From assembly GCA_041653635.1 (NCBI GenBank), contig JBAZFC010000001.1, positions 335,426-399,425 of the forward strand: DNA of 64,000 bases, in the 5' to 3' direction. The position numbers and the translations under genes were made by a program. Positions within the stretch are counted from its first letter, which is position 1, and every line of letters starts with the position of its first letter. The stretch is from Candidatus Micrarchaeia archaeon (GTDB lineage Archaea > Micrarchaeota > Micrarchaeia > Anstonellales > Bilamarchaeaceae). The notes beneath the pieces were generated by a model that made no database searches, was not told the origin of the DNA, and saw only the letters and a list, made by a program, of their open reading frames with translations. Below, piece by piece: positions 1 through 64,000 of this stretch.

Positions 1-133
1 TCCGTAAGGCGGCCGTCGCCTCCCCCTATCTCGGTTACATCTTTTCCTTCTATTTGTGCGGCTTCGGCCTCAAACTCAAGAAGATATGGGCTGTTCAGGA
101 AATGCTGGCCGAGCTTTTTGCTCTTCCTTATCA

Positions 134-679
134 TCAACGGCCCCGCCTTATCTGGTCGTGGAATTCTACGCGCTTCAGGAACTCGCTGACCTTTATGCCC
201 ATGGAGAGCATTATCTTCACATACTCAAACCAGACGAGCCATGCGAGCAGGTAATGGACGTCTGGAGGGATTTCCGATTTCCTGGTCTGCCCCTTCGCCT
301 TGCCGTCACGTGAAGTCTCCATCCTTATGCCCTGGCAGGTCTCAGCGTCGTGTGAATTAGCCGGCTTGGAACGCGGGTTTGCGTCATGGGCAGGGGATGC
401 TATGACCTGGGCGCTTGGGCGCGCCTGCTCCTTGGGCGAATTGAGTGCCGGGATGGAGATTGCCTGCGCGTTCGTGTGCATTGCAATCGGCTCCTCCAGA
501 GGCTTCCTCCTGTCTGCTAACCGGATTACCTGCGCAAGCTGGGCATTTGTGCCGCCGCAGCGCGGCTCTTGCAACGGCTCTAGTCTCCTGCCCTGGAACG
601 GGATGATTTTTGCTGGGGGCCTTTCCTGCAGCGCAGTGGCTGTGCTGTAACGCAAATCTCTTGCAGCAGAAACCGCCAT
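134..679 (-). CDS. hypothetical protein (181 aa)
   Basis: ORF on same strand as and downstream of the RecJ-like/RadA genes; AT-rich TATA-like element (minus-strand reading of ~699-712) about 25 nt upstream of the ATG at 679; no recognisable motif; competing + strand ORFs 56..313 and 300..650 look less protein-like. Confidence 0.3.
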   Translation of the reverse strand: MAVSAARDLRYSTATALQERPPAKIIPFQGRRLEPLQEPRCGGTNAQLAQVIRLADRRKPLEEPIAMHTNAQAISIPALNSPKEQARPSAQVIASPAHDANPRSKPANSHDAETCQGIRMETSRDGKAKGQTRKSEIPPDVHYLLAWLVWFEYVKIMLSMGIKVSEFLKRVEFHDQIRRGR

Positions 680-730
680 GAGTGTATTTTCCGGGGAAGG
701 TATAAAAAGCTTATTATGCGCCGCACAACT

Positions 731-2056
731 CTACGGCTTTTGACGTAAAAAATCAGCAAGTGACGTAAGAAACAGGTTTAGGTTTTCTGAAGGGATATTC
801 GCGCCTGCGGCTATCTTGTGGCCGCCTCCCACTCCTCCGGATGCCTTCACTGCCGCAGCCATCGCATTTCCCAGGTTCAATCCGGCGTTTATCTGGGCGC
901 GGGTTCCCCTTGCGGATACTTTTATGGCTTTCCCGTCTTCTGAGGATGCGATGCCTATAATGGGCTTTGGGGAGCCGCCGATTGCCATGCCGCATACTAT
1001 GCCTACTATTGAATCCTCTATCTTATCGCGCGCATCCAGGAAAAGGAAGGGCCCGAAATCCACTATGGATTCCCTTGCGAAGAGGATTCCTTCGCGGATT
1101 CTAGTCTTGTGGAGGCGCAGGAGGTCGGATGCCTCTTTCTCGGCCCATTTTTCCCCGAGGCACACCGCTACTCCTATGTCCGGGCGGCCGTGCCTCCCGC
1201 ATGCGTTGAGCATGGTGGAGAATTCGGAGGCGTCGTATGTTTCGCTGGTCCTTTCTCTTTTTGTGAGGAGGTAGGATTCGCCCACCAGGTTTTGGGAGGC
1301 GTATGCACGCCCCTTTTCCACCAGTAGGTCGGTGAGGGCCGAAACAAGCTTCTTTTTCTCCGCAGCGTTCAGGTCAGAATATGTCCTCCATTTTTCCCCT
1401 TTTTGGACCGGGATTTGCAAATCTGCGAGAAACTTTTCAGTGTTCTGTTCGTTGAAGGAGAGGCCGGGGAGATACGGCTCGTCGGAGTATGCGAGGAACT
1501 GGATTATGGGGCGGGAATATCTTCCGAACATGCGCAGTTCGTTTGCCAATTCTATTTCTCCGCGCTCTTTTCCCTTTTCTATGAGGAGGCGGTTGGCTCC
1601 ACGAAGGGGGTATTGCATGTCGCCTATCGCGCCAACTACTCCGAGGTCGTAATGAGTATCAAATACAAGAGCGGCCGTGCCTGCGGCGCTCAATTCATCG
1701 CCGCCGTCTATTCCGTAAAGAAGGGGATTGATTTGGTGTTTTGTAACATCCTTGGTCTGGTGATGGTCTATTATGAGGACATCGTGCAATTCATTCACTC
1801 TTGGGTTTCCCCCGCCCAAATCAACGAAGATGATTTCCTTTTCATCTTTTAAGGAATCCAATTCCATGTCCCCTAATTTCTTTATGCATATCCTCCTGTG
1901 TTTTTTCCATCCAGCGCGGAAGGCGGATTCAACTATTGCTCCGGAACTTACTCCATCCGCGTCAAGATGATGGACGATGAGGGGATTGGAAAAAGAGAAG
2001 GCGATGCGCCGGGCTTCGGCGCACGCCCCTAAGAATGAAGAAAAATCAAAAGACAT
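731..2056 (-). CDS. DHH-family phosphoesterase, RecJ-like (archaeal RecJ/GAN-type nuclease)
   Basis: 441-aa ORF with DHH signature (LIIDHHQ), Gly-rich DHHA1-like C-terminal region; immediately downstream of radA. Confidence 0.7.
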   Translation of the reverse strand: MSFDFSSFLGACAEARRIAFSFSNPLIVHHLDADGVSSGAIVESAFRAGWKKHRRICIKKLGDMELDSLKDEKEIIFVDLGGGNPRVNELHDVLIIDHHQTKDVTKHQINPLLYGIDGGDELSAAGTAALVFDTHYDLGVVGAIGDMQYPLRGANRLLIEKGKERGEIELANELRMFGRYSRPIIQFLAYSDEPYLPGLSFNEQNTEKFLADLQIPVQKGEKWRTYSDLNAAEKKKLVSALTDLLVEKGRAYASQNLVGESYLLTKRERTSETYDASEFSTMLNACGRHGRPDIGVAVCLGEKWAEKEASDLLRLHKTRIREGILFARESIVDFGPFLFLDARDKIEDSIVGIVCGMAIGGSPKPIIGIASSEDGKAIKVSARGTRAQINAGLNLGNAMAAAVKASGGVGGGHKIAAGANIPSENLNLFLTSLADFLRQKP

Positions 2057-2058
2057 GG

Positions 2059-3039
2059 TTAATCTATCAGCCCGCCCTTGGTGACCTTGAAGACCGTCTC
2101 GCCTTCGGGCATGTTGGGCGAATCCACCAACCTTGCGATCCTCTTTTCCTCCTTGCTCTTGCGCAGGTAGAGGCGGTAGGTCGCGGCGTGGGCAAGGATG
2201 TGCCCTCCAATCGGCATGGTCGGGTCCCCGAAAAGAATCCCCGGGTTGTCCATGACCTGGTTGGTCACATAGATGGCCAGGTTGTACTTGTCCGCGTACC
2301 TCTGCAATGTGTGGATGTGCTTGTTCAGCTTCTGCTGCCTTTCGCCCAAGGCGCCCCTGCCGGCGTAATCGGCGCGGAAGTGGGAGGTGAGGGAGTCCAC
2401 TATTATCAGCTTAATGTTCTCCTTCTCAATCACGTTGCCGGCCTTTTCCACGAGAATCAGCTGGTGGTCCGAGTTCTCTGCCTTAGCAACGAGTATGTTC
2501 TTGAGGACTTCCTGCGGGTCCAGGCCCTGTGCCTCCGCAATCTGGACAATCCTCTCCGGGCGGAAGGTGCTCTCCGTGTCTATGAAGAGGACCTTTGCGG
2601 GCGTGTCGTTGGTCGCAAGCGCCTTCTGCGCATTCACCGCGAGCTGGAAGCCGACCTGGCTTTTTCCGGATGAGAACTTGCCGAAGCATTCCGTAATTGC
2701 CTGGGATTCAACGCCCCCTCCGATGAGGTCGTCAAGGTTCTTTGAGCCGGTTGGAATCCTCTTGATTTCCTTCCTGCGCTCCAGGATTGTGTCCGCGGTT
2801 TCGTAACCGGTTTCAACGGCCTCCTGCGCCACGGTGATCGCCTTTTTCGCGGCCTCCACCCCGAAATCGCCCGCCTCCGCGAGCTCGTGGGGCATTGCCG
2901 CCGCAATCTGGTCCATGCTCGTGTAGCCGGCCTTGCGCAGGCGCTCCGCCGTCGCTTCCCCTATTCCGGGAAGGTCCTCAAACTCCTTAGGGAGCTCATA
3001 TTTCTTCTCTGTTGTCTTCTCTGCCATAAGAACCACCAT
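2059..3039 (-). CDS. radA: DNA repair and recombination protein RadA (RecA/Rad51 family)
   Basis: 326-aa ORF, N-terminal HhH-like region (LPGIGEATAERLRKAGY), Walker A-like GKFSSGKSQ, Walker B-like LIIVDSL, typical RadA length; start may be the second Met (3027). Confidence 0.9.
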   Translation of the reverse strand: MVVLMAEKTTEKKYELPKEFEDLPGIGEATAERLRKAGYTSMDQIAAAMPHELAEAGDFGVEAAKKAITVAQEAVETGYETADTILERRKEIKRIPTGSKNLDDLIGGGVESQAITECFGKFSSGKSQVGFQLAVNAQKALATNDTPAKVLFIDTESTFRPERIVQIAEAQGLDPQEVLKNILVAKAENSDHQLILVEKAGNVIEKENIKLIIVDSLTSHFRADYAGRGALGERQQKLNKHIHTLQRYADKYNLAIYVTNQVMDNPGILFGDPTMPIGGHILAHAATYRLYLRKSKEEKRIARLVDSPNMPEGETVFKVTKGGLID

Positions 3040-3316
3040 CTCTGTCGTTCGGGAATACGAGCAGCCTGAGCTTCCCTATGCCCATGCTGTAATACACGTT
3101 TCCGTTCTTGCTTGTGCGCTTCCACATCCCGCCCACATTCTTGTATATCGTTTTGCCTTCCTTGTCCATTTCCGTCTGGACTATGCGGAAGTCCGGGCGC
3201 GCGCCCACGCTTTCGGTTGGCGCGGATTCCGATTCCTCAGAAGCAGGCTTCTTCCCTTTCTTGGGGTGCTCCTCTATTTCCTCAAATTCCTCCAATTTCT
3301 CTTCCATTTTCTTCAC
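2996..3316 (-). CDS. hypothetical small acidic/basic protein (106 aa)
   Basis: ORF overlapping the radA 5' end by ~30-44 nt; Glu/Lys-rich N-terminus and GGMWKRTSKNGNVYYSMGIGKLRL segment; family not confidently recognised. Confidence 0.35.
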   Translation of the reverse strand: MKKMEEKLEEFEEIEEHPKKGKKPASEESESAPTESVGARPDFRIVQTEMDKEGKTIYKNVGGMWKRTSKNGNVYYSMGIGKLRLLVFPNDRDGGSYGREDNREEI

Positions 3317-3432
3317 CTTTCCCAGAACCCCATATGTGTTCTGTTCTACATGTATATATATGGAGGGATATATTTAAAGCGGGGGAGACCTCTCCGCCAC
3401 TAATGCCAGTAATGGTTTCTATTCGGATAAAT

Positions 3433-4791
3433 CTATTTGAAGAACCACGGCAACAGGTTGGACAGGAAAGCCGCAAGGATTAGATACATCACGAAGTCCG
3501 TGAATTTCTTGTTATGGACGGACAACTCAAGAAGGCGCATCCCGTCAAAGAAGGGAAGCGGGAGGAGATTGACTACGCCTATGATGAAGTTGAGGGAGAA
3601 TGCGAGGACTAATGTCTTGAAGATGAATGACAATAGAGGGTTATTGTATATCGTGAATGGCGCGTAATCCATGGGCAGGTAGGAGATGCCGAAGCCTCCG
3701 GTTGCGTTGATGGTGCGCTGCACTTCTCCATAGTTCGTGGTCAGGTTGATTGTGGAGCTGGGCGCTGTGTAATTTTCCGGGAGGTTCTCCACCTGGATTC
3801 CGTTTATCGCATAGATTATTGTGCCGTTGTCCATCCCCTCCAGCACATACCAGCCGCTCTGCTTGAACGGGCCGGTCACTCCCAGGAAGATGAGGAGGAT
3901 GGCGAAGAAGACTATTGACGAAATTAAATTGGCGGTGGAGCCGGCGACCACCACTCTCTTCTGCACTTCTTTGGATTTGGTGGATAGGCGCTTCTCGTCC
4001 GGCTCAACGAACGCGCCGATTGGGATTATTCCGAAGAATGCCACTCCTGAGGAAAGGATGGGGATTTTTCCAATCACGGAAAGGACTGCGTGCGCGCCCT
4101 CATGCACCACTAGGATTATTATGAGCGCGGCCAGCCCCTCAAACAAAGGTATGTTTATGCCCGGAAGGATGAGTGTGAGGCCGGGTGCGGTTTCGGCTAT
4201 TGCGGTCGTGCCGAATATGAGCGTGGATACAACGGCGCTGATTACGGTGAAGGCGTAGATGAGCAGGGACGCGGTTATGAAGGAGGCGAAGCCGCCCAGA
4301 TAGACGATTGCAAGCACAATGTAGGCCAGCAGGTTGCTGCCCGCCTCGGCTGTGGCCGCCTTTCCGCCGCCTATGGGCATCCCCAGGGTGTAGGAAAGGA
4401 ACGGGAGTATCGTTGGATATACGAAGATGAGGAGGACGGTTATGGTGACTAATGCGGAGAAGATTATGAGGATTTTTTCCCTTACATTCCTCTTGATTAC
4501 GAAGAAGGAGAGCACACCGTAGGCGAGGGCGAGGCCGAAGTCCGCGAACAGGTTCCAGAATTTCTCCCTTTTTGCTAATTCCTTTGCGATGTCTATGCCC
4601 TTCTGCGTCCTGAGGAGGATTAGTCCCCAGTCGCTGTGGAGCTTAGCTATGCGGGAGATTACCTCCCCGGACAATGCAAGTATCGCGATGGAGGCCAGGA
4701 ATTTCAGCGTGGGCGGAAGCTCCGTCTGCACAATCGCCCATATGGCGATGGCTGTGAGGAGTATTACTGCGAACAGCTTCACTTGCTTCAT
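3433..4791 (-). CDS. site-2 protease family (M50) zinc metalloprotease, multi-TM
   Basis: 452-aa polytopic membrane protein with HEGAHA (HExxH) inside a TM segment and C-terminal NLLPLPFFDGMRL (M50 LDG-type motif). Confidence 0.7.
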   Translation of the reverse strand: MKQVKLFAVILLTAIAIWAIVQTELPPTLKFLASIAILALSGEVISRIAKLHSDWGLILLRTQKGIDIAKELAKREKFWNLFADFGLALAYGVLSFFVIKRNVREKILIIFSALVTITVLLIFVYPTILPFLSYTLGMPIGGGKAATAEAGSNLLAYIVLAIVYLGGFASFITASLLIYAFTVISAVVSTLIFGTTAIAETAPGLTLILPGINIPLFEGLAALIIILVVHEGAHAVLSVIGKIPILSSGVAFFGIIPIGAFVEPDEKRLSTKSKEVQKRVVVAGSTANLISSIVFFAILLIFLGVTGPFKQSGWYVLEGMDNGTIIYAINGIQVENLPENYTAPSSTINLTTNYGEVQRTINATGGFGISYLPMDYAPFTIYNNPLLSFIFKTLVLAFSLNFIIGVVNLLPLPFFDGMRLLELSVHNKKFTDFVMYLILAAFLSNLLPWFFK

Positions 4792-4854
4792 TGGGGTGGA
4801 TTTGGGGAAAGGGGATTAAAACACTTTATGTTTTGGTTTGGGGATTTCCTGCAT

Positions 4855-4877
4855 GGATTAAAAGAATAACTGGGAAA
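4855..4877 (+). promoter_or_regulatory. promoter-like motif GGATTAAAAGAATAACTGGGAAA upstream of ORF 4885..5403
   Basis: A/T-rich TATA-like core ~20-27 nt upstream of the ATG; 22/23 identical to 5395..5417. Confidence 0.45.
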
Positions 4878-4884
4878 GGTGCGC

Positions 4885-5403
4885 ATGCAAAGGCAGGATG
4901 TGAAGCCGGAGGCTGGGGTGGCTTCGCAGAGAAGCGGATTCGCTTCCGCGGGCCCTATCGCGGCGGGCATGAGGGTGGTGCAAGCACGCTGCAGGAGAAT
5001 CCTTTTTGTGACCCAGGATCCGAACTTTGAGAGGGGCGGCTTGGAATTTGCGGACATACGATGCGTTCCAGCGAAGGTTACAAACTTTGAGCGTGCATTG
5101 TGGGAAGTGGAAAAGGCAAAGGGGGACGGGCTGGTTGTGGTCGTTGATTGCGCTGATTTTGAGCGGGGGCTCTGGATGTGGAGGCGGGCCACGGAGCTGG
5201 GCGCGTATGTGATTGCCCTGACAAATCCCGGGCTTACCCCTGAGCAGAAGGGGAGATTGCGCGAGGTTGAAGCCGGGCCGATTTTTTTCGCAAGGAGTTT
5301 TGATGGCGGCAGGGATGTGGGATCTGATTTGGATATCGTGCTGCAGTATCTGGGGCCTGATGCCGCATTACAGGCACTCGCGAGGTTCCGAAAGGGATTA
5401 TAA
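4885..5403 (+). CDS. hypothetical protein
   Basis: ORF (track starts at GTG 4879; first ATG 4885) preceded by promoter-like motif GGATTAAAAGAATAACTGGGAAA; the antisense ORF 4788..5468 is Ser/Pro-rich and looks non-coding. Confidence 0.4.
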   Translation: MQRQDVKPEAGVASQRSGFASAGPIAAGMRVVQARCRRILFVTQDPNFERGGLEFADIRCVPAKVTNFERALWEVEKAKGDGLVVVVDCADFERGLWMWRRATELGAYVIALTNPGLTPEQKGRLREVEAGPIFFARSFDGGRDVGSDLDIVLQYLGPDAALQALARFRKGL

Positions 5404-5417
5404 GAATAACTGGGAAA
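5395..5417 (+). promoter_or_regulatory. promoter-like motif GGATTATAAGAATAACTGGGAAA upstream of the MBF1-like gene
   Basis: Second copy; contains the TAA stop of the upstream gene; ATG 8 nt downstream. Confidence 0.45.
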
Positions 5418-5424
5418 TCTGCTT

Positions 5425-5970
5425 ATGGTTGATTGCGACATCTGCGGAAGGAAAGGGGTTTCTTTCATAATAGCGGTGGAGGGCGCGAAGATGGCGGTGT
5501 GCCCCCGCTGCGCCTACCACGGGAAGATACTGCACTCTTTGGAGGGCGGGGAGGGCGAGCATGAGGAATCCCCAGCCAACAAGATTGATTATTCCACGCC
5601 AAAGCAATTCAGGACAGAAGAAGATATAGTGGATGGGTACGGGCGCAGGATTAGGAGGGCGCGGGAGGCCGTGAAGATTTCTTATGAGGAAGTGAATGAG
5701 TACGGGAAGAAGGAGAAGAAGACGCGCGGCATGACGATTGACGAGCTGGCGCGCAAGGCGAATGTGATGGCGTCCTGGCTGGACAGGGTGGAGAATGAGA
5801 GGATTTCGCCTACGATTGCGGAGGCGAAGAAATTGGAGAAGGCGCTTGGGATAAAATTGGTGGAGAAGATTGAGGTTTCGGTTACGCCTACGCTTAAACT
5901 GGGGGGAAGGAATACTGAGCTTACTTTGTTTGACATGGTTGAGATGCAGAAGAAAAAGAAGGAGAAATAA
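5425..5970 (+). CDS. MBF1-like transcriptional regulator (N-terminal zinc ribbon + C-terminal HTH XRE domain)
   Basis: CDICGRKG...CPRCAYHG zinc ribbon followed by TIDELARKANVMASWLDRVENERISPTIAEAKKLEKALGIKL helix-turn-helix; archaeal MBF1 architecture. Confidence 0.65.
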   Translation: MVDCDICGRKGVSFIIAVEGAKMAVCPRCAYHGKILHSLEGGEGEHEESPANKIDYSTPKQFRTEEDIVDGYGRRIRRAREAVKISYEEVNEYGKKEKKTRGMTIDELARKANVMASWLDRVENERISPTIAEAKKLEKALGIKLVEKIEVSVTPTLKLGGRNTELTLFDMVEMQKKKKEK

Positions 5971-7007
5971 TGGGAGTTGATTTGGGCGACCTTGCGGTGA
6001 AGCACAAGGTTGAATTGGAGGAGCTTGCGGGAAAGTGCATAGCGGTAGATGGGATGAATATCCTCTACCAATTCCTTGCGTCCATACGGCAGGAGGACGG
6101 GACGCCCTTAATGGATATGAAGGGACGGGTGACCGGGCATTTATCCGGGTTGTTTTATCGGAGCATTCGGCTTGTTAATGCGGGGCTCAAGCCGGTTTAT
6201 GTGTTTGATGGGCCGCCTCCGGAACTAAAGAGGAAAACTATTGATGAGAGAATAGAGATACGCAGGGAGGCGGAGGAGAAGTGGAAAAAAGCGCTGGCGG
6301 AGGAAAAAGTGGAGGAGGCGAAGAGGTACGCGCAGGGAAGCTCCCGCCTCACTAAAGAGATGGTGGATGAGAGCAAGAGGCTGCTCTCGCTTATGGGGAT
6401 TCCGTGGGTGCAGGCGCCAAGTGAAGGGGAGGCGCAGGGCGCGTACATGGTGAGGGAGGGACTCTGCTATGCTTCTGCGTCGCAGGATTATGATTCACTT
6501 CTTTTCGGTTCTCCTATTTTCCTGAGGAACTTATCCATTACTGGAAAAAGGAAAGTGCCGAAGCAGAACAGGTATATTGATATTGAAATTGAGCGCGTGG
6601 AATTGGAGGAGACGCTGAAGCACCTGGGGGTTACAAGAGAACAATTGATTTTGATTGGGATCCTTATGGGCACGGACTTCAACGAGGGGGTGCGTGGGAT
6701 TGGGCCCAAGACCGGATTGAAAATAGTGAAGGAGCGGGATACGCTGGAGAAGGTGGGGGCGTATCTGAAAAAGGAGAAGGAGTACGAGTTTCCGGAGGAT
6801 GTGGAAAAGGTCTATGATTTCTTCCTGAACCCGCCTGTGAAGAAGCTGGAGGAGATTACTTGGGGAAAGGCGAGCAGGGAAGGAGTGATTGGGCTGCTTG
6901 TGGATGAGCACGACTTCTCGTTGGAGAGGGTGGATAAGGCGCTGGAAGGGATGATGGTGAATGTGAAGGAGACGAGGAACCAAAGAACGTTGGATAAGTG
7001 GTTTTGA
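5970..7007 (+). CDS. fen: flap endonuclease 1 (FEN1)
   Basis: 345-aa ORF; N-terminal XPG-N region (CIAVDGMNILYQFL), acidic catalytic cluster, H3TH-like region (GTDFNEGVRGIGPKTGLKIV), C-terminal PCNA-interaction-like tail; start codon overlaps upstream stop. Confidence 0.9.
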   Translation: MGVDLGDLAVKHKVELEELAGKCIAVDGMNILYQFLASIRQEDGTPLMDMKGRVTGHLSGLFYRSIRLVNAGLKPVYVFDGPPPELKRKTIDERIEIRREAEEKWKKALAEEKVEEAKRYAQGSSRLTKEMVDESKRLLSLMGIPWVQAPSEGEAQGAYMVREGLCYASASQDYDSLLFGSPIFLRNLSITGKRKVPKQNRYIDIEIERVELEETLKHLGVTREQLILIGILMGTDFNEGVRGIGPKTGLKIVKERDTLEKVGAYLKKEKEYEFPEDVEKVYDFFLNPPVKKLEEITWGKASREGVIGLLVDEHDFSLERVDKALEGMMVNVKETRNQRTLDKWF

Positions 7008-7634
7008 TTAGATGTAGATTTTGAGGTATTTGGCTATTTTTCTCTTTAGTAAAGACGTCCTTTTTCCGACGATTTTTGCATTCTTCAGGGCCTTAAGCAG
7101 GGGCTTGGGCTGGAGCTGGTCTTCGGAAAGGTCTAATTCCGTATAAGTGGTCCCAAATTCGTAAGGGTAATGGGAATCGCTTCCCGCTGCCATTAGTTTC
7201 CCTTCCCTTTTGGCGAACTCTTCGGCTTTTTTGTCAAATCTCTCCAAAGAACGGGCGTTGAATACTTCTATTATGTCCGAAGCTTTTCCGTACTCTTCCT
7301 TCATTATTCCGGGGCGGAGCGCATCAAACATGTGCGGGGCGTAGGGAATTGCCCCCTGCGCGCGGAAGGAGTCGAGCGCCTCAAAGAAATCCACTCCCTT
7401 TTTCACCGGCTCATTTACGAAGAGTCCGATGAAGTCGCCCTGGGCGGTCTCTATCTCTTCCCCGGGAATAAAGGGGATACGGAATTTGCGGAATTCCGCG
7501 TGCGCACTTATGTTGTTGTGGTCTGTGATTGCTGGGATTACCCCTGTTTTTTTGGAGAGGGCGGCGAGCTGCCCGGGGGGTATCCTTCCGTCAGAAGAAT
7601 GGGAGGTATGCACGTGGAAGTCAATCCTTAGCAA
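7008..7634 (-). CDS. PHP-domain metal-dependent phosphoesterase
   Basis: N-terminal IDFHVHTSHSSDG motif typical of PHP (polymerase/histidinol phosphatase) domain; 208 aa. Confidence 0.7.
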   Translation of the reverse strand: MLRIDFHVHTSHSSDGRIPPGQLAALSKKTGVIPAITDHNNISAHAEFRKFRIPFIPGEEIETAQGDFIGLFVNEPVKKGVDFFEALDSFRAQGAIPYAPHMFDALRPGIMKEEYGKASDIIEVFNARSLERFDKKAEEFAKREGKLMAAGSDSHYPYEFGTTYTELDLSEDQLQPKPLLKALKNAKIVGKRTSLLKRKIAKYLKIYI

Positions 7635-7905
7635 CCAGGCACCCCTTTTTATCCAATAAGGCGAGCATTTCCTTGAGCAGGACCTTTGCCTCGGCTGATT
7701 CCGCGTCCTTTACTACTATTTTTCCGCTCTGGTATAAAGAGAAGGGCTTTCCCTTGTATGCGACGGAGAGGAAGACCTCGGTGAGGGCGAGGATGTCCGC
7801 TTCGGGAGGAAGGGACTGCTCCGCCTTCTTCAGCTCTATGGTGCCGCGCATGCGCAGCTCGCATGTTTTCGCAGTCACGCACGGTGAAAGGATGATGTAT
7901 TCCAT
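7621..7905 (-). CDS. hypothetical small protein (94 aa)
   Basis: ORF in same-strand string of genes; no recognised motif. Confidence 0.35.
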   Translation of the reverse strand: MEYIILSPCVTAKTCELRMRGTIELKKAEQSLPPEADILALTEVFLSVAYKGKPFSLYQSGKIVVKDAESAEAKVLLKEMLALLDKKGCLVAKD

Positions 7906-7951
7906 AGATGCACTTCTTTTGGATATGGTGCGAATTGGATTAAAAATCCCC

Positions 7952-8515
7952 CTATTCTTTGGAAAGGTTCTTGAAAAAAGCGAGGAGGGACGCCTGGTTG
8001 TTGCCCGAGAATTTGGTGTAGAGCATCAGGCGGCTGAATACGCGGGGCGGGACGCTGTCCACGAGGTCCTCGGCCTTCACCCCGGCATTCTCCTCCACGA
8101 AGCTGATTACCCTCTGCATGTCCTTGGAGGGGGCGCGGCTCTTTTTCATTGAGTATGCTGGGGGGCTTGAGGACTGGATGCTGGAAACCTGGGGCTGGGC
8201 GCTTGCTGGCTTCGCCGCCCTTCCGGATGAGCCGTTGTTTATTGCGCTGACGAGGTCGTGCCCGAGGACGACCATCTTCTCATAAGCCTTCATCCTGTCC
8301 TTTAGGTTTAAAGTGAAAATCTGCGAGAAATCTCCGTTGTGTTGGGAGCGTATGTGGGGAACGTAGGTCCAGATTATCTGCTCCCTGTGGTTCTGCGGGA
8401 GCGCCTGGTAATGGTGGGGCAGCATGGGCACTGGGAATTGCGGTGCGGAGGGGAAGCCGGTTTGCTCCTTCTGGCTCTCCTCCTGCGAACGGGTGTTCTC
8501 GTACCTCAGTATCAT
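7952..8515 (-). CDS. hypothetical protein (187 aa)
   Basis: ORF co-directional with neighbours; Ser/Pro-rich linker in the middle; overlapping + strand ORF 7529..8152 looks like a shadow frame. Confidence 0.35.
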   Translation of the reverse strand: MILRYENTRSQEESQKEQTGFPSAPQFPVPMLPHHYQALPQNHREQIIWTYVPHIRSQHNGDFSQIFTLNLKDRMKAYEKMVVLGHDLVSAINNGSSGRAAKPASAQPQVSSIQSSSPPAYSMKKSRAPSKDMQRVISFVEENAGVKAEDLVDSVPPRVFSRLMLYTKFSGNNQASLLAFFKNLSKE

Positions 8516-8552
8516 GTCGCCACAGTGCAGTTAAAGGTCTAACTTATGTTGT

Positions 8553-9635
8553 TTAAATAGTTTTCTGTCTGGAGAACGGGGCGGACACGGCGTGCATGAG
8601 CAGGGAACTGTCCAGTATGTGGCTTGGCTTGTCCATCTGCTGCTTCTTCGCCAGGTACTCGTCCATTCCGAAAAATGAGAGGAGATTGCCGGCGTGCCTT
8701 ATGCCGGAATCCGGGAGCATTCCATAGAATAAATGGGCGAAGCGGTGCATGCGCAGATCCTTATGGTATAAGGAGCGCCACTCCTTTTCGTATTTTTCAG
8801 GATGGGTGGCGTGCCTGCCCGCGAGCCTTGCGCAGGAGGTGCCGAAATAGACTCCTCCGCCTGTGGTGGATTTCACCTGGCCTGCGGCGTCCCCTGCGAG
8901 GAGGACTGTTTTGCCTCCTTTACGGAGGGAGGTTTTCCTCCTACATTCAAGCGGGATGAGGGCGAAATGGATTCTCCCTTCGGGCTGGAAGCCGGTGAGC
9001 TTTGAGAGTGCCTGTATGGAGGGAAGGGGATTGCCGGGAAGGATGACGCCCGTGCCCATCTCAGCCGTTTCCTCGTCATGGGGGATTAGCCAGCTGAAAA
9101 AACCGGGTGAGAGCTTGTTGGAGAGCCACGCGCGGATGAAATCAGGGTTTTCGCCATCATACTTTACTGCGCAGCGGGCGGTTATGGCGAACCTCTTCAT
9201 CTTGGGGAAACGGAAGCGCCTTGCGACTGAGGAAGTGGGGCCGTCCGCGCCTATTATGCATTCGCCGCGGAACTTTGAGGAAATCCTTTCCCCGCAGGTG
9301 AGCTTCGCCCCTTCGGATTCCGCCTTTTTCGCGAGCGCGGAGTCGAACGAAGCGCGGTCTATCACATAGGCGACGGGCTTCTTTGCATCTATGGTAATCT
9401 CGTGTCCGGCGAAATCAATGATTGCGCCGTGCATAGGGCGGATTGCATGCCTCCTGTAATCTATTATGTCGGAGAGGGACTTGAGGCCGTCCATAGAAAT
9501 GAGGCCCGAGCAGTCCGTGGGCAGGCCGGGGACTAAATGTTCCTCGCTTATTTCCACGTTGTGGCCTTCGCGCAGTGCGGAGATTGCGGCGACGGAGCCG
9601 GCTGGGCCTGCGCCGATGACGTGGACTGAATTCAT
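8553..9635 (-). CDS. FAD-dependent oxidoreductase, geranylgeranyl reductase family
   Basis: Dinucleotide-binding fingerprint VHVIGAGPAGS near the likely true start (Met 33 of the track ORF 8553..9731), IGADG and GDAAG motifs typical of GGR-type flavoproteins. Confidence 0.7.
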   Translation of the reverse strand: MNSVHVIGAGPAGSVAAISALREGHNVEISEEHLVPGLPTDCSGLISMDGLKSLSDIIDYRRHAIRPMHGAIIDFAGHEITIDAKKPVAYVIDRASFDSALAKKAESEGAKLTCGERISSKFRGECIIGADGPTSSVARRFRFPKMKRFAITARCAVKYDGENPDFIRAWLSNKLSPGFFSWLIPHDEETAEMGTGVILPGNPLPSIQALSKLTGFQPEGRIHFALIPLECRRKTSLRKGGKTVLLAGDAAGQVKSTTGGGVYFGTSCARLAGRHATHPEKYEKEWRSLYHKDLRMHRFAHLFYGMLPDSGIRHAGNLLSFFGMDEYLAKKQQMDKPSHILDSSLLMHAVSAPFSRQKTI

Positions 9636-9678
9636 TGTGTGGATTACTGCAAAAGGGTTAATAAAAACGAGACCGGGG

Positions 9679-10683
9679 CTATGTGGGGGTCGGGCCCTCC
9701 GGATGATTTGCAGGTGGAGCTGCCTGTGCATCCGCTGTTGTTGCGGCCGGCTCCGCCTTAAGGCGGCGCTGCTCCTCCAGAATCTGCTCCCTCTTCCTGT
9801 TGTTGCCTGGCTCCAGGATGCCCATCACAAGAGAAACGGTCAGCCATTGGGCAACCGCAGCCAGGATGTATGCAAACACCGGTACCGTCGTTCCCGGTGC
9901 GGCCGTGAAAAACTGGTTGGCAATCTGGTGTACCTGGCCTAATGCGTCTGAATTAGGCTCTACTTCTACAAGGCTGCGGCCTGCCCCCATGAGGTTCGGG
10001 AGGTGGTAGCAAGTAAGCGCCACGAATGCGGCCTTGGAGGCGGATTTCACGAATTCCGCAACCACTTTTACCCTTTCGGTCAGCTTTTCATTGGCGAGCA
10101 CCATTCCTCTTTCAACGGACTCCGCGGCAGCCGTCCAGGCTTTCTTCAGCTGGCGCCATGCCTTGCGGCCCCATACGAATCCCACACCCAATGCTGCGCC
10201 GAGCCCGACTAAAGGAGAGGAAAGCACATCGCTGACAGGTTCAACAGCTGCACGCCAGTTGGTGAAGTTGTCAGTTATTATCCCATATGCGGAGCTGGCG
10301 GGATCCCTGCCATTTGCCAAGTCCCCGATGTTGTCTAATGCCTGGTAGATGAGTGTTGTCCCTGCTGCGCCCACCCCGATCTTCCTGGCCTGGGCCAAGG
10401 TTTTTTTGGTGGCCTCACTCCCTAGCCCTAGTTTATCCAGAAGTTTGCCCAGAAGAGTGATTTTTCCCGCCGGAGGTGCGGGTTGTGGCGCAACCTGCTG
10501 AGCCTGCTGCTGCGGGGCGGCCTGCTTTGGCTCCGCCGGCGTGAGCGATTCAAGAAATCTCTTGGCGAATTCGGGGTTCCTTCTAGCGACCTTAATCAGC
10601 AGTTTGCGCTCGGCATTTGTCATGGCCAAACAGCGCTGGCATACATTAGCACGGTCTCCGGCAAAACTATTTTGGCCCGCCAT
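9679..10683 (-). CDS. hypothetical membrane-associated protein (334 aa)
   Basis: ORF with Gln/Pro/Ala-rich linker, predicted hydrophobic segments; no recognised catalytic motif. Confidence 0.4.
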   Translation of the reverse strand: MAGQNSFAGDRANVCQRCLAMTNAERKLLIKVARRNPEFAKRFLESLTPAEPKQAAPQQQAQQVAPQPAPPAGKITLLGKLLDKLGLGSEATKKTLAQARKIGVGAAGTTLIYQALDNIGDLANGRDPASSAYGIITDNFTNWRAAVEPVSDVLSSPLVGLGAALGVGFVWGRKAWRQLKKAWTAAAESVERGMVLANEKLTERVKVVAEFVKSASKAAFVALTCYHLPNLMGAGRSLVEVEPNSDALGQVHQIANQFFTAAPGTTVPVFAYILAAVAQWLTVSLVMGILEPGNNRKREQILEEQRRLKAEPAATTADAQAAPPANHPEGPTPT

Positions 10684-10809
10684 TAGATAATGACTGCAAA
10701 AGTCTTTTTAAATACTCTTTTTTAACATAAATAAACACTCCTAATCTTTATAAAAGGTTTTATGGGTAAATAGGAATGCTCTTTGGTTAGAAGAGATGCA
10801 CGCCTCAGC

Positions 10810-10903
10810 GCGTAAGGAGTGCGTGCAAAGAATCCCTCTGGTGAAGTCGGGGGAGGTATGATTACCCTAAAGAGAGGAGGGGCGCTCCCCTCTTCTTCTT
10901 GGA
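10810..10903 (+). other. conserved ~95-nt leader element upstream of tRNA-Gly(GCC)
   Basis: Shares blocks GCGTAAGGAGTGCGTGCAAAG, TCCCTC-TG-GTGAAGT-GGG, GGGGCGCTCCCC with the region upstream of tRNA-Thr at the same spacing. Confidence 0.35.
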
Positions 10904-10974
10904 GCGGCCGTAGTCTAGCGGTAGGATTCTAGGTTGCCAATCTAGCGACCCGGGTTCAAATCCCGGCGGCCGCA
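10904..10974 (+). tRNA. tRNA-Gly (anticodon GCC)
   Basis: Cloverleaf read by eye: acceptor GCGGCCG/CGGCCGC, anticodon loop TTGCCAA, T-arm CCGGG-TTCAAAT-CCCGG, discriminator A. Confidence 0.85.
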
Positions 10975-10996
10975 TTTGCTAATCAAATCGAGCAAG

Positions 10997-11380
10997 ATGA
11001 AAACGATGCTAGCTCCGAAAGACCGCAAAAGAGAGAGTTCCGCGAGATATGTGGGGTGCTGCGGCGCTTATTGCAAAACATGCAAGCCATTCATCGAGGG
11101 ATACTGCAAGGGCTGCAAACTGGGTTTTGACACCGGGGAACGGGATATTTCCAAGGCAAAATGCAGGATTAAGCTGTGCTGCTTCAAGGAAAGAAAACTT
11201 CAGACCTGCGCGGACTGCAGGGATTTTTCCTCTTGCATGGTTATTGGGGAGTTCTACAGAAAGAAAGGGCACAAGTACGGGAAGTACAGGCAATCAATCG
11301 AATTCATAAGGAAGAACGGGTATGCAAAGTTCATCGGGCTTGCTGGCAAGTGGAGATGCGCATACGGGAAACTGGAATGA
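10997..11380 (+). CDS. cysteine-rich small protein (DUF3795-like)
   Basis: Track ORF 10976..11380 begins 2 nt after the tRNA so a downstream Met is more likely; many CxxC/CxC pairs (CCGAYCKTCK, CKGCK, CADCRDFSSC). Confidence 0.45.
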   Translation: MKTMLAPKDRKRESSARYVGCCGAYCKTCKPFIEGYCKGCKLGFDTGERDISKAKCRIKLCCFKERKLQTCADCRDFSSCMVIGEFYRKKGHKYGKYRQSIEFIRKNGYAKFIGLAGKWRCAYGKLE

Positions 11381-11430
11381 ACTGGCAATCAGATTTAATA
11401 AAACGTCGGGAGTAGAATAATAACCTCTTA

Positions 11431-11549
11431 GCCGAGGTCACATAACCCGGTAGTGTGCCGGTCTCGAACTGGTTCCAATCCAAAACGGATAGGAGCCGTG
11501 TGAAAACCGGTTCCGCAAGGAATTGCAGGTTCAAATCCTGCCCTCGGCG
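11431..11549 (+). tRNA. tRNA-Ser (anticodon CGA) with ~36-nt intron near position 37/38 and long variable arm
   Basis: Acceptor GCCGAGG/CCTCGGC, discriminator G, anticodon stem CCGGT...ACCGG interrupted by ~36 nt (11469/70..11504/05), variable arm TTCCGCAAGGAATT, T-arm GCAGG-TTCAAAT-CCTGC. Confidence 0.7.
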
Positions 11550-11588
11550 TTCTCTTCTATTTAATAAAATAATGGAAGAGAAAAGAAA

Positions 11589-11686
11589 TGCGTAAGGAGT
11601 ACGTGCAAAGCGTCCCTCCTGTGAAGTGGGAGGGGGTCAGAATGACACCTAAAAATGGGGGGAGCGCCCTCCCCGCGTTTTTGGTT
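11589..11686 (+). other. conserved ~95-nt leader element upstream of tRNA-Thr(CGT)
   Basis: Paralogous to 10810..10903; preceded by TATA-like TATTTAATAAAATAA. Confidence 0.35.
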
Positions 11687-11758
11687 GCCTCGGTAGCTCA
11701 GCGGTAGAGCGCTCGCCTCGTAAGCGAGAGGTCGGGGGTTCAATCCCCCTCCGGGGCT
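11687..11758 (+). tRNA. tRNA-Thr (anticodon CGT)
   Basis: Acceptor GCCTCGG/CCGGGGC (one G-U), D-arm TAGCTCAGCGGTAGAGC, anticodon loop CTCGTAA, T-loop TTCAATC. Confidence 0.8.
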
Positions 11759-11761
11759 TTT

Positions 11762-12442
11762 CTAATTATATGGGTGCGGGCACGCGCCATCCGCGCATCC
11801 GAGGCAGGCGAGCTCGGAATGGCCGTAGTGGGCCGTGGATTCAGGGCTTGGGCACGAGAACTCGTGCAGCGTGGTGCCGTCGCAGTAGTCCTCCTTCAGG
11901 ACCCTTTCCTCTATGGTCCCGTCCGAATAATAGTCCTGGTAGATTATCTGCCCTTTTATGTAGAGGTGGTACGCGCCCCCTCCGTCCGTGTCGTTGCACT
12001 CGCTGCGCACGAGCTCGCGGCTGCACATTCCGCCCTCGCACCCGTTTGCGCACTCATAGGCCGCGTAGCTTATCACATTCCCGTCGCAGTAGAATTCCTT
12101 CAGGTCGGAAGGGCTGAGGCAAACGTCCTCCTCCTGCTGCAGGACAGTGGAATCCGAGCGCAGCACGGCCACGGATTGGGAGAACCTGTCGTCGCCTCCC
12201 TGCTTGTAGCATGAGATGTTCGGCGGGGCCTCGGGTGGCGGCTCGGGCTGGGGAGAGGGCGTTTCATTCACGGCGGGCGGCGCCTGCGCGGGCGCTTCGG
12301 GAGGCGGATGCTGCACCGGTGGGCACAGGTAGGTGCTGTTGGCCACCGAGCCGTCGGGGCATATGTAGGTTATGCTGCGCTGCTGGAGGCAGCCTGCGAA
12401 GACAATAAGGAGAATAAGCGGAATTATTGCGGATAATTTCAT
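11762..12442 (-). CDS. secreted/lipoprotein-like cysteine-rich protein with Pro-rich linker
   Basis: N-terminal signal peptide with lipobox-like AGC (LILLIVFAGCLQ), Pro-rich spacer, repeated YCDG/ECANGCEGG Cys motifs. Confidence 0.5.
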   Translation of the reverse strand: MKLSAIIPLILLIVFAGCLQQRSITYICPDGSVANSTYLCPPVQHPPPEAPAQAPPAVNETPSPQPEPPPEAPPNISCYKQGGDDRFSQSVAVLRSDSTVLQQEEDVCLSPSDLKEFYCDGNVISYAAYECANGCEGGMCSRELVRSECNDTDGGGAYHLYIKGQIIYQDYYSDGTIEERVLKEDYCDGTTLHEFSCPSPESTAHYGHSELACLGCADGACPHPYN

Positions 12443-12562
12443 GACAACCCTTTCAAATTTCTGCTGGAAAATTATTATTCCTATGCCTGCCCCGCAAAAA
12501 ACTCCGGATGCGGCAAGCTTATCTCTTTTTATTATTTAGGTGGCAAATCAACTGGGGGACTC

Positions 12563-13084
12563 ATGCTTACGTACTCTAAGCTCAGGGAGCTGCAACGCGC
12601 CGAGATGCAGAACGCGGAGCTCTCAAAGCTTGAGGACGGCTTCTATGTGGAGCTGAAGGCGTTCCTGGGCGCGAGGGAGGGCGAGGCGAGGTCCACGCAG
12701 AACCTGCTCGTGATGAAGGAATGCGAGAACGTGAAGAGGATAGCGCGGGCGGTCATAAACAAGAGGATGGAGAAGATAGTGCTCGTGTCCATAAGGGGCA
12801 GGGACGAGGTGCCCGGCCTGACGGGCGAGGAGAGGGATTTCCTCTCCAGATTGAGGGGCGTTGTCTCCGAAAGGGAGGCCGCGATGCTCGGAATTGTGGA
12901 GGAAAGGGCCTGCGAGGCGAAGACGGATAATATTAAAAGAATTAAGTTCGTAAAGGATATAAGCCCCTACAAGGGTTTGAACGAGAAAATCTACGGCCCC
13001 TACAAGAGCGGGGAAGAGGCGGAGCTTCCGGGCGAAGAGGCGCAGTGGCTTCTCAAGGAAAAGATGGCGGAACTCCTCCAGTAG
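12563..13084 (+). CDS. GINS-like replication protein (Gins15/Gins51-type), tentative
   Basis: 173-aa helical ORF; N-terminal pattern LRELQRAE...LSKLEDGFY and C-terminal small beta-like domain resemble archaeal GINS A/B domains; assignment from pattern memory only. Confidence 0.4.
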   Translation: MLTYSKLRELQRAEMQNAELSKLEDGFYVELKAFLGAREGEARSTQNLLVMKECENVKRIARAVINKRMEKIVLVSIRGRDEVPGLTGEERDFLSRLRGVVSEREAAMLGIVEERACEAKTDNIKRIKFVKDISPYKGLNEKIYGPYKSGEEAELPGEEAQWLLKEKMAELLQ

Positions 13085-13104
13085 AAAAATAATGGTGATT
13101 TTGA

Positions 13105-13386
13105 ATGGAATTTCCAAAGGAGATTAGGACATACTGCCCGTACTGCAGGAAGCACTCAGTCATGAAGGTGAAGATTGCCAGCAGGGGCAGGGCGAGGGGG
13201 CTCGCCGAGGGCACCAGGAAGCACGAGAGGAGCCTGCACGGGCACGGCGGAAAGAGGAAAGGCAAAAAGACCGTGAAGAAGCAGGGGAAGAGGCAGAAGC
13301 TCATGCTCACGTGCAAGGTGTGCAACAAGAGCGTGGAGAAGGTCCTCCGCGGAAGGACGAAGAAGAAAGTGGAACTGAAGAGATGA
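13105..13386 (+). CDS. rpl44e: 50S ribosomal protein L44e
   Basis: 93-aa basic protein with YCPYCRKH ... CKVCNK zinc-ribbon pairs; conserved archaeal position upstream of S27e. Confidence 0.85.
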   Translation: MEFPKEIRTYCPYCRKHSVMKVKIASRGRARGLAEGTRKHERSLHGHGGKRKGKKTVKKQGKRQKLMLTCKVCNKSVEKVLRGRTKKKVELKR

Positions 13387-13556
13387 GGATTATGGGCAAA
13401 TTCATGAAGGTAAAGTGCGAGTGCGGAAACGAGCAGGTCACGTCCGAGAACGCCGCCACGAGGGTGAAGTGCAGGGTGTGCAACAAGCCGCTCATAGAGC
13501 CGAAGGGCGGGAAGGCGGTCGTCATCGGCGGCACCATAGTGTCGGAGATGGAGTGA
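13383..13556 (+). CDS. rps27e: 30S ribosomal protein S27e
   Basis: FMKVKCECGNEQV...VKCRVCNKPLIEPKGGKA C4 zinc finger; likely start at internal ATG 13383 overlapping rpl44e stop (ATGA). Confidence 0.85.
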   Translation: MRIMGKFMKVKCECGNEQVTSENAATRVKCRVCNKPLIEPKGGKAVVIGGTIVSEME

Positions 13557-14299
13557 TGGTGCAGCTTCCGCGTGAAGGCGAGCTGGCCATTGCCGTAGTG
13601 AAGAAGATAATGCCCTACGGGGCGTTCTGCACGCTTTCCGAGTACGGGGACATAGAGGCGTTCATGCATGTTTCCGAGGTCGCGCCCCGGTGGATAAAGA
13701 ACATACACGAATTCTTGTCGGAGAAGCAGAAGCTCGTCGTGAAAGTCCACAGGGTGGACGCGGCGAAGGGGCAGGTTGACGTTTCCCTGAAAAGGGTGAA
13801 TGAGGACGAGCGGAAGCGCAAGGTGGAGGGCGTAAAAAAAGAAACACGGGCGCTGAAGCTGCTCCAGGTCGCGCTCAAGAATTCAAAGAGCAAGAAGACA
13901 TTTGACGCGCTCAAATCCGAGATAACCGCGGAGTACGGGAACCTTTACGATTTCCTGGAGGCGGCGAGGGACGAGGGCGATGCGGCGTTCGAGGGGCTGG
14001 ACATAGACAAGGCGCTCAGGAAGGAGCTGGAGGGCCTTATCGTAAAATACGTGAAGAAGCCCATCACGCTGATAGCGAAGGTGCTGAAGATTACGTGCTA
14101 CGAGCCGGACGGCATGCAGGTGGTGAAGGGCGTGCTTGAGGGCGCGGACGCGCATTACCTCGGCGCGGGCAGGTACATGCTCAAGCTGGAGACAGAGGAC
14201 CCGAAGGCGGGCGAGAAGGAGATGGGGAAGAAGATAGCGGGGATAGAGAAGGGCCTGAAAGGGAAGGACTGCATATTTTCCGTAGAGGAAGCGAAATGA
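13556..14299 (+). CDS. translation initiation factor 2 alpha subunit (aIF2-alpha)
   Basis: S1-like N-terminal domain (GELAIAVVKKIMPYGAFCTL...MHVSEVA) then helical and alpha/beta domains; true start at Met 48 of track ORF (13556), overlapping S27e stop. Confidence 0.85.
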   Translation: MVQLPREGELAIAVVKKIMPYGAFCTLSEYGDIEAFMHVSEVAPRWIKNIHEFLSEKQKLVVKVHRVDAAKGQVDVSLKRVNEDERKRKVEGVKKETRALKLLQVALKNSKSKKTFDALKSEITAEYGNLYDFLEAARDEGDAAFEGLDIDKALRKELEGLIVKYVKKPITLIAKVLKITCYEPDGMQVVKGVLEGADAHYLGAGRYMLKLETEDPKAGEKEMGKKIAGIEKGLKGKDCIFSVEEAK

Positions 14300-14442
14300 A
14301 AAGGATGGCGAAGTGCGTCGTGTGCGGCGGATACACGATGAAGGCGGCGCATTGCGGCAAAAAAACGAAAATGGCGCACCCTCCGCCTTATAATCCTAAC
14401 GACCGTTATGCTAAGTACAGAAGGGCGGAGAAGGGATTTTGA
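14296..14442 (+). CDS. nop10: ribosome biogenesis protein Nop10
   Basis: 48-aa ORF not in the track (<60 aa): MKRMAKCVVCGGYTMKAAHCGKKTKMAHPPPYNPNDRYAKYRR, zinc-ribbon plus AHPP motif; canonical position after aIF2-alpha. Confidence 0.8.
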   Translation: MKRMAKCVVCGGYTMKAAHCGKKTKMAHPPPYNPNDRYAKYRRAEKGF

Positions 14443-15191
14443 TGATTGAAACGACGATAATTGAAAAACAGGGCGTGGGCAAGCTGAGGAACCCTGTGAT
14501 GGTGACCGGGCTGCCTGGCATAGGGCTGGTCGGGCAGGTTGTAGCAAAGTACATGATAAAGAAACTGAACGGGAAGAAGATAGCGGATTTGTATTCGCCG
14601 CACTTTCCGCACCAGGTGATGATGACCAGCAAGGGCGGCATAAGGCTGCTGAAGAACAAATTCTATCTCATAAAGCTCAAGGAGAGGGACCTCATACTGG
14701 TGGTGGGGGATGTGCAGGCGATAACCGGCAACGGCCAGTATGAAGTGGCGGGCAAGATGCTGGATTACGTGCAGAAGCACAAGGTCAAGACGATAATAAC
14801 GATAGGGGGTTACAGCTCCGGCAAGATGAGCGGGGACAAGAAGGTGTTCGCCGCCTCCAACAACCTCAGGACGATGAACAAATACAAGAACATGTTCGTC
14901 TTCGGGGAGACGAAGGGGTCGATAGTCGGGGTGGCTGGGCTGCTGCCCGCGCTGGCGCTCATACGGGGGATAGACGCGATGTGCGTGATGGGAGAGACGC
15001 ACGGCAGCTATGTGGACCCGTCCGCGGCGAAGGCGGTGCTTGAGAAATTGGCCAAATTGTTCTCCTTCAAGATAGACATGGAGCAGCTTGAGGCGGATGC
15101 GAAGGAGAGGGAGAAGATGATAAAGAAGATAGAGAGCGAGATAGAGAAGCAGGCCGCAGGAGGCAATAAAGACATTACGTACATAAGGTGA
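14442..15191 (+). CDS. proteasome assembly chaperone PAC2-family protein
   Basis: 249-aa ORF in the conserved archaeal L44e-S27e-aIF2a-Nop10-PAC2 gene string; start ATG overlaps Nop10 stop. Confidence 0.65.
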   Translation: MIETTIIEKQGVGKLRNPVMVTGLPGIGLVGQVVAKYMIKKLNGKKIADLYSPHFPHQVMMTSKGGIRLLKNKFYLIKLKERDLILVVGDVQAITGNGQYEVAGKMLDYVQKHKVKTIITIGGYSSGKMSGDKKVFAASNNLRTMNKYKNMFVFGETKGSIVGVAGLLPALALIRGIDAMCVMGETHGSYVDPSAAKAVLEKLAKLFSFKIDMEQLEADAKEREKMIKKIESEIEKQAAGGNKDITYIR

Positions 15192-15195
15192 TGTT

Positions 15196-15429
15196 ATGAA
15201 AGGGCAGGTTTCCGCTGAAATGCTGATATTGCTCGCGGTGGTAATCGCGATTGTCGCGCTCGCTGCGTCGGCCCTGATGAACACTGCGCAGGATAGCCGT
15301 GATGCGGTCACGGACAGGACCAACGACGTGCTGACAAACACCAACGACGTCGCCAACTGCAGGGCGTGCACAACCAATGGAGATTGCGGTAGCGGCGGCA
15401 CATGTACTGACAGGTGTTGCGAGCCTTGA
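15196..15429 (+). CDS. class III signal peptide (archaeal type IV pilin-like) small protein with Cys-rich C-terminus
   Basis: N-terminus MKGQVSAEMLILLAVVIAIVALA matches the archaeal prepilin signal (KGQ cleavage motif + hydrophobic helix); C-terminal CRACTTNGDCGSGGTCTDRCC. Confidence 0.6.
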   Translation: MKGQVSAEMLILLAVVIAIVALAASALMNTAQDSRDAVTDRTNDVLTNTNDVANCRACTTNGDCGSGGTCTDRCCEP

Positions 15430-15797
15430 TGAAGGGCCAGGTGACCGCGGAGTATCTTCTTCTTGTTGCGGTAGGGATTTCACTGCTTGGGATTTCCCTT
15501 GCCGCGCTTTCCACCATAAAAAATGCGGAGGGGACGGTGTATGCGAGGGAGAAGGCGAGGATGGCCGCCGGGGATTTGTCTTCCATTGCTTCTGAGGTTT
15601 GCGCATTGGGGGACGGAAATTCTAGAACCTATTCTTTGGAGAGCGCGGGGCTGGAATGCTCCGGAAATACTATTTCCGTGAGCGTGGGGAATGAGACGGC
15701 TTCTGCGGGCGTGCCGGGATGCGAAGTGGAGTGCGGGGGAGCGCATTCGGGCGGTGTAAGCATAAGGAATTCGCACGGGACTGTGATTATAGGATAG
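15429..15797 (+). CDS. class III signal peptide (archaeal type IV pilin-like) protein
   Basis: Internal start MKGQVTAEYLLLVAVGISLLG (track ORF 15414..15797); ATG overlaps upstream stop; several Cys in mature part. Confidence 0.6.
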   Translation: MKGQVTAEYLLLVAVGISLLGISLAALSTIKNAEGTVYAREKARMAAGDLSSIASEVCALGDGNSRTYSLESAGLECSGNTISVSVGNETASAGVPGCEVECGGAHSGGVSIRNSHGTVIIG

Positions 15798-16320
15798 ATT
15801 TGAGCAGCGGAATGAGTTCATGGTCTTTTTCTGCCCAGATTATGAAGCCATGGCCTTCCATGAGGATTATTTTGCCTTCTTTTGCCTTTGAGGAAACCGC
15901 ATTTGCAAGCTCAGGCGAGCCGTATGGAAGCTTTGGGACGAAAGGTAAGGAAGGTTTCCTTGAGAGCAAGGAATCGCCGTGGAAGTGCAGGATTGCAGAT
16001 GCGGGTACGGAGCGGTAGATAAAGTGGTGCATGAAGGACTCGGAGGAGGGGAGGGCTCCGGAATAGGAAAGGGAGAAATCGCTTTCGTTGACGGAAGCCA
16101 CATATGCGAGGTCCTCCTTCTTCAGGAGGGTGAGCTTGGAACCGGTGCCTTTTATCACAAACCCTTTTCCGCAGAGGACGCTGAGGTTGCCCTCGTTCGC
16201 GGATGGGGAAAGGAGACCCTTAAGGGTTGCATCCATGGCGAGGAGGCGGGAGGCGCATGCGCCTGGGACTCCACCCGGGACTTTTATAGCCCGGAACTTC
16301 ACGCCTTCATACTTTTCCAT
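15787..16320 (-). CDS. class II aldolase/adducin-like protein (tentative)
   Basis: 177-aa ORF with His-containing segment ILHFHGDS; sits next to an MtnA/e2b2-family gene, a context where class II aldolase-fold partners are common; weak assignment. Confidence 0.35.
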   Translation of the reverse strand: MEKYEGVKFRAIKVPGGVPGACASRLLAMDATLKGLLSPSANEGNLSVLCGKGFVIKGTGSKLTLLKKEDLAYVASVNESDFSLSYSGALPSSESFMHHFIYRSVPASAILHFHGDSLLSRKPSLPFVPKLPYGSPELANAVSSKAKEGKIILMEGHGFIIWAEKDHELIPLLKSIL

Positions 16321-17270
16321 AGGGCATCCGGGCTCCGGAATATTCCATTCTCGGTTATATGTGCGGTGACCAGGCGGGAGGGTGTGACGTCAAAGGCGGG
16401 GTTGAGGGCACGGGTGCCTTTCGCATAGATGTGCCTGCCGCCGATTTCAAGCACCTCTTTTTCGTCCCTGTGCTCTATCCGAATTGAGTTTCCGGATTTT
16501 AGGCGGGAGTCAAGAGTGGAGGAGGGGGCGGCGACGTAAAAGGGAATTTTGTGCGCATGCGCAAGCACTGCCAAATCGTAGGTGCCGACTTTGTTTGCGA
16601 AATCTCCGTTCCGGCATATGCGGTCCGCGCCGAGGATTACCAAATCAACCTCGCCCCTTGACATGAGGGAGGCCGCGGCGGAATCCACTACGACCCTATG
16701 TAGGATGTGCATCTTTTTGAGCTCCCAGGAGGTGAGCGCGCCCTGGAAGCGGGGGCGGGTTTCCTTCACCCACACGAAGGGTTTTTTTCCGGATTTGTGC
16801 GCAGCCGCGATTACGCCTAGGGCGGTGCCGTATTTTCCAACTGCGAGCGGGCCGGTATTGCAGTGGGTAAGGACTTTTGCGCCCTTTCCTATCAGCTTCT
16901 TCCCGTGTATGCCCAGCCTCCTGCATTTTTCATAGACGGATTTTTCCCATTCCCTCGCGAGGGGGAGGGGGGGTTTGCGCGCGTAGTTTGCGCGCATGAA
17001 GCGAAGGGCGTTGGCGAGGTCCACCGCGGTGGGGCGGGAGGCGAGGAGGGAATCAAATGCCTGGTTTTCCTTGCCTGCGGTGGCGCCGAGCGCGTAGCCG
17101 TAGGCAGCGGCTACGGAAATGGCTGGGGCGCCGCGGACCACCATATTCTTTATCGCGGCGGAAACCTGTGCATAGGTCTTGCATTTTACCTGCTCTTCTT
17201 TGTAGGGGAGCTTCCTCTGGTCAAGGAGAAATAAGGCGTTGTTGCGGAACGAGATGATTTCCATGGTCAT
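16299..17270 (-). CDS. eIF-2B alpha/beta/delta-like family protein (MtnA / ribose-1,5-bisphosphate isomerase type)
   Basis: Start at internal Met (MTMEIISFRNNALFLLDQRKLPY); motifs GAPAI, THCNTG, ETRPRFQGA, ILGADR typical of the e2b2/MtnA family. Confidence 0.8.
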   Translation of the reverse strand: MTMEIISFRNNALFLLDQRKLPYKEEQVKCKTYAQVSAAIKNMVVRGAPAISVAAAYGYALGATAGKENQAFDSLLASRPTAVDLANALRFMRANYARKPPLPLAREWEKSVYEKCRRLGIHGKKLIGKGAKVLTHCNTGPLAVGKYGTALGVIAAAHKSGKKPFVWVKETRPRFQGALTSWELKKMHILHRVVVDSAAASLMSRGEVDLVILGADRICRNGDFANKVGTYDLAVLAHAHKIPFYVAAPSSTLDSRLKSGNSIRIEHRDEKEVLEIGGRHIYAKGTRALNPAFDVTPSRLVTAHITENGIFRSPDALWKSMKA

Positions 17271-18637
17271 GCGCCCGGTTTTATGAATTCCGCAAATTCG
17301 GGATGCACTTTCCTCAATTCTTCCAGCATTTCCGAAGCCAATTCGCGGATGGTGAAGTGGGCGAATGGCGCGCTCCTTAATCTTATGAACGTGGCGAGCT
17401 CGCGCAGGTTCATGGTCGCGAGGACGCGGCGGTAGTGCGCATTGGTGGCGATGTAGCCAGCTGCGAAGGGATGAGTGGCTTCTATTCTTTGGAAGCATTC
17501 GGCGCTCTCCTTCATCGCCTCTGCGAATTCCTTTTTCATGCCGCATTTTTCAATGTCTTCGGGAACCCTGTAGCCGAGGGAAATGGTGGGCTCCTGGGCG
17601 CTTATAGTCATCATGCGGTGGCGCTTGAACTCGTAATAGGCGCCCTGGTCCATGAGCAGGTCAAAGGTGTAGGTTATGTGCTCCAGTTCGCGGATGGGCT
17701 TGAGGCCTTCCGGGAAGCGGGAGGAGATGGATTTGAACAGCTCCATCGCGCTGGAGGGCTTGGATGATTTAATGTGGGCTAGTGCATCCTCAAATGAGAG
17801 GCCGCTCCACCTATATAAGATGGAAGCGGAGAGGGATTCCAATGCATTTTTGTCGTAGTGGATAAGATGGACGCGCCTGCTGCCTACGGGCGAGGAGAAC
17901 TGATGGAATTGCTTGTGGGTTTCATTCTGGAAATCAACTAATGCAGGGTTTTCCTCCGCCCTCCTGAGGAGTGTGGGGAAGACCTGGGCGCCTGCGCTGC
18001 GGAGCATGGTTCCGGCTTTTCGCACTTCCGCGAGCGGGCTGGAAAGCATCTTTATGAGCGCGTATTCAAGGACGCGCGCGTTCATGGTTATGCCGACGTT
18101 GGCGAGCGTGGAGTTGGGGAGGAGGAAGCGGGCGGAATCCATCGCCATTGTTTTCAATTTTATTTCGTGTGCTTTTTCTTTTCCGGGCTCTGGCTTTGAG
18201 CTGGAGGAATAGAAATCAACAAGAGCGGAAATGGAGCGACCGTAGGTTGTGAAGAGGGAGGAGAGCGCATCCTCATAACCGCGCTGGAGGGGCGTTCCCT
18301 TTATTTCTTCTGGGAGATGGGTGTGCGACTTGTCCAGCTGCTGGTAGCGGGTGGATTTTTCCGTATAAGAACCGAGGCGGTTGGACTCTATGCATTCAAC
18401 CGCAAGGCGGGAGATGTCCTCCGCGGCGAGGTGCGCGACCGCATGCTCGGCGACGCTGGAGTGGCCGTAGCCCACCACCCATTTCTCATGGAATTTGGAT
18501 GAGGATTCGGCGCTCAGCTCCGCGGCTATTTTATCAAAGGGCTCCGGGGAGCGGCTGGTCTTGGCGAACGCGACGGCTGCAACCTCTTCGGAAATCCCTG
18601 TGAGCGGGTATATGCGCATCTCCGGCATGTGAATCAC
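17267..18637 (-). CDS. flavin-dependent thymidylate synthase ThyX-like, tandem-domain form
   Basis: 456 aa; first half has GHSSVAEH and STRY motifs, second half has FKRHRMM (RHR) motif, resembling a duplicated ThyX fold. Confidence 0.55.
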   Translation of the reverse strand: MIHMPEMRIYPLTGISEEVAAVAFAKTSRSPEPFDKIAAELSAESSSKFHEKWVVGYGHSSVAEHAVAHLAAEDISRLAVECIESNRLGSYTEKSTRYQQLDKSHTHLPEEIKGTPLQRGYEDALSSLFTTYGRSISALVDFYSSSSKPEPGKEKAHEIKLKTMAMDSARFLLPNSTLANVGITMNARVLEYALIKMLSSPLAEVRKAGTMLRSAGAQVFPTLLRRAEENPALVDFQNETHKQFHQFSSPVGSRRVHLIHYDKNALESLSASILYRWSGLSFEDALAHIKSSKPSSAMELFKSISSRFPEGLKPIRELEHITYTFDLLMDQGAYYEFKRHRMMTISAQEPTISLGYRVPEDIEKCGMKKEFAEAMKESAECFQRIEATHPFAAGYIATNAHYRRVLATMNLRELATFIRLRSAPFAHFTIRELASEMLEELRKVHPEFAEFIKPGA

Positions 18638-18891
18638 TTAAGTGCGAAATCCTTTGCGAATTTTCCAGCGGGAAAAACCAATCCCGCGGAGCAGCGGACC
18701 GGAAGGTCCATCTCGTTCGCGACCTTGAGCGCCTCTGTGAGCGGAAGGAGTACCTTCTTTTCCGGGACGAGGACCGGGATTTCGCCGAACGCGGTCTTTT
18801 CCTTAATCACTACGAAGGGGTGCAGCTGGAGGATTCCGGCGATGCGGATGTGGGCCTCAGCCCTTCCTTTTTTTATGAGTTCCTTGTTCAT
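18634..18891 (-). CDS. hypothetical small protein (85 aa)
   Basis: ORF whose stop overlaps the ThyX-like start and whose start overlaps the NAD kinase stop (operon-like). Confidence 0.35.
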   Translation of the reverse strand: MNKELIKKGRAEAHIRIAGILQLHPFVVIKEKTAFGEIPVLVPEKKVLLPLTEALKVANEMDLPVRCSAGLVFPAGKFAKDFALK

Positions 18892-19586
18892 GGGACCATC
18901 GCGAACCTTATTTTGCTCTTGTGCCTTTTTACGGAGACCTTGGCGCCCTCTCTCAACTGGACGAGCTGCTGGCCGTCTATGAGGAGGTGGGATGGCTGGG
19001 GGGAAGAGATTATGATTTCCCTGCGCGCATCCACCACCATCGGGTCAAAGGCGCGATGGAAGGGGGCGATTGGGACTATCTCCATCGCATCCAGGGATTC
19101 GTCCATCGCCGCGCCGCCTGCGGAATATGCATAGGCGGTTGAGCCGGTGGGGGTGGAGACGATTACGCCGTCGCCCTCAAAGGAGGCCTGCCTGCCCCCG
19201 ATTGAAACGGAAAGTTCCAGGATGCCGTGGTCCCTTGAGATTACCACGGCGTCGTTTATCGCGAAGCCTACTTCCTTGCCTTCTATGCATACGGAGAGGA
19301 GGATGCGCTCCTCTGCAACGGGATTTTTCAGGAATGCGGAAAGCTTTTCCTTCCAGTTGTGCTGCATGGAGCGGCAGATGTGGCTCTTTTCCCCGCCTAC
19401 CCCGAAGATTGCGCCCTCAAGTTCGTTCTTGTAATAAAGGATGGTGCCGTCGCCGCCAACGGTTATCGTGAGGTCGGCGCCTTTTTCAACCTCCTGCACC
19501 TTCGCGGATTTGAGGAACGCGGAGGCCTCCTTCGCGGTTTTCGCCGCCCAATCCTTGGTTTTGTTGTAGAGTATCTTTGCCTTCAT
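18888..19586 (-). CDS. nadK: NAD kinase
   Basis: GGDGT motif (ITVGGDGTILY), NDAVVISRDHG and DGVIVSTPTGSTAYAYSAGG motifs; start at internal Met MKAKILYNK (track ORF extends to 19664). Confidence 0.8.
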   Translation of the reverse strand: MKAKILYNKTKDWAAKTAKEASAFLKSAKVQEVEKGADLTITVGGDGTILYYKNELEGAIFGVGGEKSHICRSMQHNWKEKLSAFLKNPVAEERILLSVCIEGKEVGFAINDAVVISRDHGILELSVSIGGRQASFEGDGVIVSTPTGSTAYAYSAGGAAMDESLDAMEIVPIAPFHRAFDPMVVDARREIIISSPQPSHLLIDGQQLVQLREGAKVSVKRHKSKIRFAMVP

Positions 19587-19657
19587 TTGATTACCTGCAT
19601 ATTGACGGCGCGCGGGCCGCATGCGCTTATTTGGGAAGTCGGGTTTAAAATAAGTGG

Positions 19658-19975
19658 GTGGCAAACCGGGGCATGGCGGATACGGGGGTTGCCTGTGTTG
19701 TTGGCGTGCTTGCGCTGCTGCTTCTGCAGGGGTGCGCCCAGAGGGAGTGCTTCAAGCCGTGCCACATAGACCTGTACGGGGCGAACGGGTGCGCAGGCAC
19801 CCCGGACGGCGGGCCGCTGGCATGCACAGAGATGTACGCGGCAGGGGACAAGTGCCTGCAATACCTTTCATGCGACGGGTGCAACACCGTGAAGGACCCG
19901 AGGTTTGACGCGTGCGTAAGCTGCTTCAGGAGCTGCACCGGGGGTTTTGAGGACTGCGAGGCGAGATGCGGCTGA
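19658..19975 (+). CDS. small secreted cysteine-rich protein (lipoprotein-like)
   Basis: Signal peptide with LLLLQGC lipobox-like motif then 12 Cys in ~80 residues. Confidence 0.4.
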   Translation: MANRGMADTGVACVVGVLALLLLQGCAQRECFKPCHIDLYGANGCAGTPDGGPLACTEMYAAGDKCLQYLSCDGCNTVKDPRFDACVSCFRSCTGGFEDCEARCG

Positions 19976-20159
19976 GAGGCGCGGTCTTTTAATTTTCTTC
20001 TCTTCGGAATAATGAATACTGCTGTTGAGTAGAGAGCAAGAAAGGGCTTGAGGTTTTTGGGCTCCTTTTTGCGCCGAGCGAACGCTGAGGCGTGAGCGAG
20101 GCAACCCAAAGGCAGAACAATCCGAGCCTGGGGCGAGGATTGTGATGACAAAAAGGAGA

Positions 20160-20230
20160 GCGGCCGTAGTCTAGCGGTAGGATTTTGGCCTTCCAAGCCA
20201 ACGACCCGGGTTCGAATCCCGGCGGCCGCA
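20160..20230 (+). tRNA. tRNA-Gly (anticodon TCC)
   Basis: Acceptor GCGGCCG/CGGCCGC, anticodon loop CTTCCAA, T-arm CCGGG-TTCGAAT-CCCGG, discriminator A; near-identical backbone to tRNA-Gly(GCC) at 10904. Confidence 0.85.
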
Positions 20231-20246
20231 TTTTAGTGGCGAACAA

Positions 20247-20588
20247 TTATTTTTTCTGATTAGAAATGCGCTTTATCTCATGTGCAGCTATGCCCCTAAC
20301 GAATTCGTGAAGGTATACTAACTCTCGAGACTTTCTATTTACCAAATAAGTTTGTGTTTTACCAAATTTCTTATATCTCTTAATAAGACCCCAACCTACT
20401 AATTTAGGTATTGTTCTATACGCACTAGCCTTACCACGTATACCGCTTGTTTTACATATCTCATTTACATCAAATGGATACGGTGGAAGATTCGACACAT
20501 AACCTAAAACGCGCGACATAACAATTGGATTATCATAGAAGATATCTTCTAGCATGCTATGCGCCGCAGATCCATCAATCCTTCTCAT
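20247..20588 (-). CDS. hypothetical winged-helix-like DNA-binding protein in AT-rich island
   Basis: 113-aa basic ORF directly after the tRNA-Gly 3' end; region visibly AT-rich relative to the window. Confidence 0.4.
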   Translation of the reverse strand: MRRIDGSAAHSMLEDIFYDNPIVMSRVLGYVSNLPPYPFDVNEICKTSGIRGKASAYRTIPKLVGWGLIKRYKKFGKTQTYLVNRKSRELVYLHEFVRGIAAHEIKRISNQKK

Positions 20589-20991
20589 ATCATCACAATA
20601 CTACTCAACTAACTTACCTACCAAAGACATTTGTATATTGCCTACATAAAAAAAATGGGGCGGGGGAAATTTCATATCACTTATATATACCAATATATTT
20701 TTAAACATATCCAGATAGAAAAATCTGGAAGTTCTATAGATAATAAGAATTATTTGATTATAAATATTTTAAAATTTTTGTATTTCTATTAAAATTTTGA
20801 TATTTCGACCTGCTCAGGGATAAATTCAATTCTAAATAATCAATAAAACGAGTTTAGGAGATTTCACACATAGATATAAAAAGGAAGTAATTGTATATTG
20901 GAGCAGGTCCTCCCCAAAGAGGATACTGTGGAAGAAAGATGGGGCGGGGGAAACACCCATTTGTTCTCCCACGACGAGGGAAAACCATGAA

Positions 20992-21291
20992 ATGACCGAT
21001 AGAAACTATATCCGAACAGATGGGTGGTATATATGCGGATTACTGTACGACCGGAGAGCAACGTCTCCGGGGAGTGCGGTTAAATTCGAAGACTTCGTCA
21101 GACAAGCGAGCCGGACGGGATACGAGCCCGGATTTCGCGAATCTGTAAGAAGATTAATCCGTAAAGGGGTTATTGCCCAGTTCAGAAAAGGCAATGCCCT
21201 GTGGATATACCTAAACTTGAAGGTCTGGAGGAGGCTCGCTCCTCCATTTTCTTTTTTTGAACGAGTAAATACCCATATAAAGATTTTCTAA
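20992..21291 (+). CDS. hypothetical small basic protein (possible wHTH) in AT-rich island
   Basis: 99-aa ORF; divergent from 20247..20588 across a ~400-bp AT-rich spacer containing direct and inverted repeats. Confidence 0.3.
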   Translation: MTDRNYIRTDGWYICGLLYDRRATSPGSAVKFEDFVRQASRTGYEPGFRESVRRLIRKGVIAQFRKGNALWIYLNLKVWRRLAPPFSFFERVNTHIKIF

Positions 21292-21322
21292 TAATAGGGA
21301 AACGGCTTTTGGGGTAGAATGA

Positions 21323-22420
21323 ATGAACATTCCTAACATCTATAAGGGAGATTACCGGCTCTTGCTCATATTCCCGCTCATACTCGTAGCTTTATCCATA
21401 TATTATCTGCCGGACCTGAAGATGGGCGTGGACTTCAGGGGAGGGACGCTCATTACCCTCCACCTGACGAACCAGCCGGATGCGGCGGCGCTCCAGAGCG
21501 AGCTTTTGGCGAACGGGTTTGACGCGAACGTGAAGGTGTACGAGAGCGAGCTGGGCAGGGTTGCCGAAGTGGAGGTGTCGCAGACCGACCAGATGGTGCG
21601 GGCTGAGGCGCTGAAGAAGGAGTTTGCGGGCCAGCTGGAAAAGGTGGCTTTCCTGGAGGCTGATGCGAACGTAAACGCTTCAAAGGAGGCGGAATACCGC
21701 GCGGAGAGGCGGACGCTGGACGCGATGGCGGACGAGATGTTTGGGCTGGGCGGGCTGAACACCGAGGCGGGGATGTATGACAACCTGAACAGGCTGCAGG
21801 ACAAGTTCAATGAGGCATACATGAGGGTGAACGACATACAGACCGCGCAGGTGATGGAGATAGTGGATAATCATGCGCAGTACAGCAGCAAATCCGCGAC
21901 GACGGTGAGCCCGGCGCTGAGCACGCATTTCCTGGAGAACGCGGGCAGGGTTGTAATAATGTCGGCGCTGCTCAGCGTGGCGCTTGTGTTCTTCTTCTTC
22001 AGGGCGGTCGTGCCCAGCATAGCGGTGATAACGGGCGCGGCATGCGACGTAATCATAGCGATGGGCGCGATGAGCTTCTTCGGGATTCCCCTTACTTTGC
22101 CTTCATTTGCGGCGCTGCTGATGTTGATAGGGTTCTCGCTGGACACGGACGTGCTGCTCACCACTAGATTGGTGAAGAGGAGGGGCGACCCGAGGGAGAA
22201 CGCTTTTGACGCGATGAAGACGGGAATGACGATGAGCTTCTCCGCGATGGTGGCGTTCCTAGTGCTGTTCGCGGTGTCCATGATAACGCACATTGCTGTG
22301 TATTACGAGATTTCGGCGGTCGCGCTGGCGGGGCTGGTGGGCGACGTGTTCGCGACGTGGGGGCTTAACGCAGTGATGGTGCTTTACTATAAGGAGCACA
22401 TGAAGGGAGGTGGCGCCTGA
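21323..22420 (+). CDS. secF: protein-export membrane protein SecF-like (SecD/SecF family)
   Basis: N-terminal TM, GVDFRGGT motif, extracytoplasmic domain, then C-terminal multi-TM bundle. Confidence 0.75.
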   Translation: MNIPNIYKGDYRLLLIFPLILVALSIYYLPDLKMGVDFRGGTLITLHLTNQPDAAALQSELLANGFDANVKVYESELGRVAEVEVSQTDQMVRAEALKKEFAGQLEKVAFLEADANVNASKEAEYRAERRTLDAMADEMFGLGGLNTEAGMYDNLNRLQDKFNEAYMRVNDIQTAQVMEIVDNHAQYSSKSATTVSPALSTHFLENAGRVVIMSALLSVALVFFFFRAVVPSIAVITGAACDVIIAMGAMSFFGIPLTLPSFAALLMLIGFSLDTDVLLTTRLVKRRGDPRENAFDAMKTGMTMSFSAMVAFLVLFAVSMITHIAVYYEISAVALAGLVGDVFATWGLNAVMVLYYKEHMKGGGA

Positions 22421-24060
22421 TGGACCACAAGAAAGTCATTATTGCGCTGGCGCTGCTTTTCGCGGCGGGCATATATGCGTACCCGGTTTTCGCCGGGCTG
22501 GTGCTGATGTGCGCGCTCATACTGTTCGGCGCGCTTTCCCATTTCTGGGAGGGCAGGGAGCTGAAGCTCATCTGCCTTGGCGCAATTATACTGCTCGCGG
22601 GGTTCAACCTCGTGCTGCACGGGATGAAGTTCGGGATAGACTTTAGCGGGGGGACGAGGATTCCCGTGGTGCTGGAGCAGCCGGCGCAGGGCACAGTGAT
22701 GGACGAGATGGTGAATTCCATCAAGAAAAGGGCGTCCGCGTTCGGGCTGACCGAAGTGAAGGTGAGGGCGGTAGGCGACTCGCAGATAAACGTGGAAGTG
22801 CCGAGTTCGGACCCTGAGTTCATCAGGTCCGTGGAGGATATCCTGTCGCAGCAGGGGGTTTATACCGGCGTGGTGGACGGGAAAGCCGCGATGAAGGGTG
22901 AATTCATACTTCCCGGGACCATATACCAGATTTCCGCATCGCAGCTGCAGGGGGAGGACTGGGGCGTGGGATTTTCCGTAAATAGGGCGGGTGCGGAGCT
23001 GTTCGCGAGCGTGGTGAATGGGAAGGCGTATTATCCTGTTTATATGTTCCTGGACAGGCCAAATGATGCGGTTATAGTGGCTTCGTGGGACGAGCTGAAG
23101 GGAACCAGCCAGGTGATTGACAGGGCGGGGATGCTCACCGCGATGAGGAAGGCGCTCGCGCTTGAGGGGAATGATATTGAACTTTATGTTTATGACGGGA
23201 ACCTCAGCGGGATAGAGCCAGGGACGAACCAAACGAAGGCGATAATCTCAAAGGAAATGAATGCGAGCATAGGGCGGGAGCTCCGCGGGCTGGGTTTCAA
23301 TGTGGTTGTGGCGGAGGAGGGGATAACTCCGACGCTCATGTATGGGGAGGACACACAGGAGTACGTGGTGGAAGAATGGCCCGCGGTCGGGCTGCTTTCC
23401 TCACCGAGCCTTTCCCCGGACATAGCCACGGGCATACCTGCGTACAACTTCCGGATTGGAGGGGTTGCGCAGGGGGCAGGGAACGAGAAGGCGCTTTCGG
23501 CGTATGAGAGCGCGAAGAAGATTGAGTCCATATTGAAGGGAGGGGCGCTGCCGGTGCAGATTTCCATAGGTTCAAAGACAGTGATACCTGCGCCGCTGGG
23601 CGAGGAGTTCCTCAGGCTGAGCATAATCGGGCTGGGGCTTTCGCTGATAGCGATTTCGGCGCTTGTTTCATTGCGCTATAGGAAGATGAGCATACTGTTG
23701 CCGATTATAGTGATAAGCTTCTCCGAGATGGTGATACTGCTCTCGGTCATCGGTTCCTTTACGATAGACCTTGCCGCGATGGCGGGCATAATAGCCGCGA
23801 TAGGGGTGGGTGTGGACTCGCAGATAGTCATTACGGATGAATTGCTCAAGAAGGAAGGGTCGCGAGACGAGAAATTGGGGAAGGCGTTTGATATTGTGAC
23901 AACCACGGTCACGGTGGCGGTGTTCGCAATGGTTCCGCTTTTGTTCTCGGGAATGGTGGAAATCATCGGGTTCGCGATTTCAACCATATTGGGGGCGCTG
24001 CTGGGGCTGCTGCTTTCCAGGCCGGCGTATGCCGCCATAGTGGAGGGGATTGGGGACTAG
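22420..24060 (+). CDS. secD: protein-export membrane protein SecD-like (SecD/SecF family)
   Basis: GIDFSGGTRI motif, large extracytoplasmic domain, C-terminal multi-TM bundle; start overlaps secF stop. Confidence 0.75.
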   Translation: MDHKKVIIALALLFAAGIYAYPVFAGLVLMCALILFGALSHFWEGRELKLICLGAIILLAGFNLVLHGMKFGIDFSGGTRIPVVLEQPAQGTVMDEMVNSIKKRASAFGLTEVKVRAVGDSQINVEVPSSDPEFIRSVEDILSQQGVYTGVVDGKAAMKGEFILPGTIYQISASQLQGEDWGVGFSVNRAGAELFASVVNGKAYYPVYMFLDRPNDAVIVASWDELKGTSQVIDRAGMLTAMRKALALEGNDIELYVYDGNLSGIEPGTNQTKAIISKEMNASIGRELRGLGFNVVVAEEGITPTLMYGEDTQEYVVEEWPAVGLLSSPSLSPDIATGIPAYNFRIGGVAQGAGNEKALSAYESAKKIESILKGGALPVQISIGSKTVIPAPLGEEFLRLSIIGLGLSLIAISALVSLRYRKMSILLPIIVISFSEMVILLSVIGSFTIDLAAMAGIIAAIGVGVDSQIVITDELLKKEGSRDEKLGKAFDIVTTTVTVAVFAMVPLLFSGMVEIIGFAISTILGALLGLLLSRPAYAAIVEGIGD

Positions 24061-24061
24061 T

Positions 24062-24077
24062 TGTAACCATGGTTACA
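24062..24077. promoter_or_regulatory. 16-bp perfect palindrome TGTAACCATGGTTACA (copy 1), 16 nt upstream of the thrS ATG
   Basis: Exact palindrome read directly; four copies in the window, all intergenic. Confidence 0.5.
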
Positions 24078-24093
24078 TTACAGGTGTGGGCTC

Positions 24094-25998
24094 ATGAAGG
24101 AACTTATCATACACGCGGACAAGGTTTCCTACGAAACGACAAGGAAAACGAAGGTCGCCGAGGAGATTTCCAAGGAGATGGAAAAGGGCGAGATGAAGGA
24201 CGTAATCTGGGCTCGTATTGCGGTGGAGAAGACGGACGAGGAGGACCTCCCTGGGATTGCGCAGCAGGCGGTTGAGGACCTGATTTCCGTTTCCGACCAA
24301 GTGAAATGCAAGAATGTCATGCTCTACCCGTATGCGCATTTGCTCTTTGGGAGCACACCTTCCTCCCCCGAGGCCGCAATACAGGTGATTAAAGATATAG
24401 AAGGGGCGCTGAAAGAGGAAGGCTTCAACGTGATGAGGGCGCCTTTTGGATATTATAAGAAATTCAAGGTTGATACCAAGGGGCATCCGCTCAGTGAACT
24501 CTCGCGGGTATTCACTCCGGGGATGAAAGCGGAGAAAAAGGAGATGAAGATAAAGAGCGTGGAGACTGAGGAGAAGGTTTCCTCATCCTTGCAGAAGGAG
24601 GCGGGGCTGAAGAGCAGGTTCTATGTTTTGACTCCGGACGGAAAACTTGTTGAGCATGAAAAGTTCAATTACAAGGGGCACGATGGGCTCCAGAAGTTCA
24701 TGACCTATGAGACGAAAAAGGTTCGCGCCTATGAGAAGGAGCCGCCCCACATAAAGATAATGAAGGAACATGAATTTGTGGATTATGAGCCTGGGACGGA
24801 CCAGGGGAACTTCCGCTGGTATCCAAACGGGCGGTTGATTAAGAAAATACTTGAGAAGAGCATAACCGATTTTTGTGTAGATTACGGAGCGATGGAAGTG
24901 GAGACGCCCGTGATGTATGATTTTGAGCACCCTACGCTGAAGAAGTATTTGGATAGGTTTCCTGCAAGGCAGTACGTGGTGCTTTCGGATGACAAGAAAT
25001 TGTTCCTTCGGTTCGCGGCGTGCTTCGGGCAGTTCCTTATGGCTACGGGAATGGTGATTTCGCACAAGCACCTTCCGTTGAAAATGTATGAGCTTACCCG
25101 GTATTCCTTTAGGCGGGAGCAAGGGGGGGAGCTTGCCGGGCTCAAAAGGTTGCGCGCATTCACGATGCCGGATATGCACGCCTTCTGCAGGGACATCCCG
25201 CAGTCGCAGGAGGAATTTGAGAGGCAGCTGGGATTGGGGATGTCGTGGCTGGATTCCGTCGGGTTGTTTGGGGCTGCGGAGATTGGGTTCCGGATAGAGA
25301 CTGCGTTTTATGAGAAGAACAAGGATTGGTACAAGCGGATGGTGAAGAAGATTGGGAAGCCGGTGCTCGTGGAGATGTTCGACGAGAGGTATGCGTATTT
25401 CATTACCAAATTTGAATTCAATTTCATAGATTCCATGGACAAGGCTTCTGCTCTCACTACTGTGCAAATTGATGTGGAGAATGCAGATACTTATGGGATA
25501 CATTATGTGGATGAGGACGGGAGCAAGAAGAAGCCGGTGATTACTCACGCATCCATTTCCGGGAGCCTGGAAAGGGTGGTGTATGCCCTCTTGGAAAAGG
25601 AAGGGATGCAGATGGAGAAAGGGGAGAAGGCGATGCTCCCCCTCTGGCTTTCGCCCACGCAGGTCAGGATTATTCCTATTTCTGAAAAGCATATGGAGTA
25701 TGCGGGGAAACTGTTTTCCTCCTTTGATGGGGTGCGGGCGGACATAGATGACAGGGTGGAAACCCTTGGAAAGAAGATAAGGCAGGCGGAGAAGGATTGG
25801 GTTCCCTACGTTGCGGTTGTGGGGGACAAGGAGATGGAGACCGGGAAATTGGCGATTACGGTTAGGGAAACTGGGCAGAAGAAGGAAATGAAAGCTGAGG
25901 AATTGGCTGCGGAGATTAGAAAGATTACTGAAGGGAAGCCGTTTGAGCAGCTCAGCCTGCCTAAGGAATTATCCTTGAGGCCAATATTCCACGGTTAG
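24094..25998 (+). CDS. thrS: threonyl-tRNA synthetase, archaeal type with N-terminal editing domain
   Basis: 634 aa; archaeal-style N-terminal editing domain, class II aaRS core (FRREQGGELAGLKRLRAFTMPDMHAF), C-terminal anticodon-binding domain. Confidence 0.85.
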   Translation: MKELIIHADKVSYETTRKTKVAEEISKEMEKGEMKDVIWARIAVEKTDEEDLPGIAQQAVEDLISVSDQVKCKNVMLYPYAHLLFGSTPSSPEAAIQVIKDIEGALKEEGFNVMRAPFGYYKKFKVDTKGHPLSELSRVFTPGMKAEKKEMKIKSVETEEKVSSSLQKEAGLKSRFYVLTPDGKLVEHEKFNYKGHDGLQKFMTYETKKVRAYEKEPPHIKIMKEHEFVDYEPGTDQGNFRWYPNGRLIKKILEKSITDFCVDYGAMEVETPVMYDFEHPTLKKYLDRFPARQYVVLSDDKKLFLRFAACFGQFLMATGMVISHKHLPLKMYELTRYSFRREQGGELAGLKRLRAFTMPDMHAFCRDIPQSQEEFERQLGLGMSWLDSVGLFGAAEIGFRIETAFYEKNKDWYKRMVKKIGKPVLVEMFDERYAYFITKFEFNFIDSMDKASALTTVQIDVENADTYGIHYVDEDGSKKKPVITHASISGSLERVVYALLEKEGMQMEKGEKAMLPLWLSPTQVRIIPISEKHMEYAGKLFSSFDGVRADIDDRVETLGKKIRQAEKDWVPYVAVVGDKEMETGKLAITVRETGQKKEMKAEELAAEIRKITEGKPFEQLSLPKELSLRPIFHG

Positions 25999-26645
25999 AA
26001 AGCGCCCGCAAACTCCTGCAGGAACTTCACCGGGTCCTTTGCCTTCACATAGGCGGAGGCGAGGAGCACTCCTTTTGCCCCAAGCTCCAGAGATTTCTTC
26101 ACATCCTCTTTGGTGCTTACTCCTGCGCCGCAGAGGACCTTGACCGCGGAATTTGAGGCGCGGACGGCTTCCACTGTAGAAGTGATTACTTCGGGTTTAG
26201 CTGTGGAAACGGAAATGCCGGAGCCGATGAGTTCGGGTGGCTCAACCGCGATGTAATCCGGGCCAAACTTGGCTAATTCTGCGCACTCCGTGGCGTTCTC
26301 TCCGCAAACCACTGTTTCCAAACCCTGGGTTTTGAGAAGGGAAACGGTCTTGCCCACATTTTCAGTTCCTATCCTGTGCTCGGAGTGGTTTATGAGCGAG
26401 CCTTTTACATTAATGGATTTGAGCGCCTCGGGAATCAAATAGCCCGTGTGCGCGCCCTGCTCAAACGCATCCGTGTGCTGGGCGAACACATCCTTGTACA
26501 TGGAGGATGCACAGTTGAGGTGCGTGGGCGGCGGGCAGACAATTATGCGGACTCCTGTGTCGTGGGAAACCTTTGCCGCCGCATCCGTGAGGGAAAGGCA
26601 ACGCGCGAAGGATGCGGAGTAATTTTTCAGATTAAGGACTATCAT
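25995..26645 (-). CDS. tpiA: triosephosphate isomerase (short archaeal type)
   Basis: 216 aa, N-terminal MIVLNLKNY, catalytic region LINHSEHR, VCGENA, GAGVST motifs. Confidence 0.85.
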   Translation of the reverse strand: MIVLNLKNYSASFARCLSLTDAAAKVSHDTGVRIIVCPPPTHLNCASSMYKDVFAQHTDAFEQGAHTGYLIPEALKSINVKGSLINHSEHRIGTENVGKTVSLLKTQGLETVVCGENATECAELAKFGPDYIAVEPPELIGSGISVSTAKPEVITSTVEAVRASNSAVKVLCGAGVSTKEDVKKSLELGAKGVLLASAYVKAKDPVKFLQEFAGAF

Positions 26646-26668
26646 ATAGACACCTAGTGCAGTAATGG

Positions 26669-27253
26669 ATGGAACAGGTTAATAAACAAAACGGCGAAGA
26701 TTACCTTATGGGGCTTGTAAAAGACATAGAAGAACGGCTGCTGGAGAAGGAAAGGCGGCTGGATTCGCTCATTGTGAAGGAGAGGGAGGCGGTGCGCTTC
26801 TGCTCCAAATCCATAAAGGAGACGCACCTTGGGAACTTTGAGGAGGCGGAAAAATTATTGGGCGAGGCTCGGAAGGTGCTCGCGGAAATGGAAAAGAATG
26901 CGGGCGGGCTGGAGTGGAGGCTGGAGCACCCGAAGGCTGAATATACCGAAGGGATGGTTTATCTTGGGATTGCGCGGGATGGGAAAGTCCTTTCTCAAAA
27001 AGAAGTGGGGGTTGGGGATGAATCCTATTTGGATGGGCTCCTGGATTGCATGGGCGAACTCAAAAGGAGGATGTTTGACCACTTGCGCAAGGGGGAGAGG
27101 AAAGAGGCGGAGAATGATTTTGCATTTATGGAAAAGATATTTGTGGAGGTAGGTCCCCTGTATTTTTCAGGTGCGCTCATGCCGGAACTGAGGAGGAAAC
27201 AGGATGTCGGGCGAGCACAGTTGGAGGACGCACGGGGGAAATTGATTAAATAA
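26669..27253 (+). CDS. hypothetical helical protein (possibly translin-like; unverified)
   Basis: 194-aa ORF rich in Glu/Lys/Leu, predicted all-alpha; no firm motif. Confidence 0.35.
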   Translation: MEQVNKQNGEDYLMGLVKDIEERLLEKERRLDSLIVKEREAVRFCSKSIKETHLGNFEEAEKLLGEARKVLAEMEKNAGGLEWRLEHPKAEYTEGMVYLGIARDGKVLSQKEVGVGDESYLDGLLDCMGELKRRMFDHLRKGERKEAENDFAFMEKIFVEVGPLYFSGALMPELRRKQDVGRAQLEDARGKLIK

Positions 27254-27273
27254 GGAAGGGGAAAATAGATGAG

Positions 27274-28260
27274 GTGTTGATTATGAAGTGGATTGCATTT
27301 GGGTTGGTTCTTTTGCTTATGTTCGGCTGCACGCAGCCGGAAACCCCCGGGACGGGAACTGGAAACGGGACGCAGGGGACGGGAAGCCAGAACACGTCTG
27401 GCCACCTGATAATCGGCGAGGGCGAGGGTACGGTGGTGAGCGAGGGGAGCGCCGGGGAAACCGTGCCTGTTGTAAGATATACGGAAACCCCGAACTCTGA
27501 CATGTATGTGTATTTCTTCAATGTGGGGTATGGCGAGGAACAGGGGGATGCAATCCTCATAAAGAAGGGGGATGTGGACATACTCGTGGATGCCGGGCCC
27601 GTGGAGAAGAGGCAGGACCTGGTCACGATGCTGCTTGAGGCGGGCGTTGATGATTTTGAATTGGTGGTCTCAACCCACGACAACCCTGCGGAGACTGGCG
27701 GGCTGGAATATGTCTCAAACAGGTTCAGGTTCGGCGAGGTCTGGAGGCCGGAGGAGGGAAGCGACAACTACACGGCATACCTGAACTCGCTCGGAGCGGC
27801 GAGCGTCAGGACAGTGGGCGTGGGGGAGAGGAAGCAGATAAACGGGATAAACATAACCGTCCTCAACCCGATAGTCGGGCCTGGAAGGTTCTATGATGTC
27901 AATAACGACGGCATAGTGCTCAAGGTGGAGGACAGGGGCTTGTGCGTGCTATTGACCGGGGACATACTCGGCAGCCAGCAGACGGTCGCCCAGCTGAGCG
28001 GGCCGTGCCAGGTTGTGCAGTGGCCGAACCACGGGATAGGCGCAGGGCTCACAGAGATAAACTACTTCATTGACTACACCGACCCGGAAGTGATAGTGAT
28101 AAGCGGGAGCGCCACGGACTGGACTGATTCCAGGCAGTCCCTGATAAGCGCCGCGCACCTCGGAGGGGTGAGGAACATCACCGTGCTTGAGAATTACAAC
28201 GGGAAGAGCGTGAAGGTGGTGTGGAACGGAGCGAGATACACCGCCGCGGTGCAGCGCTAG
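27274..28260 (+). CDS. secreted lipoprotein with degenerate metallo-beta-lactamase (ComEC-like) fold
   Basis: Signal peptide/lipobox (LLLMFGC), Gly/Thr-rich linker, then DAILIKKGDVDILVDAG ... VVSTHDNPAETGGL pattern resembling the MBL ComEC-type domain but lacking the full HxHxDH motif. Confidence 0.5.
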   Translation: MLIMKWIAFGLVLLLMFGCTQPETPGTGTGNGTQGTGSQNTSGHLIIGEGEGTVVSEGSAGETVPVVRYTETPNSDMYVYFFNVGYGEEQGDAILIKKGDVDILVDAGPVEKRQDLVTMLLEAGVDDFELVVSTHDNPAETGGLEYVSNRFRFGEVWRPEEGSDNYTAYLNSLGAASVRTVGVGERKQINGINITVLNPIVGPGRFYDVNNDGIVLKVEDRGLCVLLTGDILGSQQTVAQLSGPCQVVQWPNHGIGAGLTEINYFIDYTDPEVIVISGSATDWTDSRQSLISAAHLGGVRNITVLENYNGKSVKVVWNGARYTAAVQR

Positions 28261-29972
28261 AACGGGCTGTCTGAGTCGTCAATGTTCGCGGCCGGGGCAT
28301 CCGGCAGCCTCGGCAGTATCGTCCTGGAAAGCCTGCCTGTGGCGAGGTCGTCCAGATGCTCGTCCACCAGGTTAGAGATTATCGGGTTCCTTATGCTGCG
28401 GAGCGATTCCAGCAAGTTCCGGTACCGGTCCGTATGTTCGTATGAGCTGAAGAGGCACAGTGCGAACACTTTCTTGAATGCCTCGCTGTCTTTATAGAGC
28501 CCTTCTGTGGGAGGCGCGGCGAAATCGTAGCGCTCCAGCGCGGTGAGGGCCATTTCACGGATGGGCTCGTTCCCGGACAGGAAATCCAGGCTTTCCAGGA
28601 TTGTCGTGAAGAGCTGTGTTATCTCCCTGGGCCTCCTGCCCACCGCATAGGCTGGCGCGCCGCTGCCTTCGGAGACGCCGTGCCTCATCTTCTGCGCGAC
28701 GAACTCGTGGAGCAGCCCGGCATTTTTCCAGATGGGGCTGTCGGCGCGGGTGCGCGTCCTGAGAATGAGGTAGAAGCTGCGGTCGTCAAGGTAGATGGGA
28801 TTATTGGCCTTGGCCCTATCCTGCGAGATGAGGCCGACATTCCTCGCGAGGGTGGAGCAATACTGCGCTATCTTCTGGTATTCCCCGGCTTCCTTGAGGA
28901 GTAACACGACGAACCGGGAAACGTCCTGCACGTTGAGCTTCCTGTCCATGGTGTCCTTCCTGAGCATCTCCTTGAGGTGCTCAAAGCCTGTGGAGACCCA
29001 CCTCTTTTCAATAAGGCGGTAGAGCATCGTGCGCACCTCTTCATCCCCGAGCACGTTCCTGGCCTTGTCGGTGCCGAGGCCGGCGGCTATGCCTACGCCG
29101 TCTGCGAGAGAAATTTCGCCCTTGTCCAGGAACCCGGAAAGGAGGCGCGGGTCCGTGCAGGCGCAGATGCACCATGCGCAGGCCCTGAGGAATCCGTTCC
29201 TCACGTCAAGTTCGCCCTTCGCCTCGCCCTCGGACGGCGGCGCGGTTGATAGGATGGAACGCACCAGGCGGGCCGTGAAATCCGCCGCTTCCTCTTCTGT
29301 CATGGCGCCCGCGGATTTCAGCTCACCGACCAGGCGCAGGAAATTGTCCGAAACCGTCGCGACCTGGCTGCCGACCTCCGATTCGTTGAGGTACGGCGCC
29401 CTGCCGCCTGAGCACACCATTCCGAGGCTGGATTCTCCGGGCGGGGCCTTCCTCAGGACCGAGAGACCGTCCATCGCGGATTCTATGAATGAATTGAGCA
29501 ACACCTCCTTTGCGGGGTGGTTGAGCCCGTTGAACCACACGTCCAGGCTTTTCTTTATGTCCGGAGTTTCCGGTTCCTTTCTTTTCAGCCTCATTCTCTG
29601 CTGCCAAGGAAACGGAAGGCCCATTTCGTCCCAGAGCATCTTATCTGTTATTGAGGAAGGGCGGGATGGGAGCCCGGTTGGAACTGAGCTTGCTGCCGTG
29701 GGCTGCGGCACCTGTTTGGGCCCCGGCTTTTTTTCCAGGCTAGCAAGATATTCTGAGAGCCGGGTAATCCTCCTCCCATGAGCCAGTGTGGAAGGCCTTT
29801 CTAGGGACCTGGGCGCAGGCGGTGCTGTGAGCGGGGCGGGCGGAGCCGGGGGCTGGAGGGTGGGGACGCGGGATTCAAGCCTCCTCCTGGCTGGCGCTAC
29901 GGGTTCTGGAGGAAGTATCAGCTTCCGTTGGCCCGGGGGCGAACTGCCCCCGTTCCCATTCTGGCCTGCCAT
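28257..29972 (-). CDS. hypothetical protein (~571 aa) with Pro-rich N-terminal region
   Basis: Track ORF extends to 30338 but would overlap glmM; start at MAGQNGNG (29972) is preceded by an AT-rich TATA-like stretch; no recognised domain. Confidence 0.45.
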   Translation of the reverse strand: MAGQNGNGGSSPPGQRKLILPPEPVAPARRRLESRVPTLQPPAPPAPLTAPPAPRSLERPSTLAHGRRITRLSEYLASLEKKPGPKQVPQPTAASSVPTGLPSRPSSITDKMLWDEMGLPFPWQQRMRLKRKEPETPDIKKSLDVWFNGLNHPAKEVLLNSFIESAMDGLSVLRKAPPGESSLGMVCSGGRAPYLNESEVGSQVATVSDNFLRLVGELKSAGAMTEEEAADFTARLVRSILSTAPPSEGEAKGELDVRNGFLRACAWCICACTDPRLLSGFLDKGEISLADGVGIAAGLGTDKARNVLGDEEVRTMLYRLIEKRWVSTGFEHLKEMLRKDTMDRKLNVQDVSRFVVLLLKEAGEYQKIAQYCSTLARNVGLISQDRAKANNPIYLDDRSFYLILRTRTRADSPIWKNAGLLHEFVAQKMRHGVSEGSGAPAYAVGRRPREITQLFTTILESLDFLSGNEPIREMALTALERYDFAAPPTEGLYKDSEAFKKVFALCLFSSYEHTDRYRNLLESLRSIRNPIISNLVDEHLDDLATGRLSRTILPRLPDAPAANIDDSDSPF

Positions 29973-30068
29973 AATTATTATATTAAGGCGGCGCAAGGTT
30001 TTTAAACGACACATAATTACACCAAGAAGCACAAACTTATCTTTAAATGGGCTTCTGGGGAAATTGGA

Positions 30069-31364
30069 TTGATGTTTGGCACTTCTGGTATCAGGGGAAT
30101 CTATGGAAAGGAGATTACTCCTGAGCTTGCGCTCCGGATGGCGAATGCTTTTGCTGAAACAGATGTTTGCATCGGGAGGGATACCCGGGAAAGCGGGGTT
30201 CCCCTTGCTTTTGCCGCGATGGGCGGGGTGCTTGGCTCCGGGCACGACGGAATTGGGCTGGGGATAGTGCCCACTCCGCTTGTTGCGTTTGGGACCATGA
30301 AATACGGCTGCGGAGGCATGATGGTTACCGCCTCCCATAATCCCGCGGAATATAACGGGCTCAAATTCATGAGGAAGGGGCGGGAGATAAGCCGCGCCGA
30401 GGAGAAGCGGGTGCTGGAGAGGTACGGGAGGGGGATGGAATACGGCGCGGAGCCGGGCGAGAGGAGAACGGAAAATGTAATTCCTGATTATATTGAGCTT
30501 GTGAAGAAGAACGTGGATACGAAATTGATTGGGAGGAAAAAACCGAAAGTGGTTGTGGATTGCAACGGGGCAGGCGCGGTGGTTACGCCGTATTTATTGC
30601 GGGAGCTTGGATGCCGTGTGGTATCCCTTAACTGCGAGCTTCGCGGCTTCAACAGGCCTTCGGAGCCGAACAAGGAAAATCTTTCGTGGCTTTCCTCCGC
30701 GGTCAGGGCATGCGGGGCGGATTTCGGGATTGCGCACGACGGGGATGCGGACAGGTGCGCGATTGTTGATGAGCGCGGCGAGCTTCTAAATGCAGACGTG
30801 CAGCTTGCGCTCATGATTGGGGAGGAATTGGCGCAAAAGAAGGGGAAAATCATAAGCTCAGTGGAGAGTTCGCTCATTGTGAAGGAAACGGTGGAGAGGA
30901 GCGGCGGGGAGTTCGTGCTTACTCCGGTTGGGAGCGTGCACGTGAGCGAGGAGATGGAGAAGAGCGGCGCGGTCTTCGGCGGGGAGCCGGCAGGGGAATA
31001 TGTGTTCAGGGGAGGGGTGCTTGTGCCGGATGGAGTTATGGCTGCGGCTAAGTATGTGGAACTATTTTGTGGGAAAGGGAAATTGAGTGCCCTGGCTTCC
31101 AGATTTAAAACAAATCCGATGGCTAGGGAGAAGTTCAGGACTGGGGACAGGAAGAAGGCGATGGAAAAGATAATGGGGACGCTCAGGCTGGACGGGAAAT
31201 TGAATAAGGACGACGGGATTAGGGTAGATGGGGGAGGGTATTGGGTGCTGGTTCGCCCTTCCGGGACGGAGAGCATCATCAGATTGACGGCGGAAGCCAA
31301 GACGAAGGAACTGCTGGACAAGGTTTGCGAAAAGGCGAGAAAGGCGATTAAGGAAGCTGTTTAG
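30069..31364 (+). CDS. glmM: phosphoglucosamine mutase / phosphohexomutase (archaeal GlmM-type)
   Basis: Active-site motif TASHNPAEYNG, metal-binding DGDADR, typical 4-domain length (431 aa). Confidence 0.85.
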   Translation: MMFGTSGIRGIYGKEITPELALRMANAFAETDVCIGRDTRESGVPLAFAAMGGVLGSGHDGIGLGIVPTPLVAFGTMKYGCGGMMVTASHNPAEYNGLKFMRKGREISRAEEKRVLERYGRGMEYGAEPGERRTENVIPDYIELVKKNVDTKLIGRKKPKVVVDCNGAGAVVTPYLLRELGCRVVSLNCELRGFNRPSEPNKENLSWLSSAVRACGADFGIAHDGDADRCAIVDERGELLNADVQLALMIGEELAQKKGKIISSVESSLIVKETVERSGGEFVLTPVGSVHVSEEMEKSGAVFGGEPAGEYVFRGGVLVPDGVMAAAKYVELFCGKGKLSALASRFKTNPMAREKFRTGDRKKAMEKIMGTLRLDGKLNKDDGIRVDGGGYWVLVRPSGTESIIRLTAEAKTKELLDKVCEKARKAIKEAV

Positions 31365-31418
31365 GGCTTGGGCGGGTTTTAGTTAATTTCTTATTCTCTT
31401 GCGCAGGGATAATTACTG

Positions 31419-32645
31419 GTGGATGGGTTGAAAGCAGTAGTTCTAGCAGGCGGGGAAGGCGAAAGGATGCGCCCCATTACATATACGCGGCCAAAGGCGA
31501 TGCTGCAGGTGGCGGGGAAGCCGCTCATCTGGCACGTCCTGTCTAACCTGAAGAAGGCGCGGGTGAAAGAAGCAGTGGTGGTCGTGAAGTACAGGAAGGA
31601 GCAGATAATTGACTACTTATCTAAAGAGAACTTGGGGATGACGATAGAGTTCGCAGTGCAGGGCGAGAAGCACGGGACTGCCGCGGCGATTGAGGCGGCG
31701 AAAGGAAAGGCGGGCGAGGATTTCCTTGTCGTGGATGGGAATAATGTTTGCGATTCTGAGATTTACCGGGATGTGGTTGAGAAGCACGAGGGGGGCAAGA
31801 CGGTCGGGCTGAAGAAGGTGGACAATCCGCATGGATTTGGAATTGCGGAAGTGAAGAATGGTGTGCTTACGGGCATGGAGGAGAAGCCGGAGCATCCTAA
31901 GGGGAATTTAGCCAATATTTCTATTTATGCGTTCAATAAGGGGATTTTTGACGAGATTAAGAAATTGGCGCCGTCCCCGCGCGGGGAATATGAGATTACG
32001 GATGTGTTGAAAGGGGCGCACGTGGTGGAGACCGAGGACTTCTGGATGGATGTAGGATATCCGTGGCACCTATTTACGCTTAATGAGTATCTTCTTGGAA
32101 AAATGGAGGCGAACACGGGGCTGGTGGAAAATTCCACGGTAAAGGGGAAGCTCATAATGGAGGAGGGCGCGGAAGTTGTGGATAGTTTTGTGGAGGGCGC
32201 TTCGTACATTGGGGCGGGGACGAAAATAGGGCCGCATGCGCTCCTTCGCGGCTTCAATTCAATTGGAAGGAACTGCGAGATTGGGGAATCCACTACGGTG
32301 AAGAATAGCATTCTATTTGATGGGGTTAAGGCGAAACATTTGACTTATATTGGAGACAGCGTGGTCGGGGAGGGCGTGAATTTCGGCTCCGGGACGCAGG
32401 TTGCGAATTACAGGTTTGATTCCAGCCATGTGAATGTGCTCACGGAAAAGGGATGGGTGAATTCCGCTAGGAAGAAGCTAGGGGCGATAATCGGGGATGA
32501 GGCCAAGTTCGGGGTTCTCTCCTGCACCATGCCCGGAAAGATGATTGGGAACGGATGCTGGATAGGGAGCGGGGTCACGGTGAACACCAACCTGCGGCCA
32601 GGGCAGAAGATATTCCTCAAGAGCGAGCACACGGTAATAGGGTAG
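31419..32645 (+). CDS. bifunctional sugar-1-phosphate nucleotidylyltransferase / acetyltransferase (archaeal GlmU-like)
   Basis: N-terminal LAGGEGERMRP nucleotidyltransferase signature plus C-terminal hexapeptide-repeat (left-handed beta-helix) region. Confidence 0.8.
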   Translation: MDGLKAVVLAGGEGERMRPITYTRPKAMLQVAGKPLIWHVLSNLKKARVKEAVVVVKYRKEQIIDYLSKENLGMTIEFAVQGEKHGTAAAIEAAKGKAGEDFLVVDGNNVCDSEIYRDVVEKHEGGKTVGLKKVDNPHGFGIAEVKNGVLTGMEEKPEHPKGNLANISIYAFNKGIFDEIKKLAPSPRGEYEITDVLKGAHVVETEDFWMDVGYPWHLFTLNEYLLGKMEANTGLVENSTVKGKLIMEEGAEVVDSFVEGASYIGAGTKIGPHALLRGFNSIGRNCEIGESTTVKNSILFDGVKAKHLTYIGDSVVGEGVNFGSGTQVANYRFDSSHVNVLTEKGWVNSARKKLGAIIGDEAKFGVLSCTMPGKMIGNGCWIGSGVTVNTNLRPGQKIFLKSEHTVIG

Positions 32646-32653
32646 AAGGTGGG

Positions 32654-33394
32654 TTGATACAGCATCTTATCGTCGGAGTGGACCCGGGCGTATACACTGC
32701 TTTTGCGGCATTGAATTTGAAGGGGCAACTGGTCGCCTCTGGATGCGAGAAGGAGGCGAGCGACGAAAGGGTTGTGGAGATAATACGGCACGTGGGCGTG
32801 CCCTCCCTCATTGCGAGCGATGTGACTCCTCCTCCAAGCTTTGTGCAGAAGGTGGCGGCACGGTTCAACGTGCGGCTATCCTACCCTGTGCGGAGCCTTA
32901 CGCAGGAAGAGAAGAAAACCATGGGCGGGTTCATTGACGACGTGCACATACGGGATGCATACGGGGCGGCAATGAAAGCGTATCATATTTATGAGAACCG
33001 GCTAAGGCAGATTGAGGGCATGGATACTGCGCTGGACAAGGACTTATTGAAGCACATGGTGGTGCAGGGATACTCGCTGCATAATGCGGAATTGATGCTG
33101 ACCAGGAAGGAGGAGAAAAGAGTTGGCGCGGACGAAAAGAAGGAAGTGAAGAAGGAGAGTGGAGCGCAGAAGCGGGATGAACGGGTTGCACGGTTGGCAG
33201 AGGAGAATGTTAATTTGAGGAAGGCGTACGAATTGGAGAAGGTGAGGGCGGACGGGCTGGAAACGGAGCTGAAGCGTGCGAGGAATGCCAGGATTGGGGA
33301 AGTGGCGAGGGACTCTGAAGTTAGGCGGCTTAAGGGGCAGTTAGAGAGGGCTGAGAGGTATATATTTTTCCTTAAGAAGAAAAAGAAGGGCTAA
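32654..33394 (+). CDS. RNase H-like fold protein with C-terminal coiled coil (DUF460/COG2433-like)
   Basis: IVGVDPGVYTAFAAL N-terminus (RuvC/YqgF-like start), Lys/Glu-rich coiled coil at C-terminus; probable TTG start at 32654 just after the glmU stop (track ORF 32555 overlaps glmU). Confidence 0.5.
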   Translation: MIQHLIVGVDPGVYTAFAALNLKGQLVASGCEKEASDERVVEIIRHVGVPSLIASDVTPPPSFVQKVAARFNVRLSYPVRSLTQEEKKTMGGFIDDVHIRDAYGAAMKAYHIYENRLRQIEGMDTALDKDLLKHMVVQGYSLHNAELMLTRKEEKRVGADEKKEVKKESGAQKRDERVARLAEENVNLRKAYELEKVRADGLETELKRARNARIGEVARDSEVRRLKGQLERAERYIFFLKKKKKG

Positions 33395-33795
33395 AGCATC
33401 TGCGGAATATCCTGTGCGTTCAATCCCAGATGCATGAATTGCAATTCGGTGAGGGAAACCCATCTTCCCTCCTCGTGCTCCAAACCAAGCTCGTATTTGT
33501 CGGAACTGAGTTCGCCTTTATAGACGATGTAGATGGAGTGCTTTTCTATCCCGTCCTTGTCATAAGTGGCGGAGGTTATGCCCACCAATTTGACGGAATG
33601 GGGGGTGAGCTGGATTTCCTCCCTGCATTCGCGTATTGCGGCGGTGTAGGGGTCCTCCCCCCAGTCCACGCCTCCGCCGGGGAATTCCCAGATGCTGGAG
33701 CCGCGGCGGCGCACTACCAGGAATTTGCCCTGAAAGGATGGGACTAGGTAAGCGTTTATTTCTTGTATTCGCTTATCGTGCTTCTCCTTCCCCAT
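33391..33795 (-). CDS. NUDIX hydrolase
   Basis: Nudix box GGGVDWGEDPYTAAIRECREEIQL. Confidence 0.85.
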   Translation of the reverse strand: MGKEKHDKRIQEINAYLVPSFQGKFLVVRRRGSSIWEFPGGGVDWGEDPYTAAIRECREEIQLTPHSVKLVGITSATYDKDGIEKHSIYIVYKGELSSDKYELGLEHEEGRWVSLTELQFMHLGLNAQDIPQML

Positions 33796-33837
33796 GGGTA
33801 TGGATTGGAGGGAAAGGGATTAAATGATGAGGGAAAC

Positions 33838-34632
33838 TTAGATTGTCCTCTTGGGCACGCGTGGGAACAGGTCCTTCGCCGCGTTCTCGTCCACGAATTC
33901 CAGCGCCTTGTTGCAGAGCGGGCAGCGGAAGGAATAATCTGAAGCTGCGGCGAACTCATACATGCTCTCTGTGCCGCATTTCGGGCAGAAATAGTATTCC
34001 GAGCTTGAGATGTCGCCAGGGGCGGCTTCCTTCAATATCTGCTCCTCCACCCAGCTCTTGGTCTTCTCCATGTTGAGGGACCAGAAATATGAGAACCAGC
34101 CCGTTTCCGCGTCCTTGTAGCGGTTGTACTGGACTATGCCCAGGTTATGGAGGCGGTTGAGCGTGGCGCGCACGTCGCTTATCTTTATCTTGAGCTTCTT
34201 TGCGAGATCGTCGTCAGAGAGTTCCTTGGTGAAAGCGCGCATTATGTCAAGGGCGCTCTCGCCCCCGGAATCCACGAGCATCTGGCGCACGCGCGAATTG
34301 GAAAGGACCGCGTCCAGCTCGGCGTTGAGCTTCGGCTCCGGCGCCTTCTTGGGCATCTTGGGGGACGGCACTGGCTTCTTGAGCCTCGCCTTCACGCCGC
34401 CAATCTTTGGCTTGGACCAGGACTTCACCTGCCTTGCCCTTGAGGAGCTTGCCTTTGCTTTTGAGAACCTTGACCTTGCATTGAGGGGCTTTGCCTTGGA
34501 GAGCCTTGCCCTTGATGGCCTCGCCGCGGCCTTGCGGCTGGAAATAGATTTTTTTGGCTTAGAAACCCTGAGATTCCTTCTGCTGGAGGTCTTTTTTCCC
34601 TTAGAAGGACGGCTGGCCCTTGCTGCCATCAT
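33838..34632 (-). CDS. tfe: transcription factor E (TFE/TFIIE-alpha homolog) with Lys/Arg/Ser-rich N-terminal extension
   Basis: Winged-helix region (residues ~105-190) plus zinc ribbon CPKCG...CPLCN; TATA-like element upstream of ATG at 34632 supports the long form with ~95-aa basic extension. Confidence 0.65.
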   Translation of the reverse strand: MMAARASRPSKGKKTSSRRNLRVSKPKKSISSRKAAARPSRARLSKAKPLNARSRFSKAKASSSRARQVKSWSKPKIGGVKARLKKPVPSPKMPKKAPEPKLNAELDAVLSNSRVRQMLVDSGGESALDIMRAFTKELSDDDLAKKLKIKISDVRATLNRLHNLGIVQYNRYKDAETGWFSYFWSLNMEKTKSWVEEQILKEAAPGDISSSEYYFCPKCGTESMYEFAAASDYSFRCPLCNKALEFVDENAAKDLFPRVPKRTI

Positions 34633-34775
34633 ATCACTTCTATACCTACGCTGAAGTTGTATTTAAAGCTATTGGGGCGCCGACGGTGGGCGACGGCGGC
34701 TGAAGCAGGCTTGCTGGGGTGGGCGGCGGAAACCGGAACCCAGGCAGGCATAAGCTTTTTAGCGCCGGAAGCGAT

Positions 34776-35972
34776 ATGGGATTGATGAGGCCGGACCACT
34801 ATTGCCACATATGCAAGGGCACCCGGAAGATGTGCGGGCTGGACTACTGCCCGCTCCTCAGCAAGCTTGCCGCCATGAGGAGGGGCGCTGAGAGCCTGGG
34901 GAAGAAAACAGTTTTTGGGGGGAGCGCGGAAGTATTTGTCGGGAGTTTCGGGTATCCGTCCGTTTCGTGGGGGCCGGTGGTGCCCCTGCAGGAGTATGCG
35001 GGCGAGCGGGACATATACGAGATGGGGTATGAGAAGATAATAGAACACAGAGTGAATGCGGTGCGCGGGAAGAGGTATGGGGGCATACGGCCCGTGGGGA
35101 AAATCGCTGATGAGACGCAGGATGTGGCGATGAGCGTGCGGCCCGTGGATGTGGAGATGCGGTTTTCCAAGGAGCCGGTTTTTGACATGAAGTTCTCGTC
35201 CGTGGCGCAGCCGATTGGGGCTTCCGGGACGATGAAGGACGTGCGGCTGTGCGAGAACCCTAAAATCCCGAAGAAAGCGGATGAACTATTGCAGGAAAAG
35301 GCGCGGGCGCGGGAGATTGTCACGGAGATGTTTGAGACCGGTTTGGATAATTATTACATTACGAAGGTTTTGTCAGCTGGATTGCTGGGGATGAAAGAAG
35401 ACAGGAAGATGGTGCCCACACGGTGGAGCATCACGGCGACGGACGACATGCTGGGGAAGCACTTGATGGGCAGGGTGCGGGAGTATCCAGAAGTGTCGGA
35501 CTTCTATGTGCTGAGCCATGAATCCCTGTCCAATCATTTTGAGATTCTCGTGATGCCCGGAAAATGGGAGTTTGAGAATTTTGAGGCGTGGTCGCCGGGC
35601 ACGATTTGGACGATGGGCGGCTCGGATTTCCGTGTGAGCGAGGAGCACGAGCTGTTTGAGGGGAGGACCACTTATGCGGATGCGCAGGCAGGGGGGTATT
35701 ATGCGGTTCGGATTGGAGTGCTGGAGTTTCTGGACAGGATAAGGAAGCAGGCGCGGGTGATGTCCATACGGGAAATTTATGAGGGCTACCAGGTGCCGGT
35801 GGGCGTGTTCCAGGTGAGGGAGAATGTGAGGGATGCGACGCTGAGCGTGAGGAAGTATTCTTCACTTTCCGAGGCGCTTGCTTCCATGGGGAGCAGGCTC
35901 CGGAAGGGGATTTCGGCGTATGCGGAAAGGAGCAAAATCCTCACGCAAAGAAGGCTTGATGAGTTTTTCTAG
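34776..35972 (+). CDS. Nre-family (archaeal DNA-repair-associated) protein, tentative
   Basis: ~400-aa ORF with N-terminal Cys cluster (CHICKG...CGLDYCP); family assignment from pattern memory; start uncertain (track ORF from 34719). Confidence 0.4.
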   Translation: MGLMRPDHYCHICKGTRKMCGLDYCPLLSKLAAMRRGAESLGKKTVFGGSAEVFVGSFGYPSVSWGPVVPLQEYAGERDIYEMGYEKIIEHRVNAVRGKRYGGIRPVGKIADETQDVAMSVRPVDVEMRFSKEPVFDMKFSSVAQPIGASGTMKDVRLCENPKIPKKADELLQEKARAREIVTEMFETGLDNYYITKVLSAGLLGMKEDRKMVPTRWSITATDDMLGKHLMGRVREYPEVSDFYVLSHESLSNHFEILVMPGKWEFENFEAWSPGTIWTMGGSDFRVSEEHELFEGRTTYADAQAGGYYAVRIGVLEFLDRIRKQARVMSIREIYEGYQVPVGVFQVRENVRDATLSVRKYSSLSEALASMGSRLRKGISAYAERSKILTQRRLDEFF

Positions 35973-35978
35973 GATTGG

Positions 35979-35996
35979 ATGTAACCATGGTTACAT
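35979..35996. promoter_or_regulatory. 18-bp perfect palindrome ATGTAACCATGGTTACAT (copy 2), ~50 nt upstream of the purF ATG
   Basis: Exact palindrome; about 20 nt upstream of a TATA-like TTTTTAAAAC element. Confidence 0.55.
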
Positions 35997-36045
35997 TTTA
36001 GCCTGGCAAACCTATGTTTTTAAAACAAAAAGGGGAATGTGAAAT

Positions 36046-37464
36046 ATGGAGAAAAGAGAAAGCTGCGGCATAGTCGCTGTGTTATCAAAAAACAACAAGC
36101 CCGTGGCGAATTATATTTACAACGGAATGCTTGCGCTCCAGCACAGGGGGCAGGATGCCGCCGGCATGGCAATCTACGACGGAAAAAAGCTGGTTGAAAA
36201 GAAGGGGCTCGGATTGGTCTCCCGCATATTTTCCGAAAAGGACATGGTGATGAAGGGTGGTATGGGGATTGCGCACACGAGGTACCCGACAACCGACACG
36301 TGCGAAATTGCCGATGTCCAGCCGTCCGTTGTGCAGAAGGCGGGGCTCGCCATTGCGCACAACGGCCACATCGCCAATTATACGGATTTGCGGAAGGAGC
36401 TGGAGAAAAAAGGCGCGAAGTTTGCGGGCACGGTTGATTCCGAAGTTATTGCGCACGTGCTTGCGGATGCGTTTGCTTCTGGGAAGGACATTGAGGGCGC
36501 AGTGAGGCACGCGATGGGCAAGCTGGATGGCTCGTATTCCGTGGTCGCGATAAAGGACGGCGTGCTCTTCGCATTCAGGGACCCGCACGCGATAAGGCCC
36601 TTTGAGCTCGGCGAGAGCGGGGATGCGTATTTTGCCGCATCCGAAACCGTGGCATTTGACATAAACGGGGCGAAGCACGTGGGGACGCTGGGCGGGGGTG
36701 AGATGGCAGTCATAAGCCCTAAGGGATTCCAGAAGAAGATGGTATCGCCATCCACTCATAGGCACTGCATGTTTGAATATGTATATTTCTCAAGGCCGGA
36801 CTCCGTGATAAACAGCGTGGAGGTGCACGAGGCGAGGAGGCGGCTCGGGGCTGCGCTTGCGAGGGAGGCGCCGGTGAAGGCGGACGTGGTCGTGCCGATA
36901 CCGGACACGGCGAGGACGGCTGCGCTTGAGATATCGCGTGTTCTTGGGATACCCTATGAAGAGGGCATAATCAAGAACAGGTATGTGGCGCGCACGTTCA
37001 TCATGCCGGACCAGAAGATGCGCGTGGGCGCGGTCAAGGCGAAATTGAACCCGATAAGGAGCGTTGTGGAAGGCAAAAGCGTAATCGTTGTTGATGACAG
37101 CATCGTCCGGGGGACCACGACCAGGGAGATACTGAAGATGCTTAGGGATGCAGGCGCGAAGGAGATACACATGCGCGTCACGTGCCCGCCGGTGATGCAC
37201 CCGTGTTTCTACGGGGTGGACATGTCCACTTACGAGGAGCTGATTGCCGGCAAGAAAAGCGTGGATGAGATAAGGAAATTCATAGGCGCGGACACGCTGT
37301 ATTATGTTTCATTGGACGGGCTGAAAAAGGCGATAGGGCTGGATCTCTGCACCGGATGCCTGGATGGGGATTACCCGACGGCATACGGAGCTAAGATGGC
37401 GAAGGAGAGGAAGGGCTGCGGAAAGGAAGGAGGAAAGGATTCACATGGCTGTGGCTGCGGTTGA
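36046..37464 (+). CDS. purF: amidophosphoribosyltransferase
   Basis: N-terminal CGIVAV nucleophile motif (Ntn glutamine amidotransferase), PRTase motif VIVVDDSIVRGTT. Confidence 0.9.
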   Translation: MEKRESCGIVAVLSKNNKPVANYIYNGMLALQHRGQDAAGMAIYDGKKLVEKKGLGLVSRIFSEKDMVMKGGMGIAHTRYPTTDTCEIADVQPSVVQKAGLAIAHNGHIANYTDLRKELEKKGAKFAGTVDSEVIAHVLADAFASGKDIEGAVRHAMGKLDGSYSVVAIKDGVLFAFRDPHAIRPFELGESGDAYFAASETVAFDINGAKHVGTLGGGEMAVISPKGFQKKMVSPSTHRHCMFEYVYFSRPDSVINSVEVHEARRRLGAALAREAPVKADVVVPIPDTARTAALEISRVLGIPYEEGIIKNRYVARTFIMPDQKMRVGAVKAKLNPIRSVVEGKSVIVVDDSIVRGTTTREILKMLRDAGAKEIHMRVTCPPVMHPCFYGVDMSTYEELIAGKKSVDEIRKFIGADTLYYVSLDGLKKAIGLDLCTGCLDGDYPTAYGAKMAKERKGCGKEGGKDSHGCGCG

Positions 37465-38986
37465 CCCGAAACTGATGGAAAAGAAAACCGGGATTAAGGA
37501 AGCTGAGATAATCAGGATTCTTACGGAGATAGGGATGCCCACTGAGAGGAAGGACGGGCACCTGGTTGTGGAAATCACGCCGAACAGGCCGGACCTCTTC
37601 CCAATGGAGGGTATGGTGCGGGCGCTGCTCGCGTACAATGGCGGCAAGGCGCCGGAGTACAAGGTGCTGGATGGCGGCTACAAAATGAAGGTTGGAAAAG
37701 GCGTGGAATCCGTCCGCCCGTTCGTGAGGTGCGCGGTCGTGAAGGGCGTGCGTTTTGATGACGAATCAATCAAGGACGCCATGCAGATGCAGGAAAAGCT
37801 CCATGAAACTGTCGGCAGGAAAAGGAAGAAGGTCGCCGTGGGGCTGCACAACCTTGACGCGATAAAGTTTCCGCTTGAGTATGTGGTTGGCGCGGGCGAA
37901 AGATTCGTTCCTTTGGAAACGGGCAAGGAGATGGGGCTCGGCGAGATACTGGATAAGCACCCGAAGGGTGTTGCGTATGCGCACCTGTCCCGTAACGCAA
38001 AGGTCGTGATAAAGGATGCGGAAGGGGTAATTTCCTATCCGCCGATAATAAACAGCGAGAGGACCAAGGTCAACGAGAATACCAATAACTTGCTTATAGA
38101 CGTGACCGGAACCTCGGAGGAAACCGTGGAAGGCGTTCTGAACATTATCGCCACCGCGTTCGCTGATGCTGGCGCAGAAATTTATGCTGTGGAAGCGGGT
38201 GGAAAGAGCCACCCTAATCTGGAGTATAAGAAAATAGCTTATGACGAGGATGAAGTGCGGCGCGTGCTCGGCAAGTCCATCGGGAAGAAGGAGGTGAAGG
38301 AAGCGCTGCAGACGATGGGCTATAAGGTGAAGGGCGAGGTGATTTATGCGCCCCCGTACCGAGTGGACATCATCTCGTTCATAGACGTGATAGAAGACAT
38401 AGCGATAGGGCACGGGTACACGAACTTCACGCCGGAATTGCCGCAGCTGCCGACCATCGGCTCCTGGATACCCGGGGAATCGGACGTGCATGAGATAATG
38501 TGCGGCATGGGCTTCCTTGAGGCGAAGACGTACGTGCTTTCAAACGACAAGCTGCTTGCCGGGACTCCAGACAAGGGGAGGGTAAGGATAGCGAACTCCA
38601 CGAGCGAGGAATTCAATACAGTAAGGACGTCATTGCTGCCGGGACTTCTCGGAACATGCAAGACGAACAAGACGAGAGGCCTGCCGCAGAGGTTCTACGA
38701 ACTGGGAGGCGTCTGGAACGGAAGCGAAGAGAAACGCCTCGGGTTCGTGATGATTGGGGTAGATGCAAAATTCTCAGGCATACAATCTGCGCTACAGACG
38801 TTTGCGAAGGAATGGGGGACCGAGCTTTCATTGAAGCCTGTTGAAGATGCGAGGTTCATAAGCGGAAGATGCTACTCGGTGCATATTGACGGTAAAGAAG
38901 CAGGGGTGATGGGCGAAATCTCCCCGAAAGTGCTTGAGGGATTCGAGCTTGAATACCCGGTCGCTGCCTGTGAAATAAGGGTTTGA
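37442..38986 (+). CDS. pheT: phenylalanyl-tRNA synthetase beta subunit (archaeal)
   Basis: ~515 aa with B3/B4 and B5-like regions and C-terminal class II-like core; start uncertain (37442 or 37475; track ORF from 37364 overlaps purF). Confidence 0.75.
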   Translation, partial: HMAVAAVDPKLMEKKTGIKEAEIIRILTEIGMPTERKDGHLVVEITPNRPDLFPMEGMVRALLAYNGGKAPEYKVLDGGYKMKVGKGVESVRPFVRCAVVKGVRFDDESIKDAMQMQEKLHETVGRKRKKVAVGLHNLDAIKFPLEYVVGAGERFVPLETGKEMGLGEILDKHPKGVAYAHLSRNAKVVIKDAEGVISYPPIINSERTKVNENTNNLLIDVTGTSEETVEGVLNIIATAFADAGAEIYAVEAGGKSHPNLEYKKIAYDEDEVRRVLGKSIGKKEVKEALQTMGYKVKGEVIYAPPYRVDIISFIDVIEDIAIGHGYTNFTPELPQLPTIGSWIPGESDVHEIMCGMGFLEAKTYVLSNDKLLAGTPDKGRVRIANSTSEEFNTVRTSLLPGLLGTCKTNKTRGLPQRFYELGGVWNGSEEKRLGFVMIGVDAKFSGIQSALQTFAKEWGTELSLKPVEDARFISGRCYSVHIDGKEAGVMGEISPKVLEGFELEYPVAACEIRV

Positions 38987-38989
38987 GCA

Positions 38990-39490
38990 TCAGGGCGTCT
39001 TCTTTAGGCGGTCTTTCTTCACATTCCCCTTAGTGGTTTCCGCCGGGATTCCGATAGGCAGGATGCAGACCGGCCTGCCTTGTTCTTGGAATATCCCCTT
39101 CACCTCTTCATCACTGAACGCACCCACCCATACCGCGCCGAGGCCGAGGTCCGTGGCCGCCAATTGCGCATAGCCCGCGGCGAGGGATGCGTCTATTATG
39201 CAGAATAAATTTCCCCGTTCCCCGTATTTCTTTGAGGAAGACGCCGCATCCGCGAAGAAGACGAACACTGCCGGGGCATCGGAAATGAAACCCTGGTTGA
39301 AGGCGGCCTTTGCGAGCTTTTCCTTAGTTTCTTTTTCAGTAACCAGATAGAAATGGTAGCTCTGCAGGTTGCCTGCGGACGGGGCTAGGTTGGCTGCATC
39401 CTTAATTGTGTCTAGCTGCTTCTGCGCGAGGGGCGAGGGCCTAAACAGCCGCGTGCTCTTCCTTTCCCTTATGAGTTTTTGGAATTCCAT
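38990..39490 (-). CDS. nitroreductase family protein
   Basis: 166 aa; N-terminal RERKSTRLF motif and overall nitroreductase-like pattern. Confidence 0.75.
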   Translation of the reverse strand: MEFQKLIRERKSTRLFRPSPLAQKQLDTIKDAANLAPSAGNLQSYHFYLVTEKETKEKLAKAAFNQGFISDAPAVFVFFADAASSSKKYGERGNLFCIIDASLAAGYAQLAATDLGLGAVWVGAFSDEEVKGIFQEQGRPVCILPIGIPAETTKGNVKKDRLKKTP

Positions 39491-39542
39491 GGCTAAACCG
39501 CCAGCATCAAACTATTTAATCGTTTCACCACATATCAATACT

Positions 39543-42500
39543 ATGAACAAGCACCTGATTTTGCTATTTGCTATTTTTGCAGTGGTTGCCATCCAGGCGG
39601 CTTTTGCCGAAGCGCAGACGAGCTATCCGCGCACATGGGAGGATAGCGGATGGGTTGCGAACAACGAGCACATAATGGACCTGGGCTTCTTTGAGATTTG
39701 GTATAGTGTAGAGCCAACAAACAACATCAGCAGGATGGATGTATTGGGGATCATGCTTCCATTCCATGAAAGCTTAGAAGAGGCGGAGCTTGAGCAACTG
39801 TTGCCGGAATGCCACGGCATCGGCTGCAACTCAAGCTCGGAGCTTGAGAGTGCGTTGCGGCATAAGGAATATGCTGATGGCTTGCTGGATTTCGTACGCA
39901 TCGGAAGCGCCGCATCTACATCCCACCCGGCGTATGACGTCGCTTACGAATGGTACCTAATGCACTATGTGGGGGACTGGAAGGATGCCATGGATTGTTC
40001 ACTACGTGCCGTGGAGAAGGAGGGCGCGGAAGTAAACGGCAGGAGGCTCGCTGTAGAGGCGACTATGGAGGAAGTGGCTAGTTCTGGCATATGTGAATCT
40101 AGGTATTCCGGCCCCGCGAACTGGATATGTTATGCGACTGTGGATGATGTGAGGTGCAACAGCAGCGGGCTGGATGATTCAATCCCTGACATGACCTGGT
40201 ACCCGGCATGCATGAGGACGCATTGGGAAACCGAAACGGTGCTTGGGGAGAAGAACGCCAACATGACCGAAAGCTGGGAGGGGGCGCAGGCAAAACTATC
40301 CGAGCTTGAGGCGTATGCCCTAGACTCCAGGGCGCAGGCGACTGTGCTCATTGACTTGATGACTGCGACAGAACTTGATGGGATAACTGTAAGCGCGGAA
40401 ACCAGCGACATCGGTGGGGTTGCGAGCATAAGTGACGAGTATGCGATCATAAAAAAGGAATATGAAAACGGGAATAAAGCAATGGGGGGTGCGGACACAC
40501 AAGCGAACAGCAGGTCGGATGGATGGTATAAGAAAAAATATGACTCTTATTGGGTGGCTGCCACATATTACGACGACATAGTTGTGAATGGCGCTTTGCT
40601 GTTGGAGGACGCGGAAGCGGTCGTGGCGGATTTTGGAGGTGAGGCGCATGCCGCACTGGCACAGGCGCAGCGCAGCACGAGACTGACCGAGGCGGGGCAG
40701 GCACATCTGGTTGAAGCGGAAATTGCATGCAATTTTGCGGACGCGGAAACAAAGCTCGGCGTCCGGTTCGAGCAATACGGGTCGTGTAGGATGCACGCGC
40801 GGCTTGCGCTGGACGGCACGGACATAGAACAGGCTGCTGAATATGAGGCAGCCGTGCTAGAAGTTGAAAAGCTTATCCAAAATGCGACAACTGATGGGAT
40901 AGACACACGTAATGAGCAGGCGCTCTTCACCATTGTAAAGAACATGAAACCCACAGACGCGGTGGAGATTCTCTCAAGAATCAAATCCAGCATACTCGGA
41001 AAGGCAAGGGTGCTGTATGGGGGCCTGCCTGGAGAAAGGGAAGATGCGAAAGCGCTCATAGAGGGTGGGGGTAGCAGCTTCGCTTACATGAATTCCTGGC
41101 TGGAGAGGGAGGATTGCTATTCGGGAAACGACCTTGATTATGATTGCGCAATCGGTAGCCTGAAGATGATGCACAACGGGTACATGAACATTTTCAATGC
41201 GACCGCCGCCCGGGCTGGTGAAGTGGTGGGCAACGCGATGCTGGTTGATTATTATGAGACTACTACCGCCGCCAGCCTTGACGAAGACAGCGAATACACC
41301 TTGGTTGTGCGGGCCAGAAATACCCTGCCGATGGGAGCGGAGAATGCAGTCATATCAGTTCCAGCCGGCGCGGAGATAGGGAAGATGGACCTTGTTGATG
41401 GAGGCGAGCGCGTGAGGACCGTAGCGTACCAGGACGGGGTCGCGACCATACAGCTTGTGCAGGTTTCGGCTGGAGAAGAAGTGGTGCTTGAATTCAAGAA
41501 AGGGTACCGTCCCTGCGTCGCGTCTGGCATCCGCACCAGCGCGGTCGGGGATGCAATAGGCGGCGCAAAGGTGAGCAGGCAGATGAGCCTTGCCTGTTCA
41601 ATGCAGGTGAACTCAATCAATGTTGGTTCGGGTTTTGATTCTGCGGTGCTGGACGGCACGGCCCACGCAGTCACGGACGGAATACTCAAGGCAAGGATAA
41701 CAAAAGGGACGCATTCCCTGGGCATCGTTGAGCATGTTGCAGACGCGTACGGAATGGACAAGAGCACTGAGTTGGTGACTACAGCCGGGACGATGACGAC
41801 AGTTGCATATATGATAGACATCTCTCCAAAAATGGACCTGGACATGGTTCCAGTATGGGTGGATGAGAGTGGCAAGAGCCCTAGATCTATAGATGTTTTT
41901 GGCTATACTGGGGAGCAAATCAAGAATGTGAAGAAGGACGGTACTGGGGTAGTCTATTTTGAGATAAACGGCTTAGAAGCGGACAAGCTGGCTAAGGTGC
42001 GGGTGAGGTACGAATTCTCCAATATCAGCAGCTATGTTGGGGATAGGATTGATGAGTTGGAGGGTGTGAATATGGGCGGCGAGGCGAGGGCGCTCCTGGG
42101 CAATGCGTCAAACCTTTATGCAGCAGGCGATTACGCAGGTGCCCTGGCTGCGCTGCAGAGCACCGAATCCCAGATTGAGAAAGACGCGAAAGCTGCCGTA
42201 AAGGTGGCTGCGAAGGATAGTGAATTGAGAGCAGAAATTTCAGAGAAGGCGGCAGAACTGCGGGGTGCAATCAACATCGGCGAGGATAATGGTGTGGGTA
42301 GCCAATACCTCCCAGAGATGCGTGCAAGGCTCAGTGTATTGGAAGGCGCGCTTGCACAGAACCTGAGTGTGGGAGCGACCTCCAGCCCGCTTGAGGATGT
42401 GGATTTGGGATGGGAAGGAAAAGAAATAACCAAGATACAGAAATATGTCAAGGACAACGAGGCGAAGATAAAAAAGGATTGGATGGCGATTGGTGTTGAT

Positions 42501-43250
42501 GACGCAAACCTGAGCAGCGCCATTTCAGGGCTTGAGGCACAGGGTGCCGTGTTCTCTGGCACTATGACGCTAGAGGATGGAATGCTCGCACTTGCCGCGC
42601 TGGAAAATGCACAGGATGCGCTTGATGCCCTTAAGGTGAGGGAAGGGGCAAAGGATGCGGTAGAGCGTTCAGCACTATCCAATCTTATAGCCGGAGCCAA
42701 TAGTGTGCTTTCCGAATACGAGGATGAGTATTCAGACCTGCCGTCTGGAGACAGCATGCTCTCGCTCTTTGAAAAGAAGCCGAATGAGATAAAGACGCGG
42801 CTGACGGCACTGAACCGCAGCACCAATACTGATGCCGCAATGGTGGAGGCGGCGCAGCTTAAGGCGGACATGGAGAGCGTGCTCGGTTTCCTTAATGGGG
42901 AAGGGCTGCGAATGATTGCTTCTGCCACTGACCTTTACACCGAATCAAAGGCTACGCTGGGGGAGGATGAAAAACAGGATGTGGAAAACTCCCTGGAAAT
43001 GGCCAACGATTACCTTGACAGCGGCAGATTTGTGAAATCCATCCTGGCAAGCGAGAACACAATCAGCAAGTTGAATGGTGCGGAGTCGGTGGATAACGGG
43101 TTACTTGTTCTTGCCCTCACTGCGCTCCTAGTTATTGGTGCCGTGGCGCTATTGCTATTCCGGAAAGGCAATGTTTGGCCATCAGGAAGTGGTAGGAACA
43201 AACCGAGTTTGAGGAAGCTGAAGAAAATTGAGGTTGATGAATTCGACTGA
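39543..43250 (+). CDS. large cell-surface protein (~1235 aa), signal peptide + C-terminal TM anchor; possible S-layer/adhesin
   Basis: Start at MNKHLILLFAIFAVVAIQAAFA (track ORF from 39369 overlaps the nitroreductase gene); C-terminal hydrophobic helix LLVLALTALLVIGAVALLLF followed by basic tail; many N-glycosylation sequons. Confidence 0.6.
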   Translation: MNKHLILLFAIFAVVAIQAAFAEAQTSYPRTWEDSGWVANNEHIMDLGFFEIWYSVEPTNNISRMDVLGIMLPFHESLEEAELEQLLPECHGIGCNSSSELESALRHKEYADGLLDFVRIGSAASTSHPAYDVAYEWYLMHYVGDWKDAMDCSLRAVEKEGAEVNGRRLAVEATMEEVASSGICESRYSGPANWICYATVDDVRCNSSGLDDSIPDMTWYPACMRTHWETETVLGEKNANMTESWEGAQAKLSELEAYALDSRAQATVLIDLMTATELDGITVSAETSDIGGVASISDEYAIIKKEYENGNKAMGGADTQANSRSDGWYKKKYDSYWVAATYYDDIVVNGALLLEDAEAVVADFGGEAHAALAQAQRSTRLTEAGQAHLVEAEIACNFADAETKLGVRFEQYGSCRMHARLALDGTDIEQAAEYEAAVLEVEKLIQNATTDGIDTRNEQALFTIVKNMKPTDAVEILSRIKSSILGKARVLYGGLPGEREDAKALIEGGGSSFAYMNSWLEREDCYSGNDLDYDCAIGSLKMMHNGYMNIFNATAARAGEVVGNAMLVDYYETTTAASLDEDSEYTLVVRARNTLPMGAENAVISVPAGAEIGKMDLVDGGERVRTVAYQDGVATIQLVQVSAGEEVVLEFKKGYRPCVASGIRTSAVGDAIGGAKVSRQMSLACSMQVNSINVGSGFDSAVLDGTAHAVTDGILKARITKGTHSLGIVEHVADAYGMDKSTELVTTAGTMTTVAYMIDISPKMDLDMVPVWVDESGKSPRSIDVFGYTGEQIKNVKKDGTGVVYFEINGLEADKLAKVRVRYEFSNISSYVGDRIDELEGVNMGGEARALLGNASNLYAAGDYAGALAALQSTESQIEKDAKAAVKVAAKDSELRAEISEKAAELRGAINIGEDNGVGSQYLPEMRARLSVLEGALAQNLSVGATSSPLEDVDLGWEGKEITKIQKYVKDNEAKIKKDWMAIGVDDANLSSAISGLEAQGAVFSGTMTLEDGMLALAALENAQDALDALKVREGAKDAVERSALSNLIAGANSVLSEYEDEYSDLPSGDSMLSLFEKKPNEIKTRLTALNRSTNTDAAMVEAAQLKADMESVLGFLNGEGLRMIASATDLYTESKATLGEDEKQDVENSLEMANDYLDSGRFVKSILASENTISKLNGAESVDNGLLVLALTALLVIGAVALLLFRKGNVWPSGSGRNKPSLRKLKKIEVDEFD

Positions 43251-43252
43251 AG

Positions 43253-44752
43253 TCAGAAATCGCCTAGTCGGGACTGCCCTTTAGCCTGCACTGGAGCATC
43301 TTTTTGTATTTTGCTTTCTGGGGAGAACCTCTTCCTTTCCATTTCCTTCTGTAAAGAGAGGAGGATCTCCTTCATCTTCTGTTCCCGTTTCCTTGAGGCC
43401 CAGAAGTAGTATTCATCTCGCGTGGCGCGCGTCATCAGGACATGCACCGAGCCGTCCTTGAACCTGCCTGCGCGGCCCCTGCGTTGTATGGAGCGGATTT
43501 CGCTGGGTATGGGCTCAAAGAATATGACTGAGTCCACTGCTGGGATGTCAAGGCCCTCCTCCCCAATGGAGCTTGCAATCAATATTTTGAACTCATCTTT
43601 CCGGAACGCGTCCATTGTCTCCTCTTGCATCTTCCTTGTGAAGCCGTCCCGCTTGCCCACGAATATCTTTGAGGAAAACCCGTTCGCGTCCAACACCTCT
43701 TTTATCCTTGTTATCTGGTCCCGGTATTGCACGAACAGGATTACCTTGCTGCCTTTCATTGAAGAGAGGAGGGATAGTAATTTCAGGGTTTTGGGGTGGT
43801 CGCCTGCGGATGATAGGATTTTGAATGCAATCACCATCCCCGGGCGTGCCACCAGTGCGGCAGATGTCCTGGAAGCCGAGGATTTCAGTTTTGCGATGTA
43901 ATTCAGCGCAGGGTGCGGCCCTTGTGTCTGCAGCAACTCCTGCAGATGTATTAGGTGTAAAAGGGCGTAATAGTAGGAAAGAAAGGTATATTTTGCTGGG
44001 TGGCGCATCGCCTGCAGCCTGCGGCCGTACAGCATGAATTGTTTCTTTGAAGTTATGGGTGGTTTCTGGTAGCCGTTGCCTAGTTTTTGGGAAAATTCCC
44101 TGATGAGTGTGATTAGTTGGTTGTCGGCTTCCTTCAATTCGGGGGATAAATCCACTGGAATCCACGACGCAGCCAGTTGTTTTGTGTATGGCTGGATTGC
44201 CGCGTCTGTTTCCACCATAATTTCAATGTTGTTTATGTTTAGGTTGGAGAGAACCTCTTTGATCCTTGCCCTGTCCCCACCAGGAGAGGCGGTGAGTGCT
44301 AGGGAAATGCAGTTTTGCGGCAGGCTTCCGGCGATGGGAACGTACGCGTAATCCCCCACTGCACGATGCGCTTCATCAAAAACAGCCAACGAGGTGTTTT
44401 TCGCAGGGTAAATCCCATTCTTCAGGTCGTTTTTGATTGTTTGGGGGGTAGAAACGAATATCTTTGCTGTGTACAGGGCGGCGCGCTTCTTTTCATTAAC
44501 TTCCCCAGTCACTAGGGAGATGTCCTCGGGGCCAACACCTAAAATTTTTTGTATTGTAAGATAGTGCTGCCTGGCCAATGGTTTGGTTGGTGTCAGGAAC
44601 AGGGATTTCCCTACAGAAAATAAGTTTTCTTTTATCAATGCAAGTGCGATGTGTGTCTTTCCAAGGCCAGTTGGAAGGACAACTAAAGTGCTGCCGTTCC
44701 GCTTCACAGATTCCACAATCTGGGACTGGTAGGGTCGCAGGTCTAACTCCAT
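43253..44752 (-). CDS. superfamily-2 DEAD/DEAH-box helicase, Hef/FANCM-like helicase domain without nuclease domain
   Basis: Walker A LPTGLGKT, DEAH box FDEAHRAVGDY, motif VI QRRGRAGR; start at MELDLRPYQ (44752) preceded by AT-rich promoter-like sequence. Confidence 0.75.
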   Translation of the reverse strand: MELDLRPYQSQIVESVKRNGSTLVVLPTGLGKTHIALALIKENLFSVGKSLFLTPTKPLARQHYLTIQKILGVGPEDISLVTGEVNEKKRAALYTAKIFVSTPQTIKNDLKNGIYPAKNTSLAVFDEAHRAVGDYAYVPIAGSLPQNCISLALTASPGGDRARIKEVLSNLNINNIEIMVETDAAIQPYTKQLAASWIPVDLSPELKEADNQLITLIREFSQKLGNGYQKPPITSKKQFMLYGRRLQAMRHPAKYTFLSYYYALLHLIHLQELLQTQGPHPALNYIAKLKSSASRTSAALVARPGMVIAFKILSSAGDHPKTLKLLSLLSSMKGSKVILFVQYRDQITRIKEVLDANGFSSKIFVGKRDGFTRKMQEETMDAFRKDEFKILIASSIGEEGLDIPAVDSVIFFEPIPSEIRSIQRRGRAGRFKDGSVHVLMTRATRDEYYFWASRKREQKMKEILLSLQKEMERKRFSPESKIQKDAPVQAKGQSRLGDF

Positions 44753-44853
44753 ATAAACATAAATTATGAGAAGAGAATATAATGGGAGGGGAGGGTGTGT
44801 TTCCACTAATATATCTTCGTATGATATGATAAATGATATGAATTTAAAGTAAT

Positions 44854-44869
44854 TGTAACCATGGTTACA
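44854..44869. promoter_or_regulatory. 16-bp perfect palindrome TGTAACCATGGTTACA (copy 3), between the Hef-like helicase start and the pepA 3' end
   Basis: Exact palindrome in an AT-rich intergenic region. Confidence 0.5.
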
Positions 44870-45132
44870 TTGTGATTGAATGTTGGTTTATCTATACGAC
44901 ATAAAAACGGCTTTACGGAATTATAACCGAGTCAAACGCGTCTTTTATTACAACCTAAATCGCAGGGGGTTGAACAAATATTACTGGAAAACAAAATCCG
45001 TCCTTGTTGTGCCCGATAATCTAGGGCATGTTGTGGATCCTTTTTTCAAAGAGTACTCAAAATTCCTCATAGTTTACAAAATAAAATGCCGTGAAATAAA
45101 GGAACTGAAATAGTGGAAATGGGGGGCGTCCC

Positions 45133-46617
45133 CTATGATTTTTTATTTTTTGCCCACTCCTTTAAGAAGGTCGCCAGCAGCCGGACCCCCTTGCCCGTAG
45201 GCCCCCTACAAAAATAACCAACACCACCCTCACTTTTCTCAACAGACGCCATATCTAAGTGGACCCAAGGGGTCTTTCCAACAAACTCCTTCAGGAAAGC
45301 CGCGGCGGTTATCGTGCTTGCCTCACCACTCTCACTCCCCATATTCTTCAAGTCAGTGTAATCTCCCTTCACCATTTCAGAATATTCCTTCCAAAGGGGC
45401 AGTTCCCACACCCGCTCCCCAGTTTCAAGCCCGCAGCCATACATCAGTTTCATCGCCCCGTGGTCCGTGCCCAACATCCCCATACCATGCCTTCCGAGCA
45501 CGACCATCATCGCGCCGGTGAGTGTAGCAGCATCAATCATCAAATCTGGTTTTGCCTCAGATGCGTAAGCGAGCGCATCCCCCAGAATCAACCTCCCCTC
45601 CGCGTCCGTATTGAGTACTTCAACACTCTTCCCATTATACATCCTCAACACGTCGCCAGGTTTGGTCGCGCTGCCGCTCGGCATGTTCTCGGTTGCTGGC
45701 ATCAGCACAGTTATCCTCAGAGGCAGCTTCATCTCAGCCACCGCCTTGAGCACCGACAGCACCACCACCGCGCCGGTCTTGTCAAACTTCATCGCGTCCA
45801 TGCCCTTGGACGGCTTTATGCTTATCCCACCACTATCAAACGTTATCCCCTTTCCCACCAGCGCGACGTGCGGCAATTTCTTCCCATCATTATATTTGAG
45901 CTCTACCATGACTGGCTCCCGTGCGCTTCCATACGAGACTCCGAGGATGCCGTTCATTCCCATCCTTTCAAGGTCTCGCCTGCCCAACACCCTGAATTTC
46001 AGCTTATACTCCACAGCCAGCTTGCGGGCGGTTTCGGCCAGCTTCCTGGGCGTCATGAAATTCGCCGGTTCCACATCCACCACCCGCGCATAATTCTGCG
46101 CATCAGTCAGTATCGCACCTTCCTTCACTTCAGCGCTAACATCCAGATTAGAGATTATCGTGAGCTTGCGTATCGCCTTCCCACCCCCATCCTCCTCACC
46201 TTTCTTCTTTTGCTTATATGGAGCCAGCCGCAGGCTCGCGAGCATTATCCCTTCGACCATCGCACGCGCCACATCGTGCTCCGAATGCCTGATTGCGCCG
46301 TAGAAATCCACCCACACCGAAACATCCGCCAGCTTCAGCCCCCTCGCCATCTTGACTATCCTGGCCCCGGAAAGCCGGAAATCCTCCAACTCCACATTTT
46401 TTTCCCTCCCGAAGCCGAGCAATAGCATCCTCTTGTACTTCCTGCCCCGTGCGGGCAGCAGGTAGAGCCTTCCCTTCTCTCCTGAAAAGTCCTTGCCTAC
46501 CCCAGCCTCTTCCAGCTGTGAGTGCACCCATTTCGGGACCTTGCCCCTGAAGCACGGAACCACGAGCATATCCGAGCCCACTCCACCAACATCCTTCCTC
46601 GCGAATTCAACATCCAT
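45133..46617 (-). CDS. pepA: leucyl aminopeptidase (M17 family)
   Basis: M17 signature NTDAEGRLILGDAL, metal ligand context. Confidence 0.85.
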   Translation of the reverse strand: MDVEFARKDVGGVGSDMLVVPCFRGKVPKWVHSQLEEAGVGKDFSGEKGRLYLLPARGRKYKRMLLLGFGREKNVELEDFRLSGARIVKMARGLKLADVSVWVDFYGAIRHSEHDVARAMVEGIMLASLRLAPYKQKKKGEEDGGGKAIRKLTIISNLDVSAEVKEGAILTDAQNYARVVDVEPANFMTPRKLAETARKLAVEYKLKFRVLGRRDLERMGMNGILGVSYGSAREPVMVELKYNDGKKLPHVALVGKGITFDSGGISIKPSKGMDAMKFDKTGAVVVLSVLKAVAEMKLPLRITVLMPATENMPSGSATKPGDVLRMYNGKSVEVLNTDAEGRLILGDALAYASEAKPDLMIDAATLTGAMMVVLGRHGMGMLGTDHGAMKLMYGCGLETGERVWELPLWKEYSEMVKGDYTDLKNMGSESGEASTITAAAFLKEFVGKTPWVHLDMASVEKSEGGVGYFCRGPTGKGVRLLATFLKEWAKNKKS

Positions 46618-46636
46618 CCGAACACCGCCGTTTTCT

Positions 46637-47206
46637 CTACCGCATCCTATTAATCTTCATAGGGTTGCCTTCAGCACGCGAGCCGGCAGGCACGTCCCCA
46701 TTCACGAACGTCATTGCCGAAACGACCGCGCCTTCCCCTATCTCAACGCCCGCGAGCACCGTCGCGTTAGCGCCCACCAGGGCGCCCCTCCCCACCACAG
46801 TCCTGCCGGTGCGAAGTTCATTCTGCAGGAACTCGTGCGCGAGTATCGTCGCGTTGTACCCTATTATGCATTCATCCCCAAGCTCAATCAGCTCCGGGTA
46901 AAAGACATCAAACATCGCCATGAGCCCAACCGCCGCGCCCTTCCCCACTTTCATGCCGGTCATGCGCAGCAGCGCCCTCTTCATCGCGAGCGATGGCGCG
47001 TACCTTGAGAGCTGCACCAACACAAAATTATACACGACCCTTATTGGATTGCGGAACCGCGTCCATTGGTTGAGTGAATTGCTTCCCGAGACTTTCAGGG
47101 ACTTCAGCTTCCTCAAATATCCACCTAGAATTTGGATTCTATATGCTCCACAGCATTCCTGAATATCCTCAGGCCCTCGCCAACCTTCGTGGCGCCGCGC
47201 GTCCAT
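46637..47206 (-). CDS. hexapeptide-repeat acetyltransferase (left-handed beta-helix family)
   Basis: Imperfect hexapeptide repeats (IGYNATIL, VGRGALVGANATVLAGVEIGEGAVV); the ATG at 47206 would overlap purQ by ~80 nt, so the start is uncertain. Confidence 0.55.
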   Translation of the reverse strand: MDARRHEGWRGPEDIQECCGAYRIQILGGYLRKLKSLKVSGSNSLNQWTRFRNPIRVVYNFVLVQLSRYAPSLAMKRALLRMTGMKVGKGAAVGLMAMFDVFYPELIELGDECIIGYNATILAHEFLQNELRTGRTVVGRGALVGANATVLAGVEIGEGAVVSAMTFVNGDVPAGSRAEGNPMKINRMR

Positions 47207-47901
47207 GCCGGATGGTTCGTGAAATGGTTGTACGCCTCCGGGTGCGGCATGAGCCCGAATATCCTGCCGCTCTCATCGCAGATGCCGGCAACACCGCCCA
47301 CCGAGCCGTTCGGGTTGTAAGGATATTCATCAATTTTGCCTTCCGGGCTGACATATTGGCATGCAATCGTGTTCTTGCCGACCATCTCTCCCAAGACTTC
47401 GCGCCCTGACGGTATGAACCTCCCCTCACCATGCCTCACTGGAAGGTCCATGTACGCTATCCCCTTAGTGAAGACGCACGGGCTCTTCTGGTTCATCGCC
47501 AGCCGTACCCACCTATCTTCAAACTTTCCAGACGCATTGTAAGTAAGAGTCACGCGCTGCGTGAAATCCGGCACAGGAAGCAGCCCCATCTTCACCAGCG
47601 CCTGGAAGCCGTTGCATATCCCCAGCACAAGCTTCCCACCCTTCACGAATTCTGAGATTTCCCCGCCAGCCCTGTGCCTCAACCTGTTCGCGAGAACCCT
47701 AGCCGAGCCGAGGTCGTCCCCGAACGAAAAGCCGCCGGGCAGGATGAGCATGTTGTAATCCCGGAGCAGCGACGGAGAGTCGGTCACTTCGCTCACATGC
47801 CTTATGTCTGCCTCGCCCCCCGAGGTGCGCATAGCATACGCGGTCTCATGGGGGCAGTTTATGCCGTACCCATCAAGCACGATGGCCTTCGCCTTCACCA
47901 T
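47125..47901 (-). CDS. purQ: phosphoribosylformylglycinamidine synthase, glutaminase subunit PurQ
   Basis: Class I glutamine amidotransferase pattern: LILPGGFSFGDD, nucleophile GICNGFQAL, LMPHPE near C-terminus; start MVKAKAIVLDG. Confidence 0.85.
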   Translation of the reverse strand: MVKAKAIVLDGYGINCPHETAYAMRTSGGEADIRHVSEVTDSPSLLRDYNMLILPGGFSFGDDLGSARVLANRLRHRAGGEISEFVKGGKLVLGICNGFQALVKMGLLPVPDFTQRVTLTYNASGKFEDRWVRLAMNQKSPCVFTKGIAYMDLPVRHGEGRFIPSGREVLGEMVGKNTIACQYVSPEGKIDEYPYNPNGSVGGVAGICDESGRIFGLMPHPEAYNHFTNHPAWTRGATKVGEGLRIFRNAVEHIESKF

Positions 47902-50876
47902 TTCAACCCCCCGCTCCACGCGTCGCGCAGCTCAAAGACGTCCTCGTTCACAAGTGCGTTGTCGCCGTTCCTCAGCACCACCCGCTTGTCCCCGCGCACC
48001 CTTCCCGCCTTCTTTGTTTTGGTGCCGAACATCATCTTCTCAAACTTGAACGCGTCCTTCTCGCGCACGCTCACAATGAACCTGCCCGCGCTTTCCGAGA
48101 ACAGGAGCGCCGCATCCTCGTCCGTGTCCTTGCTTATCAGCGAAAGGTCCATTTCCGCACCGACCTTGCCGCCCATCGCGCATTCCGCGAAAGCCGCCGC
48201 AAGCCCGCCATCTGAAACGTCGTGCACGCTCCGTATGGTGCCCCGTTCCATCGCCTTGGAAAGCGCGGCATAGAGTTCGGAGTTCTCCTTCACCCTGACC
48301 TTGGGCATCCCCGCGCCCACGCCGCCGTGCAGCTTGAAATATTCGCTCCCGCCCATCTCGTGGTGCGTCGTGCCGAGCACGTAAATGGCGTCCCCGACCT
48401 CCTTGAAGTCCGAGCTCGCTATCTTAGTAACATCCTCAACTTTCCCCACCACGGTGACCAGCAGCGTTGGGTTTATGGAGTGCTTGCTGTCCCCCGAATA
48501 ATAGTCATTCTTCATGCTGTCTTTTCCGGATATTATCGGGGTCCCGTATCCCACTGCCGCATCATGCATCCCCCTCGCCGCCCTCACGAGCTGCGCAAGC
48601 TTGAAGTCCCCATCGGGATTGCGCGGCCCCTTTATCGGGTCGGGCCAGCAGAAATTGTCCAGGCAGGCGAGATAGCCGAACTTCGCCCCGCACGCGATTG
48701 CGTTCCGCACGCCCTCATCCACGGCGTTCATCGCCATGTGGTATGCATCTTCCGTATATCTCGGGCAAACCCCGTGCGCGACCGCCAGCCCGCCGTTCAT
48801 TCCCAATATGGGCCTGAACACGCCGCCGTCCGAAGGGGCGTTCCCCTCCATGAGCGGCTTGAGCGCGCTCCCCCCCTGCACCTCGTGGTCGTACTGCCGT
48901 ATCACCCATTCCTTTGACGCGATGTTCGGGGACGCGAGCAGCGCCTTCAGCGCCTCGCCGTGCTGCATCAGCGGCCTGCCCGGCGGGATAGGCATCCTGT
49001 CCTTCCACACCGCCTTGAGATGCATCTGTGGGACGCCCTCGTGCAGGAATTGCATATCCACATACGCGACAGTGCTCTTTCCGTAGAGGATGTGGAACTT
49101 CCCGCTATCCGTGAATGTCCCCGCTATGCTTGCCTCCACACCATGCTTCTTCGCCAGCTTCTCTATTCCCGGCATCTTTTCCGCCGGCACCGCGAGCGTC
49201 ATCCTCTCCTGCGATTCCGAAAGCAGTATCTCCCACGGGTCCAGCCCGGGGTATTTCAGCGGGCACTTGTCCAGATGGACCTCGCAACCGCCGCTGAGCT
49301 GCGCCAGCTCGCCTATGCTTGAAGAAAGCCCGCCGGCCCCGTCGTCCGTGACCGCTTCGAACAGCCCGAGGTCCCTCGCCTCAAGCACCATGTCTATGAC
49401 TTTTTTCTGTGTTATCGGGTCGCCTATCTGCACCACGCTGCCAGCTATTCCCGTCGTAAGCTGCTGTGAAGAGAAAGTCGCCCCATGAATCCCATCCTTC
49501 CCTATTCTCCCACCGACCATCACCGCAAGGTACCCTGGTTCTATCTTCTTCCTCGCCGTCTCCCTGCCGCCTATCTCGTGCGGCATCATCCCCACCGTTC
49601 CCGCATACACGAGCGGCCTCGCCGTGTAGCATTTCTCAAACACGACCGAGCCATTAACCGTCGGAATCCCGACCATGTTCCCGCCGTGCTCTATACCCCT
49701 CACGACGCCCTTCGCAATCCTCTGCGGATGCAGGCATCCCTTTGGCACATCTTTCTCGTCCAGGTAGCCGAAACACAGCACGTTTATGTTCGCGATGGGC
49801 TTCGCGCCCATACCTGTCCCCAGCACGTCCCTGTTCACGCCGAGTATTCCAGTGAGCGCGCCCCCGTACGGGTCCAGCGCCGAAGGGGCGTTGTGCGTCT
49901 CCACCTTCACCGCGATGTCGTTCTCATGGTCAAACCGGATTATGCCGCCGTTGTCCTTGAACACCGAGACCACGTACGGCTTCCGCACCTCATCCGTTGC
50001 GGAGCGGATGTATGTCTTGAATATGGAATCTATCTTCTCTTCCCTCCCCTCAACTCCTTCACCTTCCTCCGAATAATCTATTTTGGCGTTGAATATCTTG
50101 TGCTTGCAGTGCTCGCTCCAGGACTGCGCCAGGGCCTCCAGCTCAACGTCGGTCGCGCCCTTGCCCAACCCCATTTTTTCCCGTTCCTTCCGCACCGCCG
50201 CCTTGGCGTAGTGCGCCTTTATCTCGCGCATCTCCTCCAGGGAAAGGGCGAGCGTCCGCTCGCGGCTGATTTTCACCAGCTCCTCGTCCGGAACCTGGAG
50301 GTCTATCTCCTCGGCGACCGGGGCATGGTCCAGCTCCACGCGCGGAATGTACGGCTCAAACGCGCCGCTCTCCGGCTCGTAAACCTTCCATGCCTGTATC
50401 ACTTCGTTCGCCAGCAGCTTCTTCGCTATTTCCGCCAGCACGGAATCGTCGTCAAAATCCGCCCTTATCGCATACACCCGCGACGTGTATGCCTCCACCT
50501 CCTTTCCGAGCACGTCCCTTACTCCCTCAACCGCGGTGTTCCCCTCGTTGTCGGTCATCCCGGGTAGGAAGCCCACCTCTATCCTCCAGTAATCAGGATA
50601 GAACGGCGCCTTGAATGAGAACTCCTCGGAAACGGCGTCGGCGAAAAGCTCCTTGCCCAGCTTCTCCATCTCCCCATCCGAAAGTTCGCCGTAGAAATTG
50701 TATGCGCGCACGATGGCGACGTCGGTTGGCTTCACGCCTGCGAGCTCTGCTATCTTCTTTGCCAGAGGGGCGGCGCCGGGGTCTCTAAGGTCGCCTTTTG
50801 GCCTTACCTCTATGCGCCGCGCACCAAGAGGAAGGGGGAGCCCCCCCTTCTCTTTAGGGTAATCATAACCCCCCAT
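47895..50876 (-). CDS. purL: phosphoribosylformylglycinamidine synthase PurL with N-terminal PurS-like extension (PurSL-type)
   Basis: 993 aa; tandem PurM-like/AIRS domains typical of PurL; N-terminal ~80 aa resembles PurS; immediately upstream of purQ. Confidence 0.8.
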   Translation of the reverse strand: MGGYDYPKEKGGLPLPLGARRIEVRPKGDLRDPGAAPLAKKIAELAGVKPTDVAIVRAYNFYGELSDGEMEKLGKELFADAVSEEFSFKAPFYPDYWRIEVGFLPGMTDNEGNTAVEGVRDVLGKEVEAYTSRVYAIRADFDDDSVLAEIAKKLLANEVIQAWKVYEPESGAFEPYIPRVELDHAPVAEEIDLQVPDEELVKISRERTLALSLEEMREIKAHYAKAAVRKEREKMGLGKGATDVELEALAQSWSEHCKHKIFNAKIDYSEEGEGVEGREEKIDSIFKTYIRSATDEVRKPYVVSVFKDNGGIIRFDHENDIAVKVETHNAPSALDPYGGALTGILGVNRDVLGTGMGAKPIANINVLCFGYLDEKDVPKGCLHPQRIAKGVVRGIEHGGNMVGIPTVNGSVVFEKCYTARPLVYAGTVGMMPHEIGGRETARKKIEPGYLAVMVGGRIGKDGIHGATFSSQQLTTGIAGSVVQIGDPITQKKVIDMVLEARDLGLFEAVTDDGAGGLSSSIGELAQLSGGCEVHLDKCPLKYPGLDPWEILLSESQERMTLAVPAEKMPGIEKLAKKHGVEASIAGTFTDSGKFHILYGKSTVAYVDMQFLHEGVPQMHLKAVWKDRMPIPPGRPLMQHGEALKALLASPNIASKEWVIRQYDHEVQGGSALKPLMEGNAPSDGGVFRPILGMNGGLAVAHGVCPRYTEDAYHMAMNAVDEGVRNAIACGAKFGYLACLDNFCWPDPIKGPRNPDGDFKLAQLVRAARGMHDAAVGYGTPIISGKDSMKNDYYSGDSKHSINPTLLVTVVGKVEDVTKIASSDFKEVGDAIYVLGTTHHEMGGSEYFKLHGGVGAGMPKVRVKENSELYAALSKAMERGTIRSVHDVSDGGLAAAFAECAMGGKVGAEMDLSLISKDTDEDAALLFSESAGRFIVSVREKDAFKFEKMMFGTKTKKAGRVRGDKRVVLRNGDNALVNEDVFELRDAWSGGLKW
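50839..50876. repeat. 38-nt exact repeat, copy A (covers the purL start codon and first 12 codons)
   Basis: AGCCCCCCCTTCTCTTTAGGGTAATCATAACCCCCCAT identical to 52610..52647. Confidence 0.8.
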
Positions 50877-50928
50877 AGCGCGTTCTTGTTGGGCAAAATA
50901 TATAACACTTATTTATTGTGCGGGTGGA

Positions 50929-50946
50929 ATGTAACCATGGTTACAT
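50929..50946. promoter_or_regulatory. 18-bp perfect palindrome ATGTAACCATGGTTACAT (copy 4), between divergent purL and the hypothetical gene at 50995
   Basis: Exact palindrome ~20 nt upstream of TATA-like elements on both strands. Confidence 0.55.
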
Positions 50947-50994
50947 AGTGTGTGAAACAGGGTTTTATTAAGATTTCATGGCATAATAAGAGCC

Positions 50995-51900
50995 ATGCAA
51001 TGCGCATTCCACCCAACACTGTTCCACACCGCTCCCGGGATTGGGCGCAGGCTGGGGTTCAGGGGGCGGATGAACATCCTCCAGGCGATGCGCCACTTCA
51101 AGGACAGCATCCCCACGCACGCCGAGTTTGACGAGCTGCTCCATCTCACCCCAGGCAAGACGCCGCGCGCCCTCACCACCAACGCGGGCACCGGCCTGAT
51201 GCACACCGGCACGTTCCTTGCCTATCCCGGCAAGGGCCGCACATTCCCCGGTCTCTTTGAGTACAAGGACCCCCAAACCAGCCTCTGGCTCTGCCTTGAC
51301 ACCAGGTTCTGCAGCGGCAGGTCCGGCATAGCGGTTATCGTGGAAGGGGATTTCACCCTGCATCACAGCGGAAGGAGGATCCAGATTGTCCCCCAGAACA
51401 AGCCCGCGGTGCTTGAGCAATTCCCCCAGTTCCCCAGCTGGTACGGGTACCACCTTTGCAGGAGGCTGCCCGTGCTGAAAGACGGGGTGGAGGACGAATC
51501 CGGGTTCCACCCCGGCCGTTTTTTGCAGCGCATAGAAGGCCCGTGGCTGGGCGCCCTGGCCCGCACCATGAACAGCGGAAACTCAGACGAGAACTACGTC
51601 CATGCATACGGCGGCCCTTCCCTGGACCGCGCGGTGATCGTCTGGGAGTACTACGCCACGGATGCCAAGCCGGAAAACCCAGCGAACCGCAGGGTATTCA
51701 TAATGCCCGGCGATGGCAGGCCCAAAATCATAACCCCAGACCATGCCGTCCGGGGCCCACCCGCAGAATACCTGAAGGCAAAGAACAGGTGGGACCAGGA
51801 CATGATACTCCATGGCATGGACCCGGCGCACTGCCCCCATCCGGGCCCGCCGCCTATGCCCGAACAATACTTGCCTTCCCCGAAGGCAGGCAAGGCATGA
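50995..51900 (+). CDS. hypothetical protein (~300 aa)
   Basis: ORF with balanced composition, TATA-like TTTTATTAAG ~25 nt upstream; antisense ORF 50968..51510 judged a shadow frame; start may be Met 26. Confidence 0.4.
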   Translation: MQCAFHPTLFHTAPGIGRRLGFRGRMNILQAMRHFKDSIPTHAEFDELLHLTPGKTPRALTTNAGTGLMHTGTFLAYPGKGRTFPGLFEYKDPQTSLWLCLDTRFCSGRSGIAVIVEGDFTLHHSGRRIQIVPQNKPAVLEQFPQFPSWYGYHLCRRLPVLKDGVEDESGFHPGRFLQRIEGPWLGALARTMNSGNSDENYVHAYGGPSLDRAVIVWEYYATDAKPENPANRRVFIMPGDGRPKIITPDHAVRGPPAEYLKAKNRWDQDMILHGMDPAHCPHPGPPPMPEQYLPSPKAGKA

Positions 51901-52606
51901 TTTCCGAATCAGGCACGCCCAGCAGTTCCCCAAGCTTTTCCGCCGCCTCCTTCTTCTCCATCTTTCCCGGCACAATCAGCACTTTCTTCCTTATCCACTT
52001 CGCATCTTCAGCGCCAGCGGAAACTCTTCCGTTCTCCTCAATCCCGATTGCGAGCATCAATTTAGTGTTCTTGAGCCACTCCCTCTCGCCCGAAATCGCA
52101 AACCCCCCTGCCCCGACAAATCCGCCCGTCGCATGTTTAGACAGTTGCCCCTTCTTCACCGCATAAACATCAACGCTCGCCATCCTCTTTCCCCACGCCT
52201 TGGAGTACGAGGCCGCAATCGCCGCCGCTTCTTTCTTCTCCTCTTCCGAAGCCCCAACCCCATTTTTCAGAATCGTCGCAGCCGCCCCGCGTATGTCCGC
52301 ATGGAAGAACAAATCCCCATCCTCCATCTTCCCCGCGAGCTTGTCGTTCTGCTGCGCGGTCTTCCCAGCCAGAATGAGCTTTCCCGCATTCGTAAAACTC
52401 CAGTGGAACTCCTCAAACCACTCCCTCTTCCTCGCGACCTTGACCGCCCTCGCCTTCTTTTTCGCCGCCGCGCCCATCCTCTTCTGCGTTTCAGCCATCG
52501 CTACGCGCACGCCCTCCGCCTTCTCCCGCGCCTTCTTTGCCTCCTCATAGTAGCGCGCCGAGTTCTCGTGTATGCTCTTTCCTAGTTGGATGCTTACCTT
52601 AACCAC
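51854..52606 (-). CDS. NFACT-R/DUF814-like protein (tentative)
   Basis: GDLFFHADIRGAAATIL resembles the DUF814 core motif; GTG start per the ORF track; the 38-nt repeat containing an out-of-frame ATG lies immediately upstream. Confidence 0.45.
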   Translation of the reverse strand: MVKVSIQLGKSIHENSARYYEEAKKAREKAEGVRVAMAETQKRMGAAAKKKARAVKVARKREWFEEFHWSFTNAGKLILAGKTAQQNDKLAGKMEDGDLFFHADIRGAAATILKNGVGASEEEKKEAAAIAASYSKAWGKRMASVDVYAVKKGQLSKHATGGFVGAGGFAISGEREWLKNTKLMLAIGIEENGRVSAGAEDAKWIRKKVLIVPGKMEKKEAAEKLGELLGVPDSEIMPCLPSGKASIVRA

Positions 52607-52609
52607 ATT

Positions 52610-52647
52610 AGCCCCCCCTTCTCTTTAGGGTAATCATAACCCCCCAT
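52610..52647. repeat. 38-nt exact repeat, copy B (immediately upstream of the DUF814-like gene)
   Basis: Identical to 50839..50876; on the minus strand it would encode MGGYDYPKEKGGL then run out of frame with the downstream ORF. Confidence 0.8.
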
Positions 52648-52744
52648 CCATTTATTTTTCTACCGATGTATGCCTCCGCCACAATTTTTGATTTTCAAAC
52701 CCCTCCGAAAAAGCTTTATATAGCTTCCTTCCGATTAAGAGCCC

Positions 52745-52990
52745 ATGGCGTACATTGAAACTCTCCTCTCAGACATCCTGGTTACGCTCAAGTCCGTTGG
52801 CGTGTCAGTCTCTCTCCTCCTGATAATCATAGGGGGCCTGGTCTACGGGCTTGCGCAGCTGCAGCCCGGTGACACAAGGGGCAAATGGCAGAACATGGCA
52901 ATCGGCATTTTTGTGGGCGGTGTCGTGATTGCTGCCATAATTGGGGCCGCAGAGCTCATCCAGCTCGTCTCATCCAACCTCCTCACGTGA
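52745..52990 (+). CDS. small two-TM membrane protein (VirB2/CedA1-type pilin-like candidate)
   Basis: 81 aa with two hydrophobic helices separated by a short polar loop (QLQPGDTRGKWQN); first gene of a tight membrane operon. Confidence 0.5.
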   Translation: MAYIETLLSDILVTLKSVGVSVSLLLIIIGGLVYGLAQLQPGDTRGKWQNMAIGIFVGGVVIAAIIGAAELIQLVSSNLLT

Positions 52991-53002
52991 GGGAGTGAAC
53001 AG

Positions 53003-53932
53003 ATGGCCGCGGACCTGACGCTTGCCGGCATCGTAGTAAGCCTATCCATAATACTCTCAGGCCTGCTCATAGGCCTCGGCAAGACCATCGGCTCCAAGCG
53101 CGTTGAGCACTTCGGCGAGGAAGAGCTGGTCCAGTCCGCGATAAACGCCGCCCTCGTGGGCGCCTACGCCGCCATCATCTCTATTGCCAGCGAGGTGAGC
53201 AAGGGAATCGCGGAGGGGCAGACATGCGTCGCCGGCGACGCGCTTGAGAACCTCCAGTGCATCTTCTCCAATTTATCCGCCGACATCTTCCAGCTCCTCA
53301 CCCAGGCAATCAACCTCCACCAGATAGTCTCCTATTACCAGTCCATAACGCTGGAGTTCGCAACCTTCTCCATCCAGCCGATGTCCCACCTCTCATCCAT
53401 CCAGTCCATACTCGGAGGGCAGATTCTCACGCTGCAGGCGCTCCTCACGCTCGCCCAGCTCCAGGTGCAGATACTCGCCTTCTTTGCCCCGCAGCTCCTC
53501 ACCTTCTTCCTCCCGCTCGGCCTCATCTTCCGCTCCTTCTTCTCCACGCGCAAGCTCGGCGGCTTCCTCATCGCGCTCTCCATCGGAATATATCTCTTCT
53601 ACCCCGCGTTCATCCTCATCTTCCCGGCGCCCCAGTTCAACGTCACGGCCGCCAACCTCACCAACCTCACCAACACCTCCCTTTACACCACGGTCCCGAT
53701 ACTTGACCTGAACGACAACTACGCCATCGCCAGCAGGTTCGACAACATGACCACCGGCGACTTCACCGGAGACCTCACGCTCGCCACCCAGCAGATAAGC
53801 GCCTCCATCGCCTCGCTCTCCATGTTCGTGATGCTCGCGCCCCTGTTTTCGCTCCTCATAACAGTCATATTCATAAAGGAGGTCACCGACATATTCGGCG
53901 GTGAATTCTTCTTCGCGGTGAGTTCCCTATGA
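53003..53932 (+). CDS. polytopic membrane protein (VirB6/CedA-like channel candidate)
   Basis: 309 aa, about five hydrophobic helices, extracytoplasmic region with several N-x-S/T sequons; 4-nt overlap with the next gene. Confidence 0.5.
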   Translation: MAADLTLAGIVVSLSIILSGLLIGLGKTIGSKRVEHFGEEELVQSAINAALVGAYAAIISIASEVSKGIAEGQTCVAGDALENLQCIFSNLSADIFQLLTQAINLHQIVSYYQSITLEFATFSIQPMSHLSSIQSILGGQILTLQALLTLAQLQVQILAFFAPQLLTFFLPLGLIFRSFFSTRKLGGFLIALSIGIYLFYPAFILIFPAPQFNVTAANLTNLTNTSLYTTVPILDLNDNYAIASRFDNMTTGDFTGDLTLATQQISASIASLSMFVMLAPLFSLLITVIFIKEVTDIFGGEFFFAVSSL

Positions 53933-54708
53933 TACAGAACCGAATGGTAACCATGATGGCGCTTGCTGGCGGGCTTGCAGCCCTTGTGATGGCGATAGTG
54001 CTGTGGAGCCCGATATTCTCCGCGCTCGCCGGCTTCTTTTTCGCCCTCTCCCTGATGGTCTGGAAATACGGCTACCTCCTGATTCCGTACATAACAAAAG
54101 CCGGACGCATAGTAGAAATCCGCGGCGGCTACGAAATCCCGCCCACCCGCGACTGCATCATAAAAAAATCGGGCAACGGCTTCTACTCCACGAAATTCCT
54201 TGAAATCCGCTATTATGAGAGCACGGTGGACAAGAGCACGCAGGACCGCTCGTCCATGCTCGCCTCGTTTGAGAAGGCGCTCGCCTCGCTCAAGAACACA
54301 GTTAAAATCTCGCTCCTAGTCTCGGAAGTTGACCTCACAAAAGAAATAGACGAGCTGAAGACGCGCAGGAGCTCCGCCGAGAACAAGCGCAGGAAACTCC
54401 CGCCCAACAGCGAGGAGCTCGTCCGCCTTGACCGCGAAATCGCGATGTACAACCGCCAGCTTGAGCGCATCACCCGCGGCGACCGCCCGCTCGTGCTCAC
54501 GTCCTTCGTCTCCACCACCGCATACGGCGTCACTAGGGAGGAGGCGCTCTCCAAGGTGCGCAGGCAGGCGAAGGAGGTCAAGACCATCGTATCCTCCACC
54601 CTTGGCGCGGACGTCGTTGACCTGTTTGACCTTGACATGATAAGGTGCTTCGAATGGGAGTTCTTCCTCCCGCCGGAGGTGGAACAGCTTAAGGATGAGG
54701 TATTCTAG
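53929..54708 (+). CDS. membrane-anchored protein (N-terminal TM hairpin + soluble domain; possible VirB3/VirB4-N-like part)
   Basis: 259 aa; two N-terminal TM helices then charged soluble domain; ends with TAG immediately followed in the same frame by the ATG of the ATPase gene. Confidence 0.5.
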   Translation: MIQNRMVTMMALAGGLAALVMAIVLWSPIFSALAGFFFALSLMVWKYGYLLIPYITKAGRIVEIRGGYEIPPTRDCIIKKSGNGFYSTKFLEIRYYESTVDKSTQDRSSMLASFEKALASLKNTVKISLLVSEVDLTKEIDELKTRRSSAENKRRKLPPNSEELVRLDREIAMYNRQLERITRGDRPLVLTSFVSTTAYGVTREEALSKVRRQAKEVKTIVSSTLGADVVDLFDLDMIRCFEWEFFLPPEVEQLKDEVF

Positions 54709-56145
54709 ATGGATGTGCAGAAGCTCAACGTCTCCGACCTCTCAAAGCGCCTCTTCCTGGTGCATCCCCCAGAGCCCCGCCCCGACTCCCTCATCTCCTC
54801 CGTGAATGAGGGCATATACATCGGCAAGACGCGCTGGCTCAACGTCCCCGTCTTCTGGAACTTCAAGAAGCTGATTAACCCGCACGTCGCCATCGTCGGC
54901 ATAACCGGCTCGGGCAAATCCTACCTCGTGAAAACCTTCCTCACCCGCGCCTCGCTCATCTGGAACTCCAACGCAATAATCCTTGACTGGGTTGGCGAAT
55001 ACGACAAATGGGTGAAGCAGGCTGGGGGCACGGTCCTCCACCTTGGGGAGGAACACCTCAACCTCATGGACCTCGCGGGGCTCACGCCCTCCGAGCGCAC
55101 GAAGCAGATAATGTCCGCCCTGGAAATCCTTCTTGACCTGCACAACTTCCCAGCGGAGCGCAACGACATTGAGGAGGCGATAGAGGACACGTACGCGGGC
55201 GTGAAGAACCCCACCCTCAGCAACGTCGTTGAAATGCTGGAGAAAGGAAGGAAGAAATCCGCGGCGCGCCTGCTCAAGCACTTCACCACCCAGGGCAGCG
55301 ACTTCTTCGCGAAGCCCTCCACGCTCGCGATGGAGAAGCTCACCAACTCCGGGCTCATGTGCATAGACCTGCACTCCCTCCCAACCGAGGAGATGCGCTC
55401 GCTAGCCGGCCTCACAATCCTGCAGTTCCTCAAGGAAAAAATGCGCAGGGAGGAGATGAAGGAGGAGAAGGGCGTCCGCCTCTTCGTCGTGGTTGATGAG
55501 GCGTGGAAGATTGCGAGCGACGAAAGGAGCGACGTCATCACGATAGTGAGGGAGGGGAGGAAATACAACTTCGCCCTCATAGTCGCGTCCCAAAACCCGA
55601 CGGACATGCACAAGACAATCTTCAGCAACGTCGGCACGATGTTCATCCTGCGCCTCATCCTGAGGGAGTTCAAAGACTACGTCCGCCAGTCCCTCAGCTA
55701 CTCGGATTACATAGATTCTGAGATTTCCAAGTTCGGCGTCGGGGACGCCGCAATGAACATGATATTCTCAAAACGCACCAGCGGCTCGCACACCTTCCTG
55801 CTCAACAAGATTGACGGGGAGGAGCCGCTTTTCATTTATGCGCTGGAGGTTGATGGCATGTCTGTTGAGAAGGAAAGGGAACAGTTCTGCAATATGCTCT
55901 ACGAGCTCGGGCTCACGGACGAGCAGATAGGGCTCGTGAAGAACGAGTTTGAGAGGAATGACGGCACTATGGACGCCACCGCGTTCGTGTCGCTGCTGGA
56001 AAAGTTCGGCTATTCGCCCTCGTCAATAATGGGCTTCCTGCGCCAGCTGGAGGTGGACGAGAAGGACATAGTTGAGATATTCTCCCTTGCGAGGAGGAGG
56101 AAGGCCACCAAGGGGCTGGTTGACCTCACCCTTACGGAGGAATAA
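54709..56145 (+). CDS. P-loop ATPase of the VirB4/TraC/CedB/HerA-like (DUF87-type) class
   Basis: Walker A AIVGITGSGKSYLV, Walker B RLFVVVDEAWKIA, downstream IVASQNP. Confidence 0.7.
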   Translation: MDVQKLNVSDLSKRLFLVHPPEPRPDSLISSVNEGIYIGKTRWLNVPVFWNFKKLINPHVAIVGITGSGKSYLVKTFLTRASLIWNSNAIILDWVGEYDKWVKQAGGTVLHLGEEHLNLMDLAGLTPSERTKQIMSALEILLDLHNFPAERNDIEEAIEDTYAGVKNPTLSNVVEMLEKGRKKSAARLLKHFTTQGSDFFAKPSTLAMEKLTNSGLMCIDLHSLPTEEMRSLAGLTILQFLKEKMRREEMKEEKGVRLFVVVDEAWKIASDERSDVITIVREGRKYNFALIVASQNPTDMHKTIFSNVGTMFILRLILREFKDYVRQSLSYSDYIDSEISKFGVGDAAMNMIFSKRTSGSHTFLLNKIDGEEPLFIYALEVDGMSVEKEREQFCNMLYELGLTDEQIGLVKNEFERNDGTMDATAFVSLLEKFGYSPSSIMGFLRQLEVDEKDIVEIFSLARRRKATKGLVDLTLTEE

Positions 56146-56147
56146 TT

Positions 56148-56843
56148 ATGGAAGAGATAATCCGCATAAGCACGAAAAGGAAAAGGCCGCTTAAGCCGCT
56201 GCTCCAGACGCTCGGCTCATTCGGGTTCACGAAGGTGGATTACTCCGACGAGGCCCTCATAATAGAGAAGGTGGAGTCCGAGGACCTGAACGGCAAGCCA
56301 TACCTCTATTACCATCTTGAGCTGCTCAAGGGCGCAATAGTATTCAAATACACCGTGCCGACGCTCGAAAACAAAACGTCGCGCATGCTGGAGATGGGCC
56401 TCCTGCTCATGAACCTCTTCCAGCTCCTCACCGCGTATTACGACGTGCCGGTGCAGGCCGCCTACCCGCTCTATTTCCCGCTGCTCAAATCCCTCTCCGA
56501 GTCCATGGACAAGGAGAAGCTGGAAACGTATTCCGAGCTCAAGGACCTCAGGCAGAAGCACAACTCCCTGGAGCGCAAGTACAACGACCTTGTCCAGGCG
56601 AGCGCGCAGAACGCGCGCATCCTCGTTGAATATGAGAGGAAGAACGAAGACCTCGGCGACAGGGTGAAGAAGCTGGAGGGCGTTGGCGACATGGAGATGC
56701 AGGGCCAGCTATTTGAATGGGTGCGCACCCACGACGGCGAGATAGATGTGCTGGAGTTCTCCCGCCTCAACAACATCGCCGTGGGCAGGGTGGAAGAGGG
56801 CCTTGACGCCCTCATAAAGAACGGGTTCATAAGGAAAAGGTAG
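56148..56843 (+). CDS. hypothetical coiled-coil protein with C-terminal winged-helix-like domain
   Basis: 231 aa; central heptad-like charged region, C-terminal VLEFSRLNNIAVGRVEEGLDALIKNGFI; last gene of the membrane operon (2-nt gap from ATPase). Confidence 0.45.
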   Translation: MEEIIRISTKRKRPLKPLLQTLGSFGFTKVDYSDEALIIEKVESEDLNGKPYLYYHLELLKGAIVFKYTVPTLENKTSRMLEMGLLLMNLFQLLTAYYDVPVQAAYPLYFPLLKSLSESMDKEKLETYSELKDLRQKHNSLERKYNDLVQASAQNARILVEYERKNEDLGDRVKKLEGVGDMEMQGQLFEWVRTHDGEIDVLEFSRLNNIAVGRVEEGLDALIKNGFIRKR

Positions 56844-57009
56844 GGATTGCAATGCCGCCAAAAGAGAAGGAGAAGAAATCCAGCGGGTACCGCTTTGAGA
56901 TGCTCAGGAGGTTCTCCCGCCCGCGCTCCTACATAATCACGCGGCAGTACAAGATGGACATGCTTTCAATCCTTTCCAAGACGATTTCAACCATAATGGG
57001 TGGCAAGCA

Positions 57010-58302
57010 ATGAAGATAGTCCTTGTCGGCTCGGGCGCGAGGGAGCACGCAATCGCGGAGCAGCTTTCCAAGGGCGCCTCCCTCTATTCCATAATGGAAA
57101 AAAGGCACCCCGGCATAATGAAGCTCTCCACCGAATCCCTCATCTGCGACCCCGCGGACAAGGAGGAAGTGGGCGCATGGTGCATAGAAAAAGGGATAGA
57201 CCTCGGCTTCGTAAGCCCGGACGGCCTGCTTGAAAAAGGCGTCTCGGACATGCTCGCATCCGCGGGCATCAAGGTCGCCTCCCCCCTCCGCGCCGCCGCA
57301 CGCATTGAATGGGACAAGGGATACGCGCGCACGCTCCTGCACAAGCACGGCATCTCCGGCCTCCCCAAATTCCTTCTCGTAAAAAATATGGCAGAAGCCG
57401 AAAAATTCCTTTCCGAACTCGGCGACGTTGTCATAAAGCCCGTCGGCCTGACCGGCGGAAAAGGCGTGCGCATAATGGGCGAGCACCTTGAGTCTTCCGA
57501 GGACGCCCTTTCCTACATCTCCGAACTCATAAAGAAGGACGGGCACGCACTGCTCGAAGAAAAATTGGATGGAGAGGAATTCTCCCTCCAGGCGTTCTGC
57601 GACGGCACGCACCTTTCCGCGATGCCCCCGGTGCAGGACCACAAGCGCGCCTTCGTCAATGACGCGGGCCCCAACACGGGCGGCATGGGCTCCTATTCCT
57701 CCGGCCGCCTCCTCCCCTTCATGGAGCTGAAGGATTTGGAGGAGGCGAAATCCATAATGCAGAAGACCGTTGACGCGATGCGCGAGGAGGGCAACCCCTT
57801 CAAGGGCATCCTCTACGGCGGCTTCATGATAACCCGCGGGGGCGTCAAGCTCATAGAATACAACGCCCGCTTCGGCGACCCCGAGGCGATGAACGTGCTG
57901 ATGCTCCTGCGCACCCCGCTCGCCGACATCCTGAAGTCCATTTCCGAGGGCAGCCTGCAGGAGGCGGCGTTCTCCACCAACTGCACCGTGGTGAAATACC
58001 TCGTGCCCGAGGGCTACCCCGGCGCCGGGAAGAAGGATTCAAAAATAGAAGTGGACCAGCGCGCAGTGTGGGACTGCGGCGCCAAGGCATACTACGCATC
58101 CGTCTATGAGAAGGGCGGCTCCATATTCACCACAACCTCCCGCGCCGTGGCTGTGGCCGCGCAGGATGCGGCGCTTGAGCACGCGGAGGAGAAGGCGGAA
58201 TGCGCGACGCGCGCAGTCCACGGCCAGCTCTGGCACCGCCCCGACATCGGGACGCCCGCCCTCGTCCGCAGGAGGGTGGAGCACATGAGGAGGCTGAAAT
58301 GA
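57010..58302 (+). CDS. purD: phosphoribosylamine--glycine ligase
   Basis: 430 aa; MKIVLVGSGAREHA N-terminus, ATP-grasp motifs (VIKPVGLTGGKGV, EEKLDGEEFSLQAF). Confidence 0.85.
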   Translation: MKIVLVGSGAREHAIAEQLSKGASLYSIMEKRHPGIMKLSTESLICDPADKEEVGAWCIEKGIDLGFVSPDGLLEKGVSDMLASAGIKVASPLRAAARIEWDKGYARTLLHKHGISGLPKFLLVKNMAEAEKFLSELGDVVIKPVGLTGGKGVRIMGEHLESSEDALSYISELIKKDGHALLEEKLDGEEFSLQAFCDGTHLSAMPPVQDHKRAFVNDAGPNTGGMGSYSSGRLLPFMELKDLEEAKSIMQKTVDAMREEGNPFKGILYGGFMITRGGVKLIEYNARFGDPEAMNVLMLLRTPLADILKSISEGSLQEAAFSTNCTVVKYLVPEGYPGAGKKDSKIEVDQRAVWDCGAKAYYASVYEKGGSIFTTTSRAVAVAAQDAALEHAEEKAECATRAVHGQLWHRPDIGTPALVRRRVEHMRRLK

Positions 58303-59528
58303 TGCGCGCAAAGGACGCACTGTTGCTGCTCTTGCTCCTCAACCTTTCGTTCTCCGCATACTCCGGCCGCATGGTCGCAACGGTGGAGAAGGAATGGCTC
58401 ATAGAGTCCAACGGCACCCTCCGCAACGTCCTGCTCAACAGCTCCTTCCTTTCCGAATCCCCACACCAGCGCATAACCAGCATGAACACTAGCGACGGCG
58501 AGCTGGTGCGCTACGGCGACGAGGTGCGCCTCATATACCGGGCGGATTCCACGAATCCCCCCAAGCGCATAACCGCCACCGCCACCATTGAAGTTTCCTA
58601 TATGCCCGCGCTCTCCTCAAACCCGCCCCTCACGAACCTTTCATACCAATCCACGGAATTCACAAACTACACCGGAGAGATGGCGCAGTTCTCCGGCGCC
58701 CAGACCTCCTCCTCATCAGGCCAGCTGCATGCCGCCGCAATCCTCACGGACTGGGTCAGCAAGAACGTCCGTTACGACATGGCGTTCTGGGGCAGGGACG
58801 CGCCGGCGCAGGACGTCTGGTCCGGGAGGGGGGCGGTGTGCGTCGGCTACACGCACCTCCTGCTTGCCCTCGCCCGCTCCATAGGGCTTGAGGCCCGCTA
58901 CGTTTCCGGCTACGTGTTTTCCGACGACTGGCAGGAGCATGCATGGGCGGAATTCAACATAGGGGGCCAGTGGGTGGCCGCGGACCCCACGTTCCGCGAG
59001 TTCGCGTTCCTTGACGCCCGCCACATCGCGTCCCGCTATTCGGACGACCAGTCCGGCGCAGTTGACCGCATGTCCGCGCGCGGCGGCGATTTCTCCTTCA
59101 ACTCCATAACCCACGTCCGCATAACCGAGAGCGCGCCGTTCCCCGAACAGGCGACGGCATACGCCGCCTTTGACGGCACGGAATTCACCGTGGCCATCTC
59201 CAACACGCGGGGCACATATTTCACGCCAACCCTTACCGCCACCTTCCCGCCCTACATACACAGGGAGGAGCGCGGCATACTCTTCCTCGCCCCCATGGAG
59301 AGGAAAACGCTCTCCTATTCGCTGGACACCAGTTCGCTAGGCGGTGGCGGCTACTACTCCGTCCCTTATATCATATCCATACAGGGCACGGAGATAAGCG
59401 ACACAATACAGCTCTCCCGCAGCGGTGAACAGCCATCATCCCAGCCGCAGTCAGCCGCATGCCCGGTCACGCTTGCGCTCGTACTATCCTTATTCCTCAC
59501 AATCGCGCGCTACAAACCGAATGTTTAA
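58299..59528 (+). CDS. transglutaminase-like domain protein, secreted and C-terminally membrane-anchored
   Basis: Start MMRAKDALLLLLLLNLSFSA overlaps the purD stop; Cys-His-Asp-like core (GRGAVCVGYTHLLLALARSIG ... HAWAEF); C-terminal hydrophobic anchor. Confidence 0.6.
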   Translation: MMRAKDALLLLLLLNLSFSAYSGRMVATVEKEWLIESNGTLRNVLLNSSFLSESPHQRITSMNTSDGELVRYGDEVRLIYRADSTNPPKRITATATIEVSYMPALSSNPPLTNLSYQSTEFTNYTGEMAQFSGAQTSSSSGQLHAAAILTDWVSKNVRYDMAFWGRDAPAQDVWSGRGAVCVGYTHLLLALARSIGLEARYVSGYVFSDDWQEHAWAEFNIGGQWVAADPTFREFAFLDARHIASRYSDDQSGAVDRMSARGGDFSFNSITHVRITESAPFPEQATAYAAFDGTEFTVAISNTRGTYFTPTLTATFPPYIHREERGILFLAPMERKTLSYSLDTSSLGGGGYYSVPYIISIQGTEISDTIQLSRSGEQPSSQPQSAACPVTLALVLSLFLTIARYKPNV

Positions 59529-59565
59529 ATATTCCCGCAGCAGCACTTATAACATAAGATAAGGT

Positions 59566-60222
59566 GTGACTATGGCCCGCGCAACAAAGGAATCCACACA
59601 GGAAATCGTACATGGCATCAACGACCAGCTGAACTCCATCTTCAACGAGCTCTCATTGATGGCACCGGCCTACTCTTCGCAGAGGACGCAGTTTGAATCC
59701 GATTTCACGAGGATACAGCGCGCGCTCGTCCTTGAATACACTAGGAACCCGCCATCTAAGCTGCCTTCCCCGGAAAATCTGCGCCTGCACCTGCTCGGCG
59801 AAGTAGTGGATAGGGCTACAAACGCGGACCTCAAGGCAGCTGCCGCGCTACTGCCCAACCCCGAGCCCGTTTCCCGCGCGCCCCCGTCCCGGAGCCCGGA
59901 GCCCGCGGCCAGCGTGGCAGAAAGGGAGATGGAGCCAATGCTTATCTCCGCCGTAACCCCCACAACCACCCCCCGCCGCACTTCAGCGCCCACCATTTCA
60001 GAGCTGAGGAGCCAAGGCTACACCAACGTAATAGACGTGCGCTTTGACGAGGAGAACAAGGTGTACCGCTTCGCGTGCAACGACCCGAACCTTGACCTTA
60101 TCGGGATGACGCGCCAGCAGCTCATAGATTATGCGAAGGAGAATCCGTCCGCGCTCAAGATATTTGAAGTGAACTCGCGCGGCTACGCAACAAAGGAAGT
60201 GCGCCCCTCCTCACTGGAGTAA
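59566..60222 (+). CDS. hypothetical protein with Pro/Ser-rich central linker
   Basis: 218-aa ORF; no recognised motif; converges on pcn. Confidence 0.4.
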   Translation: MTMARATKESTQEIVHGINDQLNSIFNELSLMAPAYSSQRTQFESDFTRIQRALVLEYTRNPPSKLPSPENLRLHLLGEVVDRATNADLKAAAALLPNPEPVSRAPPSRSPEPAASVAEREMEPMLISAVTPTTTPRRTSAPTISELRSQGYTNVIDVRFDEENKVYRFACNDPNLDLIGMTRQQLIDYAKENPSALKIFEVNSRGYATKEVRPSSLE

Positions 60223-60966
60223 TCAGGCGCTCTCTATCCTCGGCGCAAGGTAATACACGCTCTTCGCGCCCATTACCTCATATTCCACTTTCAGCGGCCT
60301 GTCCGTCTCAAGGTGCAGCGTGACCGGCGTGCCCGCCTTGCTCGCCCTCACTATGTCCTCAAGGTACTGGAGCGGGAAGGTCGCCCTTGAGCCCTCGTTC
60401 ACCTTCAGCTCCTTCACCTCTTCCGCGTCTTTCTCAAACTCCTCCTTGACTTCCCCTTCATCCCCCTTTATCTCCACCCTGAATTTTCCCTCTTCCAAAA
60501 TGAGCCGTATATGGCTGCTCACGAGCTTCGCGTCCCTGAGCATCTCCTTGAACGCCTCGGAATCCAATCTCACAAAGTTCTTGTACTCTATCTTCGGCTC
60601 CCTCTCCAGCCCGGTGCCAACTTCCATCAGCGGAAGCTTGAACGTCCTTTTTTTCTTCCCTCCCCCGAAAACAATCCTGAGCTTCCCATCCTCAAGCCCG
60701 AGCTCCGCGCTCTCGCCTTTCGCGCCCCTCGCAAGGACCTTGCTGAATCGGTCTATATCCAGCCCAATCTTCCTTTCCTCCTCCAGCGTGTATGTTGAGA
60801 ACGCCTCTTTGGGCATGAAGAATGATATCATGGAAATCTGGGACGGGTCCATCGCCTTGAGCCGGACCCCCTCGTTTGAGACCTCAAAAAGCCCCTCCTC
60901 AACCAGATTGACTATGCTGTCCACCGCATCCTTGAGCGCCGTAGAATCATCTATGACTATTTTCAT
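60223..60966 (-). CDS. pcn: DNA polymerase sliding clamp PCNA
   Basis: 247 aa; two-domain pattern with acidic inter-domain linker; N-terminus MKIVIDDSTALKDAVDSIVNLVEEGLF and C-terminal YYLAPRIE typical of archaeal PCNA. Confidence 0.85.
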   Translation of the reverse strand: MKIVIDDSTALKDAVDSIVNLVEEGLFEVSNEGVRLKAMDPSQISMISFFMPKEAFSTYTLEEERKIGLDIDRFSKVLARGAKGESAELGLEDGKLRIVFGGGKKKRTFKLPLMEVGTGLEREPKIEYKNFVRLDSEAFKEMLRDAKLVSSHIRLILEEGKFRVEIKGDEGEVKEEFEKDAEEVKELKVNEGSRATFPLQYLEDIVRASKAGTPVTLHLETDRPLKVEYEVMGAKSVYYLAPRIESA

Positions 60967-61111
60967 TTAATCCACCCGCGCCTAATATGTCATAAAAGGA
61001 TAATAAACCTTCCCACACCGGGATTCCGGTTTTTCGCCCTTTTTTACGGTGTGGTTTCCCGTGTTCTTAAATAGCATCCCTTTAAAAACATTTTTGGCGA
61101 CAAATACTAAT

Positions 61112-64000
61112 ATGAACATTGATGCTACCCTCCAGGAGTCCCTGCGCAAGCAGAAGAACGAGTATTACGTTGATGAACAGGGCGCGGACGCGCACCTAAA
61201 GCAGTCTGCCAGAAGGGACGCCCTTGATTTCGCCAACATGCACGGCGTTGCGCTCAAATCCAAAGCTGACGCCGAGCAGCTCTTCGCCTACATGAGGACG
61301 GCGCGCACGACCGAGAAAATGCTGAAGAAGGTCGCCAAAAAATTTGACAAGGCGACGCACGAACGCGCCCTTGCGCTCTCCAGGCAGCATCTTTTCTTGA
61401 CCCAGACCGAGGCGGAAGCTTACGAACTCTTCCTGCAGGCGGACTGCGCCCTCAGGGGCGACATGAGCATGCACGTATTCCACGTTTCACATGCGCCCTC
61501 CGCGCGTTTCAGCGATCCCGTTGTTGCCGCGGTAAGGCAGCGTTATTTCGCCAACGGAGTTCCAATCCCGCGCGCCACGCTGATGCAATGGTTCATGGAA
61601 GAGAAGCAATACCAGAAGGACCCATTCCTGTTCGTGATGAAAGCGCTCGGCCGCGAAGTCCAATTCACCGTTCCTGCAGGCGATGGCACCGGAAATCTGT
61701 CCGCCGAGGAGCAGAAGGCACGCTTTGCCGCAATCACCATGCACAAGCTCTCTGCCGAAGGCAACATGCCGCCCGAGCTAATGCATCTTAGCAGGTTGGA
61801 ACAGGCGCATGCGTTCTTTGCCGATGCACGCTATTCACGGCTGGTTTCCAGCGCGACCCCAAAAACTGCAGAAAAGGCAGCGGCAGCCGCGCCCACCGCG
61901 CCGGAAGCCGAGGCCGAACCCAGGCAATCCGAGCCCTCCTCCGGATTCCTTAAGGCGAAGGAGCTCATAGGCAAGGCGGCGGACGAATTCAGGAAGGCCC
62001 GCGACGACAGGCTGAAGGCGGAAGAGGCGCGTGCAATCAAAAGTGCGTTCCCAGCGCTCATGGGGATGCTCAGGAAATCACTGTCCGCCGCAATGGGCAA
62101 GGACGTCTCCGCAGAGGAAGCCACCGAGCTCATTGTGGACGGGCCGAAGAACAAGGACGGCTTCGCCACAGGGAGGAAAGGCCTTCTGGAGATGTTTGAG
62201 GCATACCAGCCCATGGCCATACAGATGGCGGACATGCTGGCGATTGCAGTCGGGAAGGAAAAGGCGAAGCTTGAGGCGAAACGCACCAACAAGTATCCCG
62301 AGAAAAAGGCTGGCCTGGACGCATGGGAGATGGTGAAGCAGATGCCGTCCGTGCTGGCGGACGTGAACAGCAGGTTCGGCGCGTCAAACAAGGCGCAGCG
62401 CACGGACATGGACAGCGCGGTCGCCCAGGAGGACGCGATAAACCACGTACGCGGCCACCCCAGTGAAGTTGAAACCCCCGGACAGGCAATGGAGCTGTTC
62501 ACGCGCCTGCGCTGGGAGCGGCAGGTGGAAAGGCGGGTGGGGCACCGCATCACCGACAGGCTGATACCATACGATTTATCGCAGAAACTGAAGGAGGCGT
62601 TGCTTCAGGACGAGAAGCTCAGGGCACAGAAGGGATTCGCATCCGTAGATGAGGAGATTGCCTGGCACGTCTCATTTTTCAGTAAGAAAGGCGCGGGCTA
62701 CCCGGTGCAGCTCGTCGCCCACATGCGCCACAATGAGGGCGTGATTACACCCAAAGTATATGATGACGTCATGCGCAGGCTCGCGGTTGAGAACCCCGCA
62801 ATTTCCAACGAGGCCGAGCTCTTTGATTTCATAAGGAGGTCATGGAAGGTCAAGGCGGTTGAGCGCGTCTCCTTCCTCACCTCCAATGGCCTGCTCAGCA
62901 CCCCAGCCGGCGAGAGGGCGCTCAAAAGTATGCTCGCGGACGAGGAGCTGGCGAAGAAGGGCGATTTCTTGACCCCAAACGAGGAACTGGCCAGGTACGG
63001 TGATGCATGCCGCGAACTGAACGAGCCATATCCGGCAAAGCTTGTGCTGCACCTTTGGCAGGAGGGCGGCCGCATAACCCAGGAAGTGCATGGGGCGGCG
63101 CTCATGAGGATAATCCAGGAGAAGCTCGCATTCAAAGACGGCGACGAATTCGGCAGGTTCGTTGAGGTGGTGCGCGAGCACGTGGCTTCGCCCGACTTCG
63201 CGGACCGGAAGGGTTACAACGGCGCATTCGGCGCCACAGTAATGGCGCCCGCAGTGACCGATGATTCCGGCCTGCTTGCCGTAAGGGGAAGAGGCAGCAT
63301 GCCTTGCCCGGCGCCGAATCCTGCGAAGCCCGCAGCTGACAAAGCAGGTGCAGGCCCCGCGGCAGATGCCGCAAAGGCAGCTGTAGCTGAACCGGAGAGG
63401 ACAAGGACCGAGAAGATTGAGCCACTGAAAGACACCGCTGAGCAAGATGTCCCAATTGATTTGGTTGCTGCAAGACTTAAGGCAGCGGGCACTCCAGAAG
63501 GCGCACCCGCCGCACCGCAGGCATTCGCAGTGCCGGCCGCGCCTCCGTCCGTTGACATGGATACGTTCAAGACAACTTTACATCGCGCCCCGGTGCTGCC
63601 CGCACCGCCCGCAGCCTCTGCCCAGCCGGAAACCGTTGCAAAGCCCGGAACCGCGGCTCAGCCGGCGAGTACGGAAGCACTGCCGACCTTAGAGTCAGCC
63701 GTTCCGCCGGAGGTCATCGCCGCAAGCGCCTCGCTGCACACGGACATGCCGCCACTGCTGAGGGAGTTTGTAGACCGCGTTGACGAAGCACGCACCGCTG
63801 GCACTCTGGCATTCACAGTTCATGAAGAGCCGAAAGACGACCTTCCTGGTTTTGAGCCGGAACTGCCGGAGGGAGCTCCGGAAGTTGCAGCCACCGCCGC
63901 GGATCCTGAAGCAGAAGCCGCGGAAGGAGAGGAAGGAGAGAGAGAAACAATTTACGGCGCCCCTCCGGAAGAGCTTGTCGCACAGGCGGCGGGCGAGACC
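61112..64000 (+). CDS. large hypothetical protein, 3'-partial (at least 963 aa, runs off window end)
   Basis: Hand translation from ATG 61112 found no stop to position 64000; absent from the ORF track presumably because it lacks a stop; Ala/Pro-rich low-complexity region after ~residue 700; minus-strand ORFs in this region are Ser/Ala/Arg-rich shadow frames. Confidence 0.55.
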   Translation, partial: MNIDATLQESLRKQKNEYYVDEQGADAHLKQSARRDALDFANMHGVALKSKADAEQLFAYMRTARTTEKMLKKVAKKFDKATHERALALSRQHLFLTQTEAEAYELFLQADCALRGDMSMHVFHVSHAPSARFSDPVVAAVRQRYFANGVPIPRATLMQWFMEEKQYQKDPFLFVMKALGREVQFTVPAGDGTGNLSAEEQKARFAAITMHKLSAEGNMPPELMHLSRLEQAHAFFADARYSRLVSSATPKTAEKAAAAAPTAPEAEAEPRQSEPSSGFLKAKELIGKAADEFRKARDDRLKAEEARAIKSAFPALMGMLRKSLSAAMGKDVSAEEATELIVDGPKNKDGFATGRKGLLEMFEAYQPMAIQMADMLAIAVGKEKAKLEAKRTNKYPEKKAGLDAWEMVKQMPSVLADVNSRFGASNKAQRTDMDSAVAQEDAINHVRGHPSEVETPGQAMELFTRLRWERQVERRVGHRITDRLIPYDLSQKLKEALLQDEKLRAQKGFASVDEEIAWHVSFFSKKGAGYPVQLVAHMRHNEGVITPKVYDDVMRRLAVENPAISNEAELFDFIRRSWKVKAVERVSFLTSNGLLSTPAGERALKSMLADEELAKKGDFLTPNEELARYGDACRELNEPYPAKLVLHLWQEGGRITQEVHGAALMRIIQEKLAFKDGDEFGRFVEVVREHVASPDFADRKGYNGAFGATVMAPAVTDDSGLLAVRGRGSMPCPAPNPAKPAADKAGAGPAADAAKAAVAEPERTRTEKIEPLKDTAEQDVPIDLVAARLKAAGTPEGAPAAPQAFAVPAAPPSVDMDTFKTTLHRAPVLPAPPAASAQPETVAKPGTAAQPASTEALPTLESAVPPEVIAASASLHTDMPPLLREFVDRVDEARTAGTLAFTVHEEPKDDLPGFEPELPEGAPEVAATAADPEAEAAEGEEGERETIYGAPPEELVAQAAGET

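Follow-up and report, generated by a model that had tools for sequence, protein, structure and literature searches.

What is the role of the short palindrome that separates two divergently oriented genes in this archaeal genome? The stretch of DNA analyzed here (the window, 64,000 nucleotides) carries a perfect 18-bp dyad, ATGTAACCATGGTTACAT, at positions 50929-50946, between the gene of a PurS-PurL fusion protein and an open reading frame that reads in the opposite direction. The initial annotation had placed the palindrome about 20 nt upstream of the TATA-like elements of both genes and had proposed that it is a regulator site for both promoters, in parallel with the same palindrome in front of purF. 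The palindrome is indeed found between the purL start (50876) and the plus-strand frame (50995), and the region around it is arranged as follows.

47125..47919, minus strand: purQ (NF002252, E=6.8e-64), overlapping the end of purSL
47895..50876, minus strand: purSL, a PurS-PurL fusion of 993 aa, FGAM synthase subunit (TIGR01736 PurL, E=1.5e-168)
50896..50905, minus strand: TATA-like box of purSL, AAATATATAA (minus-strand reading TTATATATTT), 19 nt to the ATG
50929..50946, no strand assigned: 18-bp palindrome ATGTAACCATGGTTACAT, putative upstream site common to the divergent purSL and 301-aa ORF promoters
50963..50972, plus strand: TATA-like box of the 301-aa ORF promoter, TTTTATTAAG, 22 nt to the ATG at 50995
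50995..51900, plus strand: ORF of 301 aa, divergent from purSL and sharing the site with it

The gene identities given in the initial annotation are borne out. The TIGRFAM matches identify purL as well as purF, and purSL, which starts with the ATG at 50876-50874 on the minus strand, contains a PurS-like match at residues 98-166. The overlap between purSL and purQ suggests that the two genes presumably belong to one transcription unit. The 301-aa ORF had no match in Pfam or NCBIfam and has six homologues only. Its substitutions follow the order third, first and second codon position, and on this pattern it is a real, fast-evolving gene. The AF2 model of its product is unusable (pLDDT 36.6). The ORF is preceded by the site in 4 loci, and its product was rejected as a candidate regulator because it is domainless and has only the six homologues, as against a motif that is spread over the whole class. 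The TATA-like boxes are also where they had been expected. The gap to the palindrome is 23 nt on the purSL side and 16-17 nt on the side of the 301-aa ORF, and the center of the dyad is separated from the two ATG codons by about 61 bp (purL) and about 57 bp (301-aa ORF).

The palindrome is not confined to this intergenic region. A mismatch-tolerant search of the 64-kb window (up to 3 mismatches) returned four copies, at 24061, 35979, 44853 and 50929. Those at 35979 and 50929 are exact, and those at 24061 and 44853 (TTGTAACCATGGTTACAT) each differ by one mismatch, at the outermost base only; the same search found no copies with two or three mismatches. The identical four copies were returned when GTAAC-N4-GTTAC was searched for with one mismatch allowed. 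In dinucleotide-preserving shuffles of the window the mean was 0.01 copies as compared with the four observed, and none of 100 shuffles reached four. All four copies fall within 27 kb, and the palindrome contains CCATGG. The copies share no sequence beyond about 20 bp, which argues that the palindrome is not a dispersed repeat or a mobile element; a mobile-element or repeat origin was excluded on account of these unrelated flanks, and the window holds no tandem or CRISPR arrays. The three further copies and the genes that they accompany are listed below.

24061..24078, no strand assigned: palindrome copy TTGTAACCATGGTTACAT, directly 3' of the secD stop codon, with an SD-like AGGTG behind it and the thrS ATG 15 nt downstream
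24094..25998, plus strand: thrS, threonine-tRNA ligase (NF003068, E=1.7e-246), beside this atypical palindrome copy
35979..35996, no strand assigned: 18-bp palindrome identical to that at 50929, upstream of purF and directly 3' of the nreA stop codon
36017-36025: TATA-like box of purF, TTTTTAAAA
36046..37464, plus strand: purF, amidophosphoribosyltransferase (TIGR01134, E=2.7e-145), with its ATG at 36046
43253..44806, minus strand: Hef-type helicase, helicase part only (NF010337, E=5.7e-142), divergent from the 77-aa gene
44841-44849: TATA-like box of the 77-aa gene
44853..44870, no strand assigned: palindrome copy TTGTAACCATGGTTACAT, between the TATA-like box and the ATG of the 77-aa gene; its other side lies 46 nt upstream of the Hef GTG (44806)
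44880..45113, plus strand: basic protein of 77 aa (pI 9.9) with a predicted ferredoxin/Cas2-like fold, candidate autoregulated factor

The copies might act in RNA as hairpins, serving as terminators, processing sites or leader elements. The copies that directly follow the secD and nreA stop codons are placed as such an element could be, and the thrS copy, with the SD-like motif behind it, is probably transcribed. We nevertheless regard an RNA-level role as highly improbable. The stability of the hairpin is no better than that of shuffled sequence (z=0.59) and there is no match in Rfam. It is the sequence rather than the pairing that is conserved, as an A/T asymmetry at the outer position breaks the pair in two of the four window copies. 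In addition, the site at 50929-50946 should be left out of both transcripts, being located upstream of the TATA box of each divergent gene.

How far does the motif extend beyond this genome, which is that of a DPANN archaeon of the class Micrarchaeia? In a scan of 596 Gb, with one genome per species, the 16-mer core occurs in at least 116 loci. At least 68 of them come from at least 25 MAGs labelled Micrarchaeota, Micrarchaeia or Anstonellales, whose GC content ranges from 0.32 to 0.60. The bacterial loci number 48 among the matches listed, close to the chance expectation for a 16-mer in a data set of this size. Of the archaeal half-sites, 94% have A or T at the flanking position -1, a preference that the bacterial matches do not have. 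A metagenome scan added at least 120 further loci, about 60 of them Micrarchaeia-like, and one of these (L214) is identical to the window. Across the orders the half-site ATGTAAC is invariant, and the central four bases vary as YATR (CATG, TATA or CATA). Seven viral contigs carry the 18-mer; none of them encodes the 77-aa protein, which has no match in PHROGs either, and a viral link was rejected.

The window DNA is about 75-86% identical to several Micrarchaeia MAGs, in which the purF, Hef, thrS and purL sites are kept. At the position orthologous to the purL/301-aa ORF region, the site is present in three other loci (L112, L218 and L215) with diverged flanks; the TATA-like box of the 301-aa ORF is kept in all three and the purSL TATA-like block in L112 and L218. 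The site also stands upstream of purL in L049, L064, L121, L180 and L211, and purL keeps it even where the divergent partner gene is a different one. Conservation of the palindrome at orthologous purL, 301-aa ORF and purF promoters amid diverging flanks is thus what we observe. The conservation does not extend to every genome. The purF site is found in L241 and L242, and purF has no site in the distant lineages L244 and L248; L240 lacks a site that its close relative L242 carries. Membership in the set of site-bearing genes is therefore lineage-specific and turns over. In the literature searched, we found no mention of the motif string, of Micrarchaeota promoter motifs or of Cas2-like regulators. 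Taken at the level of sequence, the palindrome is a putative, previously undescribed regulatory DNA site conserved across Micrarchaeia.

The position of the site relative to the genes was analyzed in 139 distinct sites, with start codons inferred from ORFs and from the promoter consensus. With few exceptions the sites fall between genes. Measured from the 16-mer edge to the first codon of whichever gene reads away from it, the spacing peaks sharply at 37 nt (12 cases) and 38 nt (12 cases), and these 24 promoters represent about 14 independent gene families. When the promoters are aligned on the ATG, the consensus order is the palindrome, an A-rich BRE-like AAAAC at -37 to -32, TTaaAA at -30 to -24, and the ATG. 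If the transcripts are leaderless, as the ORFs and the consensus suggest, this would be the canonical spacing of an archaeal BRE and TATA box. The purSL box agrees with the consensus in its geometry and has the spacing of the leaderless type. In a second group of promoters, at 45-55 nt, and a third, at 57-69 nt, the TATA-to-ATG distance is unchanged and the palindrome is moved further upstream. The second group includes purF (50 nt), purL (53 nt), the 301-aa ORF (49 nt) and Hef (47 nt) of the window. The site-to-start distances were also examined for helical phasing with a 10-bp periodicity. The Rayleigh significance was due to the peak at 36-39 nt, and with the peak removed the p values were 0.3-0.5, so that helical phasing was rejected.

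The constrained spacing bears on whether the palindrome has to do with transcription at all. A parS-type, centromere-like site, a replication or recombination site, or the target of a restriction-modification system could likewise recur as 16-18-bp copies that are nearly identical, with hardly any degenerate version among them, and the class-wide invariance of the motif does resemble parS; the crowding of the four window copies and the CCATGG at their center may be read in the same way. It is very unlikely, in our judgment, that the palindrome belongs to one of these classes, since the 37/38-nt spacing, the abutment to BRE/TATA and the recurrent set of functional genes are properties of promoters. 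In other orders the half-sites are kept but the CCATGG center has become CTATAG or CCATAG, so that CCATGG itself is not the recognized element, and partition or recombinase genes do not recur near the small-gene loci. The excess of the dyad, its intergenic and constrained position, its conservation at orthologous promoters and the coherent set of adjoining genes all point to a transcription-factor site. The proposal of a regulator site common to the purL and 301-aa ORF promoters, parallel to that of purF, gains support from the conservation among orthologs and the fixed geometry over the 139 sites.

In which direction would such a site act? The site precedes the TATA box by 17-23 nt at purL, the 301-aa ORF and purF, and by 30-40 nt at some other promoters. 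Archaeal repressors block RNA polymerase from sites between the TATA box and the start codon, and in the characterized archaeal systems (SurR, TrmBL1, Ptr2 and TFB-RF1) sites upstream of BRE/TATA activate and those at or downstream of the TATA box repress. Since the site at purL and the 301-aa ORF overlaps neither BRE/TATA nor the start site, activation is favored there, and on these positional grounds we lean slightly toward activation at purL. The alternative is a pure repressor in the manner of PurR, which when bound beside the BRE would hinder TFB/TBP or bend the DNA and so shut the genes of nucleotide and DNA metabolism together with its own gene. The commonest class of sites abuts the BRE, where a bound factor could conceivably hinder TFB sterically, the small gene clearly has the site in a repressor position and thrS probably does too, and the bacterial PurR regulons are repressive. 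The distances at purL, the 301-aa ORF and purF, and still more those of 30-40 nt, are however too long for occlusion, and the upstream position is the activating one in the characterized systems; we rate a purely repressive factor as rather unlikely.

The preferred reading, activation from upstream sites, does not account for every copy. The motif stands upstream of BRE/TATA in one set of promoters and, at the 77-aa gene, between the TATA box and the start, as is expected of a site with position-dependent effects. In five genomes the atypical thrS copy precedes the ATG by 14-17 nt, with varying upstream genes, an SD-like GGTG behind it and no TATA box upstream. It fits neither the activating geometry nor that of an operator between TATA box and start, and may be a roadblock or a repressing site on a read-through transcript.

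To describe the genes that carry the site, the flanking genes were clustered and the representatives were scanned against Pfam. The counts are of site-bearing loci among the matches listed, and because the collections were seeded by exact-match searches, the target frequencies are biased and incomplete. Genes of nucleotide synthesis are represented by purL (8 loci), purF (6), purE (4), purP (4), purN (3) and carB (2), among the matches listed; purE in these loci is divergent from the RNase P gene Rpp14. Replication and repair are represented, among the same matches, by Hef (7), PriL (5), DNA ligase (4), a KaiC/RadB-like ATPase (4) and an Lhr-type helicase (2), and the aminoacyl-tRNA synthetases by thrS (5) and hisS (3). 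The site further occurs, again among the matches listed, at the gene of a PF18894 HExxH peptidase in 7 loci and at that of a triple zinc-ribbon protein of about 240 aa without a Pfam match in 6-7 loci; proteasome alpha and a TBP-like gene are among the singletons. The initial interpretation is supported and can be widened. The putative regulon is not specific to purines, as it also takes in carB, primase, ligase, Hef and thrS/hisS. Judged from its gene content, it would be broader than purine synthesis and would couple the supply of nucleotides with DNA replication and repair.

The copy at 44853-44870 led to a candidate for the binding factor. In 14 loci of divergent MAGs, homologues of the 77-aa protein (77-81 aa, 40-94% identical) start at a distance of 2-10 nt from the palindrome. 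On its far side, 3-5 nt away, all 14 have a TATA box (TATATATA or TTTAAA), so that the stretch from TATA box to start is taken up by the palindrome, the classical position of an archaeal auto-operator. The 14 loci had been chosen by the presence of the site, and for this reason ten homologues were fetched independently of it, by protein sequence alone. In every one of the ten the palindrome occurs upstream, no more than about 50 nt away. The homologues include those of Ca. Gugararchaeum, Ca. Burarchaeum and Ca. Bilamarchaeum, which belong to the orders Gugararchaeales and Anstonellales, and that of a 1.37-Mb contig. Four of the ten sites are exact with the CATG center, four read ATGTAAC-TATA-GTTACAT, one reads ATGTAAC-CATA-GTTACAT, and one has two mismatches.

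The family of the small protein has 70 representatives among 1.84 billion proteins and forms 195 clusters at 90% identity. All named members are from Micrarchaeia, so that the taxonomic range of the family matches that of the motif. The proteins are uniformly basic (pI 9.3-10.4). No match to the 77-aa protein was found in Pfam, NCBIfam, PHROGs or the PDB sequences. The AF2 model is confident (pLDDT 92) and has a beta-alpha-beta-alpha-beta, ferredoxin-like fold; the fold matches are generic, and the fold classes concerned (Cas2, ACT and RAM) dimerize. The most conserved residues are N16, R17, K19, R20, F22, Y23 and Y24 on helix 1 and the segment W36-K-T-K-S40, which in the model would suit a nucleic-acid contact surface.

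Among the flanking genes examined, no conventional DNA-binding gene of the HTH or RHH type recurs beside the sites or beside the small gene. Given the autoregulatory geometry, the equal taxonomic range and this lack of a recurrent conventional regulator nearby, the 77-aa protein is a candidate binder of the palindrome, which we put at an even chance. Somewhat more tentatively, it can be taken for a sequence-specific transcription factor of a new class of DNA-binding regulators, possibly exapted from a Cas2/VapD-like domain, which would repress its own gene and activate a class-wide regulon from upstream sites, in symbiotic archaea of reduced genome with very few conventional regulators. The HTH-type proteins of the window were considered as regulators as well. 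The aMBF1/HVO_2718-like protein (5425-5970), a weak MarR_2-like match (20247-20588) and the TFE-alpha-like protein (33838-34632) have no site nearby and nothing that links them to the motif, and they were set aside.

The same element could instead be bound by a conventional transcription factor (HTH, RHH or zinc-ribbon) encoded elsewhere, the 77-aa gene being only its most conserved, repressed target. That the small protein is without a match to DNA-binding families and has only generic fold matches agrees with this, as does the fact that our view of each genome is about 64 kb plus fragments, with most regulators outside it. A zinc-ribbon factor is suggested by the protein of about 240 aa, whose gene, in 7 of 8 loci, is preceded by the site at the canonical distance of 38-41 nt. 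We consider a conventional factor unlikely, though a serious competitor. It is the small gene alone that keeps its association with the palindrome across orders, in all ten independent homologues, and it is the small gene that has the autoregulatory geometry and a family range equal to that of the motif, while genes of the HTH or RHH type do not recur beside the sites or the small gene. The zinc-ribbon gene occurs in a single subclade and has no site in L029; its product was treated as a target and not as the regulator.

How would a 77-aa regulator and its palindrome work together? We consider it probable, as a whole, that the palindrome is the site of a Micrarchaeia-specific dimeric regulator that co-regulates purSL-purQ and the 301-aa ORF within a wider regulon. 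The half-site ATGTAAC, the YATR center and an overall length of 18-20 bp would suit a dimeric, sequence-specific protein. One dimer at 50929-50946, 17-23 bp upstream of both TATA boxes, could co-regulate the two back-to-back promoters of the leaderless type and would likely activate them by helping to recruit TBP/TFB, as from an upstream activating site. purF and Hef may be under the same factor, as may purE, purP, purN, carB, priL, DNA ligase and others in other genomes. The factor would probably be the 77-aa protein, whose self-repression from the operator between TATA box and start, combined with activation elsewhere, would amount to a position-dependent dual logic.

The DPANN archaea are mostly uncultivated, with genomes of about 1 Mb and few recognizable regulators, and to our knowledge gene regulation in them is essentially uncharted. 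The present analysis offers a precise cis-element, ATGTAAC-YATR-GTTACAT, together with a reconstructed regulon and a named candidate protein, and the motif can serve as a marker for promoter annotation in Micrarchaeia MAGs. If the 77-aa candidate binds, it would represent a new family of DNA-binding regulators of very small size and provide a handle on how obligate symbionts time their DNA synthesis. Should it fail to bind, the motif would still be a strong bait for the true factor in the existing co-cultures of Micrarchaeia.

Among known systems, the closest in promoter logic are SurR, with the motif GTTn3AAC, and TrmBL1/Tgr, with the TGM motif TATCAC-N5-GTGATA, both of the Thermococcales. 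They share with the present site a palindrome with two alternative placements, upstream of BRE/TATA or between TATA box and start, the latter also at autoregulated promoters, as well as a regulon of several pathways. The motif and the lineage are different, as are the proteins. SurR and TrmBL1 are winged-helix and TrmB proteins that carry sensor domains; the present candidate is a single-domain protein of 77 aa with a ferredoxin/Cas2 fold and neither a winged-helix nor a TrmB domain. Their regulons concern redox and sugar metabolism, that of the present site nucleotide synthesis and DNA replication and repair. Ptr2 of Methanocaldococcus and TFB-RF1 of Pyrococcus likewise bind sites that abut or lie upstream of BRE/TATA, as do the 37/38-nt class, purL and purF here, but they are Lrp-family or other HTH proteins with other motifs, and activation by the present site would follow from position.

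In regulon content, the PurR systems of bacteria come to mind. E. coli PurR is an autoregulated LacI-family protein that binds a 16-bp PUR box, ACGCAAACGTTTGCGT, with a central CG, and the Bacillus PurR regulator is of the PRT type. The likeness consists of a 16-bp palindrome before scattered pur genes (purF, purL, purE), pyrimidine genes of the carAB type and the gene of the regulator itself, the latter a candidate here. The half-site TGTAAC with a central YATR in place of the central CG sets the motif apart, and TGTAAC-YATR-GTTACA failed the test for PUR-box sequence. The promoters here are archaeal, the site at the pur genes is upstream of the TATA box rather than over the promoter, and replication and repair genes are included. 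No PurR protein of the LacI family or the PRT type was found among the approximately 50 window proteins scanned (64 kb of the genome).

The likeness of the 77-aa protein to Cas2 is one of structure. The predicted model has a ferredoxin-like fold that can be superposed on Cas2. At the level of sequence there is no Cas2 match in Pfam, TIGR01573 matches 2 of 49 members at E=0.037 only, and the PDB sequence matches do not include Cas2. As to context, there is no CRISPR array in the window and there are no cas families, cas1 included, among the neighbors in the ten small-gene loci.

An archaeal factor with purine genes under its control is the TrmB protein of Halobacterium salinarum (VNG1451C), whose regulon includes purine-biosynthesis genes (PMC2710871, PMC4158304). 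Like the regulator proposed here, it combines purine synthesis with other pathways; it differs in being a sugar-sensing protein of the TrmB family with another motif, in the haloarchaea.

The small gene of the window, whose product is the candidate palindrome-binding factor, and the thrS copy of the palindrome are as follows.

Small gene and thrS palindrome in the window
44880-45113, + strand: conserved 77-aa ORF, basic, with a predicted ferredoxin/Cas2-like fold
24061-24078: palindrome copy that directly follows the stop codon of secD, with 15 nt separating it from the thrS ATG downstream

The 77-aa ORF is overlooked by simple ORF filters, and no database family matched its product. The palindrome is always found upstream of this ORF, and DNA repair and replication genes are the repeated surroundings of the small gene.

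The thrS palindrome is followed by an SD-like AGGTG. Its placement is identical in five genomes, also where the upstream gene is another one, and it fits neither the geometry of an upstream site nor that of an operator between the TATA box and the start codon. The closely related contigs L240 and L242 (both 7275-7365) differ by the whole purF palindrome, which is present in one and absent from the other; each site appears to be acquired or lost whole. The promoter of the 301-aa ORF has, at window 50950-50962, a block GTGTGAAA(n)GGG, located in the stretch that separates its TATA box from the palindrome. The block is conserved at the corresponding position in three other loci (L112, L218 and L215) and is a possible second promoter element. 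On the divergent side, an N-terminal PurS-like region is fused to PurL (47895-50876, - strand), giving a protein of 993 aa, and the 3' end of the fused gene overlaps with purQ.

A protein of about 240 aa with three CxxC...CxxC zinc ribbons and a K/E-rich tail, for which Pfam gave no match, was found in other loci (L012 2751-3467; L020, L134, L146, L174, L186, L210). In seven of eight loci its gene has the palindrome at the canonical distance of 38-41 nt; the exception is L029, where the palindrome is absent.

In other loci (L239 5001-7553; L245 6621-10237; L246 8348-10237), the small gene lies directly upstream of rad50, is divergent from a Hef-like helicase that contains an intein, or has an RFC-like AAA ATPase as its neighbour. 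The window also encodes a 1293-aa ORF (39369-43250, + strand), and ORFs of similar size (about 1225 aa) stand beside a Hef helicase in contigs L241-L243, all without a Pfam match; a rhomboid protease gene separates the two in L241 and L242. Rfam called a 119-nt tRNA (11431-11549, + strand), possibly intron-containing, that ARAGORN did not report.

Other genes of the window
5425-5970, + strand: zinc-ribbon and HTH_3 (HVO_2718/aMBF1-like) gene, abutting the FEN1 gene
33838-34632, - strand: TFE-alpha-like protein with an N-terminal extension of about 120 aa
54709-56145: HerA/DUF87-type ATPase, within the region 53003-56843
53003-53932, 53929-54708 and 56148-56843: three ORFs flanking this ATPase, none with a family match

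In another Micrarchaeia clade (L154, L068, L001, L028, L172), a PF18894 HExxH 'phage metallopeptidase', not present in the 64,000-nt window, is divergent from the small gene, and in some cases each of the two promoters has its own palindrome, the two copies being spaced 160 bp apart.

Palindrome pairs between the small gene and the peptidase gene
L154: 9637 and 9797
L068: 7636 and 7797

Such a pairing of a peptidase with a small candidate regulator recalls the IrrE/DdrO or ImmA/ImmR modules.

Follow-up and report, generated by a model that had tools for sequence, protein, structure and literature searches.

The operon at positions 52745–56843 of the window (the whole 64-kb stretch of DNA that was analysed) is very probably homologous to type IV secretion systems (T4SSs) and Ced-type systems. 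The original prediction had proposed a Ced/Ted-type or T4SS-like apparatus, and this is upheld by the ATPase g4, for which CedB is the top model and VirB4-like models come next, and by the colinearity of g3 and g4 with a CedB-like protein, P0339. The system is chromosomal, conserved and present as multiple paralogues, and the view that it is a reduced system related to bacterial conjugation machinery, with crenarchaeal Ced as its nearest counterpart, is largely supported. Taking homology and function together, we favour, as reasonably probable, a chromosomal ('domesticated') T4SS/conjugation derivative of the Ced/Ted kind that imports DNA. DNA transfer, predicted as import or export, is something we infer, and import specifically is put forward as a tentative function. 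In the literature we found no paper describing the Micrarchaeota system, and a Ced-like system in the relatives sampled has apparently not been described before.

Gene layout and chromosomal setting

The five genes g1–g5 are co-directional and tightly packed, as predicted (Table 1); the expected 4-nt, 0-nt and 2-nt junctions are an overlap at g2/g3, an exact abutment at g3/g4 and a gap at g4/g5, and g1 and g2 are separated by 12 nt. Homologues of each gene, from dozens to over 1000 of them, occur in this order elsewhere, in other genomes, and the five are therefore real genes rather than chance ORFs. The five-gene operon originally described is real but not complete: past 56843 the unit continues through g6, purD and a gene for a transglutaminase-like membrane protein, with stop and start codons overlapping (ATGA) both between g6 and purD and between purD and its downstream neighbour. 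Co-transcription of purD with g6 is probable, and the membership of purD in the machine is unproven. The TATA-like element noted upstream corresponds to AGCTTTATATAGC, in which a purine-rich BRE-like stretch precedes the TATA core (52717–52724); the element ends ~21 nt 5' of the g1 ATG, a spacing that would fit a leaderless archaeal transcript. Scans of the operon region for sigma-70 promoters and terminators returned nothing exceeding shuffled expectation. The GC content of the operon is 0.571, against 0.553 in the window.

Table 1. Positions of the genes and the promoter-like element in the window.
Feature	Position	Strand	Length	Remark
Archaeal promoter-like element AGCTTTATATAGC	52712-52724	+		read from sequence
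g1	52745-52990	+	81 aa	
g2	53003-53932	+	309 aa	
g3	53929-54708	+	259 aa	
g4	54709-56145	+	478 aa	
g5	56148-56843	+	231 aa	
g6	56852-57013	+	53 aa	
purD (GARS)	57010-58302	+		
Transglutaminase-core protein	58299-59528	+		

The host is a micrarchaeon (DPANN), an ultrasmall archaeon that encodes the purine synthesis genes PurF, PurQ, PurL and PurD, and the locus is flanked by PurF, PheT, PurQ, PurL, NFACT, PurD and PCNA. Because these flanks are housekeeping genes, we regard the system as not being a mobile element, and in agreement with the proposed chromosomal, non-plasmid location no integrase, relaxase, VirD4 or flanking tRNA was found at the locus flanks. No second VirD4/CedD-like ATPase is present within the window. 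The gene order, which the original prediction had suggested comparing across relatives, is conserved in the related loci sampled, and these homologous operons carry no firm assignment to another function; such an assignment is what it had named as adverse. Among the 80 best-matching loci, nearly all labelled Micrarchaeota, every locus with long enough flanks contains the g3-g4-g5 core, and at least 10 genomes have two paralogous loci each, which in LFW-35 lie on one 920-kb contig. Synteny is retained down to 59% ATPase identity and across dozens of species, with purD syntenic in 38 loci and the transglutaminase-like gene in 28. Only g3-g4-g5 is universal, g1 and g2 being missing from many paralogous loci; additions in paralogous loci comprise 4–5 copies of g2, a Zn-ribbon membrane protein and a surface protein of ~800–900 aa with the g6 motif at its N-terminus. 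A search of IMG/VR viral contigs yielded no relatives.

A motor ATPase encoded by two genes

The g4 protein contains the Walker A (GITGSGKS, residues 64–71) and Walker B (VVVDEAW, residues 260–266) motifs that had been reported for it, and its profile matches identify it as a VirB4/HerA-superfamily ATPase and as the ATPase half of a split CedB/VirB4-type motor. The top NCBIfam model is CedB (105 bits, E 3.5e-30, residues 31–326 against model positions 249–549 of 590), followed by CD1110 VirB4-like (2.5e-25), CedD (1.5e-21) and HerA (1.9e-16); the VirB4_plasma and VirB4_CagE models also outscore HerA, and the Pfam matches are DUF87 (3.8e-17) and AAA_10 (1.6e-14). With CedB and VirB4-like models in the lead, the ATPase does not fall into an unrelated P-loop family, which had been named beforehand as a result that would speak against the assignment. 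The score of 105 bits compares with an equivalog cut-off of 700 bits for CedB, and g4 is therefore not a CedB orthologue. Its closest plasmid relatives, several of them CD1110-family VirB4-like ATPases, are ~24% identical.

The 259-aa g3 has the predicted N-terminal TM hairpin (about residues 7–47) together with an alpha/beta domain and a coiled-coil insert, but the idea that it is a separate component did not survive: its alignments identify it as the membrane-anchored N-terminal half of a CedB-type ATPase. A phmmer search with g3, exhaustive over 1.84 billion representative proteins, found P0339, a CedB-like protein of 603 aa, matched over its residues 28–227 (E 7.8e-5). P0339 itself aligns with the whole length of the CedB model of NCBIfam (221.7 bits, residues 13–595 against 9–587 of 590). 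Alignment of the g3 profile with P0339 by hhalign (96.8% probability, E 3e-10) pairs g3 residues 38–244 with 42–237, and BLASTP places g4 residues 20–372 on 257–598 of the same protein (E 4e-16). The commonest NCBIfam models among the 71 g3 family members are VirB4_plasma (9) and CedB (7), with CD1110 VirB4-like (4 of the 71) sharing third place with two unrelated models, and in the g3 orthologue of locus L038 residues 16–193 correspond to CedB model positions 9–175. At the level of sequence, homology of the g3-g4 pair to CedB-type ATPases is thereby established, as is the gene split, a feature that all of the more than 80 loci share. A C-terminal extension of ~110–150 aa in g4 has no counterpart in P0339, and its last ~100 aa correspond to a separate ORF of ~99 aa in paralogous loci.

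Membrane and accessory proteins

Hydropathy reproduces the membrane topology originally described, with two TM segments in g1, ~5 in g2 and a hairpin in g3. Structure prediction confidently gives g1 the two-helix membrane hairpin on which its proposed role depended, and the 81-aa protein lacks both a signal peptide and a class III motif. Of 15 relatives, 12 match T4SS_pilin and 3 match TrbC/VirB2 in Pfam, all below threshold. The g1 model can be overlaid on the CedA1 pilin of Aeropyrum across 76 of 84 residues, with 16 unrelated chains ranked ahead of CedA1, helical hairpins being common folds. It is detectable beside the system in only ~20 of 87 loci. The polytopic g2 carries the anticipated N-glycosylation sequons (6 N-x-S/T sites, every one in predicted external loops), and two external loops bear a conserved Cys pair. 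Its best full-length structural match is VirB6/TrwI; it has no above-threshold family assignment, and similarity to CedA is not detectable in its sequence. These observations support, but do not prove, candidate roles for g1 as a VirB2/CedA1-like pilin and for g2 as a VirB6/CedA-like channel or platform.

The soluble g5 protein, which adjoins g4 in 82 of 87 loci, begins with a domain of unknown fold, continues into a central coiled coil and ends in a winged helix, confirming the coiled-coil/winged-helix description given earlier. In 44 of 67 family members the winged helix has a Pfam EAP30/Vps36 match (best E 3.2e-6), and a further match is PDB 2xvc_A, a 59-aa chain deposited as ESCRT-III (E 1.8e-4), which we take to be the CdvA-peptide-binding winged helix of Sulfolobus CdvB; by these matches the domain is of ESCRT-II/CdvB-like type. 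Directly 3' of g5 in ~41 loci (local HMM, E 1e-4 to 1e-23) is g6, a basic protein of 53 aa with the conserved motif Y-x-F ... R/K-S-Y/F-I-I. Three paralogous loci contain this motif elsewhere (E 3e-4 to 1e-3): the local HMM finds it in large membrane proteins of L064 (897 aa, residues 26–72) and L075 (residues 26–62), and in L057 it is carried by an 80-aa ORF that precedes the gene for this large protein. The transglutaminase-core protein (Pfam Transglut_core, 1.3e-20), with an N-terminal signal/TM segment and a C-terminal TM anchor, may, speculatively, be an envelope-remodelling accessory.

Known relatives, competing readings and a possible mechanism

The Ced system of Sulfolobales and Desulfurococcales consists of CedA, CedA1, CedA2, CedB and CedD (van Wolferen 2016; Beltran 2023, PMC9905601; PMC11823120); its pilin CedA1 measures ~80 aa and lacks a signal peptide (PMC9905601). 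Both systems are chromosomal and relaxase-less, both encode a polytopic membrane protein beside a two-helix pilin of this kind, both have a motor built from a TM hairpin, an N-terminal domain and a P-loop domain, and CedB is also among the best models for g3 family members. The Micrarchaeota system differs in its divided, extended and lower-scoring ATPase, in g2, which has ~5 TM segments and lacks detectable CedA-like sequence, in the absence of CedA2 and CedD from the window, in its obligatory extra partners g5 and g6, in having several paralogous loci per genome, and in its host, an ultrasmall DPANN archaeon from metagenome assemblies rather than a hyperthermophilic crenarchaeon. The lack of any Ced/Ted counterpart for g5, g6, the g4 extension, purD and the transglutaminase-like protein counts against the best explanation. 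The chromosomal Ted system of Thermoproteales (TedA, TedB, TedC, TedD) likewise combines VirB2-, VirB6- and VirB4-like parts too divergent between systems for BLAST-level recognition, but the signal peptide of its TedC pilin, a feature that g1 lacks, is cleaved off, and its loci associate with ParA/VirC1, Rad50 and HerA, all three missing here.

Of the inner-membrane core of bacterial T4SSs (VirB2, VirB3, VirB4, VirB6; R388 7O3V, PMC9259494), g2 resembles TrwI/VirB6, relatives of g1 match the pilin models, and the g3 hairpin ahead of a VirB4-type N-terminal domain mirrors VirB3-VirB4 arrangements, whereas VirB1, VirB5, VirB7-11, VirD4 and relaxase are absent from the locus and the envelope is archaeal. 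The Pfam CagE_TrbE_VirB N-terminal domain was not detected in the Micrarchaeota system. Tandem VirB6 paralogues occur in Rickettsiales T4SSs, much as g2-like genes do in some of the paralogous loci. Patescibacteria (CPR), also ultrasmall organisms with reduced genomes, have conserved, relaxase-less chromosomal T4SSs with VirB2-like pilins that are essential for epibiotic growth (PMC12102498, PMC12857230), and pili of this type have been linked to host RNA uptake (2026 preprint 10.64898/2026.06.21.733656). A role in macromolecule uptake or at the host interface is plausible in both, but the Patescibacteria machines are bacterial, of MPF-FATA ancestry, with an intact VirB4 and VirB1-, VirB3-, VirB8- and VirD4-like parts that the Micrarchaeota system, nearer to CedB, lacks. 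Among DPANN archaea, nanohaloarchaeal giant surface ('SPEARE') proteins bear VirB4/TraG-like ATPase domains (PMC10266531); there ATPase and giant protein form a single fusion, whereas in the paralogous Micrarchaeota loci the ATPase and the very large surface proteins are encoded separately, with the shared g6-type motif at the N-terminus as the only link.

The same homology would be expected of a T4SS/Ced-derived machine for symbiont–host interaction rather than Ced-style DNA exchange, which we judge unlikely, though the likeliest of the alternatives. Such a contact-dependent conduit could take up macromolecules or metabolites of the host, such as RNA, nucleotides, lipids or proteins, deliver effectors, or anchor large surface proteins, in the manner of the growth-essential Patescibacteria T4SS. 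The DPANN host, the conservation of the system among sampled loci and its duplication within genomes, the gene content of the paralogous loci, the translational coupling to purD and a surface transglutaminase-like protein, and the Patescibacteria and nanohaloarchaeal analogues are all in keeping with this. However, the closest characterised relatives, the Ced systems, import DNA for recombination, effector-like genes are not evident, nothing in the results separates the possible cargoes, and since purine synthesis genes are kept, nucleotide scavenging is not obviously needed.

A membrane-tethered HerA/FtsK-superfamily complex of non-T4SS origin, acting for example in membrane remodelling or division or in surface-protein insertion or export, appears improbable. 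The restricted universal core, the lack of above-threshold families for g1 and g2, the remodelling or division hint of the g5 winged helix, and plain phmmer scores in which PDB HerA chains outrank the VirB4 chain for g4 could be accommodated by it, but the colinear CedB-type match includes a membrane-anchored N-terminal domain absent from HerA, CedB and VirB4 models rank above HerA models, there is no HAS-barrel or NurA partner, and the VirB6 match of g2 and the pilin matches of g1 agree independently. The weak matches of g4 to anti-phage HerA models (NCBIfam, 49–52 bits) and PDB chains raise the very slight chance of a defence module; these scores lie below CedB and VirB4, the partners are four membrane or coiled-coil proteins instead of an effector (Sir2, DUF4297, nuclease), and the place beside purD is fixed across distant genomes, unlike variable defence islands. 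Slighter still is the case for an integrated conjugative plasmid or ICE that left the locus as a remnant or carries it as cargo. Archaeal conjugative plasmids do combine VirB4-like ATPases and membrane proteins without recognisable relaxases (PMC12857230), but the flanks described above, a composition matching the genome, the neighbourhood shared by dozens of species, the distance of the plasmid relatives and the lack of relatives on IMG/VR viral contigs argue against it.

For the preferred Ced-like DNA importer, the mechanism we infer, including assembly, hexamer formation, cargo, transport direction and the roles of g5 and g6, would be as follows. The VirB4/CedB-type motor, with its hairpin and N-terminal domain from g3 and its presumably hexameric P-loop ATPase from g4, would sit beneath a platform or channel of VirB6-like g2 and pull the pilin g1 out of the membrane, polymerising it into a short conduit or pilus that crosses the S-layer. 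Through this structure nucleic acid would then enter the cell, most likely, as in Ced, DNA of a contacted neighbour or host cell. The g5 protein, as a coiled-coil dimer, and the small basic g6 may act as lineage-specific cytoplasmic adaptors, and we suggest that the g5 winged helix could bind the g6-type motif. The occurrence of two or more paralogous loci per genome suits a role in host interaction no less well than one in DNA repair.

Organisation and chromosomal setting of the operon

The five genes g1–g5 lie at the positions originally predicted and on the same strand (table below). The tight junctions described for them were also confirmed, with a 4-nt overlap between g2 and g3, no nucleotides between g3 and g4, and 2 nt between g4 and g5; a 12-nt gap separates g1 from g2. 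The predicted TATA-like element, AGCTTTATATAGC, is present at 52712–52724, and its core ends ~21 nt before the ATG of g1, which fits a leaderless archaeal transcript. The original prediction closed the unit with g5, at 56843, and here it needs revision. The stop codon of g6, the small gene that follows, overlaps the start of purD (ATGA, 57010–57013), and purD in turn shares such a stop/start overlap with the next gene, for a transglutaminase-core membrane protein (ATGA, 58299–58302). Together with the order g5-g6-purD-transglutaminase, which is preserved in 28–38 loci, these overlaps indicate that the transcription unit probably spans 52745 to 59528 instead.

Genes of the operon and the small gene that follows it
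Gene	Position	Strand	Product
g1	52745–52990	+	81 aa
g2	53003–53932	+	309 aa
g3	53929–54708	+	259 aa
g4	54709–56145	+	478 aa
g5	56148–56843	+	231 aa
g6	56852–57013		basic 53-aa ORF directly after g5

By analogy, the transglutaminase-like protein (within 57010–59528) could be an envelope-remodelling accessory, VirB1-like in function. A 218-aa ORF on the same strand (59566–60222) starts 38 nt past its gene; it has no Pfam match, and no such ORF is found at the corresponding position in two related loci, L001 and L003.

The flanks are housekeeping in character. Upstream are genes for PurF, PheT, a DEAD-box helicase, an M17 aminopeptidase, PurQ, PurL and an NFACT-R protein, and downstream those for PurD, the transglutaminase-core protein and PCNA. 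No integrase, relaxase or VirD4-like gene stands beside the operon, consistent with the earlier view that it is chromosomal and not an integrated plasmid, and the tRNA genes of the window are >30 kb away. The operon has a GC content of 0.571, with overall and third-position GC matching the rest of the window, and this composition, together with synteny in dozens of species, identifies the location as chromosomal and non-mobile. A search of IMG/VR viral contigs returned no relatives. Elsewhere in the window, a 1293-aa ORF with a TTG start (39369–43250) might encode a large surface protein; Pfam returned nothing for it at E<=0.001.

A VirB4/CedB-type motor on two polypeptides

The P-loop motifs reported for g4 are in place, with Walker A (GITGSGKS) at residue 64 and Walker B (VVVDEAW) at residue 260, and profile searches agree with the proposal of a VirB4/CedB-like ATPase of the FtsK-HerA superfamily. 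Pfam returned DUF87 (the HerA central domain, 3.8e-17) and AAA_10 (1.6e-14). Among NCBIfam models, 'DNA import protein CedB' scores highest (E 3.5e-30, 105 bits) and aligns g4 residues 31–326 with model positions 249–549 of 590; it is followed by the CD1110 VirB4-like model (2.5e-25), CedD, VirB4_plasma and VirB4_CagE, and only then by HerA. The CedB equivalog (NCBIfam NF041017) carries a whole-protein cut-off of 700 bits, which both g4 and the best g3 relative (23 bits) miss; g4, far under this threshold, is thus a distant relative of CedB and not an orthologue. Since only ~30 residues precede its P-loop domain, g4 is without the N-terminal half of CedB/VirB4.

As judged by sequence comparison, g3 is that missing half. 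Searched exhaustively with phmmer, 1.84 billion representative proteins yielded 146 relatives of g3, mostly stand-alone proteins of ~240–280 aa or shorter fragments. One of them, P0339, is a 603-aa CedB-like protein with its own Walker motifs, matched by g3 at residues 28–227 (E 7.8e-5), which itself aligns end-to-end with the CedB model (221.7 bits, residues 13–595 against 9–587 of 590). A g3 profile built from 71 sequences aligns with P0339 residues 42–237 (hhalign probability 96.8%, E 3e-10), and g4 residues 20–372 align with P0339 257–598 (BLASTP 4e-16), so that g3 and g4 are colinear with successive parts of a single CedB-like protein. The NCBIfam models matching most members of the g3 family are VirB4_plasma (9/71) and CedB (7/71), with the CD1110 VirB4-like model (4/71) tied third with two unrelated models. 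One g3 orthologue aligns to CedB model positions 9–175; these coordinates came from a second set, an individual NCBIfam scan of ten g3 members having given no CedB match. The family-wide Pfam scan of g3 pointed to no consistent family, and the g3 profile retrieved nothing meaningful from PDB sequences. Hydropathy confirms the predicted N-terminal TM hairpin of g3, and the membrane-anchored N-terminal domain of CedB type is present, on a separate polypeptide. Sequencing error does not explain the split: in every one of >80 loci g3 and g4 are separate adjoining ORFs. Homology of the g3+g4 motor to CedB-type proteins is demonstrated.

The C-terminal extension of g4, ~110–150 aa in length and absent from P0339, matched no family in a Pfam scan; in some paralogous loci its final ~100 aa form a separate ORF of ~99 aa. 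The nearest plasmid proteins include several Firmicutes CD1110-family VirB4-like ATPases at ~24% identity. A more distant group of g3-like proteins from metagenome contigs (P0301, P0312, P0325, P0336 and similar; ~238–246 aa, 20–26% identity, E 1e-4 to 1e-8) may be a sign of related split-VirB4 systems beyond the lineages sampled.

Membrane components and the partners g5 and g6

The hydropathy profile of g1 has the two hydrophobic helices originally described, and the protein is modelled with high confidence as two helices forming a hairpin (pLDDT 90.7, residues 2–37 and 42–79). Pfam T4SS_pilin is matched by 12 of the 15 g1 family members (best E 1.3e-4) and TrbC/VirB2 by three (best 4.8e-4), all under the gathering score; the g1 profile found nothing meaningful among PDB sequences. 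The protein is without a signal peptide, its N-terminus (MAYIETLLS) contains no class III (type IV pilin) motif, and of 87 loci only ~20 have a detectable g1 next to the system.

The polytopic character of g2 likewise holds, with ~5 TM segments by hydropathy, and its N-glycosylation sequons, six N-x-S/T, all fall within two predicted external loops. Neither g2 alone nor its family has a match in Pfam, NCBIfam or PDB sequences. An AF2 model from a 64-sequence alignment is confidently all-alpha (pLDDT 85, pTM 0.76), with several helices of 35–50 residues. The two structural matches ranking above VirB6 cover just 62–64 residues, which leaves VirB6 as the best full-length match. A similarity of the kind reported between CedA1 and CedA by Beltran et al. 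(PMC9905601) was sought between g1 and the N-terminus of g2, and was not significant (hhalign, 16% probability over 23 columns). Homology of g1 and g2 to T4SS parts is supported by lines of evidence that are independent and mutually consistent, each individually weak.

In g5, described from the outset as a coiled-coil/winged-helix protein, the coiled coil is central and the winged helix C-terminal. For the latter, 44 of the 67 family members give a Pfam match to EAP30/Vps36 (ESCRT-II), the best with E 3.2e-6, and among PDB sequences it matches 2xvc_A, deposited as ESCRT-III (E 1.8e-4). Entry 2xvc is the CdvB winged-helix domain from Sulfolobus, whose ligand is a CdvA peptide, and the resemblance suggests that the g5 domain binds protein rather than, or besides, DNA. 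The small protein g6 occurs in the matching position in ~41 loci (local HMM, E 1e-4 to 1e-23). In L064 and L075 the g6 motif reappears close to the N-terminus of a ~900-aa membrane protein encoded after g5, while in L057 it is found in an 80-aa ORF that precedes the large membrane protein. We speculate that g6 might serve the g5 winged helix as a docking peptide.

Distribution, relation to known systems and possible function

More than 1300 relatives of g4 were found, and 157 stretches (GTDB contigs, one genome per species) encode one. Almost all of the best 80 of these 157 bear a Micrarchaeota label; the others are labelled Ca. ainarchaeum, Ca. Burarchaeum, Marsarchaeota (one) or unclassified archaeon. 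Mapping of ORFs by iterative HMM over 87 loci showed g3-g4-g5 wherever there was enough flanking sequence. About 40 loci, with ATPase identity of at least 59%, share the arrangement of the window, [g1]-g2-g3-g4-g5-g6-purD-transglutaminase, where brackets mark a gene not always present. A second group is arranged as [g1], one to five copies of g2 where present, one or two copies of g3, g4, the g4 C-terminus as its own ORF in some, X (a two-TM Zn-ribbon protein), g5 and a membrane protein of ~800–900 aa, which carries the g6 motif in its N-terminal region in at least two loci. Pfam scans of X, the large protein and the g4 C-terminus from paralogous loci gave nothing above noise. Six paralogous loci (L052, L057, L072, L077, L079 and L080; ~100–9100 in each) have four to five tandem copies of g2 and two of g3, together with the split-off g4 C-terminal ORF, X, g5 and the large membrane protein. 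Rickettsiales T4SSs also have tandem VirB6 paralogues. Among the best 80 of the 157 stretches, ten genomes have two loci each. In one relative's genome, LFW-35, the paralogous g3-g4-g5 loci L046 and L082 are ~190 kb apart on a single contig (CABMCJ010000004.1, 920,852 nt), and multiple systems per genome are thus real and not a binning artefact. In L006, a divergent relative labelled 'Parvarchaeota', g5 is missing, PheT follows the ATPase, and ~4 kb without called genes (1194–5154) lies directly upstream of the g1 homologue.

The original Ced/Ted-type assignment fits the CedB/VirB4-like motor, its membrane-anchored N-terminal domain and the chromosomal location. Like CedA1, g1 is without a signal peptide, whereas TedC has one (PMC9905601). 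A second, VirD4-like ATPase corresponding to CedD/TedD was not found, the g4-family HMM matching g4 alone among all ORFs of the 64-kb window, and the flanking proteins contain no FtsK, TraG or TrwB domain. The machinery family is common to Ced, Ted and the present locus, which differs in its split motor, new obligatory partners, new lineage and expansion to multiple loci. All reports of domesticated conjugation machinery in archaea to date concern hyperthermophilic Crenarchaeota (Beltran et al., PMC9905601). In a T4SS review of 31 December 2025 the archaeal entries are confined to crenarchaeal and Thermococcus plasmid systems, with none from DPANN (PMC12857230). Our literature search on Micrarchaeota/DPANN with Ced or T4SS found no paper describing such a system. 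Automated annotation has touched on it, since the NCBI record of a 67%-identical homologue (P0041) is titled 'DNA import protein CedB'. A similar theme exists in DPANN in the giant proteins of nanohaloarchaea, which carry VirB4/TraG-like domains (PMC10266531).

Several other identities were considered. A bacterial conjugative T4SS of one of the MPF classes would place VirD4, a relaxase or VirB1/VirB8-type genes nearby, and there are none; Pfam PF03135 (the CagE_TrbE_VirB N-terminal domain) is not detected in g3 or g4, and TIGR00929 VirB4_CagE scores g4 at 62 bits against a cut-off of 643. Were g4 a HerA-NurA resection helicase, a HAS-barrel would be expected where its short N-terminus stands; HerA models rank under CedB, and the adjoining genes encode membrane proteins, not NurA, Mre11 or Rad50. 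An archaeal type IV pilus or archaellum also lacks support, in line with the earlier argument against a canonical pilus: the operon has no PF00437 or PilC match and g1 no class III motif. An integrated plasmid or ICE, like the two preceding readings, is rejected on gene content and context, which likewise offer no support for a defence system, an unlikely reading.

On the most economical interpretation, the operon encodes a domesticated derivative of a T4SS, akin to Ced and Ted, in which g3 and g4 would form the VirB4/CedB-type motor, g2 a VirB6-like platform and g1 a VirB2/CedA1-like pilin. From the parallel with Ced (PMC9905601, PMC11823120), we infer the cargo and direction of transport: the machine would import DNA from a contacted cell. 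A role at the host interface, in place of Ced-style DNA import, is a serious alternative given the DPANN lineage, the expansion into several paralogous loci, the giant surface proteins attached to these and the coupling of the operon to purD and a surface transglutaminase-like protein. Patescibacteria offer a parallel, with a T4SS that has no relaxase and is essential for growth (PMC12102498, PMC12857230; see also 10.64898/2026.06.21.733656). A broader proposal, which we consider possible but rather doubtful, is that Micrarchaeota have a conserved, paralogously expanded family of domesticated T4SS-like machines (a split CedB-type motor, g2 as VirB6-like platform, g1 as VirB2-like pilin, and g5 and g6 as lineage-specific adaptors) that is the archaeal counterpart of the Patescibacteria system. 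It would act as the physical conduit by which ultrasmall DPANN symbionts obtain host nucleic acids or other macromolecules, with the various paralogous loci, through their giant surface proteins and transglutaminase-like enzymes, specialising in attachment, envelope breaching and uptake.

A Ced-like system conserved across Micrarchaeota, whose sources are named after groundwater, sediment and marine samples, would widen the crenarchaeal-only picture and show that a VirB4-type motor is able to function as two polypeptides. It would also offer a concrete candidate, of six to eight genes, for the means by which material passes between DPANN archaea and their hosts, a long-standing question.

In a further related locus, L005, a gene for a T2SSE-family (type IV pilus/archaellum) ATPase lies at 15659–16246, ~3.5 kb downstream of the operon; in Sulfolobales, Ced acts together with Ups type IV pili.

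What the first reader, a model, noticed from the sequence alone, without database searches (positions are those of the whole stretch)
54700..54717. Single in-frame TAG separates the membrane-anchored gene from the VirB4/HerA-like ATPase gene
ORF 53929..54708 and ORF 54709..56145 are in the same reading frame: (54709-53929) is divisible by 3, and the sequence reads ...GAG GTA TTC TAG ATG GAT GTG.... Together they would give a ~737-aa protein, about the size of a full VirB4 with N-terminal membrane-associated domain. Possible explanations are a genuinely split gene with tightly coupled re-initiation, stop-codon readthrough, a recent nonsense mutation (pseudogenisation), or a sequencing error. 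Many other genes in the window end in TAG, so genome-wide recoding of TAG is unlikely.
Basis: seen in the sequence. Interest (0 to 1): 0.6.

Follow-up and report, generated by a model that had tools for sequence, protein, structure and literature searches.

The report
Two-gene split VirB4-like ATPase operon junction
The in-frame TAG is an ordinary stop at a zero-spacer junction between two separate, phylum-wide conserved Micrarchaeota genes, which together resemble one VirB4/CedB-type secretion ATPase; it is not a broken gene, a sequencing error or a recoding site.

Summary
ORF 53929..54708 ends in TAG, and the ATG of ORF 54709..56145 follows at once in the same frame.

The stop is real and old:
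- All 79 Micrarchaeota species loci where the stop could be read end the upstream protein at the same place.
- They use TGA, TAG and TAA.
- Of the 69 loci with the ATPase gene downstream, 20 have tight junctions, in all three phases (6 in frame, as chance predicts).
- 49 loci have longer spacers, often with their own TATA box and Shine-Dalgarno-like motif. One has a whole gene in between.
- No fused ~740-aa protein appeared among the 150 best of 213 profile hits in 1.84 billion representatives.
- The window's closest relative has TGA plus a 4-nt spacer, which is out of frame.

The upstream protein is a transmembrane hairpin plus a domain whose best structural matches are TrwK/VirB4. Relatives align weakly to the N-terminus of CedB. 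The downstream protein is a VirB4/CedB/HerA-type ATPase without that domain. Both sit in a five-gene operon with a VirB2-like pilin and a possibly VirB6-like membrane protein.

Pseudogene, sequencing error and TAG recoding are rejected. Conserved or selected readthrough is rejected; weak readthrough in this genome cannot be excluded. Termination-reinitiation coupling is the likely expression mechanism. The junction is ordinary; the split architecture is mildly interesting.

The parts
52715..52722 (+). Archaeal TATA-box-like octamer TTTATATA, 22 nt upstream of the first ATG of the operon (candidate promoter; short or no leader)
   Evidence: Read from the sequence. The gene upstream is a minus-strand NFACT gene, so 52607..52744 is a divergent intergenic region. 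Promoter function is inferred, not tested.
52745..52990 (+). 81-aa protein with two transmembrane helices, VirB2/TrbC-like pilin candidate
   Evidence: The window protein hits PF18895 T4SS_pilin weakly (E 0.025). Of 11 orthologues, 9 hit PF18895 (best E 4.4e-5) and 6 hit PF04956 TrbC/VirB2 (best E 2.6e-6). It lies directly upstream of the 309-aa gene in 21 loci.
53003..53932 (+). 309-aa polytopic helical membrane protein, possible VirB6/CedA/TedA counterpart
53929..54708 (+). 259-aa protein: N-terminal transmembrane hairpin (residues ~2-59) plus a cytoplasmic alpha/beta domain with a long helical hairpin; VirB4/CedB N-terminal-domain-like, encoded as a stand-alone subunit
54697..54701 (+). Shine-Dalgarno-like GAGGT inside the last codons of the upstream gene (D-E-V), 7 nt before the ATPase ATG
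   Evidence: Read from the sequence. GAGGT is present in the last 12 nt of the upstream gene in 15 of 20 tightly joined orthologous pairs, against 10 of 49 spaced pairs (Fisher p = 5e-5, not corrected for phylogeny). Function is inferred.
54706..54708 (+). TAG stop codon of the 259-aa gene, followed at once by the ATPase start codon (0-nt spacer)
   Evidence: It is reproduced in an independent assembly. Orthologues use TGA 47 times, TAG 22 times and TAA 10 times at this position.
54709..56145 (+). 478-aa VirB4/CedB/HerA-type P-loop ATPase that lacks the VirB4 N-terminal domain (Walker A GITGSGKS at residues 64-71)
   Evidence: Pfam DUF87 scores 63.6 bits and AAA_10 54.2 bits, both above gathering score. 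NCBIfam matches are CedB 249-549/590, CD1110 VirB4-like 391-684/752 and VirB4_CagE 423-700/792, all far below equivalog cutoffs. The 120 best homologues are 417-536 aa, none fused, and P0255 is 100% identical.
56148..56843 (+). 231-aa soluble protein of unknown function, always directly downstream of the ATPase gene; last gene of the operon
   Evidence: It is syntenic in nearly all loci that hold the ATPase gene. It has no family match. It starts 2 nt after the ATPase stop, and GGAGGA lies just upstream.

Best explanation
ORF 53929..54708 and ORF 54709..56145 are two separate genes of one operon in a Micrarchaeota (DPANN archaeon) chromosome. The first encodes a membrane-anchored protein: a transmembrane hairpin plus a domain that looks like the N-terminal domain of VirB4/CedB. 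The second encodes a VirB4/CedB/HerA-type motor ATPase without that domain. Together they reproduce the TM-NTD-ATPase layout of CedB, CedD or VirB4 as two polypeptides, and this division is fixed across the phylum. The TAG is a true stop. That it is in frame with the next ATG is a one-in-three accident of a zero-length spacer. In this lineage the ATPase is most likely translated by termination-reinitiation, helped by the GAGGT motif 7 nt upstream, which would give matched amounts of the two subunits. The two proteins then presumably assemble at the membrane with the VirB2-like pilin and the polytopic membrane protein encoded upstream. That would form a minimal Ced/Ted-like apparatus derived from a type IV secretion system. 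Shown: the stop, its conservation, the variable junctions, the absence of fused forms, the ATPase family and the fold similarity. Inferred: translational coupling, physical association and transport function.
For: Junction sequence.
Stand-alone upstream protein: all 104 homologues are stand-alone, and the 32 aligned end at the same conserved C-terminal position, all but two in F.
Orthologous junctions: in 79 species-representative loci the stop is TGA 47, TAG 22, TAA 10. In the 69 loci with the ATPase gene downstream, 20 junctions are tight (-4 to +8 nt), 35 have 11-300 nt and 14 have more than 300 nt. Tight junctions fall in all three phases.
Closest relatives: L001 (97% identical protein) reads TTC TGA CCGG ATG, which is out of frame. 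L002 (91%) reads TGATG.
Intervening gene: in L018 a 795-aa gene lies between the two genes.
Own start signals: 20 of 30 spacers of 25-300 nt carry a TATA-like octamer, mostly TTTATATA, usually 40-70 nt before the ATPase ATG. Many also have GGAGG-like motifs.
No fused form: none among the 150 best of 213 profile hits in 1.84 billion representatives, and none among the 120 best ATPase homologues.
Independent assembly: identical DNA, with the genes called separately.
Colinear CedB matches: upstream-family member P0060 residues 18-210 align to CedB 11-193, and the window ATPase residues 31-326 align to CedB 249-549.
Operon partners: VirB2-like pilin and a possible VirB6-like protein.
Literature: CedB and CedD are TM + VirB4-like NTD + ATPase (PMC11868833). 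Ced/Ted consists of VirB2-, VirB6- and VirB4-like parts (PMC9905601). Coupling by termination-reinitiation needs overlaps or very short distances and is enriched in subunits of heteromeric complexes (PMC6728339, PMC10666635).
Against: The VirB6-like assignment is inconclusive.
No complex model, expression data or proteomics were available, so coupling, interaction and function are inferences.
Start codons of some orthologous ATPase genes were chosen by a heuristic, so some spacer lengths are approximate.
The GAGGT association is not corrected for phylogeny.
Confidence: 0.85

Rival explanations
1. Programmed or leaky TAG readthrough in this lineage produces some full-length 738-aa TM-NTD-ATPase fusion besides the two separate proteins.
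For: The two ORFs are in frame with a single stop and no spacer. Three relatives also have in-frame stop-ATG junctions (L003, L004, L011), and three more have stop-TTG (L048, L052, L075). A fused layout would match CedB or VirB4 (PMC11868833).
Against: In-frame junctions are 6 of 20, exactly the chance rate. The closest relatives are out of frame: L001 has a 4-nt spacer and L002 has a TGATG overlap. All three stop codons occur. 49 of 69 species have spacers longer than 10 nt, often with stops in all frames and their own promoters. No fused protein exists in the databases searched. TAG ends 18 of 46 long ORFs here, and the window holds no suppressor tRNA. No readthrough-promoting structure can sit downstream, because the next gene starts at once.
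Confidence: 0.03
2. A recent nonsense mutation split a formerly single VirB4-like gene (pseudogenisation), or the TAG is a sequencing or assembly error.
For: Only the in-frame arrangement itself.
Against: The stop lies at the same conserved position in all 79 species where it could be read, and all 104 database homologues are stand-alone proteins of this type, down to 38% identity. Both ORFs are strongly conserved at the protein level. An independent assembly has the identical sequence. The downstream ORF begins with its own conserved ATG and N-terminus, MDVQK/MK.., in relatives. Inteins target the ATPase P-loop in relatives, which is typical of functional genes.
Confidence: 0.01
3. The 259-aa protein is not a detached VirB4/CedB N-terminal domain. 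It would be an unrelated membrane adaptor, for example an analogue of VirB3 or VirB8, or it may not work with the ATPase at all. On this view the fold similarity is noise from a common alpha/beta plus helical-hairpin topology.
For: Structural scores are modest and sequence evidence is marginal. In 14 species the two genes lie more than 300 nt apart. In at least 5 loci with about 6 kb of downstream sequence no ATPase gene was found.
Against: Two independent structure-search programs both put TrwK/VirB4 first, out of 48,164 and 350,542 chains. Recurrent weak hits go to the N-terminal parts of the CedB and VirB4 profiles, colinear with the ATPase hits. The ATPase lacks exactly this domain. The two genes are neighbours in most species.
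Confidence: 0.12

Closest known systems
CedB / CedD of the crenarchaeal Ced DNA-import system, and TedB of the Ted system
   Same: HerA/VirB4-type ATPase domain: CedB is the best NCBIfam match of the window ATPase, at profile positions 249-549 of 590. The overall layout is TM + VirB4-like NTD + ATPase (PMC11868833). The genes sit beside a VirB2-like pilin and a polytopic membrane protein, as CedA1/TedC and CedA/TedA do (PMC9905601). The locus is chromosomal, not on a plasmid, and is flanked by purL, purD and an NFACT gene.
   Different: Here TM+NTD and ATPase are two polypeptides. Scores are far below the CedB equivalog cutoff (105 against 700 bits). The host is a DPANN archaeon, not a crenarchaeon. 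There is an extra conserved 231-aa partner gene. The DNA-import function is untested.
Bacterial VirB4 (for example TrwK of plasmid R388) with its partner VirB3
   Same: The best structural match of the 259-aa protein is TrwK/VirB4. The ATPase matches VirB4 family profiles over the C-terminal domain. Gene fusion and fission at the N-terminal side of VirB4 is known, because VirB3-VirB4 fusions exist in some systems (PMC12102498).
   Different: In VirB4 the N- and C-terminal domains are one chain, and the membrane anchor is the separate small VirB3. Here the anchor and the N-terminal domain form one chain and the motor is separate. No VirB8, VirB10, VirB11, VirD4 or relaxase genes were seen in the operon.
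Translationally coupled adjacent gene pairs (termination-reinitiation), as studied in Haloferax volcanii and E. coli
   Same: Co-directional genes with a 0-nt spacer here and -1 or -4 overlaps in relatives. A Shine-Dalgarno-like motif lies inside the upstream gene. The products are likely subunits of one complex (PMC6728339, PMC10666635).
   Different: The usual distances are -4 and -1 nt. A 0-nt, in-frame junction is a less common member of the same class. Coupling was not tested here.

Membership tests
VirB4/CedB-type ATPase of the FtsK-HerA superfamily | P-loop ATPase domain of the HerA/VirB4 type (DUF87 / AAA_10) with Walker A and Walker B motifs | tested here: met
   DUF87 scores 63.6 bits (cutoff 23.2) and AAA_10 scores 54.2 bits (cutoff 27.5). 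GITGSGKS and VVVDEAW are visible.
VirB4/CedB-type ATPase of the FtsK-HerA superfamily | VirB4-like N-terminal domain on the same polypeptide as the ATPase domain | tested here: not met
   The ATPase ORF has only about 30 residues before the ATPase domain. The NTD-like fold is on the separate upstream protein. No fused homologue was found.
VirB4/CedB-type ATPase of the FtsK-HerA superfamily | Score above the curated equivalog or subfamily cutoff of CedB, CedD, VirB4_CagE, TraC or HerA | tested here: not met
   CedB 105 bits against 700, CD1110 89 against 325, VirB4_CagE 62 against 643, HerA 60 against 800.
Ced/Ted-like minimal T4SS-derived system | VirB2-like pilin gene (CedA1/TedC counterpart) in the locus | tested here: met
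   Of 11 orthologues of the 81-aa protein, 9 hit PF18895 T4SS_pilin (best E 4.4e-5) and 6 hit PF04956 TrbC/VirB2 (best E 2.6e-6). The window copy alone is weak (E 0.025, below cutoff).
Ced/Ted-like minimal T4SS-derived system | VirB6-like polytopic channel protein (CedA/TedA counterpart) in the locus | tested here: inconclusive
Ced/Ted-like minimal T4SS-derived system | DNA import or exchange between cells; a pilus made of the pilin | not testable with these tools
   Needs genetics or cryo-EM in a cultivated Micrarchaeon and host co-culture.
Programmed stop-codon readthrough / recoding site | In-frame arrangement and stop-codon identity or context conserved among orthologues; the extended product conserved as one unit | tested here: not met
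   Stops are TGA 47, TAG 22 and TAA 10. Tight-junction phases are 6, 4 and 10. Spacers reach several kb, and no fused proteins exist.
Pseudogene by nonsense mutation | Intact uninterrupted orthologues exist; the interrupted copy is lineage-specific | tested here: not met
   All 79 species loci where the stop could be read, and all 104 and 150 listed database homologues, are stand-alone. The only longer protein, P0158, is a frameshift artefact joined to the upstream gene.
Translationally coupled gene pair (termination-reinitiation) | Co-directional genes with an overlap or very short intergenic distance | tested here: met
   0 nt here. In 19 of the 20 tight relatives the gap is -4 to +4 nt, and in the last it is +8 nt. 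The distance criterion is from PMC10666635.
Translationally coupled gene pair (termination-reinitiation) | Translation of the downstream gene depends on translation of the upstream gene | not testable with these tools
   Needs a two-reporter assay with premature stops in the upstream gene, as in PMC6728339.

The most novel reading that the evidence does not exclude
The five-gene operon 52745..56843 may be a chromosomally fixed machine derived from a type IV secretion system, found across Micrarchaeota. In it the VirB4 motor has been divided for good into a membrane-anchored NTD subunit and a soluble ATPase subunit. These host-dependent DPANN archaea might use it to exchange DNA or other macromolecules with other cells. 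If so, it would be a counterpart of the Ced/Ted systems of Crenarchaeota and of the essential T4SS of Patescibacteria.
Probability: 0.3. Interest if true: 0.55.

Novelty: new variant of a known kind. Interest (0 to 1): 0.25.

Why it matters
The flagged stop codon itself does not matter. It is a normal gene boundary, and annotation pipelines already call two genes.

What has some value is the reading of the pair. The 259-aa protein is a Micrarchaeota 'hypothetical protein' family with no Pfam domain, and it looks like the missing N-terminal half of the neighbouring VirB4/CedB-like ATPase. With the VirB2-like pilin and the polytopic membrane protein, this points to a conserved, chromosomal Ced/Ted-like apparatus in a DPANN phylum whose members depend on host cells.

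That gives a concrete candidate for cell-to-cell transfer in these organisms. It is also a natural example of a VirB4 whose two domains work as separate chains, which could help in dissecting what the N-terminal domain does.

Tried and rejected
Sequence-level identification of the 259-aa protein:
- The profile against PDB sequences gave only noise.
- Pfam on 33 members gave only coiled-coil noise.
- Only NCBIfam gave weak CedB/VirB4 hits.

Structure searches:
- Foldseek against afdb50 was unavailable, so I could not see whether AlphaFold-database CedB/TedB N-termini match.
- I did not model the two-protein complex. Only two structure jobs were allowed. I also assumed, without trying, that the tool would turn away concatenated or locus-derived sequences. 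I used the second job on the 309-aa membrane protein, whose VirB6 similarity stayed inconclusive.

Fused forms:
- P0158 (466 aa) first looked like a fused form. It is a frameshifted join of the upstream membrane-protein gene with the 259-aa gene, not a fusion to the ATPase.

Apparent kilobase gaps between the two genes:
- Five of them (L001, L003, L016, L025, L047) were inteins inside the ATPase gene, not spacers.
- L018 has a real intervening gene.

ORFs upstream of the operon:
- Plus-strand ORFs 50995..51900 and 51812..52585 are probably not genes. A minus-strand NFACT gene overlaps the second (51857..52606).

Literature and TAG recoding:
- Searches for Micrarchaeota or DPANN with VirB4 or T4SS found no description of this cluster. 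The library is incomplete.
- Genome-wide TAG recoding is rejected.

Full report
**Observation.** The sequence reads GAG GTA TTC TAG ATG GAT GTG, with TAG at 54706..54708 and ATG at 54709..54711. ORF 53929..54708 (259 aa) and ORF 54709..56145 (478 aa) share one frame and sum to 737 residues. A separately assembled ENA metagenome contig (L081) is 100% identical to window 52608..57708. It includes the TAG-ATG junction, and its gene calls are 259 aa and 478 aa.

**Is TAG a normal stop here?** Of 46 long non-overlapping ORFs in the window, 18 end in TAG, 17 in TGA and 11 in TAA. The window's three tRNA genes include no suppressor.

**Comparative test of the stop.**
- The 259-aa protein has 104 database homologues, and every named one is from Micrarchaeota (DPANN). 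All are stand-alone. The 99 that are not obvious fragments are 252-294 aa long, down to 38% identity. The 32 that were aligned end at the same conserved position, mostly in the motif ...DEVF.
- A profile of the family was scored against 1.84 billion representative proteins and gave 213 hits. The best 150 are all 317 aa or shorter, except one of 466 aa. That one is a frameshifted join with the upstream membrane-protein gene, not with the ATPase.
- The more distant ~240-aa relatives that carry a name are also from Micrarchaeia.
- The 120 best homologues of the ATPase are 417-536 aa. One is 100% identical and named 'ATP-binding protein [Candidatus Micrarchaeia archaeon]'.
- No fused protein of about 740 aa was found anywhere.

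**Junctions in other species.** I fetched 80 species-representative Micrarchaeota loci and analysed the junctions.
- The stop could be read in 79 loci: TGA 47 times, TAG 22 times and TAA 10 times.
- The ATPase gene lies downstream in 69 loci. The gap is 10 nt or less in 20 of them (-4, -1, 0, +1, +4, +8), 11-300 nt in 35, and more than 300 nt in 14.
- Among the 20 tight junctions, 6 are in frame, 4 are +1 and 10 are +2. This fits the one-in-three chance expectation (binomial p = 1.0).
- The closest relative (L001, 97% identical protein) reads TTC TGA CCGG ATG, which is out of frame. The next (L002, 91%) has the TGATG overlap.
- In L018 a 795-aa cysteine-rich secreted protein gene lies between the two genes.
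- In 20 of 30 spacers of 25-300 nt there is an archaeal TATA-like octamer, mostly the exact TTTATATA. It usually lies 40-70 nt before the ATPase ATG and is often followed by GGAGG-like motifs. In those lineages the ATPase gene has its own start signals.

It rules out a recent nonsense mutation, a sequencing error and any conserved, selected readthrough product.

**What the two proteins are: the ATPase.**
- It passes Pfam's gathering scores for DUF87 (HerA central domain) and AAA_10.
- It aligns to the C-terminal ATPase parts of longer profiles: CedB 249-549/590, CD1110 VirB4-like 391-684/752 and VirB4_CagE 423-700/792. All these scores are far below equivalog cutoffs.
- It therefore lacks the N-terminal domain that those families carry.

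**What the two proteins are: the 259-aa protein.**
- The AlphaFold model (pLDDT 81) shows an N-terminal transmembrane hairpin, then an alpha/beta domain with a long helical hairpin.
- In Foldseek against 350,542 chains the top ten hits are all TrwK/VirB4 (E 9e-4 to 0.05).
- At sequence level, 7 of 33 family members hit the NCBIfam CedB model (best E 3e-4) and 3 hit a VirB4 model.
- In P0060, residues 18-210 align to CedB positions 11-193. This is colinear with the ATPase match to CedB 249-549.
- CedB and CedD were described as TM + VirB4-like NTD + HerA/VirB4 ATPase (PMC11868833).

The two window genes thus reproduce that layout as two chains. The numbers are modest, so I hold the NTD homology at about 0.75.

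**Context.**
- The gene upstream on the minus strand is an NFACT protein. The operon therefore starts at 52745, and TTTATATA lies 22 nt before it.
- The order is: 81-aa two-TM protein, 309-aa polytopic membrane protein, 259-aa protein, ATPase, 231-aa protein. The gaps are +12, -4, 0 and +2 nt.
- The 81-aa family matches T4SS_pilin in 9 of 11 members and TrbC/VirB2 in 6 of 11.
- The order 309-aa gene, 259-aa gene, ATPase, 231-aa gene, then purD and a transglutaminase-like gene is kept across most of the phylum. The pilin-like gene is detected in 21 loci, and purL on the opposite strand upstream in the closer relatives. This points to a core chromosomal locus rather than a mobile element.
- Ced and Ted systems are built from VirB2-, VirB6- and VirB4-like parts (PMC9905601).
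- I found no paper that describes such a cluster in Micrarchaeota, but the library is incomplete.

**Mechanism.**
- Shown: two genes, a conserved boundary, variable junctions, the ATPase family and the fold match.
- Inferred: in this lineage the ribosome that terminates at TAG reinitiates at the adjacent ATG, helped by GAGGT at 54697..54701, 7 nt upstream. GAGGT occurs in the last 12 nt of the upstream gene in 15 of 20 tight pairs against 10 of 49 spaced pairs (Fisher p = 5e-5, uncorrected for phylogeny).
- Termination-reinitiation needs overlaps or very short distances and is enriched among subunits of heteromeric complexes (PMC6728339, PMC10666635).
- The membrane-anchored NTD subunit would then tether the ATPase to the membrane channel, as the VirB4 N-terminal domain and VirB3 do in bacteria. 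This step and the transport function are inference.

**Verdict.** The flagged feature is an ordinary operon junction whose in-frame phase is chance. The interpretation 'genuinely split gene with coupled initiation' holds, and the others fail. The split VirB4/CedB-like architecture, conserved in a DPANN phylum, is a new variant of a known kind and of modest interest.

Noticed in passing
L001:2679-4260 (also L003, L016, L025, L047); corresponds to window ~54918/54919: In five relatives, including the closest one, the ATPase gene carries an in-frame insertion of about 1.5 kb between K70 and S71 of the Walker A motif. In L001 it has Intein_splicing and LAGLIDADG_3 domains, so it is a homing intein in the P-loop. 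The window's copy lacks it.
   Followed up: partly
window 52745..52990: An 81-aa protein with two transmembrane helices. Its orthologues match T4SS_pilin and TrbC/VirB2 pilin families. It is the first gene of the operon and follows a TTTATATA box at 52715..52722.
   Followed up: partly
window 56148..56843: A 231-aa soluble protein that always lies directly downstream of the ATPase gene across the phylum. It has no family match and its function is unknown.
   Followed up: partly
window 47895..50876 (-), 57010..58302 (+), 58200..59528 (+): The T4SS-like operon is flanked by purine-synthesis genes and a transglutaminase-like gene. These are a 993-aa gene on the minus strand that looks like purL by its sequence (my reading, no family scan was run) and purD. 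The adjacency to purD and the transglutaminase-like gene is conserved in most Micrarchaeota loci. It is unclear whether this means anything beyond conserved gene order.
   Followed up: no
window 50995..52606: The plus-strand ORFs 50995..51900 and 51812..52585 have odd Arg/Pro-rich translations. The second overlaps a minus-strand ORF (51857..52606) that matches NFACT RNA-binding domains. The plus-strand ORFs are probably not genes.
   Followed up: partly
window ~44000: GC skew is positive from about 4 kb to 44 kb and negative afterwards, so cumulative skew peaks near 44 kb. This may reflect a switch in gene strand bias or a replication landmark.
   Followed up: no
L018:6851-9238: In one Micrarchaeota species a 795-aa cysteine-rich, apparently secreted and membrane-anchored protein gene is inserted between the 259-aa gene and the ATPase gene.
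   Followed up: no
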